A stretch of DNA of 64,000 nt from Candidatus Latescibacterota bacterium (lineage in GTDB: Bacteria > Latescibacterota > UBA2968), in assembly GCA_965222605.1 (NCBI GenBank), contig OZ244960.1:768001-832000 (forward strand). The letters are read 5' to 3'. Below the pieces are notes generated by a model. That model was not told where the DNA came from and searched no databases. It worked only from the letters and a program-made list of their open reading frames with translations. Positions 1-64,000 of the stretch are shown here, one piece after another. Both the position numbers and the translations under genes were made by a program. Within the stretch, counting starts at the first letter, position 1. Each line of letters begins with the position of its first letter.

Positions 1-838
1 TCGCTGGTGTCAGGAAATAGAAAATTCCGAAGGGGGCCTGGGTAGCGGTGTCTATATCGGCAATCCCTTCACCGATGTACCCGACCTGCGCTCTAACGTC
101 ATTGTCTTTACCGACAACGATCCCGAACGCGCACACCGCGAAGCAAAACGCATCGCCCAATACATGTGGGACAATCGCGACCATTTCACAGCACCACTCA
201 CCGCGATTCCAGACGCCATACGCCTGGCCGAAGAAACCCAGGGCCTCACCGTCTTTTCAGACGCAGCCGATGCCACATCTTCCGGCGCGTCTGGCGATAG
301 CAACGCCATTCTCAAGGGCCTGTTTGAACACAATTACCAGGGCCGCGCACTCCTGCCCATTGTCGATCCCCCAGCCGTTGAAGCGGCCTTTAATGCAGGT
401 GTAGGTACCTCCATAACCATTCCCATTGGCGGCGCGGTTGACAAAGCGCGTTTTTCCCCCCTCGAATGCGAAGTCTATGTCCAACTGCTCACCGATGGTA
501 CCTATACCACGGGCACGGGCACATCGGGACATGCGGGCAATACGGCAGTTCTTACAACTGGGACCTACAGCATCATGGCGACCACGCGCCCGGTAAGCAT
601 CATGGATCGCAAAGTCTTTGAAGCGCGCGGCCTCGACCCGCGAGACTTTGATCTGGTCGTGTGCAAATCGCCCAATGGCTTTCGGGTTCACTTCGAAGAA
701 ATTGCCGCCCGAATCGTACCTGTTGACGCGCCCGGCTCCACCAGTGCCAATTTAAAAACCCTGCCCTATACCGAATGCCAACGCCCCATATTCCCACTGG
801 ATGATAACGTACAACCTCCAGTAGAAATAGACGGATAG
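1..838 (+). CDS. MlrC/M81-family metallopeptidase, 5' end outside the window
   Basis: Frame is open from base 2 (..GVYIGNPFTDVPDL..) into the 164..838 ORF; DAADATSSGASGD and DLVVCKS..F motifs, C-terminal LPY..RPIFPLD. Confidence 0.8.
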   Translation, partial: RWCQEIENSEGGLGSGVYIGNPFTDVPDLRSNVIVFTDNDPERAHREAKRIAQYMWDNRDHFTAPLTAIPDAIRLAEETQGLTVFSDAADATSSGASGDSNAILKGLFEHNYQGRALLPIVDPPAVEAAFNAGVGTSITIPIGGAVDKARFSPLECEVYVQLLTDGTYTTGTGTSGHAGNTAVLTTGTYSIMATTRPVSIMDRKVFEARGLDPRDFDLVVCKSPNGFRVHFEEIAARIVPVDAPGSTSANLKTLPYTECQRPIFPLDDNVQPPVEIDG

Positions 839-839
839 T

Positions 840-1910
840 ATGATCCACCTGCTATGCCAAATCTGTGGAAAGACCTGTAGCGCCAACACCTTGCAGTGGC
901 GCTGCACCTGCGGTGGCCCCTTTGACCTCCACTTTGAAGCCGAATTAATTGTTGACGCACTTCCGCACCGACCGCCTACCCTGTGGCGCTACCGCGAAGC
1001 CATACCCCTCGCAGACAACGCCCATATCGTCACCCTTGATGAAGGATTCACGCCGCTGACACCCGTAACCATCGCCGGCAAATCCCTCCTCGTCAAACAA
1101 GACCACTTGTTCCCATCCGGCTCGTACAAAGACCGCGGCGCAACCGTTTTGATCAGCCATGCAAAAGCATTGGGCGTTCAGAACATGGTCGAAGATTCGT
1201 CGGGCAATGCCGGTGCGGCTGTCGCGGCTTACGCAGCGCGTGCGGGAATTGCTTGCGACATCTACGTTCCCGACAGCACATCAGCGGCAAAACTCGCACA
1301 AATCCAGAGCTATGGCGCAACCCTTTACAAAATCCCAGGATCGCGGGAAGATACGGCGCGCGCAGTTCAAGACGCGGCGCAAAAACACTTTTATGCAAGC
1401 CATGTCTGGAACCCATTTTTCTTTCAAGGCACCAAAACTTATGCCTATGAAATCTGGGAACAAAACAATTTCAACGCGCCAGATACACTCATCATACCAA
1501 CCGGAAATGGAACGCTACTAATCGGTGCCTATATCGGATTCACAGACCTTCTCAAACAAAATTTGATCACCCACATACCCAAACTCATCGCCGTCCAATC
1601 CGCCCATTGCGCCCCGCTTAAGCCCAACTGGACGTACAAACCCTCCGCGACCATCGCCGAAGGCATCGCCATTGCAGAACCCGCCCGCGCAGCGCAGATT
1701 GTCCAGTGCATTGACAAAACAGGGGGCACCATTCTCACCGTTGACGACGACGAAACGCGCAACGCCCAAAAACTAATGGCCGAAATGGGCTTTTACATCG
1801 AACCCACTTCGGCCACAGCCATTGCAGCTTATGTGAAATACCCCGCTCAAAGAGACGAAATCGTCGTCACTCCCCTCACGGGACACGGTCTAAAAGCTAC
1901 GGGAAAATAA
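840..1910 (+). CDS. thrC: Threonine synthase / PLP fold-type II enzyme
   Basis: N-terminal CxxC..CxCGG, PSGSYKDRG PLP-lysine motif, SSGNAG, PTGNG, EPTSA, LTGHGLK. Confidence 0.85.
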   Translation: MIHLLCQICGKTCSANTLQWRCTCGGPFDLHFEAELIVDALPHRPPTLWRYREAIPLADNAHIVTLDEGFTPLTPVTIAGKSLLVKQDHLFPSGSYKDRGATVLISHAKALGVQNMVEDSSGNAGAAVAAYAARAGIACDIYVPDSTSAAKLAQIQSYGATLYKIPGSREDTARAVQDAAQKHFYASHVWNPFFFQGTKTYAYEIWEQNNFNAPDTLIIPTGNGTLLIGAYIGFTDLLKQNLITHIPKLIAVQSAHCAPLKPNWTYKPSATIAEGIAIAEPARAAQIVQCIDKTGGTILTVDDDETRNAQKLMAEMGFYIEPTSATAIAAYVKYPAQRDEIVVTPLTGHGLKATGK

Positions 1911-1913
1911 CGA

Positions 1914-3305
1914 TCACACCCGCCAGGAAATTTTTTCCCAATCCTCATCCTCGCACTGCTGCACGTATTCTCGCACAATCCGCATCACATCATCGGAACT
2001 CCCCGAACGATCCATATCCACCCAATTTATCGCATCGCGTTTTGCGACCATCCAGCTTTTCAAAATTTCAAAAAGAGCACCCGTCTCAAGATCTGGTTCC
2101 GACTCTGTAGAAAAGTAGAGCCTTTGCAGCGCGTGTTCTGCCGCATCCCAATCGCACAGATCTTTGCGCGCTCGCACCTGGGCAAAAGACGTGCTATCCA
2201 CAACACAAAACAACTCAACGCATTCCAACTCAGCCGATGGCAGAATCAGCACCACATTTTTGAGAGTGCCCAATTCCACATCGCGCTTGTGTACGTCAAC
2301 CTGCGTATTAAACTCGGGCTGGCACAACGCGATCAGTTTCGATTCGAGCAGGAGCGCTTCAAGCTCAGACCCCACCGTCTCAACCTCCATGGACCATATC
2401 CGATCCAAAATCTGCTGCGTCTTTTGCGGTCGTTCCGATCTTTTGGCAAAATAACTGCCCACGCGCTTTCGCAAATCCACCGCCTTGCCCACATAAATCA
2501 CGTCACCCTCGCGATCCCGCATAATATAAACCCCGGGCAACTCGGGCAACGCGCCCAAAAACGCCTCGTCAAAAGCATACGCATCAAAATGTATTGGAAT
2601 GGGATCCGGGTACAGCGCGGCGATCAACTCTCCAATCGTATCAAGCCCCTGCTCTTCACATCGTTCCAAAAGGTGCAACAAAACATCGGCCTGCAAACTG
2701 GCTTCTCCCTCGGCACCGCGATCCGACATAAAAGACAGCCCCATAGCAGAGGCCAAATCCTCAACAGAATGCAATTGGACATCGGGATAAAAACGTCGCC
2801 CCAACCGAAACAGGCAAATCCCAGAATCCACAATCGCTCTGCCCATCGTCAGACGACTCAGCCTATTCAAACTGCGCTGAATTTTTGTCCACTGAAATCC
2901 CGAGGGAATCGCATCTTTCACCTCTTCGGCATAAGAAGCCAATATCTCCTCCCGATCATCCATACGAACCTGAACAGAGGGAAACAGCGTCTCACGCCCG
3001 CGCATCTGCACCTTGCGCCCCGCGAGTGCATAAACCTCAGCATCCGCAGACGGGATCAGTCCAAAACAAAAAAAGGAAACCTCCCACAGAGTCTTGCCCT
3101 GTCCCGGAGGTCTTAAATACCACATGCCACCACCGCCGCATACAAAACGAGGATCGTCATCAATAGCCGCACGCACCACCTTATCCGCTATGGGACCGCG
3201 TGCGCCGTGTAAACCCAGAGCCTCATAAGCCAGCACCTCTGCATGCACGCCCGTACCGCGCTGCTCCAAAAAAGCGTAGATGCGATCCTTAACAGTTGTG
3301 TTCAC
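1914..3305 (-). CDS. GIY-YIG (UvrC/Cho-like) nuclease with a degenerate DNA Pol III epsilon-like N-terminal domain
   Basis: LPELPGVYIMRD..VIYVGKAVDLRKRVGSYF..SELEALLLESKLI..PEFN. Probable GTG start at 3305 (ORF track extends to 3356). Confidence 0.75.
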   Translation of the reverse strand: MNTTVKDRIYAFLEQRGTGVHAEVLAYEALGLHGARGPIADKVVRAAIDDDPRFVCGGGGMWYLRPPGQGKTLWEVSFFCFGLIPSADAEVYALAGRKVQMRGRETLFPSVQVRMDDREEILASYAEEVKDAIPSGFQWTKIQRSLNRLSRLTMGRAIVDSGICLFRLGRRFYPDVQLHSVEDLASAMGLSFMSDRGAEGEASLQADVLLHLLERCEEQGLDTIGELIAALYPDPIPIHFDAYAFDEAFLGALPELPGVYIMRDREGDVIYVGKAVDLRKRVGSYFAKRSERPQKTQQILDRIWSMEVETVGSELEALLLESKLIALCQPEFNTQVDVHKRDVELGTLKNVVLILPSAELECVELFCVVDSTSFAQVRARKDLCDWDAAEHALQRLYFSTESEPDLETGALFEILKSWMVAKRDAINWVDMDRSGSSDDVMRIVREYVQQCEDEDWEKISWRV

Positions 3306-3322
3306 AATTTGTCCTATATATT

Positions 3323-4159
3323 TTATCGAGTTTTGCGCGCAATCGCACACAACCATTCGCTATCTTCCAGCATCTCATCAAGCACCAGATTTGCCCTGTG
3401 CAGCGCCGTGCAAAGAGCCTGGCGCTCGCGGTGCAAAATCCCCCCCAAAATCGCACATCCTTCGGGTTCCAGTCGCTTTGCCAATTCTGGAACCATAGGC
3501 AATAAAATACTGCTGATAATATTGGCAACCACCACATCAAAAACCCCGGACACCCTATCAACAGAATGCTGCTCTAAAACCACCTTTGCATCCACACCAT
3601 TTAAAATACAGTTGGCTCGGGCATTCTCAATCGCAGCCGCCTCAACATCCACAGCCATGACCTCAACCGCGCCCAACTTCACAGCCGCAATACTCAAAAT
3701 CCCCGATCCCGTCCCAACATCCAGCACCCGATCTCCTGTGATTATCTTCTTCTCTAAACCCAAAAGTGCCAGACGCGTTGTCTCATGATGCCCGGTGCCA
3801 AATGCCATTTGAGGATCAATCGCGATTGTAAAACCGTCGGAAGGATCGGGCACTCTGTCCCATGGGGGACAAATTGCCATGCGAGGGGTTGGATAAACAG
3901 GCTCAAAAAAGGAACGCCATGCCAGTGTCCAATCCGTATCGGGCACCGGATCAAAGCAGCATTCATTGGGCATCAGAGCCTGTCGTATCTGCGCTTCAAA
4001 GGCGCGACTCTGCACCGCCTTAAAATACGCCGTCAGCCGAACTCCGTCGCTTATGTCCTCTTCCACCACACCACAACAGCCCAGCTCAAACAATTGGGCA
4101 GAAACAATTTCAACCTTTGCCCGAGGCAATACTAAAGATACTTGAAAATAGGTATTCAC
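3323..4159 (-). CDS. prmA: Ribosomal protein L11 methyltransferase
   Basis: DW..AW..FF.P, IDPQMAFGTGHHETT, VLDVGTGSGILSI, VVANI. GTG start at 4159 avoids overlap with the upstream gene. Confidence 0.93.
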   Translation of the reverse strand: MNTYFQVSLVLPRAKVEIVSAQLFELGCCGVVEEDISDGVRLTAYFKAVQSRAFEAQIRQALMPNECCFDPVPDTDWTLAWRSFFEPVYPTPRMAICPPWDRVPDPSDGFTIAIDPQMAFGTGHHETTRLALLGLEKKIITGDRVLDVGTGSGILSIAAVKLGAVEVMAVDVEAAAIENARANCILNGVDAKVVLEQHSVDRVSGVFDVVVANIISSILLPMVPELAKRLEPEGCAILGGILHRERQALCTALHRANLVLDEMLEDSEWLCAIARKTR

Positions 4160-4163
4160 TTTC

Positions 4164-6116
4164 TCACCACGAATGCGTGCGATGGCCTTGTCCCGGAAAC
4201 CAAATCTGATCGACAAAAAACGACAGGAGCACGCCTAATGCATGGCCTACGAGCAGACCCAAAAAGAAGGGACGCAAACGCCGATAGAGATCCACGCCGC
4301 CTATGCGTAAAATGATCGATTTGATGCCCCAGGCCATAAAAACAGAAAAAACCGAATGCACGGCGTGCGTCAGCGGCACAACCATGCCGATAGGCGCGAG
4401 GGGCCACCACGCAAAACGGTAGCGCATCAGACTCACCACGGCAAAAATGCCAATGCCTAACAGCAAAAACAGGGGACGCTCATTCTCCCATTTTTCTTCG
4501 CCTTTGAGTGCCGTGACCAGCGCATCGTAGGTCCGCGGAGGATAGCGCGTAAATGGAAAATCGTTGAAATTATAAGCCCCGTGCAAATAGCCCAGATAGA
4601 GCGAATAGGCAATTGCTGCGCCAATGCCAATCACGAGCGTCAGTCCAATGCCCAAAATGAGCCGCTTCTTATTTCTTCCCGCCATATCTGCAATGCGCGC
4701 CGCATGCACGAGCGGGGGCATAAACATCGCTTTGCTCTGTGAGCGAACCGAGTCAACCAGGCGCAATGCCGTCAGTGTTGACCCGTCAAATGATTTGGGT
4801 CCAAAAATAAAAGGCAAGAGGCCGCTGGGCGACATTGGCATGCTAAAATAAATCACGCCGGTCTCGGCAATCACCCGTGCCGTGCCCAGATAAGTAACAA
4901 AAATACCCAGCGTAAGAGCAATCGCAACAGCCCAGCTAATGCCCACAGCCTGGAACCAGAAGATCAAGAAAATCAGACTAAACAACAGACCAAACGCACA
5001 CGCGCGGTACGAAAGCATCTCGTCTGAATCATCGATCTGCCGATCTCCGCGAAACGCTTTGACAAACACATCGCGAATGTGGAACCGCGCCATCCACAAC
5101 CCGAATAAAACCATCGCCACAAACGCGCCTCCGGCTTGTAGCGAGGTCGTCGCATCGCCAGCCTCCCCTTTATTACTCAGGTTAATCCCCACGCGCCTGT
5201 AAAACATAACTTGCACGCAGTAAAACAAATAAAATACCCAGATGGAAAACAGCACATCCAGGTTGGCAAAATAGGCAAAACCCACAGTATAAAAATTAAA
5301 CCGCACGTGGATGCGCGGAAAATACACGCCCATGTGCATCCACCCCGGTCCCAGGCTGATACTCGGAAATCCGGGCGAAAAATAACTGATGATATTCCAG
5401 GACAGGATGAGAAAAGGAATGGCAGCGCCAAATAGAAAAAATTTATTCTTCAAAAGGGGTACTTTGTACTCTGCTTCGGCCAGATCACCTGCCGGATGCA
5501 AAATGGGATATGCCAATCGCTCATGGTCTGCCCATTGCTTGCGCAACATAACCGCCAGACAAATGCACCCCACCACAATGGCGGCAATAAACGTCATCCA
5601 TCCAAACAAAGGCACAAACCACACGCCCCAGGGAATGGGCATATCCGGGCTGGGCATCCCTTCAAACAACCACTGCATAGCCCCGCCTTCATTGGAGGGA
5701 ATCAACCAGTTGGGCAAGTACTGATGAAAATAACTTCCCCACTGATTCTCGGGCGTGGCGAGATAATACGGAATAGAGATCATGCCCAAAAAATAACTCG
5801 TCAATCCATAGGCCGGAACAGCAGCCCCCACCAATCCCATCGCCAGAATCGTCCACACTTCGGTACTCGTCAATGCCCATGGGGCATGCCATCGGCGGGC
5901 GAGTGCATTGCCCAATGTCAACACCACATAAGGCGCAAACAGGGCAATTGGAAAATGTGTGATATTCATACGCGCGGTATGGGCGATATATTCGACATAA
6001 GTATTCCACCCAATAACGACCAGCGCGAGTGCCAATCCCAAGATGATCGACCGCGCAGTCACACCTTCCTGCGCGGCGAGTGCATCGCGATCAACGAGTC
6101 CCTCCCCAAGTGCCAT
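4164..6116 (-). CDS. Polytopic membrane protein, DUF6785/DUF6784-like (putative transporter)
   Basis: 650 aa, many TM segments; RKQWADHERLAYP, RVIAETG, WWPLAPIG, PFFLGLLVG motifs shared with the paralog at 47560..49491. Confidence 0.7.
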   Translation of the reverse strand: MALGEGLVDRDALAAQEGVTARSIILGLALALVVIGWNTYVEYIAHTARMNITHFPIALFAPYVVLTLGNALARRWHAPWALTSTEVWTILAMGLVGAAVPAYGLTSYFLGMISIPYYLATPENQWGSYFHQYLPNWLIPSNEGGAMQWLFEGMPSPDMPIPWGVWFVPLFGWMTFIAAIVVGCICLAVMLRKQWADHERLAYPILHPAGDLAEAEYKVPLLKNKFFLFGAAIPFLILSWNIISYFSPGFPSISLGPGWMHMGVYFPRIHVRFNFYTVGFAYFANLDVLFSIWVFYLFYCVQVMFYRRVGINLSNKGEAGDATTSLQAGGAFVAMVLFGLWMARFHIRDVFVKAFRGDRQIDDSDEMLSYRACAFGLLFSLIFLIFWFQAVGISWAVAIALTLGIFVTYLGTARVIAETGVIYFSMPMSPSGLLPFIFGPKSFDGSTLTALRLVDSVRSQSKAMFMPPLVHAARIADMAGRNKKRLILGIGLTLVIGIGAAIAYSLYLGYLHGAYNFNDFPFTRYPPRTYDALVTALKGEEKWENERPLFLLLGIGIFAVVSLMRYRFAWWPLAPIGMVVPLTHAVHSVFSVFMAWGIKSIILRIGGVDLYRRLRPFFLGLLVGHALGVLLSFFVDQIWFPGQGHRTHSW

Positions 6117-6167
6117 CGTATAATATCTTCTCCCATTTTGTATGCCTGTTACATACAGGCGAATTTA

Positions 6168-6629
6168 TCATGGCTTCAATTTTTCAAAAAACTGTTGGCG
6201 ATCCCGTTGAAAAACAACCCGCACTTTTTCTGCAATCTCCACGAGATGCGCGAGTTTTTCAAAATCCAATTCTGAAAGATATGCATGCCTGAAAAAATGC
6301 CGAAATCGGCGCAATTCATCTAAAAGGGTAAACGCCTCCTCAGATATACATGCAGGACGAATACCCTCAATCGTCAAACGCATTCGACGCAGCAAATCTG
6401 TGTGATAACGCTCGCCCGCGATATTATTTTCAAAAAATTGGGCAATTATTTCAAACACCTGTTCAAAAGCGCAATAGAGGTTGTGAAGCTGATATCCCAT
6501 GCTATCGAGACTTTCTGTGCGATTGCCAAATTCGGAATGTCGTTCCTCAATGCGCGCGTAGATCTGATCAATCTGCCCATAGAGATCTTCTACTTCCGCC
6601 TTTAACAGGGCGTATCTTGCTTCATCCAT
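6168..6629 (-). CDS. HEPN-domain RNase toxin (HepT-like)
   Basis: LHNLY.AFE..F..IA..FEN, H..LL..M, LRRFRHFFRHAY (Rx4H); coupled to an upstream nucleotidyltransferase. Confidence 0.85.
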   Translation of the reverse strand: MDEARYALLKAEVEDLYGQIDQIYARIEERHSEFGNRTESLDSMGYQLHNLYCAFEQVFEIIAQFFENNIAGERYHTDLLRRMRLTIEGIRPACISEEAFTLLDELRRFRHFFRHAYLSELDFEKLAHLVEIAEKVRVVFQRDRQQFFEKLKP

Positions 6630-6960
6630 AAATTTTCATTCCTTTTTGCCGAAAACGATCCGCAGACATGTGTAAATCCAGATCAATCACATCCACATCC
6701 CGATCAACAGCATCTTCGACGACCTTCATCACATCCAGAACGCGACCAGGAGCACCACCGATTGCCACATCGACATCGGACTTGTGATCCCATCGGTGAA
6801 AAAAAAGAAGCGATCCAACGATAAATGCCTCGCGCACGCCATACTTCTCTCGACAAACGCGCAACGCACTCGCCACTCGATCTATAAGCACGACCCGCTC
6901 CCAATTTCTCTGCCTGCGCCGTGTCTTCAACGTTCTATCGAGAACATCCGTCTCAAACAT
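6622..6960 (-). CDS. Minimal nucleotidyltransferase antitoxin (MntA-like)
   Basis: FIVGSL..SDVDVAI..VDVIDLD; probable ATG at 6960 with GAGGTG RBS; 8-bp overlap with the HEPN gene. Confidence 0.82.
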   Translation of the reverse strand: MFETDVLDRTLKTRRRQRNWERVVLIDRVASALRVCREKYGVREAFIVGSLLFFHRWDHKSDVDVAIGGAPGRVLDVMKVVEDAVDRDVDVIDLDLHMSADRFRQKGMKIYG

Positions 6961-7108
6961 ATCGCCCACCTCACGAGAAAATTCAGGTGTCCAATATATA
7001 CAAATATCCAGCGGGGAACAATGAGCAAGCAATGGGCGAGAAGCGATGAACAAAAAACTCCCGATCTCTTTCAAGACCGGGAGCAGTATTTTTCAGTGAC
7101 GTCCGATA

Positions 7109-7747
7109 TTATCTAAAGAACACCGACACGCCACCTCTTACAAAATGACGTTTGATGCGGTCTTCTCCAGCAAATAAGACCGAGTACCCATACATTATGT
7201 TCAGAGCCGTGTGTTTTGATAGCACCTGGCGCGTGCCTGCGCCACCGCCCAATTCACTAACATTGCCCCATCCCCAAAAATCGCGTGCGGCAAAGGCCTC
7301 TAAAAACGGAAAGGTGCGATTTTTAATTTTCATGGGAATATTCAACCGATAAAAACCCGACACCGAAGACCCAAACCCGTCATCCACCGTCAAATAACGC
7401 CCTCGGGCATCTATTGTTGCATTGTCCAGCACTGGCGTTAGATCGTCCCGGTCAGAAAAATCGAGACCTGCGCGCCGGTCGTATTGTCTATTGCCCGCAA
7501 TAAAAGAACCGCCAATTTGATGCCATCGGCTAATCGAATAAGCCACTTGAACCCCGGCGCGATAGAACACGCTGCTACCTGAAAACCGAACAGACATAAT
7601 CGGCGTCACTTCCAATTGTCCCGCGCGAATAGGACCTATATTGACCCCACCTTCACCCGTTTTTTCTTTTTCACCGACCACATCGGCCTGAGCAGGTGTG
7701 CCCAAAGCCAACAGCCCGGCAACCAAACACATCAGCCAGTGTTTCAT
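7109..7747 (-). CDS. Outer-membrane beta-barrel protein
   Basis: Signal peptide (..TPAQA), alternating beta-strand pattern, C-terminal GGVSVFFR; AGGAGGAG RBS. Confidence 0.65.
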   Translation of the reverse strand: MKHWLMCLVAGLLALGTPAQADVVGEKEKTGEGGVNIGPIRAGQLEVTPIMSVRFSGSSVFYRAGVQVAYSISRWHQIGGSFIAGNRQYDRRAGLDFSDRDDLTPVLDNATIDARGRYLTVDDGFGSSVSGFYRLNIPMKIKNRTFPFLEAFAARDFWGWGNVSELGGGAGTRQVLSKHTALNIMYGYSVLFAGEDRIKRHFVRGGVSVFFR

Positions 7748-7961
7748 AGTATCTCCTCCTGAAAGGTTCTACCCCGGCGTTTAGACTAAAATATCCAAAA
7801 AAAACACCGCTGTCAATGGCTCTTATTCGCAGCCAGTGCCGAGACACTATGAACTTTTTGAGAACACACATGTATTGACATAAAAACGCAACTTGACGTA
7901 CCTTCGTGTTCCCCGTTAATTGTTGCGCTGGCACGAGTGCTACATTTTAGAAAGGACTCTC

Positions 7962-8942
7962 ATGGCAAAAAAGGCATTGATCACCGGCATCACGGGACAA
8001 GATGGCTCTTATCTGGCAGAACTCCTGCTCGATAAGGGTTACGAAGTACACGGCATTGTCAGGCGTGTAGCCCTCGAAGACCCCGCACATCGCCTCGGAC
8101 GCATCACCCACTTGCAGCACAAAGTAGAACTCCATCCCGCATCGCTCGAAAGCTTTCCCAGCATCTACAATGTCGTGCGTATCATCCGCCCCGACGAGTG
8201 TTACCACCTCGCAGCGCAAAGCTTTGTCGATACCTCCTTCAAAGACGCATTTTCAACACTCAATATCAACATCAATGGCACGCACTATGTCCTCGAAGCC
8301 CTCAATGAACTCGTGCCCGAATGTCGGTTCTATTTTGCCGGATCGAGCGAAATGTTTGGCAAAGCCGAAGAAGTACCCCAAACGGAAATTACGCGCTTTC
8401 ATCCGCGCTCGCCCTATGGCATCTCCAAAGTCGCGGGATTTGACCTGACCCGCAACTATCGAGAAGCTTATGGCCTGTACGCCGCCAGCGGCATCTTGTT
8501 CAACCACGAATCCCCTCGCCGGGGATTTGAATTTGTCACCCGCAAAATTACCTCCCACGTCGCGCGCATCAAACTCGGGCAAATCGGCCACCTCTCGCTC
8601 GGCAACCTCGATGCCAAACGCGACTGGGGGCACGCGCGCGAATACGTCAAAGCCATGTGGATGATGCTCCAACAAGACGCACCCGACGACTATGTCATCG
8701 CAACCGGCAAAACCCATTCGGTGCGCGAATTTTGCGAAATCGCCTTCTCACACGTCGGCCTCGACTATCGCGAATACGTGCAAATTGATCCGCGATTCTT
8801 GCGCCCCGCCGAAGTCGATCTGCTCATAGGCGATTGCACCAAAGCCAAAGACAAACTCAACTGGACTTACGACATCGGCTTTGAAGACCTCGTAAAAGAA
8901 ATGGTTGACTCAGACCTCAGCCTGTTCTCAAAAAATTCATAA
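7962..8942 (+). CDS. gmd: GDP-mannose 4,6-dehydratase
   Basis: KKALITGITGQDGSYLAE, LAAQSFV, PRSPYGISK, LFNHESPRRG.EFVTRKIT, LGNLDAKRDWG. Confidence 0.96.
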   Translation: MAKKALITGITGQDGSYLAELLLDKGYEVHGIVRRVALEDPAHRLGRITHLQHKVELHPASLESFPSIYNVVRIIRPDECYHLAAQSFVDTSFKDAFSTLNININGTHYVLEALNELVPECRFYFAGSSEMFGKAEEVPQTEITRFHPRSPYGISKVAGFDLTRNYREAYGLYAASGILFNHESPRRGFEFVTRKITSHVARIKLGQIGHLSLGNLDAKRDWGHAREYVKAMWMMLQQDAPDDYVIATGKTHSVREFCEIAFSHVGLDYREYVQIDPRFLRPAEVDLLIGDCTKAKDKLNWTYDIGFEDLVKEMVDSDLSLFSKNS

Positions 8943-8959
8943 CCCAAAAGGAGCTTGAT

Positions 8960-10015
8960 ATGTCTCGCATCGGACGCGCCGCAGTGATGAGCGGCGAAAA
9001 ATTTGAAATACGCGAATATCCCGTTCCCGATCCAGAACCGGGATCGATTTTGCTCAAACAAGAACTCGCCGGCATCTGTGGCACAGACCTGCACAACTGG
9101 GAATATCAGCGGTTGCAGGGCGAGATCATTCTCGGCCACGAAAATGTCGGCATCATCGACAGCCTGGGATCGGGTGTAGAAACCGATTCCCTGGGCAATC
9201 CCATCGCGCCCGGAGATCGGGTTCTCTTCGCGCCCGGCACAAATCGCGGTGCGTACGGTTTTTTGCAAGCCGAAGAAGCTCCTTATTTGCGGGGTGGTTT
9301 TGGTGAATACATCTACCTGTGGAACCCCGATACTCTGGTGCTCAAAACCGATATGCCCGCCGAAGTTGCGGTCATCACCGAGCCTTTTACCATTGGCGTA
9401 CACGGCGCGATGCGTTCGGGCCTGCAATTTGGCGACACCGTTGTCGTACAGGGATCGGGAGCTATTGGCCTGCTCACGCTCGTCGCCGCCAAAGTCAGCG
9501 GCGCAGGGCGGCTCATCATGGTCGGCGGCCCCAAAGGGCGTTTGGAACTGGCCGAACGACTCGGCGCAGATCTCACCATCGACATTGCCGACATATCCGA
9601 TCCCGAAGAACGCACCCAAATCGTGCGCGAAAATACGCCCCGCGGCGAAGGCGCCGACGTCGTCTTTGAATGCGCGGGATTTTTGCCCGCCATTCCCGAA
9701 GGCGTCACATTCCTGCGGCGCAGCGGCACCTATGTCGCCATGGGCCATTTTGTCGATGTGGGATCTTTTGATTGCAATCCCAACCAGATGTTTATGCGCC
9801 GCAACATGCGCCTCGAAGCCGTGTGGGCAAGCGCGCCCGAACACTTTGTGCGCGCGCTCCCCATCCTCGAGCGAAACGAATATCCCTTTGCCGACCTCGT
9901 CAGCCACACCATACCCATTGACCGCGTAGCCGAAGGGTTCAACGCCCTGCACAGCGGGTATCATCTCGACGACAAAGACACGATCAAAATTGCAATAAAA
10001 GGCGGGCTTGTCTAA
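8960..10015 (+). CDS. Zinc-binding (MDR) alcohol dehydrogenase
   Basis: GICGTDLH, LGHENVG, GSGAIG Rossmann motif, DVVFECAG. Confidence 0.88.
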   Translation: MSRIGRAAVMSGEKFEIREYPVPDPEPGSILLKQELAGICGTDLHNWEYQRLQGEIILGHENVGIIDSLGSGVETDSLGNPIAPGDRVLFAPGTNRGAYGFLQAEEAPYLRGGFGEYIYLWNPDTLVLKTDMPAEVAVITEPFTIGVHGAMRSGLQFGDTVVVQGSGAIGLLTLVAAKVSGAGRLIMVGGPKGRLELAERLGADLTIDIADISDPEERTQIVRENTPRGEGADVVFECAGFLPAIPEGVTFLRRSGTYVAMGHFVDVGSFDCNPNQMFMRRNMRLEAVWASAPEHFVRALPILERNEYPFADLVSHTIPIDRVAEGFNALHSGYHLDDKDTIKIAIKGGLV

Positions 10016-10050
10016 ATTTTCAAAGAAGGCTTTAATGCGGTAATATTGTA

Positions 10051-10080
10051 AGGGGATCGGGCAACCGATCCTCTTTTTTT
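10051..10080 (+). terminator. Rho-independent terminator
   Basis: GGATCGG-GCAA-CCGATCC hairpin followed by a T-run, after the dehydrogenase stop. Confidence 0.8.
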
Positions 10081-10212
10081 AGCAAATTACTGAGTAAAAG
10101 TCTCCTGTAATTTAGCACCTGAATAGGTTTTTACCCGAGCGATGAGCCTTCTTCGACATCAAGTTCAACACATGCTTTGATTGCCAATGGGGTTGAAATA
10201 GACGTTGAACAG

Positions 10213-10338
10213 GTGTATCCCGGCGTTTACAGTAGTGTATCCCACTGTTTACACTTTATTTATTTTTATATAAATCAATCAGTTATTTGTATTTTTACTT
10301 GAATTAGCAATTACAAGTGTATCCTGTCGTTTACACTT
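10213..10338 (+). promoter_or_regulatory. Three candidate enhancer-binding-protein sites plus an IHF site
   Basis: GTGTATCC-N4-GTTTACA at 10213, 10235 and 10317; IHF consensus WATCAANNNNTTR matched by AATCAATCAGTTA at 10273-10285. Confidence 0.65.
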
Positions 10339-10446
10339 ATAACTGATTGTCGCATTTGCAACACAAATAATTATTAAAATTTATCCCTTTGTTTTTCAAG
10401 CACTTGAAGATGGTTCAAGTGCTTTTTTTTTGTACCGAATGATTTT

Positions 10447-10462
10447 TGGCACACATCTTGCA
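10447..10462 (+). promoter_or_regulatory. Sigma54 (-24/-12) promoter
   Basis: TGGCAC-ACATC-TTGCA matches TGGCAC-N5-TTGCW, about 60 bp upstream of the ATG at 10521. Confidence 0.8.
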
Positions 10463-10520
10463 ATAATAAAGGCTTAAGACAGTGACCGTATTAAAATTTT
10501 CACATTGTAAGGAGAGTAAT

Positions 10521-13500
10521 ATGACGAACATGCAATCCGTATTGTATGCCATAGCCATAAGTGTTATCCTGATCTCTGGACGTGTTGCTGCCCAAACCTC
10601 GCCACCGTCTGCTCCTGCTGCGGTGACAAACCTCGCTGCTGAGGCGGGGGATCAATACGTAACACTGAGTTGGGATAACCCGAACAACGCGAGCATCACG
10701 ACCTATCAGTATCGTCAAAGCGAAGATAGCGGCAGCACCTATTCGCCGGACTGGACAGATATTACCGGCAGTGATGAGAACACAACCAGTCACAGAGTAG
10801 AGAATCTGACAAATGACACTGAATACACCTTCGAGATACGTGCGGTGAATGCGACTGGTAATGGCGCGTCTGTTAGCGTGAGTGCCACGCCGGTCTTGCC
10901 ACCATTGACAGTGACCTGGCCTGAAGATATAAAGGGCACGGAAGACAGTTCCATCTGGACCTCATCAACATCTACTCCCCCTCAGATAACCGTATCCGGA
11001 GGACGACCATCCTATACGTATGAAATAGCCGCAGAGGGAGCACCCACAGGTCTTTCTATTGATCCATTGGGAACCCTCACAGGCACACCTACACAGAATG
11101 GGACTTTCACAACAGTAACAGTAGTTGTGCGGGATGACGCAGGTCAGAGTGTGAGTAATGACCTGAGCGTAACAATTTCTCCACCGCTGAGCATCTCACC
11201 GATAGCGTATAAAACAGTCGAACAGGGCAGCCAGATTACCCCGATCCATTTATCAGCAACCGGCGGTTGGGACCCCTATACATATTCCCTATCCGGCGCA
11301 CCTTCAGGTATCTCTTTATCAAGTGATAATCGCATCACAGGCAGACCTTCACAGGATGGGACTTTCCCAATTACCGTAACCGTGACCGATGATCACGGCA
11401 ATACTGCGGATCACAGTTTCGATATGAGTGTTTATTCGATGGAACTTGCCAAACTATTTTCTCCGATTTTGATTTTGACAGAACATCCAACGCGCAAGGA
11501 CCGCAAAGTGATCTTCCCCGAACCCGTGGAAATAATGGGTGTAACATCTGTTGACAGTCTTTGGTTTCATTTTACTGATGAGGAATCACATATATTACCT
11601 GATCTTGATCTTTCTTATCAAAACTTAAGCACATCTGAGCGTAATGATCTCATTGCTTTTTACCAGAGGCAATATCCTGATATTAATTTTTCCCAAAATA
11701 AGTTCGCCTCTATACCTGAAGTCTTAACTTTCGATACAGAACAGTCAATAAGGGGCACTTCTGTAGGAGGTGTTAGGGCACATTTTGAATATCCTGGCGT
11801 ACGTGAAGACAACGACGAAGGCACCTCTAAAAACTGGTATCACTATTATTTTTCAACTACCCATCCTAAACGTGGGGATCATCCAAATTTTCCCCATACA
11901 GCATACGTGCATATTTTTGATGAAGGAGGTCAAGTCGTAATACGGTATTATTACTTTTATCCCTTTAATGATTGGCAAAATAACCATGAGGGAGATTGGC
12001 CGCACATTAATGTTATCGTAACATCTCATGACCCAAATGTGGCAGAACTCGTTGGAATTGACTACACATTTCATGGGAATGGCCTAACCTATAACAGCAT
12101 TGGTGAAAGGGTTTTTGACCCTCAAAAAGATTTTGCACCGGCTGAAGGCGGAACTCATCCGGTTGTCTATGTAGGAGCAGGTTCCCATGGTGGCTATCCT
12201 ACGGGAGGTAATTATAAGGATCCCGGTGGTCATGCTATTGATTTGGGGCCAATAGAAGCGGGAGGTTGGGATGAAGGTATGACAAAGAGTGGCGTTGTCC
12301 TGAGCACCAGGGTTGAGGACACAAATCCTGATGTCGCACAATCTTATGATTTAATACTTCTGCCCAATCCAGATCCAGGTCAACCCAATAAGGGTTTGAC
12401 ATCAGAGATGAGTTGGTTAGGTAGCGAAGCAAGATGGGGGACACTGGAAGTTCATTCACCGGGAAGTGGGCTCCCATTTGAGAGGGCACAACAACTAAAT
12501 GATTCTCCTGTAGGGCCGTTTCATAAAGATAGCTGGGGCACTTCGGGAGCGAGTGGTTATTCCAAAAGAGAAGTTCCTTATGGAAAATTTCCCAGTCCAG
12601 ATCCCAGATCATCACCAAGAGATGATGAACACAGTAAACGATGGTTTCAACAATTCCCAATTGTGCAAAACGTTACCTGGCGTGATACAATAAAGCTGAT
12701 TGGTGATATTGTGGTCTATCCTGGCGCGACCTTGACGATTGATGCTGGCACAACGATTAAGGCTTACCCCAATCGAGATATTCATAGCATGAAGGATTCA
12801 AATCGCGTCGATATTATCAACCATGGAACGATAATCGCCAATGGAACAAGCTCTCAGCCCATTGTATTTCGTTCCGACAGTTCAACTCCTGCGTCAGGAC
12901 ACTGGTATGGCATCAGGAATCACGGCGATTTGACCATGAGCCATTTTACGATTCAACATTCAGTAGTTGGCCTGGATTTGCAAGGTACGCAGACATTGAC
13001 AGATATGACATTGTCGAACAATACCAGGAATAATACCACCCCCCTGGCGATTGCATCAATAGCAGATGTAACAGCGACTCAAAATGGGGCAATTACAGAT
13101 ATATCGGTAAGTGCATCAGGTGGTTGGGGATCTTATACGTATTCCACATCTGACTTACCTTCAGGTATCGTCTTTGATCAAGAAAGTGCTCTCATCACTG
13201 GCACACCCAAAGCAACTGGCGAATCTGACATTACAGTGACGGTACGAGATGCTGTAAATGACGAGGCATCCACAACGTTTAACTTGTCTGTTTCTGCGGC
13301 TACTCGTCCCCTGAGCATCGCGACAATAGCGGATGTGATAGCCACTCAGGATGAGGCAATTACCCCCATAAAGGTAAAAGCGTCAGGTGGTGGCGGAGCC
13401 TATACGTATTCGATAGCGAGCAACCCTGCCACAGGCTCTGGTCTTTCTATTGATTCGAATGGCCGCATTACTGGCACACCCACAGTGAGTGACGATTTCA

Positions 13501-14045
13501 AGATCACAGTAACCGTGCGAGATGCACCCGGCCGTGCTTTACCCATACAGACAAGTCGTTCTTGTTCCATGCACGTGAGACCGCGCGTGACAGTCTCGAC
13601 AATAAGCAATATAACCGTCAAGATCAGTGGCGTGCAGACGAACAGCCCGATTACCCCTATTCAGGTCTCAGCATCAGGGGGACAAACGTCTTATGCGTAT
13701 TCCCTATCCAGCAACCCTGCCACAGGTTCCGGTCTGTCCATCAATGCAACCAGTGGACAAATCACAGGCACACCAACACAGACAGGTACTTTCTCACTTA
13801 CTGTGACTGTAACCGATGATCACGGCAGGACAGGAACAGGCAGTTTCTCTATGACTGTTCGTCTGATAGCTGACTTTAATGATGATGGTGTGGTCAATGT
13901 AGCAGATCATTTACTTTTTGTGGCCGTGTTTGGTCTATCCGAAGGTGATGATGGTTTTAATGCTGATATGGATCTGGATGGTGATGGAACCATTGGCACG
14001 CCCGATTTTCTAATCTTTGTAAGTCACTTTGGCTCCTCTGCATAG
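10521..14045 (+). CDS. Large secreted protein: signal peptide, FN3, putative Ig (He_PIG-like) repeats, Vps62/NPP1-like core, beta-helix-like segment, further Ig repeats, C-terminal EF-hand/dockerin-like domain
   Basis: AGGAG RBS; VTLSW..YTFEIRAVN (FN3); repeated SGG..PYTYS..GLSI..G.ITGTPT; YYYFYPFND..NHEGDW and HPVVYVGAGSHG; DFNDDGVV..DLDGDGTIG..DF tail. Confidence 0.8.
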   Translation: MTNMQSVLYAIAISVILISGRVAAQTSPPSAPAAVTNLAAEAGDQYVTLSWDNPNNASITTYQYRQSEDSGSTYSPDWTDITGSDENTTSHRVENLTNDTEYTFEIRAVNATGNGASVSVSATPVLPPLTVTWPEDIKGTEDSSIWTSSTSTPPQITVSGGRPSYTYEIAAEGAPTGLSIDPLGTLTGTPTQNGTFTTVTVVVRDDAGQSVSNDLSVTISPPLSISPIAYKTVEQGSQITPIHLSATGGWDPYTYSLSGAPSGISLSSDNRITGRPSQDGTFPITVTVTDDHGNTADHSFDMSVYSMELAKLFSPILILTEHPTRKDRKVIFPEPVEIMGVTSVDSLWFHFTDEESHILPDLDLSYQNLSTSERNDLIAFYQRQYPDINFSQNKFASIPEVLTFDTEQSIRGTSVGGVRAHFEYPGVREDNDEGTSKNWYHYYFSTTHPKRGDHPNFPHTAYVHIFDEGGQVVIRYYYFYPFNDWQNNHEGDWPHINVIVTSHDPNVAELVGIDYTFHGNGLTYNSIGERVFDPQKDFAPAEGGTHPVVYVGAGSHGGYPTGGNYKDPGGHAIDLGPIEAGGWDEGMTKSGVVLSTRVEDTNPDVAQSYDLILLPNPDPGQPNKGLTSEMSWLGSEARWGTLEVHSPGSGLPFERAQQLNDSPVGPFHKDSWGTSGASGYSKREVPYGKFPSPDPRSSPRDDEHSKRWFQQFPIVQNVTWRDTIKLIGDIVVYPGATLTIDAGTTIKAYPNRDIHSMKDSNRVDIINHGTIIANGTSSQPIVFRSDSSTPASGHWYGIRNHGDLTMSHFTIQHSVVGLDLQGTQTLTDMTLSNNTRNNTTPLAIASIADVTATQNGAITDISVSASGGWGSYTYSTSDLPSGIVFDQESALITGTPKATGESDITVTVRDAVNDEASTTFNLSVSAATRPLSIATIADVIATQDEAITPIKVKASGGGGAYTYSIASNPATGSGLSIDSNGRITGTPTVSDDFKITVTVRDAPGRALPIQTSRSCSMHVRPRVTVSTISNITVKISGVQTNSPITPIQVSASGGQTSYAYSLSSNPATGSGLSINATSGQITGTPTQTGTFSLTVTVTDDHGRTGTGSFSMTVRLIADFNDDGVVNVADHLLFVAVFGLSEGDDGFNADMDLDGDGTIGTPDFLIFVSHFGSSA

Positions 14046-14087
14046 TTTTTTAGTGCAAGAGACAGCTTTTTATCCGGAGGAATCATC

Positions 14088-14849
14088 ATGACACATATAG
14101 CAGCAATTGTTCTAATTTTGGGACTCTGTCTGCCTCAGACTCTGTTGGCAGGCGTGGTCCTTCAAGCTGGTGAGATTGACAGCAGCAAGGTGAAAGTCGG
14201 GGCCTATGCCGAAGTCATCTATGGAACCGGTGAGAAACTATCTACGGCACGCGGCTACATTCAGGCTGTTGATGCTGAGAGTTTGACCATTAGCCAAGGT
14301 TTGGGGAAGCGGATAGCCTTTGAGCGCATACAACAACTGATTCTTGCAGAATCATCTTTCGAAATGGACAGGCTTAAAAAGACAACAGATATACTTTTTG
14401 TGAGAAAAGAGAACAAACCCAGGCGGATTGTTGGCAAGTTGGCAGGTGGTGTCCTGGGAGGGACCCTTATTGGCCTTGCGGTAGGCTCGGCCGCTGAGAA
14501 GGCTGGTGACTGTACGGGAACATTTTGTGGCGTGGGAAATTTTGTAATTGTTGGATGGATTGGCTATCTCGTCGGCGTGCCCGTCGGCATGAGCTTCTTT
14601 GATCCGTACGATCAATTTAAGTATTCATTGGCAGGCAGCCTGATAGGGGGTGCAGCAAGTCTTGTGATATTCACAGATGTAGAGTTAGCAGAAGAAAAAC
14701 TCTGGCCAGCCCTTTTTATCGGCCCCCTTGTCGGGGCTACAATTATGTCCGAGTTTTTTCGAAAACCGCCAGAGAATCGTCGTGTCTCCATCGGTCTGCT
14801 ACCCGGTCCCAAAGTCAGAGTATCCGCTGTTGCCACACTTCGATTTTGA
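14088..14849 (+). CDS. Family A secreted/outer-membrane protein, copy A1
   Basis: GGAGG RBS, MTHIAAIV signal peptide, Gly-rich helices, C-terminal VSAVATLRF. Confidence 0.8.
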   Translation: MTHIAAIVLILGLCLPQTLLAGVVLQAGEIDSSKVKVGAYAEVIYGTGEKLSTARGYIQAVDAESLTISQGLGKRIAFERIQQLILAESSFEMDRLKKTTDILFVRKENKPRRIVGKLAGGVLGGTLIGLAVGSAAEKAGDCTGTFCGVGNFVIVGWIGYLVGVPVGMSFFDPYDQFKYSLAGSLIGGAASLVIFTDVELAEEKLWPALFIGPLVGATIMSEFFRKPPENRRVSIGLLPGPKVRVSAVATLRF

Positions 14850-14955
14850 GTAGGTGACAAAAAACCTTCTGGATCGCGGCTTAAAGCATGCCGCGATGAC
14901 ACACGGGACGGCACGGGAACCGTCCCGTGCAACAACGGGCACGCGCAGTCCAACA
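14850..14955. repeat. REP-like double-hairpin element, copy 1
   Basis: ATCGCGGC..GCCGCGAT and GGGACGG..CCGTCCC stems; near-identical copy at 25420-25531. Confidence 0.7.
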
Positions 14956-15012
14956 AGTCCTCAACCCCTCTTTTTTGTCTGCGTTCACCTGCGTCATCTG
15001 CACCTGCTCAAG

Positions 15013-15749
15013 CCCTGAGTATCGCGACAATAGCGGATGTGATAGCCACTCAGGATGAGGCAATTACCCCCATAAAGGTAAAAGCGTCAGGTGGTGGCGG
15101 AGCCTATACGTATTCGATAGCGAGCAACCCTGCCACAGGCTCTGGTCTTTCTATTGATTCGAATGGCCGCATTACTGGCACACCCACAGTGAGTGACGAT
15201 TTCAAGATCACAGTAACCGTGCGAGATGCACCCGGCCGTGCTTTACCCATACAGACAAGTCGTTCTTGTTCCATGCACGTGAGACCGCGCGTGACAGTCT
15301 CGACAATAAGCAATATAACCGTCAAGATCAGTGGCGTGCAGACGAACAGCCCGATTACCCCTATTCAGGTCTCAGCATCAGGGGGACAAACGTCTTATGC
15401 GTATTCCCTATCCAGCAACCCTGCCACAGGTTCCGGTCTGTCCATCAATGCAACCAGTGGACAAATCACAGGCACACCAACACAGACAGGTACTTTCTCA
15501 CTTACTGTGACTGTAACCGATGATCACGGCAGGACAGGAACAGGCAGTTTCTCTATGACTGTTCGTCTGATAGCTGACTTTAATGATGATGGCGTGGTCG
15601 ATACATCAGATCATTTACTTTTTGTGGCCGCGTTTGGTCTATCCGAAGGTGATGATGGTTTTAATGCTGATATGGATCTGGATGGCGATGGAACCATTGG
15701 TACGCCCGATTTTCTAATCTTTGTAAGTCACTTTGAATCCACTGCATAG
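15013..15749 (+). pseudogene. Orphan 3' cassette 1 (two Ig repeats plus EF-hand/dockerin tail)
   Basis: Co-linear with 13309..14045 (offset 1704); essentially identical until the last ~160 bp; no RBS or signal peptide. Confidence 0.88.
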
Positions 15750-15792
15750 TTTTTTTGGTGCAGAAGATAGATCTCTATCAGGAGGAATCATC

Positions 15793-16605
15793 ATGACACA
15801 TATAGCAGCAATCGTAATGATTTTGGGATTCTGTCTGCCCCAGGCTCTGATAGCAGGCGTAGTCCTTGAAGCCGGTGAGATTGACAGCAGCAAGGTGAAA
15901 GTCGGTGCCTATGCCGAAGTCATCTATGGAACGGGTGAGCGGGATCAAGTCGCAGGGAAGTGGGAGAAACTGGAGGAGGCACAAGGATATATTAAAGCTG
16001 TTGATCAAGGAAGTTTGACCATTAGCCAGGGTTTGGGGAAGCGGATAGCCTTTGAGCACATACGACAACTGATCCTTGCAGAATCATCTTTCGAAATGGA
16101 CAGACTAAAAAAGACAATAGATACGCTTTTTGTGATAGAGACGACAGAGACGCCTTCTATGAGAATGGAGTACATGCCTGGGCGAATTGTTAGCAAGTTG
16201 GTCGGTGGCGTTCTTTGCGGAGGCCTTTTCGGATTTGTGGGGAGCCTGGTCACCGGGAAGGTGTATTGCAAAAAATCCGACTCTGGAGAGATATGCGGCC
16301 TCCTAGCTTTCGTGGTTGGTGGGACAATTGGCTATACAGTCGGCGTGCCCTTCGGCGTAAGCGTGCTTGATCCGCATGATCAATTCAGGTATTCATTTGC
16401 AGGCAGCCTGATAGGAGGCGCAGCAGGCATTGCCCTGACCCGCGCCGAAGAAGAGCTCTGGCCCTCCCTTCTTATCTGCCCACTTGTCGGAGCTACCATT
16501 CTGTCTGAGCTTACACGCAAACCGCCAGAGAATCGTCGTGTCTCTATTGGTCTGTTTCCCGGTCCCAAAGGCAGATTATCCGCTGTTGCCACACTTCGAT
16601 TTTGA
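15793..16605 (+). CDS. Family A secreted/outer-membrane protein, copy A2
   Basis: AGGAGG RBS, MTHIAAIV.., C-terminal LSAVATLRF. Confidence 0.8.
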   Translation: MTHIAAIVMILGFCLPQALIAGVVLEAGEIDSSKVKVGAYAEVIYGTGERDQVAGKWEKLEEAQGYIKAVDQGSLTISQGLGKRIAFEHIRQLILAESSFEMDRLKKTIDTLFVIETTETPSMRMEYMPGRIVSKLVGGVLCGGLFGFVGSLVTGKVYCKKSDSGEICGLLAFVVGGTIGYTVGVPFGVSVLDPHDQFRYSFAGSLIGGAAGIALTRAEEELWPSLLICPLVGATILSELTRKPPENRRVSIGLFPGPKGRLSAVATLRF

Positions 16606-16618
16606 GGAAGCTGCCAAT

Positions 16619-17685
16619 ACCTGTCTGTTTCTGCGGCTGCCACGGTCATGAGGATCGCATCAATACCGAATGTGATAGCGACTCAAAACGTGGCAATTAC
16701 GTCCATAAAGGTAAAAGCTTCAGGCGGTAGTGGGTCCTACACGTATTGGATAGGGCGCAACCGTCCCCCAGCGAACAACCCTCCTCAAGGTTCTGGCCTT
16801 TCTATCGATTCAAGCAGTGGCCGCATCACTGGCACACCCACAGCGAGTGAAGATTTCACGATCACAGTGGCTGTACGAGATGGGACTGGTAGCCGTTATT
16901 TACCTACACAGGTCAGTCGCTCCTTCATCATGCACGTGAGACCGCGTGTGACTGTCTCGGCAATCGGCAATATCACCGTCACGCAGAGCACCGCTATTAC
17001 TCCTATTCAGGTCTCAGCATCAGGAGGACAAACGTCTTATGCGTATTCTCTGTCCAGCAACCCTGCCGGTTCTGGTCTTTCTATCAATTCGAGCAGTGGC
17101 CAAATCACGGGCACACCAACACAGACAGGTACTTTCACACTGACTGTGACTGTTACCGATGCACACGGCAGGACAGGAACAGGCAGTTTCTCCATGACAG
17201 TAAATGCGCCCACACCCGTTTCGTCACTGACAATCGCAGAGATAAGTGATATAACGATCAAAATAAGTGGTGTGCAGACGAACAGCCCCATTACCCCTAT
17301 TCAGGTTTCAGCATCAGGAGGACAGACGCCATACACGTATTCTATGTCCAGCAATCCCGCTACAGGTTCTGGCCTGTCCATCAATGCGAGCAGTGGAGAG
17401 ATCACAGGTACACCAACACAGAGAGGCTCTTTCACACTGACTGTGACTGTCACCGATAATGCAAGTACGACCGTAACTGATAGCTTCTCAATGGCTGTCA
17501 GTCTGATAGGCGATTTTAATGATGATGGTGTGGTCGATACGTCAGATCATTTACTTCTTGTGGCCGTGTTTGGTCTAACCGAAGGTGCCGATGGTTTTAA
17601 TGCTGAGATGGATCTGAATGGCGATGGAACCATTGATGTTGCCGATTTTCTGATCTTTGTAAGTCACTTTGGTTCCTCTGCATAG
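16619..17685 (+). pseudogene. Orphan 3' cassette 2 (three Ig repeats plus tail)
   Basis: Begins mid-gene (TGTCTGTTTCTGCGGCT matches 13285 onward); diverged allele; no signal peptide. Confidence 0.82.
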
Positions 17686-17762
17686 TTTTTTTGGTGTAAG
17701 AAATAACTCATTGACTTTTGAGCGGAATCAATGAGATATATTTGTCTCAAAAGGAGAAACGC

Positions 17763-18695
17763 ATGAAAAAATTAGCTGCTGTCTTTGTAACCGCGACCCT
17801 CTTGCTTAACGCGATGGTTCCCACACTCGCGTATGCAGCCACATACCTGCAAGGCGCAGAGGTCAATGCCGGCATACTCATTCAAGATGCTTATGTTGCT
17901 GTCACCTATTACGATAGCAAGAATAAACAGACGTTAAAAAAAGGCTGGATTGATGCTATTGACGAGACTTCGTTTACCATTCGGAATGGTTTTTGGGGAA
18001 AGAAGACGATTGCTTACGATAAAGTCTTGTCACTAATTCTGAGCGAAGAAGAAACTACGCTAAGGCAAATGAATGAGGTAGATCGGTTTATTGGAAATAT
18101 GGCAGAAAGAGGAATAGAGACAGAGCAAGCCGCTATCCAACTGCTCAATCAAAAGACCATCACAACCATGCCACTTCGAGTGCGTGTATATGCCCCGTCC
18201 ATACAGAAGGGACAGATGGTTGGCAAGCTCATTAAAATGACGCAAGACACGCTGGTTATACAGGCAACACGAACTTCTCAGCAAGTACGCGCAATTTCGC
18301 CCCGCCGAATTCGTGCCCCAAAGGATATCCAACAAGGAGATATAACATTTTATCAAGTACCTATTACTTCAATCTCTCATCTCGAAGTGAGCATGGGACA
18401 GTATAGAAATACAAGCAAAGGCTTGAAAATCGGTCTTGCTACCGGACTTGCCATCTTTGCAGTTTCATACGCTTATGTAAAAAACCTCGAATCTCGTAAT
18501 CCTGATAATATCGACGGTCTAGCCATATTCATATTTGGGACTATAGCCGCTCCATCGGCCTTAGTTATCTCCACTCTGATTGGCGCAATAACAAAATCCG
18601 ACAAATGGGTTGAAGTGTCGCCCCAACGCCTCAACTTGAGCCTTGCCCCCACATCTGGCAAAGGACTTCGCGCTGCACTCACATTCAACTTTTAG
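17763..18695 (+). CDS. Family B secreted/outer-membrane protein, copy B1 (lacks the middle module)
   Basis: AAGGAG RBS, MKKLAAVFV signal peptide, C-terminal LRAALTFNF. Confidence 0.8.
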   Translation: MKKLAAVFVTATLLLNAMVPTLAYAATYLQGAEVNAGILIQDAYVAVTYYDSKNKQTLKKGWIDAIDETSFTIRNGFWGKKTIAYDKVLSLILSEEETTLRQMNEVDRFIGNMAERGIETEQAAIQLLNQKTITTMPLRVRVYAPSIQKGQMVGKLIKMTQDTLVIQATRTSQQVRAISPRRIRAPKDIQQGDITFYQVPITSISHLEVSMGQYRNTSKGLKIGLATGLAIFAVSYAYVKNLESRNPDNIDGLAIFIFGTIAAPSALVISTLIGAITKSDKWVEVSPQRLNLSLAPTSGKGLRAALTFNF

Positions 18696-18850
18696 TGATG
18701 TAAATGATTCAAATATAGAGTCGAAGTGCGTCAAAACATCTCATACCTTTTCATCCTATTCCTCAGAGCCATCCTCGAGATATCCAGAAGCGCGGATGCT
18801 TACACTTGATTCCCCTCTGTTCGTCGCAATGTCCCTTGTATTCAAGTCTC
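18696..18850. repeat. Conserved ~155-bp spacer after family B genes (also 21853-22010 and 24047-24200)
   Basis: Three similar copies, TGATG(C/T)AAATGATTCAA..GTCGAAGTGCGTCAAAAC..CTTGATTCCCCTCTG..TTGTATTCAAGT. Confidence 0.9.
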
Positions 18851-18875
18851 AGGCTCAACATCAGGAGGAATCATC

Positions 18876-19562
18876 ATGACACATATAGCAGCAATCGTAC
18901 TGCTTTTGGGTCTCTGTCTGCCCCAGGCTCTGTTGGCAGGGGAGGTCCTTCAAGTCGGTGAGATTGACAGTAGCAAGGTAAAAGTCGGTGCCTATGCTGA
19001 AGTCATCTATGGGACGGGTGAGAAACTCTCTACGGCACGCGGCTACATTCAGGCTGTTGATGCTGAGAGTTTGACTATTAGCCAGGATTTTGGGAAGCAG
19101 ATAGCTTTCGAGCGCATACAACAACTGATCCTTGCAGAATCATCTTTCGAAATAGACAGGCTTAAAGAGACAACGGATACGCTTTCTATAAAAAAAGAGA
19201 ACAAACCCAGGAGAATTGTTGGCAAGTTATTCGTCGGTGTTCTTGGAGGGGGTCTTTTCGCCCTTGCGGGGGCCTCAGTTGGAATAAATGTCGATAACTG
19301 CCCTGAGAACGAAACATACTGTCCATTAGGAAATTTTTTAATTGGTGGATGGGTTGGCTATCTCGTCGGCGTGCCCGCAGGCATGAGCTTATTTGATCCA
19401 TACGATCGATTTAAGGATTCATTGGCAGGTAGCCTGATCGGAGGTGCAACAAGTCTTGTGATATTCGCAGATGAAGAGATAGCGGAATATCTCTGGCCAG
19501 TCCTTTTTATTAGCCCCCTTGTCGGCGCAGCAATCAAGTTGGTGAATCTGACATTACAGTGA
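18876..19562 (+). pseudogene. Family A copy A3, C-terminus truncated by fusion to cassette 3
   Basis: Follows the A consensus to PLVGAAI, then switches at ~19540 to sequence matching 13217 onward; the VATLRF end is lost. Confidence 0.8.
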
Positions 19563-20689
19563 CGGTACGAGATGCTGTAAATGACGAGGCATCCACAACG
19601 TTTAACCTGTCTGTTTCTGCGGCTACTCAAGCCATGGAGATCGCGGCAATAGCGAATGTGATAGCCACTCAGAATGTGACAATTACCCCCATAAAGGTAA
19701 AAGCGTCAGGCGGTAGCGGGTCCTATACGTATTGGATAGGGAGCAACCCTCCCCCAGCGGATGCCCCTCTCCCAGAGAGCAACCCTCCCCCAGGTTCTGG
19801 TCTTTCTATCGATTCCAGCAGTGGTCGCATTACTGGCACACCCACTGCGAGTGGAGATTTCACGATCACAGTCGCAGTGCGAAATGCTGTCGTTAGTCGT
19901 GCTCCCCACACACAGGAAAGTCGCTATTTCACTATGCGCGTGAGACCGCGCGTGACAGTCTCGGCAATAGACGATATAACGGTCACACAGAACACCGCTA
20001 TTACCCCTATACAGGTCTCAGCATTGGGAGGACAAACATCTTACTCCTATTCCATGTCCAGCAACCCTGCCGGTTCTGGTCTTTCTATCAACTCAACCAG
20101 TGGACAAATCACTGGCACGCCAGCACAGGCAGGTACTTTCACACTGACCGTGACTGTGACCGATGCACACGGCAGGACAGGAACAGGCAGTTTCTCCATG
20201 ACGGTAAATGCGCCCACACCCGTTTCGTCACTGACAATCGCAGAGATAAGTGATATAACGGTCAAAATAAGTGGTGTGCAGACGAACAGCCCCATTACCC
20301 CTATTCAGGTTTCAGCATCAGGAGGACAGACGCCATACACGTATTCTATGTCCAGCAATCCCGCTACAGGTTCTGGTCTGTCCATCAATTCGAGCAGTGG
20401 ACAGATCACAGGCACGCCAACACAGAGAGGCTCTTTTACACTGACCGTGACTGTAACTGATAATGCAAGTGCGACTACAACTGATAGCTTCTCGATGGCT
20501 GTCAGTCTGATAGGGGATTTTAATGATGATGGTGTGGTCGATACGTCAGATCATTTACTTTTTGTGGCCGTGTTTGGCCTATCCGAAGGTGATGATGGTT
20601 TTAATGCCGATATGGACCTAAATGGCGATGGAACCATTGGCACGCCCGACTTTCTAATCTTTGTAAGTCACTTTGGCTCCTCTGCATAG
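19540..20689 (+). pseudogene. Orphan 3' cassette 3 (three Ig repeats plus tail)
   Basis: GAATCTGACATTACAGTGACGGTACGAGATGCTGTAAATGACGAGGC is identical to 13221 onward. Confidence 0.85.
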
Positions 20690-20766
20690 TTTTTTTACTC
20701 CAGAAGATAGCTCATTGACTTTTGAGCGGAATCAATGAGGTGCATTTGTCTCAAAAGGAGAAACAC

Positions 20767-21852
20767 ATGAAAAAATTAGCTGCTGTCTTTGTAACCGCGA
20801 CCCTCTTGCTCAATGCGATGGCTCCCATACTCGCGTATGCAGCTACATACCTGCAAGGCGCAGAGGTCAATGCCGACACACTCATTCAAGATGCTTATGT
20901 GGCAGTCACCTATTACGATAGCAAGAATAAACAGACGTTGGAAAAAGGCTGGATTGATGCTATTGACGAGACCTCGTTTACCATTCGGAGCGGCTTGTGG
21001 GGAAAGAAGACGATTGCTTATACCAAAATCTTGTCACTGGTTATGAGCGAAGAAGCAACCACGCTAAGGCAAATGAATGAGGTAAATCGGTGGTTTATTG
21101 GAAATATGGCAGAAAGAGGACCAGAGACAGAGTTGGCTGCTATCCAACTGCTCAATCAAAAGACCGTCATAATCATGCCACGCGGACAGATTGACCCGTC
21201 AGAGATCTCAAAGGGATGGTATGCCCACATCGTCTATTCATCTCAAGGTGCTACAGGAAAAACCATTAGTCGAATTGCCGATAAGGACTCAAGCCGTATC
21301 GCCCTCAAACATGGGTTTGATACCCATAACATAGCATACAGCGATATTGATACTCTCATTGTTGCCAAACACCTGCGAGAGATCGAGAGTTATCGAGAAA
21401 CCGGTGCCAAATACAATGCTCGAGTGCGTGTGTATGCCCCGTCCATTCAGAAAAGACAGATGGTTGGCAGGCTCATTAAAATGATGCAAGACACGCTCGT
21501 TATCCAAAAAGGGCGTCGCTTTTATCAAGTGCCTATTTCTTCAATCTCTACATTCGACGTCAGCCTCAAACAGTATAGAAACACAGGCAAAGGCTTGATA
21601 ATTGGGCTTGCTGCCGGGGCTAGTATGGCTATCCTGATAAATTTTCCCACGGATGAGGGACCCGATTTGCAAGGATTAGTTCAAGTATACGCCACTATGA
21701 TAATCGTACCCTCAATTGTAGTTATCTCCACTCTGATCGGTGCAATGAAGAAATCCGATAAATGGATTGAGGTGTCGCCTCAACGCCTCAACCTGAGCCT
21801 TGCACCCACATCCAGTAAAGGGCTTCGCGCCGCACTCACATTCAACTTTTAG
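20767..21852 (+). CDS. Family B secreted/outer-membrane protein, copy B2
   Basis: AAGGAG RBS, MKKLAAVFV.., C-terminal LRAALTFNF. Confidence 0.82.
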   Translation: MKKLAAVFVTATLLLNAMAPILAYAATYLQGAEVNADTLIQDAYVAVTYYDSKNKQTLEKGWIDAIDETSFTIRSGLWGKKTIAYTKILSLVMSEEATTLRQMNEVNRWFIGNMAERGPETELAAIQLLNQKTVIIMPRGQIDPSEISKGWYAHIVYSSQGATGKTISRIADKDSSRIALKHGFDTHNIAYSDIDTLIVAKHLREIESYRETGAKYNARVRVYAPSIQKRQMVGRLIKMMQDTLVIQKGRRFYQVPISSISTFDVSLKQYRNTGKGLIIGLAAGASMAILINFPTDEGPDLQGLVQVYATMIIVPSIVVISTLIGAMKKSDKWIEVSPQRLNLSLAPTSSKGLRAALTFNF

Positions 21853-22011
21853 TGATGCAAATGATTCAAAGGCATAGAGTCGAAGTGCGTCAAAACATCT
21901 CACACCTTTTCATCCTATTTCTCAGAACCATCCTCGATATACCCAGAAGCTCGGATGCCTGCACTTGATTCCCCTCTGTTCGTCGCAATACCTCTTGTAT
22001 TCAAGTGTCAA

Positions 22012-22873
22012 CATCACTGGCACACCCACAGCGAGTAGAGATTTCACGATCACAGTGGCTGTGCGAGAGGGGGCTGGTAGCCGTGATTTACCCACACAGG
22101 TCAGTCGTTCTTTCACCATGCGCGTGAGACCGCGTGTGACTGTCTCGGCAATCGGCAATATCACCGTCACACAGAACACTGCTATTACCCCTATTCAGGT
22201 TTCAGCATCGGGAGGACAAACATCTTATTCCTATTCCCTGTCCAGCAATCCTGCCAGTTCTGGTCTTTCTATCAATCAGAGCAGTGGACAGATCACTGGC
22301 ACGCCAACACAGACAGGCACTTTCACACTGACCGTGACGGTGACCGATGATCACGGCAGGACAGGAACAGGCAGTTTCTCCATGACGGTAAATGCACCTA
22401 CATCCGTTTCGCCCCTGACAATCGCAGAGATCAATGATATAGCGGTCAAGATCAGTGGTGTGCAGACCAACAGCCCGATTACGCCTATTCAGGTCTCAGC
22501 ATCAGGAGGACAAACGCCTTATGCGTATTCTATGTCCAGCAATCCCGCTACAGGTTCTGGTCTGTCCATCAATTCGAGCAGTGGACAGATTACAGGCACG
22601 CCAACACAGAGAGGCTCTTTCACACTGACCGTGACTGTAACTGATAATGCAAGTGCGACTACAACTGATAGCTTCTCGATGGCTGTCAGTCTGATAGGGG
22701 ATTTTAATGATGATGGTGTGGTCGATACGTCAGATCATTTACTTTTTGTGGCAGCGTTTGGTCTATCCGAAGGTGATGATGGTTTTAATGCTGATATGGA
22801 CCTAAATGGCGATGGAACCATTGGCACGTCCGATTTTCTGATCTTTGTAAGTCACTTTGGCTCCTCTGCATAG
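22012..22873 (+). pseudogene. Orphan 3' cassette 4
   Basis: Starts mid-Ig repeat (ITGTPTAS..); the upstream ORF-track start lies in the non-coding spacer. Confidence 0.82.
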
Positions 22874-22948
22874 TTTTTTTGTTCAGGGACAACTCATTGG
22901 CTTTTGAGCGGAACCAATGAATTAGATTTGTCCCAAAAGGAGAATCTC

Positions 22949-24046
22949 ATGAAAAAAACAGCCGCTGTCTTTGTAACTGCGACCCTCTTGCTCAACGCGA
23001 TGGCTCCCATCCTCGCGTATGCAGCCATATACCTGCAAGGTGCAGAGGTCAATGCCGACACACTTATTCAAGATGCCTACGTTGTAGTCACTTATTACGA
23101 TAGCAAGAACAAACAGAAATTGGACAAAGGCTGGATTGGTGCTATTGACGAGACTTCGTTTACCATTCGGAGCAGAGCAATTTTCGGCAAGGAGACTATT
23201 GCTTACGACAAAGTGCTGTCAGTGATCATGAGCGAGGAAGATGCCTCAAGAGGAAAGCAAATCAATGAGGTGGATCGGTTTATTCGAGAGATGGAAAAAC
23301 AAGAGGCAAGAGCGCGAGAGACAGAGCAGGCTGCTATCCAACGGCTCAATCAAAAGACCGTCACAGTCATGCCACGCGGACAGATTGACCTATCAGAGAT
23401 CATAAAGGGATGGTATGCACACATCGTCTATACGTCTCAAGGAGCTACAGGAAAAACCATTAGTCGAATTGCCTATAAGGACACCAGCCACATCGGACTC
23501 AAATATGGAACTGATACCCTTAACATAGCATACAACGATATTGATACCCTCATTGTCGCCAAACACATGCAAGAGATTGAGCGATATAGAGAAACCGGAG
23601 CCAAATACAATGCCCGAGTGCGTGTGTATGCCCCGTCCATTCAGAAGGGACAGATGGTTGGCAAGCTCATTAACATGATGCAAGACACGCTGGTTATTCA
23701 AAAAGAGCGTCGCTTTTATCGGGTGCCTGTTTCTTCAATCTCTAAATTCGACGTCAGCCTCAAACAGTATAGAAACACAGGCAAAGGCTTAAAAATTGGG
23801 CTCGCTGCTGGGACTATTATGACTATCCTGATAAATGTTCCAAACTGGGGCGGGGGCGATTTGCAAGGATTGGCTGAACTATTAGCCACTGCGATATACG
23901 TACCTCCACTTATAGTTATTCCCACTCTGATTGGCGCAATAACAAAATCCGACAAATGGGTCGAAGTGTCCCCCCAACACCTTAACCTGAGCCTTGCACC
24001 CACATCCAGCAAAGGGCTTCGCGCCGCACTCACATTCAACTTTTAG
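22949..24046 (+). CDS. Family B secreted/outer-membrane protein, copy B3
   Basis: AAGGAG RBS, MKKTAAVFV.., C-terminal LRAALTFNF. Confidence 0.82.
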   Translation: MKKTAAVFVTATLLLNAMAPILAYAAIYLQGAEVNADTLIQDAYVVVTYYDSKNKQKLDKGWIGAIDETSFTIRSRAIFGKETIAYDKVLSVIMSEEDASRGKQINEVDRFIREMEKQEARARETEQAAIQRLNQKTVTVMPRGQIDLSEIIKGWYAHIVYTSQGATGKTISRIAYKDTSHIGLKYGTDTLNIAYNDIDTLIVAKHMQEIERYRETGAKYNARVRVYAPSIQKGQMVGKLINMMQDTLVIQKERRFYRVPVSSISKFDVSLKQYRNTGKGLKIGLAAGTIMTILINVPNWGGGDLQGLAELLATAIYVPPLIVIPTLIGAITKSDKWVEVSPQHLNLSLAPTSSKGLRAALTFNF

Positions 24047-24189
24047 TGATGCAAATGATTCAAGTATAGAGTCGAAGTGCGTCAAAACAACCCATACCTT
24101 TTCATCCTATTCCTCAAAATCATCCTCGAGATACCCAGAAACGCGGATGCTTGCACTTGATTCCCCTCTGTTTGTCGCAATGCTCCTTG

Positions 24190-24577
24190 TATTCAAGTGT
24201 CAGCATCCGGAGGACAAACGCCTTATACCTATTCCCTGTCCAGCAATCCTACCACGGGCGCCGGTCTGTCCATCAATTCGAGCAGTGGGCAAATCACAGG
24301 CACGCCAACACAGAGAGGCACTTTCACACTTACCGTGACTGTAACTGATAATGCAAGTACGACTGCAACGAATAGTTTCTCCATGGCTGTCAGTCTGATA
24401 GGCGATTTTAATGGTGATGGTACGGTCAATGTATCAGATCATTTGCTTTTTGTGGCCGTGTTTGGTCTATCCGAAGGTGATGATGGTTTTAATGCCGATA
24501 TGGATTTGGATGGCGATGGAACCATTGGTACGCCCGATTTTCTAATCTTTGTAAGTCACTTTGGCTCCTCTGCATAG
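24190..24577 (+). pseudogene. Orphan 3' cassette 5 (partial Ig repeat plus tail)
   Basis: Starts at IQVSASGGQTPY; ends FVSHFGSSA*. Confidence 0.82.
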
Positions 24578-24618
24578 TTTTTTTGGTGCAGGAGACTGCT
24601 TTTTGTCAGGAGGAATAC

Positions 24619-25419
24619 ATGACACATCTAACAGCAATCGTTATGATTTTGGGTCTATGTCTGCCACAGGCTCTGTTGGCAGGGGTGGTCCTTAAAGCCG
24701 GTGAGGTTGACAGTAGCAAGATTGAAGTCGGTGCCTATGCCGAGGTCATCTATGGGACGGGTGAGCGGGATTCGGTCTCAGGAAAGTGGAAAAAACTGGA
24801 CACGGCACAAGGATATATTAAAGCCGTTGATGCAGAGAGTTTGACTATTGGACGCGGTTTTTGGAAGGAGCAGATTGCCTTTGAGAGCATACAAAAGCTG
24901 CTCCTTGCAGAGTCTGACCGCGAAATGGACAGGCTTAAAGAGACGACTGATTCGCTTTCTGAAATAGATAACAGACGACAAGGACAAAATAGAGGCGGAG
25001 GACGGATTGCCAAAAAGTTGGCAGGCGGCGTTCTTGGAGGAATCCTGTTCGGTATGGCGGGGGGCTTCGCCGGTGCGGTGATCGGTGACTGCGGAGAGAA
25101 CGTTTCATTCTGCGAATTAGAAAACTTTTTTATTGGTGGATGGTATGGCTATGTCGTCGGAGTACCCGTCGGCATGAACCGAATAGATCCACAGGATCGC
25201 TTCACATATTCATTGGCAGGTAGCCTGATCGGAGGTGCGGCAAGTCTTGTACTAACGGACTCCAAAGACGAGTTCTGGACTCTTATTATCTGCCCCCTTG
25301 TCGGCGCGGCGATCATGTCCGAATTTTTTCGAAAACCGTTAGAAGTTCGCCGTGTCTCCATCGGTCTGCTACCCGGTCCCAAAGGACGAGTATCCGCTGT
25401 TGCCACGCTTCGATTTTGA
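24619..25419 (+). CDS. Family A secreted/outer-membrane protein, copy A4
   Basis: AGGAGG RBS, MTHLTAIV.., C-terminal VSAVATLRF. Confidence 0.8.
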   Translation: MTHLTAIVMILGLCLPQALLAGVVLKAGEVDSSKIEVGAYAEVIYGTGERDSVSGKWKKLDTAQGYIKAVDAESLTIGRGFWKEQIAFESIQKLLLAESDREMDRLKETTDSLSEIDNRRQGQNRGGGRIAKKLAGGVLGGILFGMAGGFAGAVIGDCGENVSFCELENFFIGGWYGYVVGVPVGMNRIDPQDRFTYSLAGSLIGGAASLVLTDSKDEFWTLIICPLVGAAIMSEFFRKPLEVRRVSIGLLPGPKGRVSAVATLRF

Positions 25420-25531
25420 GTAGGTGACAAAAAACCTTCTGGATCGCGGCTTAAAAACACGCCGCGATGACACACGGGACGGCACGGGGACCGTCCCCTA
25501 CAACAACGGGCGAGCACGCGCAGCCCAACCA
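25420..25531. repeat. REP-like double-hairpin element, copy 2
   Basis: Near-identical to 14850-14955; marks the end of the array. Confidence 0.7.
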
Positions 25532-25558
25532 AAAGCGCGATTATAAAACAAACGGCTG

Positions 25559-26608
25559 CTAAGATATCATGGCCGGCAAATCCGTCCGCTCGCCCCGGAC
25601 AGCTATTGCTTCTCGTAAACTGCGGGCATGGGGGGCTTCCCCGTTCAGGACCCGACCAATATCACCAGCCATCACTTCTGCCACCCGCAAGTTGGCATCA
25701 CGGGTGCGGCCCGCAATATGTGGTGTATGGACCACATTGATTCGATTTCGTAACGGATCGTCTTCTGGTACGGGTTCTCTATCATACACATCGAAAGCAC
25801 CTGCCAGCTCATTTGCAATAATCCGTTCCCTCAACGCTTCCATATCCACTGCGTACGCACGTGTGGTAATCACCACCAGCGCACCTTTTCGCAGCCGATA
25901 AATCCGCTCGCGTGACAAGATCTTCTCGGCCGATGGCGTCGGTGGAATCGTCACAACGACAATCTCACTTTCATCCACCAGGGCATCTATCTCTACACCC
26001 TCCACACCGAGCTCAACCAGCCGATCTCTGGAGATAAACGGATCATATCCCAGTACGCGTGATCCCAATGCGCTGCACCACTGTGCCATACGGCCACCAA
26101 TCTGTCCCAGCCCCATCACGCCAACAGTCTTTGAACCCAATGTGCCATTGACAAAATCGGGATTATCACAGAACTGGGCATATTCAAAATCCCACAAACG
26201 TTCGCCTGCAGCCATGCGTTTGTGCCATTGCGGAATCATACGCAGTGCATTCAACGTAAGTGCCAGTGTTATTTCAGCCACCGAAGTTGCCCACCCACGG
26301 GTCGCATCAATAATCGCAATATCGCGCTCAAACATCGGATCTACCGCCAGGCTGCGAAAGCCTCCTCCAAAAACACCACCTACAACCTTTAGCGCTGGCG
26401 CCCTTACCAAACAAGCTTCAGTCAATTGACCGCCAAACATCGCAATGGCAGAGACCCTGGAAAGGTCAGCTACTTCACCAATCGGCTGATCGCGTTCGAC
26501 GTTAACGACCTGGACTTCATCAATATCATTTAGCTGTTTCAGCAAAGCCTCTGGCACAAACGGCCACGACTTCTCCAGATTTTTGCTGCGTGCAAATAAA
26601 ATCGCCAT
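25559..26608 (-). CDS. D-isomer-specific 2-hydroxyacid dehydrogenase family protein
   Basis: SVAE, TVGVMGLGQIG, YDPF, AFDVYDREP, HTPHIAG; ATG at 26608 with GGAGGA RBS. Confidence 0.88.
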   Translation of the reverse strand: MAILFARSKNLEKSWPFVPEALLKQLNDIDEVQVVNVERDQPIGEVADLSRVSAIAMFGGQLTEACLVRAPALKVVGGVFGGGFRSLAVDPMFERDIAIIDATRGWATSVAEITLALTLNALRMIPQWHKRMAAGERLWDFEYAQFCDNPDFVNGTLGSKTVGVMGLGQIGGRMAQWCSALGSRVLGYDPFISRDRLVELGVEGVEIDALVDESEIVVVTIPPTPSAEKILSRERIYRLRKGALVVITTRAYAVDMEALRERIIANELAGAFDVYDREPVPEDDPLRNRINVVHTPHIAGRTRDANLRVAEVMAGDIGRVLNGEAPHARSLREAIAVRGERTDLPAMIS

Positions 26609-26655
26609 AACCAATCCTCCAGCAGACTCAATTGTTGATGCAGCCTGGTACATAG

Positions 26656-26701
26656 AACCAAAAAACGGCGATGGACATAAATCCACCGCCGTTTTTTGGT
26701 T
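26656..26701. terminator. Bidirectional Rho-independent terminator
   Basis: AACCAAAAAACGGCG..CGCCGTTTTTTGGTT inverted repeat. Confidence 0.8.
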
Positions 26702-26711
26702 TAAGGGTTAA

Positions 26712-27510
26712 TCAGAAACTAATCGCAGCACTCACTATCTGCACGGGATCGGCAAAAGAAGTGTTGAAATGCTTGAACGCATAATCAATGCGAACGCCTT
26801 TCCCGGCCTCGGTTTTGTAATCAATACCGCCGCCGAACGAATAATCTTCCAGATCGTGATTGTGCTTATACCCACCGCGCAGGGCAAAACCCATCGCAGA
26901 GGTCGCGTACTTAAACCGGTATTCCAGCCCCACAAGCGTGCGCTCGTCGAAATCTATCGGACTGTCGATCTCTGTGGCGAGATTCAGATGATGCGGCGCA
27001 GGGGTTCGGCCAGCCATCGAAATTAGATCAAAGACAAAACCCAGACGGAATGACCGGGGCAACTCGAAATGCTCGCGCTGAAACTGAGACTCCCCTCCCG
27101 GACTGAAATTCCGCACACTCATAGCAATCACCAGATTCCGGAATCCCGTATTGAAATAGGTGCCGATATCCACGGCAAAAGCATTGAGATCATTTGACTG
27201 CGTTTGCCGATTGCCAGCGACAAAGACCTCACTCGATCCCAGACCCTGATGTGCATAACGCGCCATTGCCCCCACCGAGAATCGGTCGGTAATCTGAAAA
27301 CCCCAGCCTGCGGACAGGGCGTAATTCGTCGTAGTAAATGTACCCGTCTCAGTAAATCCCTGGCTGGCTGGGTCGGGATTGATCGCAGTGCCGTTGATCT
27401 CTCCCGCATTGTGCGTGATAAAGCCCACGCCAAAGGTACCCGGTGCATTTGGAATTTTGAAAGCCGCGCCAGCAACCTGGTGATTCGTTTCAAAAATCCA
27501 TTTGGCATGC
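26712..27510 (-). pseudogene. 5'-truncated PorV/PorQ-family outer-membrane protein
   Basis: A.DIGT.FNTGF..L.IAMSVRNF, F.LP..FRLG, VGLEY, LRGGY, RIDYAF. Frame extends upstream to HAKWIFE and then meets TAG; no signal peptide. Confidence 0.65.
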
Positions 27511-27636
27511 TATGGACTCTAATTCCCATTGTCAAGCGGAAGTTTGCCCGTTATCTTATGGAAAAAAAGGGATTTATAAATATCGTATGCTCATTTATAA
27601 CCCCGCGAAATCCACCCTTAAATAGGTCCTCATAAA

Positions 27637-29187
27637 ATGAAACTCTCCAACATCAACACCACCGACATCACCGACGCAATCCGCCTGGGCTGTCGAATGA
27701 TGAGCAATGTCTTCAACGCAGACGACAACGACATTCCCTTTTTCGGTTCCGAAGTCAGACCGAACCCACAATTGCGGTTTAGCGGTGTCCACTCCGAGTC
27801 GCACGTGCCCGGTCGACACCTCAACGCATTGCTCAACGCCGAAGACGCGGGCGGCATATCTGTGGATCCCGATGCAATCGAAAAACACGCCAACGCCGCG
27901 TTCTTCTCTTACAGTGGCCCGGTCGCGCTACCCCTCAACCGCATGGAGATCGATGGACCGGCCAACAGTTTCACAACCCACAACGTGCGCGAGGGTTTCC
28001 ACGCCCTGTACTCGCTGGTTAAGTACAGAAATTCCGATCGTGCGAGAGAAATTGCAGAGAACAGCATCCGAGACATATTCGAACTATTCAACCCGGACTC
28101 GGGTTGGGACTTCAATCGCCTTGAGAATGAACACGGCATAGAAGTGCGCGAAAATACCTTTATCACAGGCATCGCGCGATCAATCGGTCCCCTGGTCAAA
28201 TACTACCGCGCCACGGGCTACGGGCCTGCACTCGAACTCGCCGTAATCCTGCAGGAAAAAACGACCCGCGAATTTTTCCTCGAATCGGGTGCTTATGACC
28301 GCGAGAGCTTCGGAACGCATACCCATTCGACGACATGCGTCATGTCTTCGCTCGCACAACTCGCAGACCTTCTCGATGACGCGCGATTGCTCAATCGGGT
28401 CAAGGCATTTTACGACAATGGACTATGGGAAATTCGCGATGAAATTGGATGGGTAATCGAGAATAGTGGAGATGATGCGAGTCCCGATCGCGGAGAGATC
28501 AACAACACGGGCGATATTGTCGAAACAGCCCTGATTCTGGGCAGGAAAGGATATACTGAATACTTTGAAGACGCCGAGCGCATCACGCGATGTCACATTC
28601 TGCCTTCGCAATTGCGCGACAACAGTTTCATCGAAAACCCGCCGAATCCCAATAACATAGACGGGCTTCGCCAGGTCGCAGACCGGCATCTCGGCGGCTT
28701 TGGCTTCCCCGCACCTTATGGTCACGCGCCGCTCGACTTTGAGCGGATCAGTTTCAATACGGACATCGTAGGCGGGGGTGTCGGCTCACTCTGCGAAGTC
28801 CTGCGCGAAGCCGTACGCACCGAATCTTCGATCCACCGGGTGAATCTCCATTTCGATCTCGAAACCGACCATATCAAGGTCGAGTCACCCTACACAAATG
28901 ACTGCCTGCGAATCACCGTCAAATCCCCTGGCCCTCTGTATGTCCGCATCCCAACCTGGGTCGATCCGTCCGATATCGCCATAGCCGACCGCCTCACCTG
29001 CTCCAATGGCTATCTCTTAATCTCCGAACCCCAGATCAACACCCCCATCGAAATACGCTTCCCTCTCACCGAGCGCGAAATCGTATTGAAACACCGCACG
29101 CGGGACATCAGAGTGCGCCTGAAAGGAGACTCAGTGCTCGCAATGGAAAATCACGACGCTGATCTGACTTATTTCGATCCTCTATAA
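27637..29187 (+). CDS. Conserved hypothetical protein, GH127-like (alpha/alpha barrel plus beta-sandwich)
   Basis: 516 aa clean ORF; HTHS, E..N.GD, C-terminal LYVRIPTW..IEIRFPL pattern. Family call is tentative. Confidence 0.5.
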   Translation: MKLSNINTTDITDAIRLGCRMMSNVFNADDNDIPFFGSEVRPNPQLRFSGVHSESHVPGRHLNALLNAEDAGGISVDPDAIEKHANAAFFSYSGPVALPLNRMEIDGPANSFTTHNVREGFHALYSLVKYRNSDRAREIAENSIRDIFELFNPDSGWDFNRLENEHGIEVRENTFITGIARSIGPLVKYYRATGYGPALELAVILQEKTTREFFLESGAYDRESFGTHTHSTTCVMSSLAQLADLLDDARLLNRVKAFYDNGLWEIRDEIGWVIENSGDDASPDRGEINNTGDIVETALILGRKGYTEYFEDAERITRCHILPSQLRDNSFIENPPNPNNIDGLRQVADRHLGGFGFPAPYGHAPLDFERISFNTDIVGGGVGSLCEVLREAVRTESSIHRVNLHFDLETDHIKVESPYTNDCLRITVKSPGPLYVRIPTWVDPSDIAIADRLTCSNGYLLISEPQINTPIEIRFPLTEREIVLKHRTRDIRVRLKGDSVLAMENHDADLTYFDPL

Positions 29188-30426
29188 ACTCTGAGGTGAG
29201 CCTCGGCGCAGCGTCAACCGCAGGTAGTCCTCGGTCGCCTCGAATTCCGGGTCAACGCCGTTTTGCGCCCGCATCAGCGGAATGATCTTGTTCCGCACCC
29301 CCATGCCGCGCGCATCGGAATAGCTGTAATCCCGCAACGTCTCGGAGATGAGCAAATTTCGGGGAATGCGCTGCCCGGCCACCATTTTTTCGACCGTCAT
29401 ACCGTTTTGCAGCGCGCCGGGGCTTGTAATCTCTATGCGGTCTGCGTAACGGACCACCTCGATTTGCTCGTACCGCGTCCAGTCCCGATGCGTGAGCGCG
29501 TTGACAATGCCTTCGCGAAGCGCGTCCAGTGGATAATGCCAACGCCGTTCCCGGCGCATGGACTCATCTACCTGGCTGGCCTCCTCAGACACAAACGGCC
29601 GCATCGCATCGGCAAGGCGTTCAATGAGACCCTTTTCCACAAGTTCACGTCCCCCCGACAGTACCCGCCAGAGATCGACGAGCGGTCCTTCAATCACTTG
29701 ATCGTCAAGAGCCTCATAAGTCTTTTCCTCCCCATCGAAACACATCCAGCGGATGCCGGCATGGCGCAACAGGCGTCGCGGTCGATAACCGAACAAAATC
29801 AACCCGGCAATCGTACAGGCGGGCGGGCCATCCTCTCGCTCAACCATAAATCCCAACGCGCAAAGCCGCTCGTTCCAGGCCTCATCGGTCTGCGGTACAT
29901 CTCGATCTTCGACAATAGCCGTGAGATAATCCGCCAGTCGTTCCCTGCTCAAATCGCTAAGGCCACTGCCGGAAACCGGCAATAACTCTGTGTGAATCAA
30001 ACCCCCAGCAGCGAAAAGCCGCGCTTGTTGCTCGCGCGAAGCCAGCCGAGACGTACTGCCGATCCGTATGTAAATATCTTCCCTGCCGCGATACCGCACG
30101 ACATAGGGTTTGGTGGCACCTTGCATAACGGTAATGACCGCGACACGGCGTACATCGTCTATTGGAACTTCCTCGTAGAACGGCAATATCATTGGATGCA
30201 CCACGCGACCAAACACGGAATCCATCACCCAACGCTCGAGATGATCTCTCTGTATGCCGGTGATGGAACTGTCGTCTTCCACGCCGAGAAGGACGCGCCC
30301 CCCCTGAAAGTTAGCGAGTGCCACCACCTCCCTCGCGAGTTGCTCTGGGCGCAAATCATCCCGCTTGAACTCTACCCCAGAGTTCTCGCCTCCTGCTATC
30401 AGTTCGAGAAGTTCCGAACGTTTCAT
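29182..30426 (-). CDS. AlbA_2 (Schlafen-like) plus HATPase_c_4 (RecG C-terminal-like) protein
   Basis: GENSGVEFKRD, ALANFQGGRVLLGVED, ALREGIVNALTHRD, ITSPG, RN..I. Confidence 0.85.
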   Translation of the reverse strand: MKRSELLELIAGGENSGVEFKRDDLRPEQLAREVVALANFQGGRVLLGVEDDSSITGIQRDHLERWVMDSVFGRVVHPMILPFYEEVPIDDVRRVAVITVMQGATKPYVVRYRGREDIYIRIGSTSRLASREQQARLFAAGGLIHTELLPVSGSGLSDLSRERLADYLTAIVEDRDVPQTDEAWNERLCALGFMVEREDGPPACTIAGLILFGYRPRRLLRHAGIRWMCFDGEEKTYEALDDQVIEGPLVDLWRVLSGGRELVEKGLIERLADAMRPFVSEEASQVDESMRRERRWHYPLDALREGIVNALTHRDWTRYEQIEVVRYADRIEITSPGALQNGMTVEKMVAGQRIPRNLLISETLRDYSYSDARGMGVRNKIIPLMRAQNGVDPEFEATEDYLRLTLRRGSPQSL

Positions 30427-30457
30427 TGATCTAATCCTCAGTCTTTCGTAGCCTAAA

Positions 30458-30553
30458 ACTGGACTATCCCTGACACAACTCCGTTATCATCGCCGTATTT
30501 TCCCCGATCTGGTCATTGAATTTTTGATATATACCCACCAGAAAAATATCATT
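30458..30553 (-). pseudogene. Diverged remnant of the 3' end of gene 41821..42666
   Basis: ACTGGACTATCCCTGACACAA..TTGAATTTTTGATA..AATATCATT aligns with 41815-41910. Confidence 0.85.
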
Positions 30554-31276
30554 TTAATAACGCCAGTCTTCATGAGCGAGCGGTGCGCGGTTGAGCACGT
30601 CTCGATGCAAGTGCCACTGAGGCATGAACGTATCCATCAGATCCCGAAACCGATCGTTATGGCTCGGCTCAATCAAATGTACCATCTCGTGTACAAGGAT
30701 GTACGCCAAACACATAGTCGGCTTTTTGGCGAGTTCCAGATTTACCCAGATACGTCTATCTTCCACATTGCATGACCCCCAGCGGGTCTTCATCTTTTTG
30801 ATGCGAACCTCGGCAACCTTCACACCTATTTTTTCTTCCCATTTGGCGAGGAGTGGAGGCAGTTGATCGCGGAGATGGCGGCGATACCAGCGATGAAATA
30901 TCGCTTCCCGGGCGTCTCGATTATCCCCCGGACGAATGCGTAATACCAGTGTCGAATTGTTAAGCAGATGCACACCCGGGCGACCATCGTGTTCAATCAC
31001 GTTGAGCCGATAGCGTCGCCCCCCAAAGTAATGGCTCTCCCCAGTCACGAACTCCCGCTGGGATTGGCGATCCTGCTGCTCAAATTCCGCCTGTTTCCGC
31101 CGAATCCATCCCATGCGCGAAATCACAGCCAGCCTTATGGCATCATCATCGAGGCGCATCGGAGCAGCCACCCGCACCCGACCGCCGGGTGGGTACACGC
31201 CCACATGGAGATTCTTGATATCCTTGCGGACGACCTCTACCGGTATCCCTCCTATGTCGATGCGATGGCCTTCCAC
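30554..31276 (-). CDS. M48/YgjP (DUF45) zinc metallo-hydrolase associated with Type I RM
   Basis: MKTRWGSC, YILVHEMVHL..SH..F; immediately downstream of hsdR. Confidence 0.9.
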   Translation of the reverse strand: MEGHRIDIGGIPVEVVRKDIKNLHVGVYPPGGRVRVAAPMRLDDDAIRLAVISRMGWIRRKQAEFEQQDRQSQREFVTGESHYFGGRRYRLNVIEHDGRPGVHLLNNSTLVLRIRPGDNRDAREAIFHRWYRRHLRDQLPPLLAKWEEKIGVKVAEVRIKKMKTRWGSCNVEDRRIWVNLELAKKPTMCLAYILVHEMVHLIEPSHNDRFRDLMDTFMPQWHLHRDVLNRAPLAHEDWRY

Positions 31277-31277
31277 C

Positions 31278-34200
31278 TCAGTAGTCCCGTTGATTCTTCA
31301 CAATCGCGAAGATCTGCTCCGCGAGGTTTTCGTCGTCGAGTTCTGACTTGATTGCGTTGCGAACCTCGCGTTCCTTGAATCTGTTTCCCCGCCAGTCTGC
31401 CTTCTTCACACTGCGAATGGCGCGATCTATGGCAAGTGCCTTCGCCTCTTTGAGATCCACAAGTGGCTCGGCGTCGTAAGATAGCGTTGGACCTCGCACC
31501 TGCAAGTTGTCGAAAAGTGCCCGCAATGCGGCACTGTCGATGCTGGAAGGATAGGAAGACTGCGTCTGCGGATTACTAACCTTCTCGGTCAGGGCGACGA
31601 TCCTGGACAAGTAATCCTTGTAGTCTATTGCCTCTTGCTTGCGCTGCAGGATCAGAGCATCCAGCAACTCCGACATCTTCTCGTAGTACCTGGGGTTGAC
31701 CGCCATCTCGTCGATAATGAGTCGCCGCACATTGTTCACAATCGTCTCGGCTATCGCTTCGGGATTCTTTCGGATGCCCTCGGGTAGCGCATCCACCGCT
31801 GCATCGCCGCGCTCGACAATCAGTTCCACAAGTGTTAGATCGTCAAATGTCGAAAGCTCCTCACTCTCCTCTGCGCGGATGTACGTATCGAGCAGGTGCC
31901 GCATCGCTGGTTCGTACATCTTCAGATTGATATAGTCGCCGCTGGCGAGCTTGACCTCCTCGCGTACCTTTTCGTAATGCCCCACTTCGGCCTTAATCTC
32001 ACGCGCCTCATTGTCGGAGTAGCCAGCCTCGCGCATCTCATTGGCTATATTGGCATAAGCCCGCAGAAACGCCGCGGACATCTTGTAAAGTGCTATGCGT
32101 CTGGGTTCTTTATCGTTGAGTTGCCCATCGTTGTCAGCAGCGCAGAAGTAGCGCAAATAATCCGCAGTATCGCGCGGCGGCGTCACCTGCTCGCACAGTG
32201 CCTTGACCTCCTCGCGTGTCTCCTCCAGTCGCTCCCGACCCTGCTGTAGCCGATCCTTCAACAACCCCCGCACATCCTCGTCGTCATAACCTTCAAAAGC
32301 CTCGCCAGTGTAATCCCTGATTGACCGCTCCAGTGACCGGAACAGATCCTTGTAGTCGATAATGTAGCCGTATTCCTTATCCTCACCGTCGAGGCGGTTG
32401 ACGCGGCATATCGCCTGAAACAGGCCGTGGTCTTGCATCTGCTTGTCGATATAGAGATAAGTCGCAGGTGGTGCGTCGAAGCCGGTCAGTAATTTATCGA
32501 CCACGATCAAGAGCTTCATCCGTCCCGGCTCATCGACAAAGCGCTTTTTCACCTCCCGTTCAAACTGCCCCACCTTATTCATCGCCGTGTCTTCCGGCTC
32601 ATTGAAGTGCGCCGCGAGCATCTTTCGGTAAATATCATATTGACGCAACTTCTCGGTAAGCCCCTCGCCGGACTCTTCGCCCTTAATATCCGCCGGAGCA
32701 GGTCTGTAAGAAGTCACGATGGCGCATTTATCCGCCAAATCAGTCTGCTGAAACATCTCAAATAAGCGACAGGCCGAATAAATACTTCCAGATACGAGCA
32801 TCGCATTGCCGTGACCGCTCTGCAGCCGGTCGCGCGTTTCCATATCAATCAGAATGTCTGCGACGATCTTCTGCAGCCGGTCCTGTGAACTCAGCACCTG
32901 CCGCATCGTACCCCACCGCTGCTTGAGCTGTGCCTTCGCCGCGTTGGTCAACGCTCTGGTTTTAAGCTCAAACCACTGATCAATCCTGTCCTGCGAGGTG
33001 ATATTCTGGTCAATATCGCGCGCCTCGTAACGCAGGTCCAACACCACATTATCACTCACGGCCTCGTCGTACTTATAGGTGTGGATGTACGGTCCAAAGG
33101 TCTCGATACTCCGCCTCTTGTCGGCTTTGAGCAGCGGCGTCCCGGTAAAGCCGATCAGCATCGCACCCGGCAACACGGTCTTCATTGCCTCGTGGAGTTT
33201 CCCGGACTGGGTGCGGTGGCACTCATCCACAAAAATGAATATCTCGCCCTTTGCACGAAAGTCCCTGGGCAAATGCCTGCGAATATCCTCCACGAACGCA
33301 TCAATATCACCTTCCTCCGACGCACCGAATTTTTGGATCAACGAACAGATCAGCCACTCGCCGCCAGTATTGAGCACATGCACCAGATCAGCGCCGGTCC
33401 TCGTGCGGTAGATGTCTTCGCTGACGCCCTTAAAGACCTTTTCGATCTGTTCATCCAGTTCCGTGCGATCGGTGATGATCAGCACCCGGGGATCAGTGAC
33501 ATTTTCGCGAATCCACTTCGCCAGCCAGACCATGACCAGGCTCTTGCCACTGCCCTGAGTGTGCCAGATAATGCCACCCTCGCGTCGTTTCACATGTCCC
33601 TGAGCCGCTCGCACGCCAAAATACTGATTGTGCCGACAGGTCTTCTTAATCCCCGCATCGAAAACAATGAAATCGTGGATGATCTCGAGCAACCGCTCCT
33701 TGCAGCAAAGTTGGCTCAGTTCCCGCAGCAGCGGATTGTCGCCAGCGTCCGGATGCGCCTCAGCCTCCTTCCAGCGCAACCAGTACTTCTCCGGTGTCTC
33801 TATAACGCCATACCGCAATCCCTCGGTTTCATTGCCCGCCATCACGAGTTGCACCGTAGTATAAAACGGATGAATAAACACCTTTTTCTGGCTATCGAGA
33901 TTCTGGCGGATACCCTCAGTCACCGAGACCGTAGAACGCTTCAGTTCCAACACACCCAGCGCAATACCATTGACATAAAGCACGATATCCGGTCGCCTGG
34001 TATTCTCTGCAGTAACTGTCACCTCTTCAGCGATGGCGAAGTCGTTGTTGTCGGGATTTTTCCAGTCAATCAGCCAAATCGTATCGGTATGCTCGCCCAC
34101 ATCCGGCTGCACTTTCACGCCATAGCGCAGCAAACTATAGACATCGCGGTTGACATCGTAAAGCGTCTTACTCCCTCCAAGCGCAGCCGCTTTACCCAGA

Positions 34201-34394
34201 TCAAATAGCACCTTGTCGATAATCTTCTTGCTGTACCCCCGGCCTTCGAGCCAGTTGGAAACCATTTCCTCCTCAACATTGCGATTATTGGCACGGTCCT
34301 GCCAGTTGCCGAGATAGGCATAGCCCAGCGCGTCCTTAAAAAACGCAATCACGCGCTTCTGCGTGCGAATCTCCCGTTGTCCGACCTTACTCAT
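31278..34394 (-). CDS. hsdR: Type I restriction enzyme, R subunit
   Basis: RRPDIVLYVNGI..ELK, WHTQGSGKS, DR.ELD.Q, DECHR, FTGTP, LLTGFDAP, QAICRVNR. Confidence 0.96.
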   Translation of the reverse strand: MSKVGQREIRTQKRVIAFFKDALGYAYLGNWQDRANNRNVEEEMVSNWLEGRGYSKKIIDKVLFDLGKAAALGGSKTLYDVNRDVYSLLRYGVKVQPDVGEHTDTIWLIDWKNPDNNDFAIAEEVTVTAENTRRPDIVLYVNGIALGVLELKRSTVSVTEGIRQNLDSQKKVFIHPFYTTVQLVMAGNETEGLRYGVIETPEKYWLRWKEAEAHPDAGDNPLLRELSQLCCKERLLEIIHDFIVFDAGIKKTCRHNQYFGVRAAQGHVKRREGGIIWHTQGSGKSLVMVWLAKWIRENVTDPRVLIITDRTELDEQIEKVFKGVSEDIYRTRTGADLVHVLNTGGEWLICSLIQKFGASEEGDIDAFVEDIRRHLPRDFRAKGEIFIFVDECHRTQSGKLHEAMKTVLPGAMLIGFTGTPLLKADKRRSIETFGPYIHTYKYDEAVSDNVVLDLRYEARDIDQNITSQDRIDQWFELKTRALTNAAKAQLKQRWGTMRQVLSSQDRLQKIVADILIDMETRDRLQSGHGNAMLVSGSIYSACRLFEMFQQTDLADKCAIVTSYRPAPADIKGEESGEGLTEKLRQYDIYRKMLAAHFNEPEDTAMNKVGQFEREVKKRFVDEPGRMKLLIVVDKLLTGFDAPPATYLYIDKQMQDHGLFQAICRVNRLDGEDKEYGYIIDYKDLFRSLERSIRDYTGEAFEGYDDEDVRGLLKDRLQQGRERLEETREEVKALCEQVTPPRDTADYLRYFCAADNDGQLNDKEPRRIALYKMSAAFLRAYANIANEMREAGYSDNEAREIKAEVGHYEKVREEVKLASGDYINLKMYEPAMRHLLDTYIRAEESEELSTFDDLTLVELIVERGDAAVDALPEGIRKNPEAIAETIVNNVRRLIIDEMAVNPRYYEKMSELLDALILQRKQEAIDYKDYLSRIVALTEKVSNPQTQSSYPSSIDSAALRALFDNLQVRGPTLSYDAEPLVDLKEAKALAIDRAIRSVKKADWRGNRFKEREVRNAIKSELDDENLAEQIFAIVKNQRDY

Positions 34395-34976
34395 CCTTCG
34401 TCTCCACTACTTTCCAATGGCCTCCCCTGGCGGGCCCGATCCGTTCAAGGACACCCATTTTTTTCAGCTTACTGATCTGCCACTCGATTCCCTTTGCTGT
34501 GATTTCGAGTTGGTTCGCCAGTTCCGCTGTGGTGATTGAGGGGTTGGCGGCGATCAGGGTCAAGATTTTCTCCCTAGTTTTCTCCCTAGTTTTCTCCCTA
34601 GTTTTCTCCCTAGTTTTCTCTTGTTCTTGGCTAGTTTTTGGGGTAGTGGCACTATCGGCTGCTTGGTGCTGCCACTTCGATAGTGGAATTCGCCTTTATA
34701 GCTAATTGGATTCGGGTAGGGATCAACCGCGATTTCCAGATATTCCCCGCCATCTTCCGACTTCAGGTTCACGTCAACCACAATGCCGAGCAATGACTGA
34801 GCCTTATTGGGGATCTCTTCGAGCAATCGGAGAATGTTCTTCACTCCGACCACCTCACCCCGGTCATTCTTGCCAATTTCCAGTACGCCGCCCTGAGCGT
34901 TGGCGAATCCACAGACCCATTTCAGGTATTCGTCCCGCCATGTCTCTTTCCATTCGATGTTCTGACTCTCGCTCAT
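34387..34976 (-). pseudogene. AlbA_2/RecG-like protein collapsed by an out-of-frame internal deletion
   Basis: ESQNIEWKE..GFANAQGG..RSGSTKQ is joined directly to a different-frame (EKTR)n linker and HTH ILTLI..NPSIT..LERIGPARGGHWKV. Confidence 0.8.
34566..34620. repeat. 12-bp tandem repeat (TTTTCTCCCTAG) x4+
   Basis: Read directly; encodes the EKTR linker on the minus strand. Confidence 0.9.
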
Positions 34977-36523
34977 ATCTCCGTACTCCCTGACTTCAGA
35001 CCAGCAAGAGCAGCCCGCCCTTTGTCCGTTAATTGGTACTTTTGCAATGGGCTACGCGGTTTGTCAGGGACAGTCCTTTCCAGCAACTCGTCAGCCAATA
35101 GCCGTCTAAGCTGTTGCTCAAAGCTTCTTGTTCGGGTCGAATATCCCGCGACTATCCACAACTCTCTACTCGTTGCCGCTTCCTGAACACACGCTTGTAG
35201 TATGGCAATATCCCTGACTGACAATTCAGCTTGCACCCCAGCTTGCACCCCAGCTTGCACCCCAGCTTGCACCCCAGCTTGCACCCCAGCTTGGCCCCCT
35301 GATTGCTCTGCAAGTGCTGCTCGCCAAACCGTCGTTACAAATCCCTGGGTAACAGCGAATCCTGGTTCTGGCAAACCCGCCTTCACACAGCGACGGATCA
35401 TATCCAGCGTTCCGGTTCCCATCCGCTCAATGTATTCGGCGAGGTACATAGATTCCGCCAGCAGAGGGTTGCCGGGTACCGACGTGTGCGCGACCCGCAA
35501 CTTCTCCAGTGTCAGTGGCGGCGGTAGCCTGCCGGGATTCCAGACTTCCAACCGGTTCGCGAAGAGCATGACCTGCACACTACCATTGTCCGTATAGTCG
35601 CGGTGCGCCACCGCGTTGACAATGGCTTCTGTCACAACTTCTTCTGGAATTTCATAGGTTCGAGGAGCGCGGACGCTCTCGGCCCGTGTGCCTATTGACC
35701 GATTGATCTTGCTCAGCACGAAATCCACCGCCTGATCAACCAGATCGAATACCGTGCCCTTATAGACTTGGTAGGAAGGAATCGGTTTGGCGACCTCTGT
35801 CCCGTGAAAGTGGGCGCATCTGACTTCGGAAGAAATGAGATGCCGCTGAGGTGCCTTCCCGAACAGCAATACCGCCGCATTCGTCAACCGCCCGTCGTTC
35901 AACAGTTTCAGATGCTCCAGCAACTCTTCGGGAGACGACTCCTCTGTCAGCGGGAACTGTCTGGCCCTGCGTGCGGTGCGGATGAATCGAATGATTCGCT
36001 CGAAGTCCAGGTCTTCCAGCACCGCCTTCGCGCAAGGTGCCGCATCGAATGGCCCCCAGCGGATCAATTCTTTGACTTCCAGGTACTCTACCAACGCCGC
36101 ATACAGCCCGGTTACCAGTTCTGCCTGGGTATTGAATCGTTTCCGAATTAGCCCCGCCTGCGCTTTACCAATCAACGCCCCCATCTTCGGATGTCGGACG
36201 TGGGTTTCCGTCCCCTTTACGAAGATCAGACGATGCACTCCCAGAGTGGTCGCGCAGTCAAACTCCCGCTCCGTTGGCGACATCCCTTCTGCGTCCTCGG
36301 TTCCATAGTCACTTCCAAATAACCCCACATAGAGATCGCACTGTTCAACCTCGTCCAGATAGAGCGCATCGGGACGCCGATCCGAGGCTGGAACCTCCTC
36401 GAACAAGAACACCTCGAAGAACCGCCGCATCAGCGGGTCTCCGCGCAGATAATCGCGCAACGCTGCTCGCTCTTGTGCGAACTCCGTTTGTACGCTGCTA
36501 ATGAAAATGCGAAGTGGGGTCAT
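34973..36523 (-). CDS. DUF4062 plus HATPase_c_4 plus C-terminal HTH protein
   Basis: IFISSVQ.EF..ER, YVGLFG..YG, SPTEREF; EAIVNAVAHRDY, NPG.LP, IERMGTG; PDKPRSP.QKY.LT.KG. Confidence 0.85.
   Translation of the reverse strand: MTPLRIFISSVQTEFAQERAALRDYLRGDPLMRRFFEVFLFEEVPASDRRPDALYLDEVEQCDLYVGLFGSDYGTEDAEGMSPTEREFDCATTLGVHRLIFVKGTETHVRHPKMGALIGKAQAGLIRKRFNTQAELVTGLYAALVEYLEVKELIRWGPFDAAPCAKAVLEDLDFERIIRFIRTARRARQFPLTEESSPEELLEHLKLLNDGRLTNAAVLLFGKAPQRHLISSEVRCAHFHGTEVAKPIPSYQVYKGTVFDLVDQAVDFVLSKINRSIGTRAESVRAPRTYEIPEEVVTEAIVNAVAHRDYTDNGSVQVMLFANRLEVWNPGRLPPPLTLEKLRVAHTSVPGNPLLAESMYLAEYIERMGTGTLDMIRRCVKAGLPEPGFAVTQGFVTTVWRAALAEQSGGQAGVQAGVQAGVQAGVQAGVQAELSVRDIAILQACVQEAATSRELWIVAGYSTRTRSFEQQLRRLLADELLERTVPDKPRSPLQKYQLTDKGRAALAGLKSGSTEI
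35227..35292. repeat. 12-bp tandem repeat (CAGCTTGCACCC) x5
   Basis: Encodes the (QAGV)n linker in 34973..36523. Confidence 0.9.
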
Positions 36524-36571
36524 GTTAAAACCTGTTCACTGGCGAGATCGAGTAGGAGCATTCCCGCCAAC

Positions 36572-36814
36572 TCAACCGAATCGGGGTGGGTCGCGCATCG
36601 GCTCGCGCGGCGGTATATCCAGTTCCACACCACCCAAAGGCGTGAATCGATCGTGTATAGCGCGTGCGAGATTGGCGGGAGGCGCGTACTCGGTAAGCGC
36701 AGCATGCAAAATAGCCCGCGCTTCCTCTTCCATCGAATGGCCGTGCTCAGCCGCCTGGATGCGCAGACGCTGCTTTATGTCATTGCTGAGGTTGCGTATT
36801 GTCATGCTGGCCAT
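36572..36814 (-). CDS. FitA-like ribbon-helix-helix antitoxin
   Basis: MASMTIRNL..K.RLRI.AA.HGHSMEEEARAIL..GGVEL.IPPR; GGAGG RBS. Confidence 0.85.
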   Translation of the reverse strand: MASMTIRNLSNDIKQRLRIQAAEHGHSMEEEARAILHAALTEYAPPANLARAIHDRFTPLGGVELDIPPREPMRDPPRFG

Positions 36815-36894
36815 CTTCTTTACCTCCAATTCCGAGAAAATATGCAATTTTGATGTTCTGGCTCTCGCCCCTGTCGCCTTCTTCTTTTTTGGGC

Positions 36895-37175
36895 TCGAGC
36901 TACCTTTCGACTTGCCCCGTAACTTGCCCTATGAGGTTGTAGTCTTCCGATCCCCAACCCCTATCTTGGCCCCCTACTTGGCCCCCTGCTTGGACCCCTG
37001 CTTGGACCCCTGCCTCTGACTCTGACTGCCTCACGACTTGACCTGTGACTTGACCTGCGAAATTATCATCTTCCGATTTCCGTACCTATCTTGCACCCCA
37101 GCTTGCACCCCTACTTGTACCCCTACTTGTACCCCTACTTGTACCCCTACTTGTACCCCTACTTGTACCCCTGTA
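36895..37175. repeat. Cluster of 12-bp tandem repeats (CTTGTACCCCTA, CTTGGACCCCTG, CTTGACCTGTGA)
   Basis: Minus strand encodes GVQV/GVQA/GQVTGQV linkers with no start codon. Confidence 0.85.
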
Positions 37176-37236
37176 GCGTTAATGTGTTACGCGATAGGGA
37201 GACCTCAATTTGCTGCTTCCTGAGTGTGAACCGTGG

Positions 37237-37752
37237 TTAATGCGTTGCCCCTCGCCCTTGCATCAGTTCTGGACATAGGAAAACTATCTCAACACCGTGC
37301 TGTTGCAACGCTTGACGGTGGTGCCACCAACCCGTATCAGAGGCATTCAGTACCTCCGGTTCTGTCCCGCTTGCCAGTGCCACAGCAACAAACTTGCGAT
37401 CATCTTGATCGAATGCGCTGAGGTCGGGATCATCAGGAAATTCCTCGAATCCGCGATCTTCATGAGGCGTCAACGCAATCTTTCGGCAATACTCAGGGTT
37501 AGCCTGGTTTTGCCATAGCCACAGAAAAAAGGCATCACCGGGTCCTGGCTGTCCAGAGGGGTTAAGATTGTTCCGGTACTCGTCGATAATTCGGTTTCTA
37601 TCGTCCAAGAGGAGGTGGCACTCATCCTGTATGTGACGTAACCTTTTTATGCATGCAAGAATACAACATGGCTCTGCTTGTTCGGTCTTATTACCATTTG
37701 CAACGATAGGAACATTGGTATCCATGACTACTTCCGTTTTACTCATGCTCAT
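37237..37752 (-). CDS. PIN-like domain protein, partner of the AAA ATPase
   Basis: VVMDTNV, I.DEY, DQDDRKFVAVA, NASD; ATGA-coupled to the ATPase. Confidence 0.65.
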   Translation of the reverse strand: MSMSKTEVVMDTNVPIVANGNKTEQAEPCCILACIKRLRHIQDECHLLLDDRNRIIDEYRNNLNPSGQPGPGDAFFLWLWQNQANPEYCRKIALTPHEDRGFEEFPDDPDLSAFDQDDRKFVAVALASGTEPEVLNASDTGWWHHRQALQQHGVEIVFLCPELMQGRGATH

Positions 37753-39113
37753 TCAGAAGCCCCCTGCCTTTCCAGCGCGGCCTCGCTTATAGAAGCAATC
37801 TCGCCGAACTGGTCCCCAAAGAAATCCTTCGGCCAATTGGAGATATTTCCGTATTGGTCAATTTCGAGTTGGCTAAGGCAGGACACACCATTGTCGTCCG
37901 TCGAACAAAAGAATAAGCTGACATCATCCTTCTGTATCTTACCTTCAGCAATGCGGCGTTGGAGTCTGAGAAGCAGATGCTCGCTGTGACTCTCGAACAA
38001 TATCTGTACGTTGCGTTGTTCCCAGGCATCAATGAAGACATCGGCAAGGCCGGCCTGGACTGACGGATGCAGGTGAATCTCAGGCTGTTCCAGAATAACC
38101 ATGGACTCTTCAGGTACATAGAGGCACAGCACCAGCACTGGAAGAATCTGAGAAACCCCGAAACCGATGTCAGTGAGGAGAACTTCGGCCGAATTAGGTG
38201 ATTTACGAACTATGACCTCAAACAACCGTCTGCCTTCAGTTAAGGCCTCGACCCGAAAGTCGTAGATCAATCCAAGACGTTTGAGCCATTCAGCCACGTA
38301 TTCTTCAATGGTAGAATCGGAATCTTGCCCAATACTCTCGCCCCGTTCCCGAGACGAGAGTATTGCATCTACTACGAATTCACCGACTCGACCCACATCG
38401 CTGGGTTGCCCACTTGTTCGAGCGTAGATACGATTTGGATAGACGCGGAGAGGACCGAGGTAGTACAGATCGCGCAGGAGCGATTCCAGTCCATATTGGA
38501 AATCATATCTGGGGAGGTAGGCTTGGATTAATTCATCTTCCCAATATGGAAAATGGTGAAACTTGGATCGACCAAGATAATAATCATCCTTCTTGGCACG
38601 ACGAGAGCGATTGAAATCGGCCCCACTGGCAAACAGATCATAGTCTATCTGACCAGGTACACGCTGCATCCCGAACCGACGGCCATCAGTGATCCGATAG
38701 GCCATTTCTTCCACTTTCAGCAACTTGCCAGAGCCAATGTTTTCTTCTCGTATCTCGACCTCGAATCCGATTTCTTCGTCTTTATCTACAATTTCGTAGG
38801 TGTACGCATCCGGTATTACTAATGGCAGCTCAGTAATATTCCAGTCGAGCGAAAATTTCAAAGTCCGATCCGTGTCGTGTCCGTGTATGACGCTCTCAAA
38901 GTCGCCCAGATCAACGGGTGTATTGCCGTCACCAAAGTAGAGCATGATCCCACGGTCTGGCGAATCAACAGTTTGCTTCATCAGCAGCAGGGCTTGAAAC
39001 AGGCTGGTCTTGCCAGAGCTATTGGAACCAAAGAAACCGGTGATGGGCTTGAACTCAATGTCACCGGTATCCTTCCATGACTTGAAGTTTTCCAGCCGTA
39101 GCCGTGTCAACAT
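37749..39113 (-). CDS. ABC/AAA_21-type ATPase with DUF3696-like C-terminus
   Basis: L.NFKS, GSNSSGKTS (Walker A), YLGPLR, DIGFGVSQILP, ILEQPEIHLHP, ESHSEH, NWPKDFF. Confidence 0.88.
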   Translation of the reverse strand: MLTRLRLENFKSWKDTGDIEFKPITGFFGSNSSGKTSLFQALLLMKQTVDSPDRGIMLYFGDGNTPVDLGDFESVIHGHDTDRTLKFSLDWNITELPLVIPDAYTYEIVDKDEEIGFEVEIREENIGSGKLLKVEEMAYRITDGRRFGMQRVPGQIDYDLFASGADFNRSRRAKKDDYYLGRSKFHHFPYWEDELIQAYLPRYDFQYGLESLLRDLYYLGPLRVYPNRIYARTSGQPSDVGRVGEFVVDAILSSRERGESIGQDSDSTIEEYVAEWLKRLGLIYDFRVEALTEGRRLFEVIVRKSPNSAEVLLTDIGFGVSQILPVLVLCLYVPEESMVILEQPEIHLHPSVQAGLADVFIDAWEQRNVQILFESHSEHLLLRLQRRIAEGKIQKDDVSLFFCSTDDNGVSCLSQLEIDQYGNISNWPKDFFGDQFGEIASISEAALERQGASE

Positions 39114-39183
39114 CTGAGAGCCTCCTCTCTAAGAGCGGAATATCAAAACCAATTCCGGGGAAAAGCGGTCGGATCGCGTCTCA

Positions 39184-39957
39184 TCATGAGATGCTTTTAT
39201 GCAGAAAGTGCTTGATCCTTTCGCGGTTTGCGGCGAGGCTGGAGAACTGCTTCTCACAGACGTCACTGAAGCGCGCCAGTGCCTTGCGATTGATTGATTC
39301 TTGATCCTCAAAGATGGCCAGAGAACCGAACCGGATATTCCATCTCTCGAACTGAAGCAGCGCGATCGTGGCATCTTGGGTCTTCCTATCATTGTCAAGG
39401 GCGTGAACAAAAAGCGGTTGAGGCATACCGTTGATACGGCAGTCCACGGTGTACATCCCGTTAGGATCATGTTTAGGGTCGCTCCAGTCGAAGCTCATGC
39501 GCTCTTCTGGTATAGCTTCGCTCAGAAGTGCACGAAAATCATCCATAAAAGTGGAGTAAACTCGTTCCCGTGATAGGTACGATACATCAGAAATCTTGAG
39601 AAGTGCCTGCATAAATGAATACAGCGCGTCGCCGTAACGCCCATCTGGTACTTCGAGTACCAACTCACCATCACGGTCTTCGATCTGGAACGTGGACAAT
39701 GCGTTGGAGATGATTTTCTGGCGAGTGCCGCTATACAGATCCTTTTCATCAATGTCGTAGGTAAGATGCATATACGTATGCGCCTCATCGGACAACACCC
39801 ACCGCGTCCCCTCCTTCTTAAGAACAATACCCAAGTGATCGCCATCCTCGAACAGGAAGGGGGTGAACACGCGGAAGCGTTCCATGCCTTCGGCACCCAG
39901 ACGAATCTTCGACGAAACCTTTTCGTGAAAGTCTCGCTCTATGGTTTCGATGTACAT
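39184..39957 (-). CDS. DUF1828-domain protein
   Basis: VFTPF..EDGDHL.IVL..W.LSD.A.T; C-terminal Y.VDCRING segment. Confidence 0.7.
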
Positions 39958-39963
39958 CGCTTA

Positions 39964-40444
39964 TCACTCCTCAAAAAGGTTGAATTGTATCTCAGAGAGG
40001 ATTTCGATATTTGCGTCGTTGATAAGGCAACGAAGGGCACCGTGGAAATCGCCGTAACGGTCAGTCCGCTCTGCGTACGCGTCCTCCCGTGTTCCACGCG
40101 CCTGGTACCGCTCCGTCGCGAAATGAAGTGTGAAAGTCATAAAATGTGACATCTTCAATATGATTGGTGTGTTCGTGGCTCTTGCAGTTGTAACGCCGGA
40201 GGCGAAATATCCGGTTCGAACTCGGGACTCGAACAGCCAGGATAACCGAAAAGTCAAGTGGATTGATCTTATTCTGTCTGAATATCAAGCGGAACTCGTT
40301 ACCTGCTTTACCCATCAGATCCAGTTGTCCTTCATTGTGCCCCCGTTTGGGGCTAAGACGAATTCGATTGCTCCAATCGGCAGGCGCAGGCTTGCGCTCC
40401 TGTATCAACGACTCAATCTCTTGGTCTAAGTACATTACCGCCAT
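39964..40444 (-). pseudogene. Conserved hypothetical partner of DUF1828, split by a 1-nt frameshift
   Basis: ..LRRYNCKSHEHTN.IE..FYDFH continues in another frame as HFATERYQ..EDAYAE..ANI; junction near 40128. Confidence 0.7.
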
Positions 40445-40446
40445 AG

Positions 40447-41718
40447 CTACTCCGGTTTGACCAGCCGTATTCGACCAGTTAGAAGTTGCTGCATCATTCC
40501 CTGCTTGATAGCACGGGCCTTGTCTTTCCGTTGTTCCAGTTCGGCGATTTCAGCATCCATGTCGGAGAGGACAGCGGCGATAGCTCGTTGTTCATCGATA
40601 ATGGGAATTTTAAAACCCAGTCCACCAAAAGTTTTCTTCGAGACAATGCTTGTTGCTGTTATGCCAGCCTTGGCTAATAGGTATCGCGTGTTGAGTTCGA
40701 ATAGATAGTAGAGAAACTCAGCACTATGAGCATCGTTTGGAATTATCGCATTGATTTGCTGATTACAACTACCCTTGGTCTTGAGAATCGCGTTCTTTCC
40801 GATGCTAGCAATGCATGTAACAAGTACACAATTTGCAGGGAGCATTCTTATCGAATTCAAACCTTCCTGCGTAAGCATCCGCTCAGAAGAAATCATGTCT
40901 CGCTCAGAAGAAATGTCAGTCGGGGTAATCCACGGATATTGTTCACCCCAAAAGGCATCGATATCAGTGCGAGGTGTTGCTCCAGTTACGATATCACCAA
41001 ATTCAGATACTCGTTTCGTCTCCCACTTCCCAATGAACCCCGGTAGGCGGGTCTTACCGGTGAGAAGTTGCTGCATAGCGGCCTGCTTGACGGCTCGCTT
41101 TTTGGCGATCAGTGCCTCCAACGCGCCGAGCAATCCATCCACATCCGACAACGCCTCGGCGATGGCACGTTGTTCAGGCTTTGGGGGTACTGCGATCCAT
41201 ACAGCCGACAGGGTTCGACCATTGGTCAAGGCACGCGTTGTGTATGTTGCATTTGATACTATCTGGGATCTAACTGCTCTAGGCGCAAAACAATACTGTT
41301 TGTAGTAGTCATCAAGTCGCCCATCGCGGGGCCGGGCGCGAAGGATAAAACCACTGAATACGGTATCACTGGGATCGTCGAGCATAACGGATGCAATGCC
41401 AACCTCCTCAACTGTTTCCGATGTACGCGTAAAGAACACATCTCCCAGCCGGACCCCAAAGTTTTTAATCTCCTGGGTACTTAGGTTTACCCGTCCAGAT
41501 AGATCGTCCATCCTAAGCCCCGGACTTTCAAAAACGTCCATGTAGTTGACGATGGGTTTCCCAGTACCGAAGAAATGCTTGGCTTTGTTTAGACCGTTCT
41601 TGAATACAAAGAGATCACCAAGACGCACTGCGTCCCAAGTATTGGGAAGTAAGCCAAGATCCGTCCGCTTGTAACCCATTGACTGCCTTTGGTGGACAGA
41701 AGTTTCATTCATACTCAT
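40447..41718 (-). CDS. hsdS: Type I RM specificity subunit
   Basis: Two TRDs with EQRAIA..LSD.D..I..K..KQ..MQQLLTG..RL conserved repeats. Confidence 0.94.
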   Translation of the reverse strand: MSMNETSVHQRQSMGYKRTDLGLLPNTWDAVRLGDLFVFKNGLNKAKHFFGTGKPIVNYMDVFESPGLRMDDLSGRVNLSTQEIKNFGVRLGDVFFTRTSETVEEVGIASVMLDDPSDTVFSGFILRARPRDGRLDDYYKQYCFAPRAVRSQIVSNATYTTRALTNGRTLSAVWIAVPPKPEQRAIAEALSDVDGLLGALEALIAKKRAVKQAAMQQLLTGKTRLPGFIGKWETKRVSEFGDIVTGATPRTDIDAFWGEQYPWITPTDISSERDMISSERMLTQEGLNSIRMLPANCVLVTCIASIGKNAILKTKGSCNQQINAIIPNDAHSAEFLYYLFELNTRYLLAKAGITATSIVSKKTFGGLGFKIPIIDEQRAIAAVLSDMDAEIAELEQRKDKARAIKQGMMQQLLTGRIRLVKPE

Positions 41719-41813
41719 ACCATCTCTATCTTCTTCAAATACTCCTCAACCTTTGCGCTGAACGCTACGGTGAGCCTCGGCGCAGCTTCAATCGCAAATA
41801 GTCCTCCGTCTCC
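41715..41813 (-). pseudogene. Stacked remnants: 3' end of an AlbA gene (41769-41813) and 3' end of an hsdM (41715-41762)
   Basis: ETEDYLRLKLRRGSP versus ATEDYLRLTLRRGSP at 29195-29240; FSAKVEEYLKKIEMV* versus LSAKVEGHLKKMGIAL* of hsdM. Confidence 0.82.
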
Positions 41814-41820
41814 AACTGGA

Positions 41821-42666
41821 CTATCCCTGACACAATTCGGCTATCATCGCCGCATTTTCGCCGAGTTGGTCGTTGAATTTTTGATACATCCCCACCAGCA
41901 GAATATCATTGGGCTTGATATTTTTTAGAGTAAAGTCAAACTCTTCGCGGATCTGATTTTTGGAGTTAATAGCGCGTCCAGCCGCGAGAACTTTGAAAGC
42001 GATGCACGGCTTATCAGTACTGCGAATAATCCGACACATGCGGTCGCGGTGTTCGCGGAGATAAATCTCGCCGAGGGGTTGGTAACCAAATTTCTGTTCA
42101 AAATCTTCGCGTGCGCCCTGCAAATAATACAGCGCAGTCATATAATAGTCGATATCCCAGTCTTCTTCCTCGGCAATCTCAATAATGCGGGGATTGTGTA
42201 CCGACAACCCAACCATAACGCCTGTGTTGCGAATACGCTTGAGAATATCCCGAAGGTGGTCCAGGCGATTCTCCTGAAAGCATCGTCCACCAACACCACT
42301 TCCGTGAGGTGCCATGCCAATGGGATTGTGTTTGGCGGCTTCGTCAATCAGCGAGGGATCGTCATACCAGTATCCACCTCTGCTGAGACAGAAGTAATGA
42401 ATTGCCCCCCCCTCATCCCGGTATCGCTGAAGATCGGCAGCCGAGCGTTCGGTAAGGGTATTTTGCCAGGCGTTAATACCCACTTCTTCAGCGCGGCGCA
42501 AGGTCGCCATAACCTGATCGGAAGTATTGACTTCTTTCTGATGTTCCGAGAGCAACTGATTGAAATGTGCATATCCATAGATCGGATTGTCGCCCATAAT
42601 GAGACGGCTGATCTGATATTGTCCGAATTGAACAGTAGGAAGATTCATCGCATTTGATACAGACAT
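41821..42666 (-). CDS. Aldo/keto-reductase-like (TIM barrel) conserved protein
   Basis: LP.V.FG...ISRLIMG.N, G..VGLSVH.P, KPCIAFKVLAAGR; AAGGAG RBS. Confidence 0.6.
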   Translation of the reverse strand: MSVSNAMNLPTVQFGQYQISRLIMGDNPIYGYAHFNQLLSEHQKEVNTSDQVMATLRRAEEVGINAWQNTLTERSAADLQRYRDEGGAIHYFCLSRGGYWYDDPSLIDEAAKHNPIGMAPHGSGVGGRCFQENRLDHLRDILKRIRNTGVMVGLSVHNPRIIEIAEEEDWDIDYYMTALYYLQGAREDFEQKFGYQPLGEIYLREHRDRMCRIIRSTDKPCIAFKVLAAGRAINSKNQIREEFDFTLKNIKPNDILLVGMYQKFNDQLGENAAMIAELCQG

Positions 42667-42687
42667 GTTATTGCTCCTTCGCTTTAT

Positions 42688-45111
42688 TTATAGTGCTATC
42701 CCCATCTTCTTCAAATGCCCCTCAACCTTCGCACTCAAATCATCCACCTCCCGCTCCAACTCTGGAAGCGGACGGGCATAGCGCTCATCCAATTCCTTAA
42801 TACGCCCGGTGAGTTGCTGCGTAAGCCGCTGCACCTCTTCCTGAATATCGGCATAGATGCTTGCGAACCACTTGTCCTCAACCACCAGCGTCTTAATCTC
42901 AGTCTCGGTGAGCATCGCATAGCGGGTCAGCACTTTTTGATCTAGCGCGGACTGGTTATCTCTCACGGCCTTGCTCGCCCTGGACTCAATGCCAATCAGA
43001 TCCAGGCAGCGCGTGAGCGCATCTCGTTCTTCGTCACTATCCGGTTCGTCCCGGATAATTTTAAGCCGCGTCGTCACTCCGGTCTTCGTGACCTTGCCTT
43101 TGTCATTGGCGGCGTCCTGCAGCAACCCCTCCTCGCCCGTGTGTTCTTCCACAAATTCCTCCACCCCGCGGGCAGCGGTCTCTTGATCAACTTGTAGTGC
43201 CTCAATCATAGCCTGATCTGCAGCGAAGTAGCGCGCGACGATCAACCCCGGAGGAATCAGATCCATTTTGTATTTATTCCGCTTAATAGTCAAGTCTGGC
43301 GTCTCTTTGATCTTCTTTTCCTTATCCTCAATAATCCCGCGCGGTTTGGCGGCCTCAACCCAGCCGTCGTCGGCAATGAGATACACATCATCCTGCATAA
43401 CCTCGTCCCAATAGTCCATCAGCCGCTGGTAAATATCGTAAGTATCGAGCAATGGCAGATTGATGAAACGCGCGAGCAGGTCTTCCGACAAGGTGTGGAT
43501 AATATCCCTGGGATTAGCACCTGTATCAAGCCCTTTGAGGAGCGGCTCGTGGGTCTCCCGCCAAACATCCAGCAAATCCGAAACCTGCTTCATATAGGAC
43601 TTAAACTCATCGTGATCGAGAATCGCATCCTTCACCGTCTCAACCCGAGCCTCGCTGTATCCCACACGGCCATTACCTACAAATAACGCCTGACGCAATG
43701 AAGGAAAAACCTCCCAATAATCACCGAGCGCGTCAAGATCGCGGTCGGGGATACCACCGTGCAGATGTGCGTCGAGGTCGTGCAAATCTTCCAGGTCACT
43801 GGAGTCTATATAACGTGGGATATTGAGATTATAGTCATTAGCAGGACTGGCGATCTCGGCCACCGGCACCATGCGGGAATAGCGCGGCAACTCAATCTGC
43901 TTGTTGAACACATCAACAATCCGGTGTATATCCTGCGCGCGCAAGCGGTTCTTATTGCCATCCTTGAGGAACCCCTTACTCGCATCAATCATAAAGATAC
44001 CCGTGCGGGCATGTGCATTCTCCTTATCAATGACCAGGATGCACGCGGGAATACCAGTGCCGTAGAACAAATTGGCTGGCAGGCCGATAATGCCCTTAAT
44101 AAGACCGCGCTGGATGAGATTTCTGCGGATATTCGCCTCCTTATTGCCGCGGAACAAGACCCCGTGCGGCATAATGATCGCGCCCTTACCCTTGCTCTTG
44201 AGCGACGTAATGAGGTGCAGGAGGAAGGCGTAGTCGCCATTCTTTGCCGGGGGGATACCGTACGCAAAGCGCCCGTACTCGTCGTGCTCTGGATTGAGGC
44301 CACTGGACCACGCCTTGGCGGAAAAAGGCGGATTGGCGACCGCAAAATCGAAGGTCTTGAGCTTGTCATAAGGATCCTTAAAATACGGAGAGGCCAGCGA
44401 GTTGCCCCTATGCAACTCGGCTGTCTCATGGCCGTGCAAGATCATATTCATTCGCGCGAGCGACCAGGTGGCATTGTCCATCTCCTGCCCATAGATGGTG
44501 ATGCCATTTGGAGTCTCATCCGCGGCCTTGAGCAGCAGCGAGCCAGAGCCGCAGGTCAGATCGTAAATCGTCTCGTCCTGACGAGTGTGCGAGCCGATGC
44601 CGACCACCTTCGCCATAATGCGCGACACCTCAGATGGCGTGTAAAACTGCCCCTTGCTTTTACCGGACTCAGTGGCAAAGTGCATCATCAGGTACTCGTA
44701 CGCATCGCCCAGCAGATCATCGCCCTCGGCTCTATTGGCGCGGAGGTCGAGACCTTCGAATATGGCGACCAACTTCGACAGCCGATCCTGCATCTCCTTA
44801 CCCGAACCGAGCTTGCTCTCGTCATTGAAGTCAGCCTGATCAATGACGCCCTGGAGATCGTTCGCCTCGGCGAGGCGGCTGATAATCTTGTTAATCTTGT
44901 CGCCTATCTCCTTGTCGCCCTTCAACTTCACCATATCGGCGAAACTACCCTCAGCGGGCACTTCAATGAGCGCGTTGGGCTTGTCCGAGATGTATTTCAT
45001 GAACAGCAACGTCAGGACGTAGTCCTTGTATTGCGAGGCGTCCATACCACCACGCAACTCATCGCAGCTTTGCCAGAGTGATGAATAGAGCTGAGATTTT
45101 TTTATAGCCAT
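42688..45111 (-). CDS. hsdM: Type I RM N6-adenine methyltransferase (long form)
   Basis: LW.SCDELRG.MD.SQYKDY, GQFYTP.EVS, YD.TCGSGSLL, ANPPFS, PHGVLFRG, NLNIPRYI. Confidence 0.96.
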   Translation of the reverse strand: MAIKKSQLYSSLWQSCDELRGGMDASQYKDYVLTLLFMKYISDKPNALIEVPAEGSFADMVKLKGDKEIGDKINKIISRLAEANDLQGVIDQADFNDESKLGSGKEMQDRLSKLVAIFEGLDLRANRAEGDDLLGDAYEYLMMHFATESGKSKGQFYTPSEVSRIMAKVVGIGSHTRQDETIYDLTCGSGSLLLKAADETPNGITIYGQEMDNATWSLARMNMILHGHETAELHRGNSLASPYFKDPYDKLKTFDFAVANPPFSAKAWSSGLNPEHDEYGRFAYGIPPAKNGDYAFLLHLITSLKSKGKGAIIMPHGVLFRGNKEANIRRNLIQRGLIKGIIGLPANLFYGTGIPACILVIDKENAHARTGIFMIDASKGFLKDGNKNRLRAQDIHRIVDVFNKQIELPRYSRMVPVAEIASPANDYNLNIPRYIDSSDLEDLHDLDAHLHGGIPDRDLDALGDYWEVFPSLRQALFVGNGRVGYSEARVETVKDAILDHDEFKSYMKQVSDLLDVWRETHEPLLKGLDTGANPRDIIHTLSEDLLARFINLPLLDTYDIYQRLMDYWDEVMQDDVYLIADDGWVEAAKPRGIIEDKEKKIKETPDLTIKRNKYKMDLIPPGLIVARYFAADQAMIEALQVDQETAARGVEEFVEEHTGEEGLLQDAANDKGKVTKTGVTTRLKIIRDEPDSDEERDALTRCLDLIGIESRASKAVRDNQSALDQKVLTRYAMLTETEIKTLVVEDKWFASIYADIQEEVQRLTQQLTGRIKELDERYARPLPELEREVDDLSAKVEGHLKKMGIAL

Positions 45112-45136
45112 TTTTTAGTCCTTTACATCAACCGCC

Positions 45137-46204
45137 TCAATCAAATACGAGCACCGTGCGCGCCACTTTCCCCTGAACCATATCTTCGAACGCCTCATTG
45201 ATCTCGTCCAGAGGGCGAAAGCGCGATACCAACTCATCCAATTTAATCTTCCCCTGCCGATAGAGATCCAGAATCCACAAAAAATCAACGCGGGCGCGAG
45301 CAGCACCGTGCCACGAACCCATAATAGCGCGGTCGCGCAAAAGATCTGCGCCATCGACAGATATATCCTGCCCAGTTGGCTGCACCCCCACCACAATTGC
45401 GGTTCCAGTCGTCCGAACCGACGCGAACGCCTGCCTCACGAGCGCTGGAAAACCAACGACCTCAAACGCATAATCTGCCCCACCTCCTGTAATCTCCATA
45501 ATTCTTTGAACGGGATCTTCCCTATCCGCATTTACGAAATGCGTCGCGCCGAACTGCTCCGCCAACTCCAGCTTATACGGCACCTTATCCACCGCAATAA
45601 TCTTCCCAGCCGTAGCGAGAACACCGCCCTGAATAACATTGAGACCAACGCCCCCACAGCCGAACACAGCCATTGTCGCACCTGCTTCGACCTTCGCGCG
45701 GTTCACCACAGCGCCAATACCCGTAATAACCCCACAACTGATCAGACACGCTATCCGAAGATCTGTATCATCCGGTACCTTCACACACGCATCCGCCAAT
45801 ACAACCGACTGCTCGGTATATGTGGGTCGCCCGTGGTAATAAATCGTCCCATTTTTGGAAATGCGACTCGGCACACCCCCTTGATGAGTTTCACAAAGCG
45901 CCGGGCTGCCCTCGCTGCAATTCCGGCAATAGCCGCACATCGCATCGAGAGAGAGAATAATCTTATCACCAACTTGAACACTGGTCACGCCAGGACCAAC
46001 CTCTCTAACAACACCCGCGCCCTCGTGTCCCATAACCAGGGGGAGTCCGCGAGGCGTGATATGCCCATCTACATAGTGATAATCGCTGTGACAAACCCCT
46101 GCCCCGACAATATCGAGAAGCACTTCTCCCTCATGAGGAGATTCGATATCCACATCTTCAACAGAAACACGGGTATGGGGTTTGTAGAGAATAGCTGCTT
46201 TCAT
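45137..46204 (-). CDS. Zn-dependent alcohol dehydrogenase (class III-like)
   Basis: GVCHSD, GHEGAG, CGYCRNC..C, FGCGGVG; ATG at 46204 with AGGAGG RBS. Confidence 0.92.
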   Translation of the reverse strand: MKAAILYKPHTRVSVEDVDIESPHEGEVLLDIVGAGVCHSDYHYVDGHITPRGLPLVMGHEGAGVVREVGPGVTSVQVGDKIILSLDAMCGYCRNCSEGSPALCETHQGGVPSRISKNGTIYYHGRPTYTEQSVVLADACVKVPDDTDLRIACLISCGVITGIGAVVNRAKVEAGATMAVFGCGGVGLNVIQGGVLATAGKIIAVDKVPYKLELAEQFGATHFVNADREDPVQRIMEITGGGADYAFEVVGFPALVRQAFASVRTTGTAIVVGVQPTGQDISVDGADLLRDRAIMGSWHGAARARVDFLWILDLYRQGKIKLDELVSRFRPLDEINEAFEDMVQGKVARTVLVFD

Positions 46205-46217
46205 TTTTCCTCCTATG

Positions 46218-47546
46218 CTAAAATGCAAGAGAATCCAGCGGATCCATATCCCGCTCCAAAAGTGCCCCCCATGCGAGCAATTCTTCATCGCAGTGAAACG
46301 GAGCGACAAACTGAATCCCCAGAGGCATCCCCGAATCGGACGCTCGTCCCGCAGGCAAAGCGATCACCGACATCCCCGTATGGGTCCACGGCAGGTTCAT
46401 ACAGGGATCCCCCGTACTCGCTAGACCTTTCAGAGCCGCGCCCGTCGCCGACGGACAGGCAAGGAGATCAATCCCCTCTGCCTTCATCAAAGACTCGACC
46501 TCTTCGCGCAACTCTATGCGACCAATTCGACCCGCATCGATCTCGGATTGCGAAAGCGCGCGCCCCTCCTCGACCAGCGCGCGCGTACCCGCATCGTAAG
46601 TCGAAGCGTATTTGTCGAACCACGGCGCGTGAACCTCTGCCATCTCCCCCTTCATCATATTGCGGTGTCGATCATCGATATCGGCAATATCGTCGAACAT
46701 CCGCACTTCCACGACATTGTACTCAGCCGCTCGCAGAGCCTGTACCTGCGCGTCGAAATCCACCCGCGCCTGTGGCTCTGTTTGATCCAAATACGGACCC
46801 ACGGGTATTCCCAACGTCGGCTTTTCCGACCTCGTAACAGAAGCACGCCATCCGCTACACAAAACAGCGGCTGCCATCTCCGTACCCGCGACATCCTGCG
46901 TGAACATCCCAATCGTATCGACTGACGGAGAGCAGTGAACAAATCCGGAAATATCGATACGCCCATAACTCGGCTTAAAGCCGACAATCCCGCAAAACGC
47001 AGCCGGACGGATAACCGAACCAATAGTCTGCGAACCGAGCGCAAGAGGACAATACCCGGCCGCCACCGCCGCAGCCGAACCACTACTCGACCCACCGGGC
47101 GTAAAACTCAGGTCCCGTGGATTGCGCGTTGGCCCCGGCTTAAAACACGCGAACTCCGTCGTAACCGCTTTGCCGAGAACGAGCGCACCCGCCTCCCGCA
47201 ACGCCTTTAAGCACCCGCCTTCGGCTCCTGTAAGAACCTCTGGCGGCACACCAGAACCCGCCCGCGTCTCGAATCCCTCAACATGAAAAATATCCTTGAC
47301 CGCAACCAACACGCCGAACAGCGGCGGAATCTCACCACTCGCAGCAGTCAGCCCAACAGCATCATCCAACAGACGCTGCACGCGATTCGCTTCCGGCAAC
47401 ATGGCCCGGATATCCCCATCCCATTCCTCTATGCGTTTGCAGCAAGTAGAGACGTACTCCTCCAAATCCCACTGTCCAGAACGCAACTCAGCGGCGATTT
47501 GAGCCAGCGGATGCGCCGCTACTTTTTGAGTGGTCCTCATTTGCAT
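46218..47546 (-). CDS. Amidase signature family protein
   Basis: VKD, GK..TTEFA, TPGGSSSGSAAAV, GSQT.GS.IRPAAFCG..G.KPS. Confidence 0.92.
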   Translation of the reverse strand: MQMRTTQKVAAHPLAQIAAELRSGQWDLEEYVSTCCKRIEEWDGDIRAMLPEANRVQRLLDDAVGLTAASGEIPPLFGVLVAVKDIFHVEGFETRAGSGVPPEVLTGAEGGCLKALREAGALVLGKAVTTEFACFKPGPTRNPRDLSFTPGGSSSGSAAAVAAGYCPLALGSQTIGSVIRPAAFCGIVGFKPSYGRIDISGFVHCSPSVDTIGMFTQDVAGTEMAAAVLCSGWRASVTRSEKPTLGIPVGPYLDQTEPQARVDFDAQVQALRAAEYNVVEVRMFDDIADIDDRHRNMMKGEMAEVHAPWFDKYASTYDAGTRALVEEGRALSQSEIDAGRIGRIELREEVESLMKAEGIDLLACPSATGAALKGLASTGDPCMNLPWTHTGMSVIALPAGRASDSGMPLGIQFVAPFHCDEELLAWGALLERDMDPLDSLAF

Positions 47547-47559
47547 AATCCTCCCAAAA

Positions 47560-49491
47560 TCACCAACCGTTAATCTTATGGCCCTGACCGGGAAACCAGA
47601 TAAAATCCACAATTGCACCGCAGGCAATAGCCGCCAAAAAACCGACCATGAACCCCATAAAAAGCGGCGTATTGCGCCGGTAACTCTCAAGACCGCCAAA
47701 GCGCAAAATCAATGTCTTGCACAACCACACAATAAAAATCGACGAAATACCACTGCGCAAAACATCGGATGCTGAAATCGCAAAACCGATGGGATGCAGC
47801 GCAATCCCCGGAAAACGGTAGCGAAGCGCGTACAAACCCAGTGTAAAAATCGCACCAAACCCCAGCCACCCCAAACGCATCCAGTCCGTCCCTAACGCAT
47901 TATCCCGAATGCGGTTGGCCGTCAGAAGCCACACCCCAATCCCCCCATCGCCCGAGCCATTAAAACTCACGCTACCAAAATTATAACTGCCCACCGTGTA
48001 ATTGCCCTGATAAATGATAAACACAAAAACCGCCAGCGCGCCAGCGATAAACGCCATGCCCACAGCAGGCGGCACAAGCCTCCGACCGCTGTGACCCATT
48101 GCCTGCCCAAGCCGCGGAATATGCGCCAGCGTTGTCACGCCAATCGTCTTCGCATCGGCGAAAAACGTGTACGCCAGACCGAGCGCCATCGCATTCATCG
48201 GCCCAATACCCGTTATCCCCAAAATATGCCAGGTAAAAGCCTGTGCGGTAATCGGCGTTCGCAAATAAATCAGACCAGTCTCCACAATAATGCGCGCCAG
48301 ACCGATATAAAGCACCAGCGTCGCCCCCCAAAAAGCCAGTGCAGCCCACCCCGAAAGCCCGAGTTCCCAGAAAAACAACACACTGAACAGAACACAAGCT
48401 ATAAAAACAAACACCGCCGTGCGATACGAAAAAAGCTCACCCGAATCATCCACATCGCCCCCGCGCGCAGTAAACGCCTTCCGAAAAACCGCAGACAGAT
48501 GATCCCGCGCAACCCACAGCCCCCATAATACAAATGCCAGCAAGCCACCAAAACTCTGCCATCCCACAGCTGGATGATAAGAACACCACGGATCAGGCGA
48601 CCCCATCTCAAATCCCAAACGGTTCATCAGCCCCACTTGCAGCACCATCACCAGATGAAAAAACCAGATGCTGAACAGCACATTGGACTCCGTAAAATAA
48701 CCAAACGCAATCGTCATAGGATTCGTCTTAAACCGCAGATATGGAAATCCTTCGCCAATGAAAATTTGCCGATCAATATTGGCCTGAAGCGGCGGAATCA
48801 ACTCGGTAAACCAGGAAACAATATCCCATGCAAACAGACAAAAAACGACAAAAAACCCGATCTTGAAACGCGGATTGCGCAACAGATCCATCAGCGTGCC
48901 CCGTTGCCCGTGTTCCCCGGTGAGTTCCAACAGGCCTGCAGCCAGAGGAAAAGGCAAACGCTCGTAATCCATCCACTGCCGCCGAAAGACCACCATAAGA
49001 CACAAATTGGCAGCAAAAAACGCTAAAAAGAAACACCCCCACCAGAAAAGAGGAACGATCCAACTCCCCCACGGAAAAGCCGTCCCTGCCGGCAAACCCT
49101 CGTAAAAAGCAACCGCGGCGTTGTGATCGGAAACAACAGACCAATCGGACAAACGCGTAAGCAGTGTATCTGCCCAGCCATTTTCGGGAGAGGCAAAATA
49201 GATCGGTGCCGTGATCACGCCGAGAAAATATCCCGCAAGCCACTCGCCCTGCGTCAAAGCAGAAACCATCCCCATCGAAGCGATGAGAATAAGCTCAGAA
49301 GGCGTAAGCCCCTTACTTTTGCGAGAAAAATGGAGATTGATCAACAGCAATAAGAGAAAAGGAAGGAGAATTGCAACGGAGAGATGCGCGTAATCTGCAC
49401 GCGCAGATTGGAGGATATACGTGGTATAAGAAGGCCATAAACTAACGAGGACAGAGATGAACAACCCGATGAGAAAGGCGCGTACCGTCAT
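47560..49491 (-). CDS. Polytopic membrane protein, DUF6785/DUF6784-like (paralog of 4164..6116)
   Basis: RRQW.DYERL.FPL, RIIVETG, LHPIGF, PLFMGFMVG, WFPGQGH..W. Confidence 0.7.
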   Translation of the reverse strand: MTVRAFLIGLFISVLVSLWPSYTTYILQSARADYAHLSVAILLPFLLLLLINLHFSRKSKGLTPSELILIASMGMVSALTQGEWLAGYFLGVITAPIYFASPENGWADTLLTRLSDWSVVSDHNAAVAFYEGLPAGTAFPWGSWIVPLFWWGCFFLAFFAANLCLMVVFRRQWMDYERLPFPLAAGLLELTGEHGQRGTLMDLLRNPRFKIGFFVVFCLFAWDIVSWFTELIPPLQANIDRQIFIGEGFPYLRFKTNPMTIAFGYFTESNVLFSIWFFHLVMVLQVGLMNRLGFEMGSPDPWCSYHPAVGWQSFGGLLAFVLWGLWVARDHLSAVFRKAFTARGGDVDDSGELFSYRTAVFVFIACVLFSVLFFWELGLSGWAALAFWGATLVLYIGLARIIVETGLIYLRTPITAQAFTWHILGITGIGPMNAMALGLAYTFFADAKTIGVTTLAHIPRLGQAMGHSGRRLVPPAVGMAFIAGALAVFVFIIYQGNYTVGSYNFGSVSFNGSGDGGIGVWLLTANRIRDNALGTDWMRLGWLGFGAIFTLGLYALRYRFPGIALHPIGFAISASDVLRSGISSIFIVWLCKTLILRFGGLESYRRNTPLFMGFMVGFLAAIACGAIVDFIWFPGQGHKINGW

Positions 49492-49500
49492 AAAGCATCC

Positions 49501-50306
49501 TCACTCGCCAATAAAAAATGTCACAGTCTTCTCAGCGGTTTGCCCGGTATTCAAATCAGTAATCGCGACCGCAATTTCATAGCGCCCCGGTTTTGACTCG
49601 CCCGGGTCAATCTCCAGATAATTGTACTCGTCAGACACTGTGCCCGTCCGCTCATAAGAAATCGTACGCTCCTTTACCCGCACGACCTCCGCATCTGTCT
49701 CAAATCGGATATCCGACCTTTTACTCACATGCGCGGGTTCGCCATAACGGATATACACATCGCCGCGCCTGTCCCATTTCCGTCCATCTTTTGAAAAATT
49801 TTGCATCCTCGCGATATGTGGGAAATTCCCGCTGACAGATCGCTAAACGCGAGCTGCCCCGTCTTATACTCGGGCACCACAATGGGAAACACCGCCCGTC
49901 CCTGGCGGTCATTGCCCACGGCTTTGACTTCCAGAACCGCGTGATAATACCCCACTGGAACCTGAAATCGCGCGATATCATAGACAAAATGTTCTGGATC
50001 GTCGATCCGCTCAGCAGAAGAAAATACGCGTTCCCCCTCTATCCTCTTGACCGAATTGCCATCCTCATCGAACAACTCGAGACGCGGGACATAACGCGCA
50101 ACAAAGAGACTATCGCCCTGTGCATCAAATGCGAGATGCGCCGCGGGAAAACGGATGACAACCTCTTCATAAGGACCATCATCTCCGCGGAAGCTACATG
50201 CATCGACTTCGAGCGCAAGACTACCCTCTGAAGATACCCATCCCTCTTCAGCGGTCGCCCGCAATGGGAGAAACACGAAAAATATGAAAAGAATTAAAAA
50301 GCGCAT
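49501..50306 (-). pseudogene. GWxTD-domain protein collapsed by internal deletions
   Basis: Signal peptide and N-terminal domain to LAFSDL; out-of-frame WDRRGDVYIRYGEP (GWxTD core) joined directly to a C-terminal PGRYEI.V.ITDLNTG..F segment. Confidence 0.65.
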
Positions 50307-50330
50307 AGCCCCTACATCTACCTTATCTGA

Positions 50331-50360
50331 CGGGCGGGCACAGAGGCACCGCCCCTACAT
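50331..50360. repeat. REP-like short palindrome
   Basis: GGGCGG..CCGCCCCTAC, similar to GGGACGG..CCGTCCCCTAC at 25476-25501. Confidence 0.45.
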
Positions 50361-50362
50361 TT

Positions 50363-51631
50363 TTATTTTCGTCCGTCTGCGATCTCAGATAATCGCTCGC
50401 GGTTGGCAGCCACCTTGGCAAACGCCTGTGCGGTCTGCTCCACCCACTCGGCAGAGGGCGCGACTGGCGTGGCAAGCCAAAAACTCATATCCTGTAACCG
50501 CTCACTCACCGGCAAATTGCACACAGGCCGCCTCGCCTCTGCCGACAAATCCGCCCACGGCCCACCCAAACCATCGAACGAAAAATCGTTGAAAAGCGGT
50601 TCCAGGTGCATCGCGCTATACCCCCAGGCCGTAGTCTCTGCGACGTACACCCCTTCTGCAACCAGCGCTTTTATGATAATCGGGAGCGAAGCACCAAACA
50701 CATCGGGATCAACCGTTCCAGCGTATAGCAACATCCCGCCCCGCCTCGCCTTCGGATATGTCTTTTGCGGAGCCACACCGGGAATGTCATCGAGCAAATT
50801 ATCCATCCGATCAAACCAGGCCGCCCGTTTCTCATTCAGCCCCGGCAATCGCTCTAACTGTGCGCGAGCCATCGCAATACCCAGAGGATTTGCGCGGTAT
50901 TTGACACCCAGACCCATATTGCGAAGTGCCTTAAAACGATCCGTCTGCCACAGCGCATCGCACCGCCCGCACTGCCCCAGAGCCAGCATGCGGTCGTAGA
51001 GATCATCGTCATTCGTCGTCGCAACACCGGCTTCTATGCCAGACACTGGCTTTTTCTCCTGAAGGCTAAAACAGCCGATATGCCCAATAGAACCGACCAT
51101 CTTATCGCCCCACATCGCCCCAGGGGCATGGGACGCATCTTCAATCAGCGCGATATCGGTCCCTTCTACAATATCTAAAAACGCATCCATATCTGCCGGA
51201 TTGCCATAAAGATGTGTCACCACAATCGCACATGTGCGGTGCGTAATCCGCTTTTTGACATCCTCGGGATCAGCGCAAAATGTTTCCGGATCTACTTCGC
51301 AGAACACAGGCGTCGCATTGCAGTGCAAAATCGGCGTAATCGTCGCGTGCCATGTCGCAGTGGGCACAATCACCTCTTTCCCAGCGCATGCACCTGCGGC
51401 AAAAATCGCCGAGTGTAGCGCTGCTGTGCCATTGCACATACAAAGCGCGTGTTTGGTCCCCACAAAAGCCCGATACTCTTCTTCAAACTTGTCGAGCTGC
51501 GCGTAAGCGTCATCCTTGTTGTCCAGAACATGGTTGACGTATTGCTTCTCCAGATCGCTCATATCTTGCCACGAATCATTCATTGAAGTAGTAACAGTTC
51601 TGGGACCACCGTCAATTGCCAGATCAGACAT
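50363..51631 (-). CDS. DegT/DnrJ/EryC1/StrS PLP-dependent aminotransferase
   Basis: NGTAALH, P.FCEVDP, HLYGNPADM, IEDASHAPG, FSLQEKK..EAG. Confidence 0.92.
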   Translation of the reverse strand: MSDLAIDGGPRTVTTSMNDSWQDMSDLEKQYVNHVLDNKDDAYAQLDKFEEEYRAFVGTKHALCMCNGTAALHSAIFAAGACAGKEVIVPTATWHATITPILHCNATPVFCEVDPETFCADPEDVKKRITHRTCAIVVTHLYGNPADMDAFLDIVEGTDIALIEDASHAPGAMWGDKMVGSIGHIGCFSLQEKKPVSGIEAGVATTNDDDLYDRMLALGQCGRCDALWQTDRFKALRNMGLGVKYRANPLGIAMARAQLERLPGLNEKRAAWFDRMDNLLDDIPGVAPQKTYPKARRGGMLLYAGTVDPDVFGASLPIIIKALVAEGVYVAETTAWGYSAMHLEPLFNDFSFDGLGGPWADLSAEARRPVCNLPVSERLQDMSFWLATPVAPSAEWVEQTAQAFAKVAANRERLSEIADGRK

Positions 51632-51746
51632 TTTTTTATTCCTCTCAATGGACCGCTGAGTTTATGCGATATACGTTATGAACATAGCTTACGCAAATAA
51701 GTCGCAGAAAGCAATCCATCTCGACAATCAAGTGAGCTAAAAAAAT

Positions 51747-51783
51747 AAAAACCGATCCCTATAACTTCAGAGATCGGTTTTTT
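51747..51783. terminator. Rho-independent terminator after the Rieske gene
   Basis: AAAAACCGATC..GATCGGTTTTT inverted repeat flanked by A/T runs. Confidence 0.7.
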
Positions 51784-51828
51784 GTTATTCTGATAAATAT
51801 TTAGCGACAGCCCCTAACTTCTCGCTTC

Positions 51829-52278
51829 TTAAAACAGAATCGACAACGTCTGTGTTCCATTGTCATAGGTACTCTCAAATCGCGGCAAAGGCGCGTTAGC
51901 TGGTCCGCGCAAAACCGCCCCTGTTGTCCTGTCAAACATCGCACCATGGCATGAACACCAGATTTGTGGATCGCGTTCCCCTGGCAAATCCACCTCGCAC
52001 GCCTCATGCGTACACACAGAACTCAAAACCACAAAATCTTCTTCCGCACGGCGGACAATGATCACGGGTGCTCCGCCGTTTTGCCCTTCAAAAACTTGTT
52101 TCACAGACCCTCCCACCTGTGCCAACGCAGACGCGCTGCCCACATCAAACTGCACACTCTCACCAGATGACTTCAACACATCATTCTCACAACCCGAAAT
52201 CCATCCGGCGCACATACCCCCCCCCACAAGCGCGAGGGCCTGTGTCAAAAACGCCCTTCTTTCCGTCTTCTCATCCAC
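51829..52278 (-). CDS. Tat-exported Rieske (2Fe-2S) protein
   Basis: ERRAFL Tat motif; CTHEAC and CSCHGAMFD; GPA..PL. Confidence 0.9.
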   Translation of the reverse strand: MDEKTERRAFLTQALALVGGGMCAGWISGCENDVLKSSGESVQFDVGSASALAQVGGSVKQVFEGQNGGAPVIIVRRAEEDFVVLSSVCTHEACEVDLPGERDPQIWCSCHGAMFDRTTGAVLRGPANAPLPRFESTYDNGTQTLSILF

Positions 52279-52300
52279 TGCTCTGCCTCCTCAATAAATC

Positions 52301-52921
52301 TTACGCCACAAGTGCCTTGTAAAACGGTCTCAACAATTTGCGAAGTTGGATGCGCGCCCGAAACAGACGCGACTTTACAGTGCCCACCGAACACCCTTCA
52401 ACACTGGCAATCTCCTGATACGACAACCCGTTCAACTCGCGCAGTACCAGCACAGACCGAAAAATGGGCGGCATCTGCGACATTGCGTGTGCCAGAACAT
52501 CGCGCAACTCGCCTTGCTCAACCACGTAATCCGTTCGCTTTGTATCTGCAAACAGAGCTTCACCATCTGCTTGTTTGTACCACCATTCATCATCCATCTT
52601 GACGTCATATTTGCGCTGTTGCGACTTAATCCAATCCAGACAACAATTGATACTGATGCGATACAACCAGGTGGAAAACAACGCTTGGCCCTTAAACCGG
52701 TGAAGCGACTGAAACGCCTTGATAAACGCGAGCTGTGCCAGATCATCGGCATCTTCCCTATTGCCCACCATGCCAAACGCCGTATGAAAAACCCGCACAT
52801 GGTGCCGCCGAACCAATTCTGAAAACGCCTTTGCATGCCCCTTTTGAGCATACCCAATGAGTAATTTGTCGTCGCATGTTGACCAATTGAACACAGAAAA
52901 TCTCCGCCTAAAATTCAACAA
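52301..52921 (-). CDS. ECF sigma-70 factor (RpoE-like)
   Basis: DADDLAQ.AFIKA, FSTWLYRI..N, GLSYQEIA..GTVKSRLFRAR; start position uncertain. Confidence 0.92.
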   Translation of the reverse strand: MLNFRRRFSVFNWSTCDDKLLIGYAQKGHAKAFSELVRRHHVRVFHTAFGMVGNREDADDLAQLAFIKAFQSLHRFKGQALFSTWLYRISINCCLDWIKSQQRKYDVKMDDEWWYKQADGEALFADTKRTDYVVEQGELRDVLAHAMSQMPPIFRSVLVLRELNGLSYQEIASVEGCSVGTVKSRLFRARIQLRKLLRPFYKALVA

Positions 52922-53975
52922 TCAAATTAAAAGATACACTTTGTCGCCTGTCGTAGTGATAAAATTCATCATTTGAAAAATTGCGCGAAATACCATATCC
53001 AAACTCCGTTGTCACGCGCTGTGTTAGGGGCAACTCCAAAAGCGCGTCAAAAAACGAATACTCATCCCGACGCAACGCGCCCCCTGGCAAAATCGCGCCA
53101 CTGACATCCCGCGCCAGGTCGTCTTTATAAGACTGCTTTTCGTATCCGCCTTCCAGAATAATCCGAACCTGCAATGGCAATTGCTGTGTCAGCCGCGCGG
53201 TTATTTGATCGCCGCTATAATCGTAGCGATCCTTTAAGATATCGTCATCGCCGTAAATGAGCGCATTGAACCGCGTGGGGGCATCATTCGCAGCCCGCAA
53301 ATTGATGCGCCGCTGATAGCGCACCCGCAAGCCCGTATTATCTGTCAGAGATTGCGCCACCTGCAAACCCAAAACCACCTGCCCTTCAGCCCCCTCGCGC
53401 AACTTATAGCCCAACCCCAGATCACCCCTCAATGTCGTACGCGAGGGCAAAAACTGGTTAATCTGAAAAAATGCGTAGTGATCGACATAACGCGACACAT
53501 TCAAATTTGGATACGACCGCCAGTTGAGCTGATACCCCACCCGCTTCATCGTATTCTCGTCGCTATACCATTTGCCCTGCACATATCCCGCCAGTCCGGT
53601 ATAATCATACACATCGTAAATGGAGCGATTTGCACGCGCAGCAAGCGCAAAACCCGCAAATATCCTATCGCGCTCACCACTGTTCAGATCGCGCACAAAA
53701 TCCACACCCAATCGATTGGTCGCAAAGGTTCGGTCGCCATTGTGACCAAATAAAAACCCATCGCCTGAAAAAAAGAACCGCAGATATGAAGCGTCCATCT
53801 CCACGGGGCGCATCACAGAAGCGGAAAGTTGCGTCACAAAAGCACTCGCCCCGCCATAAACCCCATCCACATTGGTATCGTAAATCGTTCCCACAGTCAC
53901 ATCTGTCAGCACATCTGCATCTGCTGTTTTCAGCCCCAGGAGCAATATAAAAAAAAGAATTGATAGACGTTTCAT
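52908..53975 (-). CDS. Outer-membrane beta-barrel protein
   Basis: Signal peptide, YDTNV, many Y/G-rich amphipathic strands, C-terminal ..FNLIVEF. Confidence 0.7.
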   Translation of the reverse strand: MKRLSILFFILLLGLKTADADVLTDVTVGTIYDTNVDGVYGGASAFVTQLSASVMRPVEMDASYLRFFFSGDGFLFGHNGDRTFATNRLGVDFVRDLNSGERDRIFAGFALAARANRSIYDVYDYTGLAGYVQGKWYSDENTMKRVGYQLNWRSYPNLNVSRYVDHYAFFQINQFLPSRTTLRGDLGLGYKLREGAEGQVVLGLQVAQSLTDNTGLRVRYQRRINLRAANDAPTRFNALIYGDDDILKDRYDYSGDQITARLTQQLPLQVRIILEGGYEKQSYKDDLARDVSGAILPGGALRRDEYSFFDALLELPLTQRVTTEFGYGISRNFSNDEFYHYDRRQSVSFNLIVEF

Positions 53976-54050
53976 AACGCATTCCTTTTTATAGCGGTGG
54001 ATTTATCAAATGGGGAAAGAGCAAGTACCCCTTCCCCATGAACCGATGAA

Positions 54051-55067
54051 TTATCCCGAGTTTGTGGATGGCGAATGATGGCCTCCCCGGCCACGAGGCC
54101 CACCCCGCCGGCCAGGCTTGCCATGCCCACGCTTCCCTCCTCGCGAACGCTCGGGACGTTCAACACCCCATTCCTCCAATTTCTCATCCACTGCCGCCCG
54201 AATGACTCGCCTGGATATATCCAACTCTTTCAACCCGTTAATCAACGTCTTAAGCTCTGTCTCCTGTTCTTCGGTCAAAAGCGCATCCAGACCGCGCTCA
54301 GGCCGTCCAACGCCCCACTCTTCCAACTTCGCATCCACCGCCGTGCGAATATCCTCCTTAGACGTATCCGACGCCCTCAACCCTTCAATCAACGTCTTAA
54401 TCTCGGCTTCCTGCTCTTCGGTCAACACGGATGCCAGACCACGCTCGGGACGTTCAATACCCCATTCTTCAAGCTGGTCATTCACAGCAGCGCGAATTTC
54501 TTCTTTAGATTTACCCTCTGCTCTTAACCACTCAACCAAAACCCTGATCCCGATTTCCTGGTCCTCGGTCAAAAGCGCATCCAAACCCTGCTCGGGACGT
54601 TCAACATCCCATTCTTCTAACTTAGCATCCACCGCCGCACGAATATCTTCCCTCGACGTATCCGACGCCCTCAACCCTTCAATCAACGTCGTCAATTCAG
54701 TCTTCTGATCTTCAGTAAGCAACTTTGCCAACCCGGACGAAATAACAGGACGTTCAGGAAATTCAATACCCCATTCTTCCAACTTGGCCTTCACTGCTGC
54801 GCGAATATCTTCCTTCGACGTATCCGATTCTTTCAAGCCGTCAACCAGAGTTTTCAATTCTGCGCGTTGCTCTTTGGTCAACTGCGACGATGTGCCGCGT
54901 TGTCCCAAAACACCTTTGCGCCCGCGATGATACGATATTCGCACATTATCATCAATGCCATCGGCATTTTCATCCACAAATACAGGTCCTGCCGCCTGCG
55001 CGTCCTGACCGCCCCACAGGGCACATGTCAATGCCAACGCAATGCTATAGATCATCCACTTTTTCAT
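54051..55067 (-). CDS. Periplasmic helical-repeat protein with five ~49-aa LTxxQ repeats
   Basis: Signal peptide, FVDENADGIDD, repeats LT(E/K)xQ..IRAAV..KLEEWG.E.PE, basic Gly-rich tail; AGGAG RBS before ATG 55067. Confidence 0.75.
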   Translation of the reverse strand: MKKWMIYSIALALTCALWGGQDAQAAGPVFVDENADGIDDNVRISYHRGRKGVLGQRGTSSQLTKEQRAELKTLVDGLKESDTSKEDIRAAVKAKLEEWGIEFPERPVISSGLAKLLTEDQKTELTTLIEGLRASDTSREDIRAAVDAKLEEWDVERPEQGLDALLTEDQEIGIRVLVEWLRAEGKSKEEIRAAVNDQLEEWGIERPERGLASVLTEEQEAEIKTLIEGLRASDTSKEDIRTAVDAKLEEWGVGRPERGLDALLTEEQETELKTLINGLKELDISRRVIRAAVDEKLEEWGVERPERSRGGKRGHGKPGRRGGPRGRGGHHSPSTNSG

Positions 55068-55605
55068 GGCCTTGCTCCTCACTGTTGAATTTCTGTCAAC
55101 CGCTCTCAAGCACCGATCCCATTTTGTCCGGCCGGAACCAAAATCCGATCAGCACCATCAACCTGCCGCACTTTGCGGCTACAGTATTTTAAACAATCAG
55201 CAGATCATTTCGTTCCCATGAAAATTGTAATAAATTGTTAAAATTGTTATAGTTTGTACACATAAAAAAGACCGGCAGGACTCGCTTCGCCACATCCTAA
55301 AATGTGGCTACACCTGTACAGCGATACCCCCACATCCATGCAGAAACGATCCCCGGTCTTGTATCTTTAGATCAGAAAATGGCCTCGCGCGTTCCATACA
55401 GGCTGAAAAAAAAACTGGCCTGTGATTGGCCGGCTATTAGCGATCACCCCATCCAATCACCCAAAATACTTTAGCCGTTGCACTTCGTTAATCCGATAAG
55501 GAAAAACCTGTTCAGTTGATTCCTTTTCCGCTTGCGAGAGCGGAAGGATCGCATTAGGTTACGCTGCGATATTTCGAGAACAACACTGGAATAGGAAAGG
55601 AGCAG

Positions 55606-56427
55606 ATGATGATTCGACTGGGAACAATGACGAGTGTGTGTCCAGATTGGTCTATCGAGCAGATTATCGATGGGATGCAGCGCCATGGGTTTGAAGGATT
55701 GGAACCTCGCGCGGGATGGGGACACGCCTCGGGTTTTGAACTGGACATGCCTGCGGCTGATCGAGATGCAGCGCGGGCGAAAATGAAAGATGCCGGACTA
55801 AAAATATCCTGCGTAGCTACCGGGGCGAAATTTGCTGCAGAAGACCCCGCAGCTCTGGATAAATCCATCGCCGAGGCCAACGCTGCAATAGATCTCGCGG
55901 CCGATCTGGGTGCCGGATTGATCCGCACATTTGGCGGCGCACGCGGCAAAGGCGAAATATTTTGGATGGTGAACCGCACGGCTGAGGCATACAAGCGCGT
56001 CATGGATCACGCAGCCGAACGCGGAGTCATTGTAATGATGGAAACGCACGACGAGTGGTGTGTCTCAACACAAGTGCGAGCAGTGGTTGAAAAAGTGAAT
56101 CATCCCAACCTGGGCATATTGTGGGACCTGATGCACCCGCAGCGCCACATGGAGCGACCCGAAGAAACCATGCAGACGATTGGAGCGATGACCAAACACC
56201 TGCACGCACACGACGGGTGTTATGACACCGAGAATGGAAAAATTACCACAGTCGCTCTGGGCGAAGGCGACCTGGATTATGTCACACCCTTAAAATTATT
56301 GCACGATGCTGGATTTGACGGGTTCTTTTCCGTAGAAGTAATCCACAAGCCCGGAAGCGATCACGATGCAGATGGAACCTTGAAAGCTTATGGCGATGGG
56401 TTCCGAAAAATTGTCGAAAATTTTTAA
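55606..56427 (+). CDS. Sugar phosphate isomerase/epimerase (AP endonuclease 2 TIM barrel)
   Basis: GF.GLE, IRTFGG, METHD, LWD..H, HLHAHD, LGEG..D, G.FSVE. Confidence 0.88.
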   Translation: MMIRLGTMTSVCPDWSIEQIIDGMQRHGFEGLEPRAGWGHASGFELDMPAADRDAARAKMKDAGLKISCVATGAKFAAEDPAALDKSIAEANAAIDLAADLGAGLIRTFGGARGKGEIFWMVNRTAEAYKRVMDHAAERGVIVMMETHDEWCVSTQVRAVVEKVNHPNLGILWDLMHPQRHMERPEETMQTIGAMTKHLHAHDGCYDTENGKITTVALGEGDLDYVTPLKLLHDAGFDGFFSVEVIHKPGSDHDADGTLKAYGDGFRKIVENF

Positions 56428-56452
56428 GTTGTTTGATCATCAGGAGAATGGC

Positions 56453-57877
56453 ATGGCAAAACAGAATCTAATTTTATTTGGAATCGATAGTTTGTGGTCA
56501 GATCACATGAGTTGTTATGGCTATGATCGGCTCACGACGCCGCATATCGACAAATTTGCTACACAGGGCGTCTTGTTCGAAAATACATTTAGCGCACATG
56601 TTCCCACCACACCGGCCTATGCGTCAATGCTCACGGGAATGGATTGTTTTTCCACCGATGTCGTGGCACTGCGCCATCGCGGCGGGTTGACAGAAGATGT
56701 CACGACCTTGCCCGAAATTTTGAGCGGAGAAGGCTATGAGACCGTGTGTGTGGGCTTTACGGGAAATCCGAGTTCTCGCGGATTTGATGAGTATGTGAAC
56801 TTCAGAGCATGGGGAAGTTGGGACGAACGTCCGCTGCACAAGGCCGAGTTGCTCAATGAAGTGACATTGCCCGAACTAGAACGCCTGGCCGCGGGCGACA
56901 AACCGTTTTTCCTATTTTTGCGACACATGGACCCACACGCGCCCTATTTACCACCGCCACCGTACGATTCGATGTTCTACAGCAAAGACCCGTGCGACCC
57001 GTCCAAAACCACTATGGAACCGGTAAAAGCATTCAAGCCGTTTCGAGATTTCCATTTGAGCTGGATGCCGCCGGGCATTACCGACGCCGATTTTGTGGTG
57101 GCGCAATACGACGGCGAAGTCGCCTATATGGATGCGTGTATCCAGCGCCTGCTCACCCGTATTGATGAACTGGGTCTGAGAGATAATACCCTGGTCGTAA
57201 TCAATGGCGACCACGGCGAGACCCTCGACGAACACGATTGCTATTTTGATCATCACGGGATATATGAGTGTACCTTAAAAGTGCCCCTGACAATGCGTTT
57301 GCCCGGGCATTTGCCCGAAGGCGTGCGCGTGAAAGGCTACAATCAGCACAAAGATCTCACGCCCACTATCCTGGAACTTCTGGATGTAGAAACAGATATC
57401 GCATTTGATGGGCGCAGCTTGATCTCGATGGTTGAGGGAAAACGCCACACGCACGAATCGGAATTTTATATTACCGAGTGTACCTGGATGCGAAAACACG
57501 GCTGGCGCACCCCCGAGTGGAAGTTGATCGTGGCATTGGAACCCGATTTCCATTTTAAGCCCGAAGTAGAGCTTTACAATTTGATTCAGGACCCGGGCGA
57601 AACCACAAATCTGGCAGACAAAGAACCCGAAATGGTCGCCCTATTGCGCGGACGAATGGAAGCCTGGATTGCCAAACGCGAGAAAGAAGTGGGCCATACC
57701 AATCCCATGTACACAAACCTGAACTGGCACGGCCGCAAAGATTACGACGGGCCATTCAAATCCTCAGAAGATGCGTACAACAATATGCACATCGGTTCTG
57801 CCAGCCAGGCCGCGCGATTGCAGGCGGGGAATAAGAAGGTGGAAGGCACTGTTGCGGAAAAGGCGAAAGACGACTAA
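56453..57877 (+). CDS. Sulfatase-like alkaline-phosphatase-superfamily hydrolase
   Basis: N.IL..IDSL..DH..YGY.R.TTP.ID, DPHAPY.PP, YDGEV.Y.D, GDHGE, ELYNL..DPGE..NL. Confidence 0.88.
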   Translation: MAKQNLILFGIDSLWSDHMSCYGYDRLTTPHIDKFATQGVLFENTFSAHVPTTPAYASMLTGMDCFSTDVVALRHRGGLTEDVTTLPEILSGEGYETVCVGFTGNPSSRGFDEYVNFRAWGSWDERPLHKAELLNEVTLPELERLAAGDKPFFLFLRHMDPHAPYLPPPPYDSMFYSKDPCDPSKTTMEPVKAFKPFRDFHLSWMPPGITDADFVVAQYDGEVAYMDACIQRLLTRIDELGLRDNTLVVINGDHGETLDEHDCYFDHHGIYECTLKVPLTMRLPGHLPEGVRVKGYNQHKDLTPTILELLDVETDIAFDGRSLISMVEGKRHTHESEFYITECTWMRKHGWRTPEWKLIVALEPDFHFKPEVELYNLIQDPGETTNLADKEPEMVALLRGRMEAWIAKREKEVGHTNPMYTNLNWHGRKDYDGPFKSSEDAYNNMHIGSASQAARLQAGNKKVEGTVAEKAKDD

Positions 57878-57892
57878 ACCAAAAGGTGCAAA

Positions 57893-58312
57893 GTGCCGAC
57901 ACAGGATGAATTGAAGGCATTGGCCTCTCTCCGATTACAGGAGGCAGAGACGCTGTACAATGCAGGCCAGTATAATGGTAGTGTCTATCTTGCAGGATAT
58001 GCCGTGGAACTCGCTTTGAAGGCCAGAATCTGTAAGGTATTGGGTTTGAGCGATTATCCGGATCAAGGGAAATTAAAGCCTGTCTATGCTGTGCATGACC
58101 TTGATCAACTGCTACTCCTTGCAGGTCTTAAGCCAGAATTGGATTCCAGCAATCAAATATTGTTCAATAACTGGTCAACAGCGGTTCCGTGGAATCCTCT
58201 GTGGCGATACGCAGCAACAGGCACCTATTCACAGCAGGATGCTATTGATATGTTGGATGCAATCAGAGATGAAACAGATGGGGTCTTACAATGGATCATG
58301 AAATACTGGTAA
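57893..58312 (+). CDS. HEPN-domain protein
   Basis: RL.EA..L..Y.GSVYLAGYAVELALKA.I, HDL..LL, W.P..RY. Confidence 0.75.
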   Translation: MPTQDELKALASLRLQEAETLYNAGQYNGSVYLAGYAVELALKARICKVLGLSDYPDQGKLKPVYAVHDLDQLLLLAGLKPELDSSNQILFNNWSTAVPWNPLWRYAATGTYSQQDAIDMLDAIRDETDGVLQWIMKYW

Positions 58313-58686
58313 ATCAACTTCGCATGCTTCTTGAGAGGTTGAGCGATAAACGGGGCCCTGTAGCACTCTTTATGCTCAATACTTTTGGGCCTGGCTTTGC
58401 ACAACCCTGGCACTTAATCGTCAGTGCCAAAGAACTTGACAAGCTTTCTCGCTCTGAAGCGATCAAGGAAATGACAACGCTCGTTCGGGAACACGGCGAT
58501 GAATCTTTTTGGCGACCGCTTATTCGAATCACGGTTCTAAAAACCCAAGACCCATTTGTGCATTCCGTTAATGCCTCAATGCGAGTAAGCCCGAATGAGA
58601 TAGTAACGATCTCTGACGCCACCGTAGCGGGATTTGAGATTCCTTATGCTCTGTTGGTTCGTTCACAAAGCGTAGCAGCTGTTTAG
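58291..58686 (+). CDS. Hypothetical protein coupled to the HEPN gene (possible degenerate nucleotidyltransferase fold)
   Basis: Overlaps the HEPN stop; W.LIVSA..LD pattern. Confidence 0.55.
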   Translation: MDHEILVNQLRMLLERLSDKRGPVALFMLNTFGPGFAQPWHLIVSAKELDKLSRSEAIKEMTTLVREHGDESFWRPLIRITVLKTQDPFVHSVNASMRVSPNEIVTISDATVAGFEIPYALLVRSQSVAAV

Positions 58687-58754
58687 TGCAGGGAAGTTGG
58701 TTGAGATTGAATAAACTAATAGCGGTTGATAACATGACTTCCGAAGCGATTAAG

Positions 58755-59021
58755 ATGATAAATCCAAGAGTAAAAGATGTGACGCCACTTGCTGATTATC
58801 AACTCAAAATAGCGTTTACAAATGGTGAAGTTGGCATCTATGACTGTCGTCCTTTGCTGAATTTCGGGGTGTTCAAAGAACTGACAGACGAAGCTTATTT
58901 TCACCAAGTTCGAGCAGAAGATGGCACCGTCGTATGGCCTCATGAGCAAGATATTTGTCCCGATACCGTTTACTTGGACTCAAGGAAATACAAGAACAGC
59001 GAGGTTTTATTATCTTTTTAA
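58755..59021 (+). CDS. DUF2442-family protein
   Basis: V..V.PL.DY.L.I.F.NGE..YD..F..L.D..YF..V..GTV.WP.E.DI.PD..Y. Confidence 0.85.
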   Translation: MINPRVKDVTPLADYQLKIAFTNGEVGIYDCRPLLNFGVFKELTDEAYFHQVRAEDGTVVWPHEQDICPDTVYLDSRKYKNSEVLLSF

Positions 59022-59111
59022 CTGGTTGAGGAAGGTTCAACCAGTCAAGCCGCGTAGTTGTAGGTAAAAATAAGAGGGTGGAATACACGTTTTCAGAAAA
59101 TAGGGTGACTC

Positions 59112-59666
59112 ATGCTCAGAGGCGTAACGAGTCGGAGTGAAACAAAGAGATGCCAAAAGCTCCTTGAAGACACACTCTCAAAGGGGTTGAACTTGGAAGT
59201 GTGTGTCAAAATTGGGCGTCGTGGTACAAGTGACATTCGTCCTGTAAAGCACAATCGGACAGTTTGGTTTACATCAGAAAAGCGCGATTGGAAAAAAAAG
59301 TTCTGGAATGTATTTGGCCTGAATCCGGATAAAAGTAAGCAAAACAATATTGTGGTCGAAATAAACATACCAACTGATGGAATAGATCTTCGTATTGGTG
59401 CAGGTATGTTTGCCGTTGATGAAAAGGGTTCTGTATTTTTGTTACACAGTGGAAGGATTGGTGGTGGTCGTAAAGGTATTAACAAGACAAACTTTCTCGC
59501 TTGGTATTCACAGTACGTCGCCCTGGTAGAGATAAAGAACAGTACAAAGGTTGTGGAAGGTATTCTGATTGGTAACATCTTTGAAAAAAAGGATTTAATC
59601 AAAGGGCTTACCAAATTTATTAAGGATGTCAATCGTTTCAAGATTGAATACGTTGGAGGTATATGA
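59112..59666 (+). CDS. Hypothetical protein
   Basis: 184 aa ORF, visibly AT-rich; WN.FGL, VEIN.P, H.G.IGGG..G motifs; function unknown. Confidence 0.55.
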   Translation: MLRGVTSRSETKRCQKLLEDTLSKGLNLEVCVKIGRRGTSDIRPVKHNRTVWFTSEKRDWKKKFWNVFGLNPDKSKQNNIVVEINIPTDGIDLRIGAGMFAVDEKGSVFLLHSGRIGGGRKGINKTNFLAWYSQYVALVEIKNSTKVVEGILIGNIFEKKDLIKGLTKFIKDVNRFKIEYVGGI

Positions 59667-59667
59667 C

Positions 59668-60801
59668 ATGGCAATTGATCTGGTGACTTCCGAAGCTATT
59701 GAAGTGATAAATCCGACTGGAAGGCGCGTATTGCAACTGACGACAAATGCACGGCGATCGGTGCATGGGTATTACGATCTACCCCCGTGGTCGCCTGTGG
59801 ACGGGCGCATCGCATTTAGCCGCATGGATACACCGGGTTCAAAGATGGGTGATATTTGCGTCATGGATGCCGATGGGAGCAACTTGCACAAAGTGGCAGA
59901 ATCGCAGGCAATGTCCCCCAATGGCGGCGCGCTGGCGCAATGGGCGTCGGATGGATCGCGGGTGTACTTTAAGGATCGGGACCGCGAGACCCGTTTGATC
60001 GGATGGGTAGATCCAGACACGGGTATGTCGGGCACGCACCCTGGAGACCTGCGGATGATTTCACCCGCTGGACACCTGCATGCCTATCACACCATGCATG
60101 GGGATTACGCCGAAGACGACGTGCCGAAAATGAAGGATGTACACGGCGTATTTGCACAGGACCTGGAGACGGGTGAATCCAAACAACTCGCAACCCTTTC
60201 CGATTGTTTGGCACTCCATCCCCGCCGAGACGAAATTGCCGACTGGCATCTATTTGTCAAGCACACCAAATGGTCGCCCGATGGCTCCCGGATGATGTTT
60301 GTATTCACTAACGAAATTCATTTTGACCAGAAATACGGCGAACTTCCCAGAGTAAAAGATGTGTACGTCATCAATGCCGACGGCTCCAATCTCAAGCGCA
60401 TAGGCGAATTTGGCAATCACCCGCTGTGGCATCCCAATGGTCGAGAAATATTGACCAACAGCCCGTTTGAAGAATCGCAGGGCAATAAACTGGTACTGAC
60501 CGATGTGGAAACGGGTGAAGAGCGTTTGGCAGCAACCTGCGCAAAGGGATCGGGACATCCCTCCTTTTCCCCAGACGGCAAATACATTGTGATAGATGTG
60601 GTGAACAACACAACAAAAGAAGCCAAAATTTTGCTGGTAGATGTCGAAACCGATACCGTTGAAACGCTATTGGAACTCTCAGTCTTTGACCACTCTCATG
60701 CCGGAACCCATCTGCACCCGGTATGGCGGCAAGATAGCTCGCAGGTTCTATACGCCAGCGACGCATCCGAAATTTGCCAATTATGTGTGTGTGACGTGTA
60801 A
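59668..60801 (+). CDS. TolB-like / oligogalacturonate-lyase-like beta-propeller protein
   Basis: Repeated WSP.DG, HTKWSPDG, HP.WHPNG, HPSFSPDG, HLHPVW; GGAGG RBS. Confidence 0.75.
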   Translation: MAIDLVTSEAIEVINPTGRRVLQLTTNARRSVHGYYDLPPWSPVDGRIAFSRMDTPGSKMGDICVMDADGSNLHKVAESQAMSPNGGALAQWASDGSRVYFKDRDRETRLIGWVDPDTGMSGTHPGDLRMISPAGHLHAYHTMHGDYAEDDVPKMKDVHGVFAQDLETGESKQLATLSDCLALHPRRDEIADWHLFVKHTKWSPDGSRMMFVFTNEIHFDQKYGELPRVKDVYVINADGSNLKRIGEFGNHPLWHPNGREILTNSPFEESQGNKLVLTDVETGEERLAATCAKGSGHPSFSPDGKYIVIDVVNNTTKEAKILLVDVETDTVETLLELSVFDHSHAGTHLHPVWRQDSSQVLYASDASEICQLCVCDV

Positions 60802-60812
60802 AGGAGAACCCC

Positions 60813-61646
60813 ATGCCCGTGAAATCCGTTTATATGATGACCGATTTGGAAGGCGCAGCCGGAGTAGATGACTGGGATCCGAGACACCGGGCAGATGCGA
60901 CAACGGCAAAAGGCGTGTATGACCGCGCTGAGATGCAGCGATTGTTGACCGGTGAAGTCAATGCCGCAGCCAAAGGATTATTTGCAGCAGGCGTAGAAGA
61001 AATAATCATCAATGACGCGCATGGGGCGGGACGCACGATCTTGTCAGAAGAATTGATCTCAGGTGTAAAACTCGTACAGGGCGTCAACCGCCCCTGCTGG
61101 TTGCCGGGATTATCGCCCAGATTTGACGCACTGATCCAGGTGGGCATGCATGCGATGACCGGCACCCCCAACGGATGTCTCGCGCATTCGATGAGCCGCA
61201 ATATGGTCTATCGCGTCAATGGTGTCGAAGTCGGCGAGATGGAAATGGCGGCTTATTTGTGTGGCCATCTGGGTATTCCCTGGGTCTTTACATCGGGCGA
61301 TTTGCACGCATGCACCGAATCCGAGCGCTGGGTCAACCGCATTGTCACAGCACCTGTAAAAGAAGGCCTGGGAGAATTATGTGCTCTCCACATGGCGCCA
61401 GTAGATGCTCGCGCCCTCATCAAGACGCGCGTTTATGAAGCCATGGAGATCGTTGAAAATATCGAACCACTCATTGCAGAAAGTCCTGTAGTAATGGAGG
61501 TAACGCGCCCAGAACCCGGACCTTCCTCAATACGAGAAGGGTGTGAGCGCGTGGATGACTTTACAGTTCGGTGTGAAGGCGAATCCTTCTGGCAGGTATT
61601 TCATCACTATGTTTATGGCAAGCCGGATTTTCCGGTTCCCGCGTAA
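60813..61646 (+). CDS. M55-family D-aminopeptidase (DppA-like)
   Basis: TDLEG.AGV, EVNAA..G, NDAHG, VGMHA, AHS, G.P..F.SGD. Confidence 0.88.
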   Translation: MPVKSVYMMTDLEGAAGVDDWDPRHRADATTAKGVYDRAEMQRLLTGEVNAAAKGLFAAGVEEIIINDAHGAGRTILSEELISGVKLVQGVNRPCWLPGLSPRFDALIQVGMHAMTGTPNGCLAHSMSRNMVYRVNGVEVGEMEMAAYLCGHLGIPWVFTSGDLHACTESERWVNRIVTAPVKEGLGELCALHMAPVDARALIKTRVYEAMEIVENIEPLIAESPVVMEVTRPEPGPSSIREGCERVDDFTVRCEGESFWQVFHHYVYGKPDFPVPA

Positions 61647-61670
61647 TTTCTTCGCATTATAGGAGGATGT

Positions 61671-62378
61671 ATGAAAGTCAAAATAGAGAATCAATTTCGA
61701 GCACCTTATGGTGTGCCAAACGGTTTGCAACTCACTGACGATGGTTTGTGGATTGTAGATCAGATGACAGACCGGGTAGCGTTAATGAGTATAAAAGACG
61801 ATGATAAAGACGATTATTACGGCAATCGCCGCCTGTTGAGAGACATCCCATCGGAATCCTCAAATACCAGTGGCATGGCCGCAGGTGATGGATCGTTGTG
61901 GTTGGCCGCCAATGGGCCGGGACAACGCTGGCGGCTGTCGCGCGAGACCGATGCGCCCCAGGGTGAAATTTTGCGCGTGGATCCCTGTAACGGAGAAACA
62001 CAGGGCCGCTGGGCACTACCCACTGGTGGCGGCACGCACGGCGTGGAATACGATGTGATTGAACCGGGCACATTGTGGCTGACGACCTTAAAAGAACAGA
62101 CCATTACGCAGATGCGTATTGCAGATTGGTCCGTCATCCGAACATTAAAACTGCCTTTGCATCGCGCACACGGCGTGGTGCGAATGGAAGAAGATTCGAT
62201 CTGGGTGGTTCATACAGGTGATCGGGTAATAGTCAAACTGGACCTGGCTACCAATGCAGAACTCGACCGCATTGTGGTGCCCGAACCGCATCCCGAACCG
62301 CACGGGCTGTCCATCTGCGAGGGTGGATTCTTGTATTGCGATGCCACATCGGGGTGGGTCTCTAAAATTTCGTGGTAA
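61671..62378 (+). CDS. Small beta-propeller protein (Vgb/glutaminyl-cyclase-like)
   Basis: Repeated PNGL..GLW, SGM..LW, HGV..LW, HG..IW, PHGL blades. Confidence 0.6.
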   Translation: MKVKIENQFRAPYGVPNGLQLTDDGLWIVDQMTDRVALMSIKDDDKDDYYGNRRLLRDIPSESSNTSGMAAGDGSLWLAANGPGQRWRLSRETDAPQGEILRVDPCNGETQGRWALPTGGGTHGVEYDVIEPGTLWLTTLKEQTITQMRIADWSVIRTLKLPLHRAHGVVRMEEDSIWVVHTGDRVIVKLDLATNAELDRIVVPEPHPEPHGLSICEGGFLYCDATSGWVSKISW

Positions 62379-62412
62379 GACACATGCGGGACGCTTCTGT
62401 TATCTTTCAATT

Positions 62413-62440
62413 AGCCCCGGTCCTCCGGGGCTTTTCTTTC
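62413..62440 (+). terminator. Rho-independent terminator
   Basis: AGCCCCGG-TCCT-CCGGGGCT followed by TTTCTTT. Confidence 0.8.
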
Positions 62441-62458
62441 TGACAACTGAGGTATGTG

Positions 62459-64000
62459 ATGAGTAATCGAGCGGTAATCGGCGTCGATGTGGGCACGGGC
62501 AGTGTGCGGGCAGGTGTATTTGACTTAGACGGCACCATGCTGGGCACCGCATCCTCGTCCATTCTGGAATTTAATCCCAAACCCGATTTTTACGAACAAT
62601 CCTCGGAGAATATCTGGGCAGAAACCGGGAAAGTCGTTCGCCAGGCCATCGCCCAATCTGACCTCTCACCCGATGCGATAATCGGCATGAGCTTTGACGC
62701 AACCTGTTCTCTCGTCGTCTTAGATGCCGATGGACAGCCGCTGACCGTATCTGAAACGGGCGAAACCGAGCGCAACATCATCGTGTGGCGAGATCACCGC
62801 GCGATTGATCAGACGAATCGAATCAATGCGGGTGGATATGATGTGTTGCAATATGTCGGGGGCACGATGTCGCCCGAGCAAGAGCCACCAAAACTATTGT
62901 GGATCAAAGAAAACCTGCCCGAAACATGGCAAAAGGCGGGCAAGTTTTTTGATCTCGCAGATTTTATGGTGTACAAAGCAACGGGGACCGACCGCCGCAG
63001 TTTGTGTACCAACGTATGCAAATGGACCTATCTGGGCCATGAATCGCGCTGGGATCGCACCTTCTTTGACGCCATTGGTCTGGGCGATTTATTTGACGGT
63101 GGAAAAGTGACAGAAGATGTCGCGCCCATGGGCGAAAACGCGGGCACCCTGAGTGCCAAAGCCGCCGACTTGATGGGATTGACAACACAAACAGCCGTGG
63201 GTGTCGGCATCATCGATGCACATGCAGGTGGTATTGGCGTTGGGGTCAGCGAACCGATTTTGGCATTGATCGGCGGCACATCGTCGTGCCACATGGCCGT
63301 ATCAAAAAATGCGCGATTTATCCCCGGTGTGTGGGGACCTTATTTCGGTGCAATGCTGCCGGGCTTGTGGCTCAGCGAAGGCGGGCAAAGTGCAACGGGC
63401 GCGTTATTGGATCACACCATCGAGCGATTTGGCATGGTCAAAGAAGAAGATCACTACTGGCATGTACTCACCGGAAAAGAAATCAATGCCGTGTACGCAG
63501 ACCTCAACGCGTACATTGCCGCAAAAGGCTTGTGCTCAGATTGGACTGAGCGGCTCCATATTTTGCCCGATCACCACGGCAACCGCTCTCCCAAAGCCGA
63601 TCCCAACGCACGGGGAATGATGGATGGCTTGACCCTGGATATGTCCTACAACACGCTGGCGCAAATTTATCACGCGACCATTCAGGCCGTGGCTTATGGC
63701 ACGCGCAATATTATCGACGAAATGGAAAAACAGGGCTACGCAATTGAGCAGATCAATGCGTGTGGGGGCGGCACAAAAAACGAACTGTGGATCCGCGAAC
63801 ACGCCGACGCCACGCAGCGCCCCATTCACCTGCCAAAAGAACCCGAAGCCGTATTACTCGGGTCAGCAATCCTCGGCGCCGTCGCCGCGGGTGCTTATGC
63901 GTCAATCCAGGAAGCGATGGGCGCGATGTGTCACGCGGGCGAAGTGATCGAACCCAATCGCGACAACGCAGATTATCACGCATGGAAATACGAACAACAG
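62459..64000 (+). CDS. FGGY-family pentulose/ribulokinase, 3' end outside the window (absent from the ORF track)
   Basis: Own translation: MSNRAVIGVDVGTGSVRAG.., SFDATCSL, W.DHRA, SPEQEPPK, IDAHAG, GTSSCHM, EGGQSATG, GNRSP. Confidence 0.92.
   Translation, partial: MSNRAVIGVDVGTGSVRAGVFDLDGTMLGTASSSILEFNPKPDFYEQSSENIWAETGKVVRQAIAQSDLSPDAIIGMSFDATCSLVVLDADGQPLTVSETGETERNIIVWRDHRAIDQTNRINAGGYDVLQYVGGTMSPEQEPPKLLWIKENLPETWQKAGKFFDLADFMVYKATGTDRRSLCTNVCKWTYLGHESRWDRTFFDAIGLGDLFDGGKVTEDVAPMGENAGTLSAKAADLMGLTTQTAVGVGIIDAHAGGIGVGVSEPILALIGGTSSCHMAVSKNARFIPGVWGPYFGAMLPGLWLSEGGQSATGALLDHTIERFGMVKEEDHYWHVLTGKEINAVYADLNAYIAAKGLCSDWTERLHILPDHHGNRSPKADPNARGMMDGLTLDMSYNTLAQIYHATIQAVAYGTRNIIDEMEKQGYAIEQINACGGGTKNELWIREHADATQRPIHLPKEPEAVLLGSAILGAVAAGAYASIQEAMGAMCHAGEVIEPNRDNADYHAWKYEQQ

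Follow-up and report, generated by a model that had tools for sequence, protein, structure and literature searches.

At positions 10521-25531 of a 64,000 nt stretch of forward-strand DNA, referred to here as the window (Candidatus Latescibacterota bacterium, UBA2968; GCA_965222605.1, contig OZ244960.1, 768,001-832,000), five copies of the 3´ end (tails, t1 to t5) of a single full-length gene, Big, lie downstream of it, interleaved with seven partner genes from two unnamed membrane-protein families, A and B. Based on ORFs, direct-repeat families and self-blastn, the order is Big-A1-t1-A2-t2-B1-A3-t3-B2-t4-B3-t5-A4, an exact match to the order given in a sequence-only reading of the window, and all features lie on the + strand. 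The source genome (G000) is a metagenome-type assembly with a contamination estimate of 5.4%, and consists of a single closed contig of 6,338,376 bases (~6.3 Mb). A REP-like element with two hairpin modules is located directly after A1 (14850-14940) and again after A4 at the array end (25420-25510); at least 60 partial or full copies of the element were detected in G000. Separately, a PorV/PorQ-family gene was noted 1.3 kb downstream. Searches of 43 window ORFs with NCBIfam (E ≤ 1e-10), and of 27 of these again with Pfam (E ≤ 1e-6), gave no recombinase, transposase or reverse transcriptase, as the sequence-only reading had stated, and dedicated recombination machinery was not recognised. Export genes of the T5SS (CdiB), T6SS and T7SS were likewise missing from the window ORFs scanned.

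Big (10521-14045) encodes a protein of 1174 aa from an ATG at 10521, preceded by the SD TAAGGAGAG. The protein comprises a signal peptide, fn3, He_PIG Ig repeats, a central domain, a beta-helix-like segment, three He_PIG repeats and a dockerin-type C-terminus. He_PIG was detected with Pfam at E 6e-49, together with fn3, and Dockerin_1 (PF00404) scored 17.8 bits, under the 22.9 cut-off. The AF2 model of Big had a pLDDT of 69, and a fold search returned Ig/cadherin-like matches only. The central domain is conserved, with 93 homologues, and corresponds to no known family; in 34 homologues many His, Glu, Asp and Ser residues are invariant, such as those in H502 E503 G504 D505 W506 and G567 S568 H569 (numbered in the 1187-aa ORF with a GTG start at 10482). 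We also considered Big as Type IX secretion cargo and rejected this, given that an NCBIfam search (E ≤ 0.01) revealed no C-terminal Por secretion-tail (CTD) domain and gave only tand_rpt_95 and an MXYO-CTERM family fragment. Dockerin-like sequence is found elsewhere in G000, with 79 of 140 tblastn matches outside both this array and a second one described below, nearly all to the last 55-120 residues.

Tails and partner genes

All five tails are in frame to a common C-terminal ...FVSHF(G/E)S(S/T)A stop, and all five frames are open. Tail 1 (14997-15749) is a copy of Big nt 13293-14045, with two He_PIG repeats and the dockerin, while tail 2 (16619-17685) carries three He_PIG repeats and the dockerin and begins 13 nt past the A2 stop. 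For tail 3 (19540-20689), the orthologous sequence in G019, a congeneric closed genome used for locus comparison, is the end of a full-length gene. Tail 4 (21999-22873) is a further 3´ copy, and tail 5 (24190-24577), the shortest, retains part of the last He_PIG repeat and the dockerin and is missing from G019. Within Big, the tails start at points corresponding to window positions ~13282 (t1 and t2), ~13217 (t3), ~13453 (t4) and ~13658 (t5). The dockerin end hardly varies among them. PF00404 scores were 23.9-30.9 bits for t2 to t5 and 21.3 bits, below the cut-off, for t1.

The A-family gene A1 (14088-14849; SD CAGGAGGAATCATC-ATG) encodes a 253-aa protein with a signal-like N-terminus and a small N-domain, to which are added four hydrophobic helices rich in glycine and, at the C-terminus, a beta-hairpin that ends in ...ATLRF. 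The AF2 model had a pLDDT of 48.7 overall and of 60-78 for the helices (residues 111-223), and no Pfam, NCBIfam, PADLOC or PDB family was matched. The other A genes are A2 (15793-16605), A3 (18876-19562), which is 3´-truncated at the t3 junction with A-family homology stopping near 19534 where tail 3 begins, and the last partner, A4 (24619-25419), which is missing from G019; both A2 and A4 begin with an SD and ATG. In the B family, B1 (17763-18695; SD AAAAGGAGAAAC-ATG) encodes a signal peptide, SH3-like repeats, two hydrophobic helices and a C-terminus ...ALTFNF, with no Pfam family matched at E ≤ 0.01, and is joined by B2 (20767-21852) and B3 (22949-24046). The starts of A2, B1, B2, B3 and A4 given here are corrected ones, at internal ATGs.

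A GGAG-type SD, an ATG and a hydrophobic signal-like N-terminus were present for Big and all seven partners and for none of the tails. Since they have neither a ribosome-binding site nor a signal peptide, the tails are likely untranslated, as judged by these signals. Tails and partners also differed in divergence, with a dS of 0.04 for Big/t1 versus 0.47 for A1/A2 (dN/dS 0.37), and of 0.12 for t3/t4 versus 0.32 for B2/B3. These data are in line with the sequence-only reading, in which the tails were said to lack an RBS and signal peptide and to be the conserved part next to a variable partner. Its claim that the tails share one stop also held, as did the claim that each starts at a different point of Big, except for t1 and t2, whose starts coincide. 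Because the partner genes retain their own translation signals, the array probably provides the cell with several variant partners and one big protein. Expression of the partners by read-through is a possibility, and a tentative one for the distal cassettes, given that a promoter/terminator scan was at chance level (22 found versus 22.8 expected; 11 versus 12.5) and that the REP-like hairpin follows A1.

The C-terminal two-repeat dockerin type I, for which PF00404 reached the cut-off in four of the five tails and fell just below it in t1 and Big, is reminiscent of dockerin-cohesin (cellulosome-type) systems. Unlike in these systems, the adjacent partner is without a cohesin domain and no glycoside hydrolase is involved. 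A dockerin-cohesin pair formed by Big and its partner was therefore rejected: no Pfam family was matched by A1 at E ≤ 10, no cohesin match was obtained for B2, and a profile search for cohesin PF00963 gave only four weak matches, at four other places in G000. Elsewhere, A/B-like genes are found alongside WD40-dockerin proteins and outer-membrane genes of PorV/PorQ-like type, neighbourhoods that fit envelope biogenesis better than immunity. The partners could be envelope proteins serving dockerin-tagged surface proteins.

Sequence exchange within and between genomes

Big and t1 share a 572-nt tract of 100% identity, inside 753 nt with 18 differences, a run reached in none of 20,000 shuffles. 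Tail 3 is a mosaic: positions 20140-20320 match t2 at 97-99% identity, and positions 20380-20500 match t4 at 98-100%. The tails are patchworks of one another, and these tracts, together with those carrying B2 and B3 described below, show that sequence exchange is ongoing. A second, larger array of the same design, with eight tails, was detected 2.7 Mb away in G000; an SD-preceded start was found for all eight of its partners and was missing from seven of the eight tails. The longest exact tracts lie within the arrays, both involving the expressed gene (572 nt for Big1/t1 and 183 nt for Big2/2t3), compared to 73 nt for the longest exact tract between the two arrays. The junction in which an A stop plus 13-21 nt is followed by Big aa 935 recurs in both arrays, at t1, t2, 2t1, 2t2 and 2t4, indicating that the unit propagated by duplication.

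At the orthologous locus of G019, with flanks 93% identical to those in G000, the order is Big´-B2-t4-B3. Positions 12090-16716 of G019 and 19540-24163 of the window are 96% identical over 4.6 kb (blastn), such that the t3-B2-t4-B3 stretch is present with the same junctions in this independent genome, and the G019 full-length gene runs colinearly into sequence that is tail 3 in G000. B2 and B3 each differ from the G019 orthologue by 1 nt (~99.9% identity; dS 0), compared to a dS of 0.24 for the t4 between them and 0.12-0.14 for flanking genes, and the longest identical run between the two genomes, 1126 nt, was reached in none of 3000 shuffles. Three of the four ends of the near-identical B2/B3 tracts fall in tails or at most ~55 nt from a tail stop; the fourth lies at the G019 deletion joint, 61 nt ahead of t5. 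Tail 4 is closer to t3 (94% identity in both genomes) than to the t4 orthologue at the same position in G019 (91%). Between the genomes, the Ig part of the tails is the stretch that varies most. For Big, divergence from G019 climbs gradually from ~nt 10900 and includes a hypervariable patch (11576-11870), and no sharp left crossover is visible, so the displacement event is not cleanly delimited.

Assembled contigs of public metagenome runs, which reflect variants among strains, revealed further rearrangements. A contig of run X3 joins Big to t3 (13213->19537, with 104 letters on the shorter side), and two unit losses were seen in X3, one joining A1 to A2 (14814->16577) and one joining t3 to t4 (19977->22445). 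An empty site (10005->25543) was detected in contigs of both X3 and X6. Among relatives, a simple Big with one partner is found in G007, L037, L041 and L047, the last three being the plain pairs among 25 related loci of which one has at least three tails. G014 carries an array of its own, and in other arrays some tails are frameshifted, have internal deletions or are very short. Cassette number and order differ across relatives, and turnover is seen both between genomes and at the population level. The proposal of the sequence-only reading that the tail is a homology anchor is supported by the B2/B3 tract ends in or near tails and by the contigs that join t3 to t4, A1 to A2 and Big to t3.

The median dN/dS for the tails was ~0.26 (78 pairs), and was 0.10 for t4 between G000 and G019. 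These low values could mean selection on the tails themselves, either as silent donors or as translated products; our preferred reading is that the sequence evolved inside functional genes and was then imported. The substitution spectrum is ordinary (480 transitions and 233 transversions; 264 C/T and 216 A/G), and third codon positions account for 411 of the 713 differences. Given this spectrum, which is not adenine-specific, and no reverse transcriptase found among the window ORFs scanned, a diversity-generating retroelement target was rejected.

A probable array of orphan modules and its alternatives

We think it probable that the locus is an orphan-module array built by recombination, in which an Ig-dockerin tail and a membrane partner replace toxin and immunity. 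The basic unit would be the two-gene operon that relatives carry on its own, encoding a Sec-exported adhesin-like protein, with Ig repeats and a dockerin end, followed by an A or B membrane partner. Homologous and illegitimate recombination would have stacked modules of a Big 3´ end plus partner behind the expressed copy: an incoming allele would have displaced the end of the resident gene, units of tail plus partner would have undergone tandem duplication and unequal crossing-over, and deletions would have occurred, events whose order we infer. The tails would then be scars that nevertheless act as homology tracts, swapping patches by gene conversion mutually and with the expressed gene, and crossovers in them would delete, reload or exchange the intervening partners within and between genomes. 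A selected "repertoire" of partners is not favoured over recombination debris that is still recombining, given that most relatives have Big and one partner and that other arrays decay.

The sequence-only reading had recognised no described system with this layout, a view that needs revision in light of the orphan cdiA-CT/cdiI and rhs-tip arrays, which are built alike. At these loci, a signal-less fragment that keeps homology to the main gene precedes an expressible small gene, and one strain's orphan is the main-gene end of another strain (PMC3150448, PMC2935791). For CDI, the orphans are described as having no translation signals, the immunity genes as depending on a read-through transcript for their expression, and a deletion as "loading" an orphan onto cdiA (PMC3150448). 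The resemblance is close: in both G000 arrays the main gene is followed by same-strand, 5´-truncated fragments without translation signals, each with an intact small gene; the orphan t3 forms the 3´ end of Big´ in G019, with the same joint in the X3 contig; and strains exchange modules at boundaries that lie in the conserved segment, with no dedicated recombinase needed. Unlike at CDI/Rhs loci, the homology here extends through Ig repeats and dockerin to the stop codon, so that the variable element is not a toxin tip but a separate downstream gene, from only two multi-helix membrane-protein families. Neither a VENN or PxxxxDPxGL boundary, nor Rhs/YD or haemagglutinin repeats, nor a toxin family was found with Pfam, NCBIfam and PADLOC. 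The stack looks like what repeated DNA recombination leaves behind at the toxin loci of bacteria, except that no toxin is involved.

The same layout could suggest a disguised polymorphic toxin/immunity system, with Big as a secreted effector whose central domain is active and with A and B as immunity proteins collected with orphans. The partner genes indeed have translation signals of their own and encode small membrane proteins with several helices, and the invariant residues of the central domain across 34 homologues would suit an effector. However, the orphan fragments contain only Ig repeats and the conserved dockerin and are without the central domain, such that module and "immunity" would not match. 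This mismatch, the failure to find any toxin, Rhs/YD, VENN, PADLOC or NCBIfam toxin family, and the WD40-dockerin and PorV/PorQ-like neighbours of A/B-like genes elsewhere make this explanation quite improbable. Another possibility is programmed surface variation, in which the tails are maintained as silent donor cassettes, with segments copied from them into the one expressed gene so that the Ig-dockerin end of Big varies, and with the partner co-switched. Antigenic variation loci with silent cassettes include Neisseria pilE/pilS and Mycoplasma vlhA/MgPa. Borrelia vlsE is a further such locus (PMC11499132). The likeness lies in one expression site with tandem, promoterless, 5´-truncated copies of ~80-90% identity and in segmental gene-conversion tracts between copies, here including the expressed gene. 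One copy with SD and signal peptide beside five (array 1) or eight (array 2) 5´-truncated same-strand copies, the open frames of all five array-1 tails, their low dN/dS, the expressed gene's longest exact tract with its own tail at both loci and the variability of the Ig part are all consistent with such a role. The cassettes here are, in contrast, interleaved with intact translatable partner genes, and among relatives the arrays occur sporadically and show partial decay, with three or more tails in only 1 of 25 related loci and damaged tails in other arrays. As the dockerin end is nearly invariant, the window ORF scans showed neither a gene nor a signal for accessory recombination, and neither transfer direction nor switching within a population was observed (the tracts being from single genomes and the contigs assembled), we regard programmed variation as unlikely.

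A further alternative is an assembly artefact, in which the array is a chimera of alleles from co-existing strains joined head to tail. The metagenome-type assembly, its estimated contamination, the co-occurrence of related alleles in the same runs and repeats long enough to mislead assemblers are all compatible with a chimera. Nevertheless, G000 is a single closed contig with a second array of like design 2.7 Mb away, G014 has an array of its own, and an artefact is extremely improbable given the identical t3-B2-t4-B3 junctions in G019 and the A-stop/Big-aa-935 junction repeated in both arrays.

Composition of the array and of a second array in the same genome

The source genome is a single contig of 6,338,376 bases, on whose forward strand the array occupies window positions 10521-25419 in the order Big, A1, t1, A2, t2, B1, A3, t3, B2, t4, B3, t5, A4. 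Big is the secreted FN3/Ig-repeat/dockerin gene, t1 to t5 (the tails) are orphan copies of its 3' end, and the partner genes A and B form two families of membrane proteins. ORFs, repeat families and self-blastn agree on this order, which is the one proposed in the sequence-only reading, and all five tails share a common stop, as had also been proposed, ending in ...FVSHF(G/E)S(S/T)A. The tails had further been said to start each at a different internal point of Big. The starts do differ, falling at ~13282 (t1, t2), 13217 (t3), 13453 (t4) and 13658 (t5), but those of t1 and t2 coincide. Big (ATG at 10521) and all seven partners, four A and three B, start at an ATG preceded by a properly spaced GGAG-type Shine-Dalgarno sequence and encode a hydrophobic N-terminus; none of the five tails has a Shine-Dalgarno sequence, an ATG or a hydrophobic N-terminus, in agreement with the earlier view that they lack a ribosome-binding site and a signal peptide. 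The tails are the conserved part and the partners the variable part, again as first read, with dS of 0.04 for Big/t1 versus 0.47 for A1/A2 and of 0.12 for t3/t4 versus 0.32 for B2/B3. The homology of A3 to the A family ends near 19534, which is the start of t3, and the A3/t3 junction has microhomology of a few bases at most. The array is built of modules, each a 3' end plus a partner.

A REP-like dispersed element of two hairpin modules lies directly 3' of A1 (14850-14940) and of A4 (25420-25510), with at least 60 partial or full copies in the genome (blastn-short); contigs from public metagenome runs break and diverge at both of these sites. A scan for promoters and terminators gave results at chance level. 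No recombinase, transposase or reverse transcriptase was detected among 43 window ORFs searched with NCBIfam, 27 of them again with Pfam, in line with the original reading.

Outside the window (G000:C1:3455952-3474900, loci L035/L036) the design recurs in a second array, which is larger and has eight tails and, counting fragments, nine partners. Its big gene at 3,455,952 is a Big paralogue of 1964 aa, 60% identical and with extra FN3 repeats, and is followed by A-t-A-t-A'-t'-A-t-A-t-B-t-B-t-A-t-B', where A' is a short form of A. There are signs of decay: one tail is frameshifted, one is very short, one A is internally deleted and one B is a fragment. Shine-Dalgarno sequences precede all eight partners examined for starts and are absent from seven of the eight tails. 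In both arrays, several tails start at one Big position (aa ~935), 13-21 nt past the stop codon of an A gene. This common junction indicates a unit of tail plus A with one ancestral junction, spread by duplication or unequal crossing-over. Comparison of the second array with the array of the related genome G014 revealed no flank homology of at least 400 nt.

Module turnover and sequence exchange

A-like genes were present in 26 of the 41 genomes searched, the source genome included, with 25 copies in the source genome, 18 in G014, 16 in G026 and one to four in most others. All 25 related loci found in genome contigs come from Latescibacterota records. Three of these loci (L037, L041, L047) consist of Big and one partner, in L038 Big is split, with A, B and part of a tail behind it, and only L039 has at least three tails. 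The best comparator is the congeneric genome G019, which matches the flanks at 93% identity over 10.5 kb; its locus reads Big'(1283 aa)-B2-t4-B3, followed by a dehydrogenase gene with an internal deletion. G019 positions 12090-16716 and window positions 19540-24163 are 96% identical, and the full-length G019 gene is colinear into t3 of the source genome, which indicates that t3 is the displaced end of a G019-type allele. Relative to G019, the source genome has an additional Big-3'/A1/t1/A2/t2/B1/A3' block before t3 and t5-A4 behind. Contigs assembled from two public metagenome runs of other samples, X3 and X6, show variants among strains rather than rates: one X3 contig carries the G019-type joint (13213->19537), others have lost single units by recombination between A1 and A2 (14814->16577) or between t3 and t4 (19977->22445), and contigs of both runs have an empty site (10005->25543), with the whole 15.5 kb missing. 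Cassette number and order vary among the relatives, one of the comparisons that the sequence-only reading had called for. Genomes differ by gain, loss and exchange of modules.

Conversion tracts connect the copies, the expressed one included. Big and t1 share 572 nt of perfect identity within 753 aligned nt carrying 18 differences, a run reached by 0 of 20000 shuffles. The longest exact tracts lie within arrays and involve both expressed genes (572 nt for the window's Big and t1, 183 nt for the big gene and third tail of the second array); the longest between arrays is 73 nt. Tail t3 is a patchwork that matches t2 at 97-99% identity in 20140-20320 and t4 at 98-100% in 20380-20500. Between the source genome and G019, flanking genes have dS of 0.12-0.14, t4 and t3 have dS of 0.24 and 0.22, and B2 and B3 have one nucleotide difference each. 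Compared in steps of 50 nt, the two genomes show virtual identity over 20382-22180 and 22929-24129 but 8-13% difference in the Ig-repeat parts of the two tails t3 and t4; the longest identical run, 1126 nt, was reached by 0 of 3000 shuffles. The t4 of the source genome is 94% identical to t3 of both genomes and 91% identical to its own positional orthologue in G019. Together these comparisons indicate that partner-carrying tracts end in or beside tails (three of four ends) and that paralogues overwrite tails. The remaining tract end falls at the G019 deletion joint, 61 nt short of t5.

The tails give a median dN/dS of 0.26 over 78 pairs, and t4 gives 0.10 when the two genomes are compared. We read these low values as import of differences that arose in copies within working genes, in which case they are expected without translation, though the tails may also be under direct selection. 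The substitution spectrum among the copies is ordinary, which rules out a DGR.

Big and the partner families

By Pfam, Big contains fn3, He_PIG Ig repeats and, at its C-terminus, Dockerin_1, and all five tails contain He_PIG and Dockerin_1; Dockerin_1 scores above the curated cut-off in t2-t5 and just under it in Big and t1. The AF2 model of Big (mean pLDDT 69) has confident FN3 and Ig domains plus the dockerin, and a fold search with the whole model matched only Ig, cadherin and FN3 chains. Its architecture is that of an adhesin-like multidomain exoprotein. Its central domain of ~400 residues has 93 homologues among metagenomic proteins and many invariant residues, for example H502-E503-G504-D505-W506 and G567-S568-H569 (numbered in the 1187-aa GTG-start ORF at 10482); it had no Pfam match at E<=10, and a PDB sequence search gave nothing better than E 0.64. 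We took its 'HEGDW' motif to resemble Vps62/DUF946, for which an HMM search gave no support. Within the same domain, window positions 11576-11870 form a hypervariable patch with 47-61 mismatches per 100 aligned columns against G019, where most of Big outside it has 3-20.

None of the seven partners matched a Pfam family over the cut-off at E<=0.01 (B3 had two weak sub-threshold matches), PADLOC, NCBIfam and a PDB profile search returned nothing for A or B, and the ESM Atlas placed A1 and B2 in unnamed clusters only. For the A family, 175 relatives were found at E<=0.001, and none of the 120 listed has a Pfam domain. The A1 model (overall pLDDT 48.7; residues 1-109 under 50) places four helices rich in glycine between residues 111 and 223 (pLDDT about 60-78), with a beta-hairpin at the C-terminus, and its fold search returned generic helical membrane bundles only (Z<=7.5). 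An SH3-like N-domain is common to A and B (A1 residues 7-96 are 28-31% identical to the B genes), and the B proteins give weak RimP-SH3 matches for it. At the C-terminus of both, hydrophobic residues alternate up to a final Phe (...VSAVATLRF in A, ...LRAALTFNF in B), a pattern that may correspond to an outer-membrane beta-signal. The short form A' has the signal peptide fused to residues 92-253, without the N-domain; it recurs in many genomes (L025/L039 of G014, metagenome proteins) and looks like a true isoform rather than a one-off deletion.

The first partner behind Big is A in the source genome, G007, G017 and G014, A' in L047 and B in G019. The idea that dockerins and partners form matched pairs was dropped, as dockerin sequences do not group by A or B partner. 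Complex prediction of the last Ig domain and dockerin (Big 1040-1187) with mature A1 (22-253) gave no answer (score 0.00). In a third region of the source genome (G000:C1:4582000-4610000, L033/L034), conserved genus-wide, diverged A/B-like genes alternate with PorV/PorQ-like outer-membrane genes and adjoin three WD40-repeat proteins (701, 1614 and 1016 aa), each with a dockerin-like stretch, N-terminal in the 701-aa protein and C-terminal in the other two. The same alternation occurs in G026, from another family of the same order. This repeated linkage in Latescibacterota to dockerin-tagged secreted proteins and PorV/PorQ-like genes suggests that A and B are envelope components handling dockerin-tagged exoproteins, a testable lead to how such uncultured bacteria handle their many non-cellulosomal dockerins.

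Relation to described arrays and a possible mechanism

The sequence-only reading recognised no described system with this layout and saw the conserved tail as a homology anchor for capturing or swapping partners. Tract ends at tails and module turnover bear out the recombination idea in part. The layout is not categorically new: its closest described counterparts are orphan cdiA-CT/cdiI and rhs-tip arrays (PMC3150448, PMC2935791). According to PMC3150448, the orphans are fragments without translation signals, a read-through transcript expresses orphan immunity genes, a deletion in one strain loads an orphan onto cdiA, and module homology extends from one conserved boundary to the next. PMC2935791 describes 'C-terminal displacement' that yields arrays of dissociated tips. 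Here, in contrast, there is no toxin tip, conservation extends as far as the stop codon, and variation lies in a gene of its own. The locus thus works like these arrays while lying outside the CDI and Rhs families. It also resembles pilS, vls and vlhA in having one expression site, truncated silent copies and segmental conversion; no switching was observed here, however, and the arrays occur sporadically and show partial decay. This array is not described in the literature searched (dockerin/Latescibacteria; silent cassettes, adhesins, tandem arrays; subscription journals lay outside the search), and the silent-cassette, adhesin and tandem-array searches returned known pathogen systems only.

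A diverged allele may have arrived by crossing over within the 5' or central region of Big, with an illegitimate right-hand junction, displacing the resident end, as exemplified by A3'/t3, and units would then be multiplied by unequal crossing-over. The partner genes may be expressed by read-through, although a REP-like double hairpin follows A1 and A4 and the terminator scan was at chance level. Orphan-module arrays are usually read as a hallmark of toxin/immunity warfare; here this architecture, with like signs of module exchange between genomes, comes with an Ig-dockerin end that is conserved and with a membrane partner that matches no known family. If this recombination reading holds, C-terminal displacement would be a general route by which large surface-protein operons diversify, and an 'orphan fragment plus small gene' layout alone would be no ground for a toxin/immunity call. 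The arrays could conceivably be a selected, toxin-free counterpart of polymorphic-toxin loci, although we consider this unlikely. Silent Ig-dockerin tails would serve as donor and anchor cassettes, conversion and crossover would re-tip the big surface protein and change the first partner, and read-through would express all partners, so that this uncultured and probably host-associated lineage would vary a cell-surface module for identity or attachment.

Several neighbours of the array were also noted. Adjoining it is a 2-hydroxyacid/phosphoglycerate dehydrogenase-like gene (25559-26686, minus strand), an 80% aa paralogue of a copy that adjoins the 4.6-Mb locus in all searched genomes of the genus; its G019 counterpart is the dehydrogenase gene with the internal deletion. 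Just past the array lies a PorV/PorQ-family gene (26712-27428, minus strand; NCBIfam E 8e-25, just under the cut-off), apparently ~108-135 N-terminal codons short of its 373-aa G019 orthologue. A defence-type island (29182-45111) contains type I restriction-modification (hsdR, hsdS-like, hsdM), Schlafen/AlbA_2, AAA_15/AbiEii-like ATPase, DUF4062 and YgjP-like genes. Elsewhere in the window are a HepT-like gene (6168-6629) and genes for two paralogous DUF6785/DUF6784 proteins, both on the minus strand and 43 kb apart (4164-6116 and 47560-49491).
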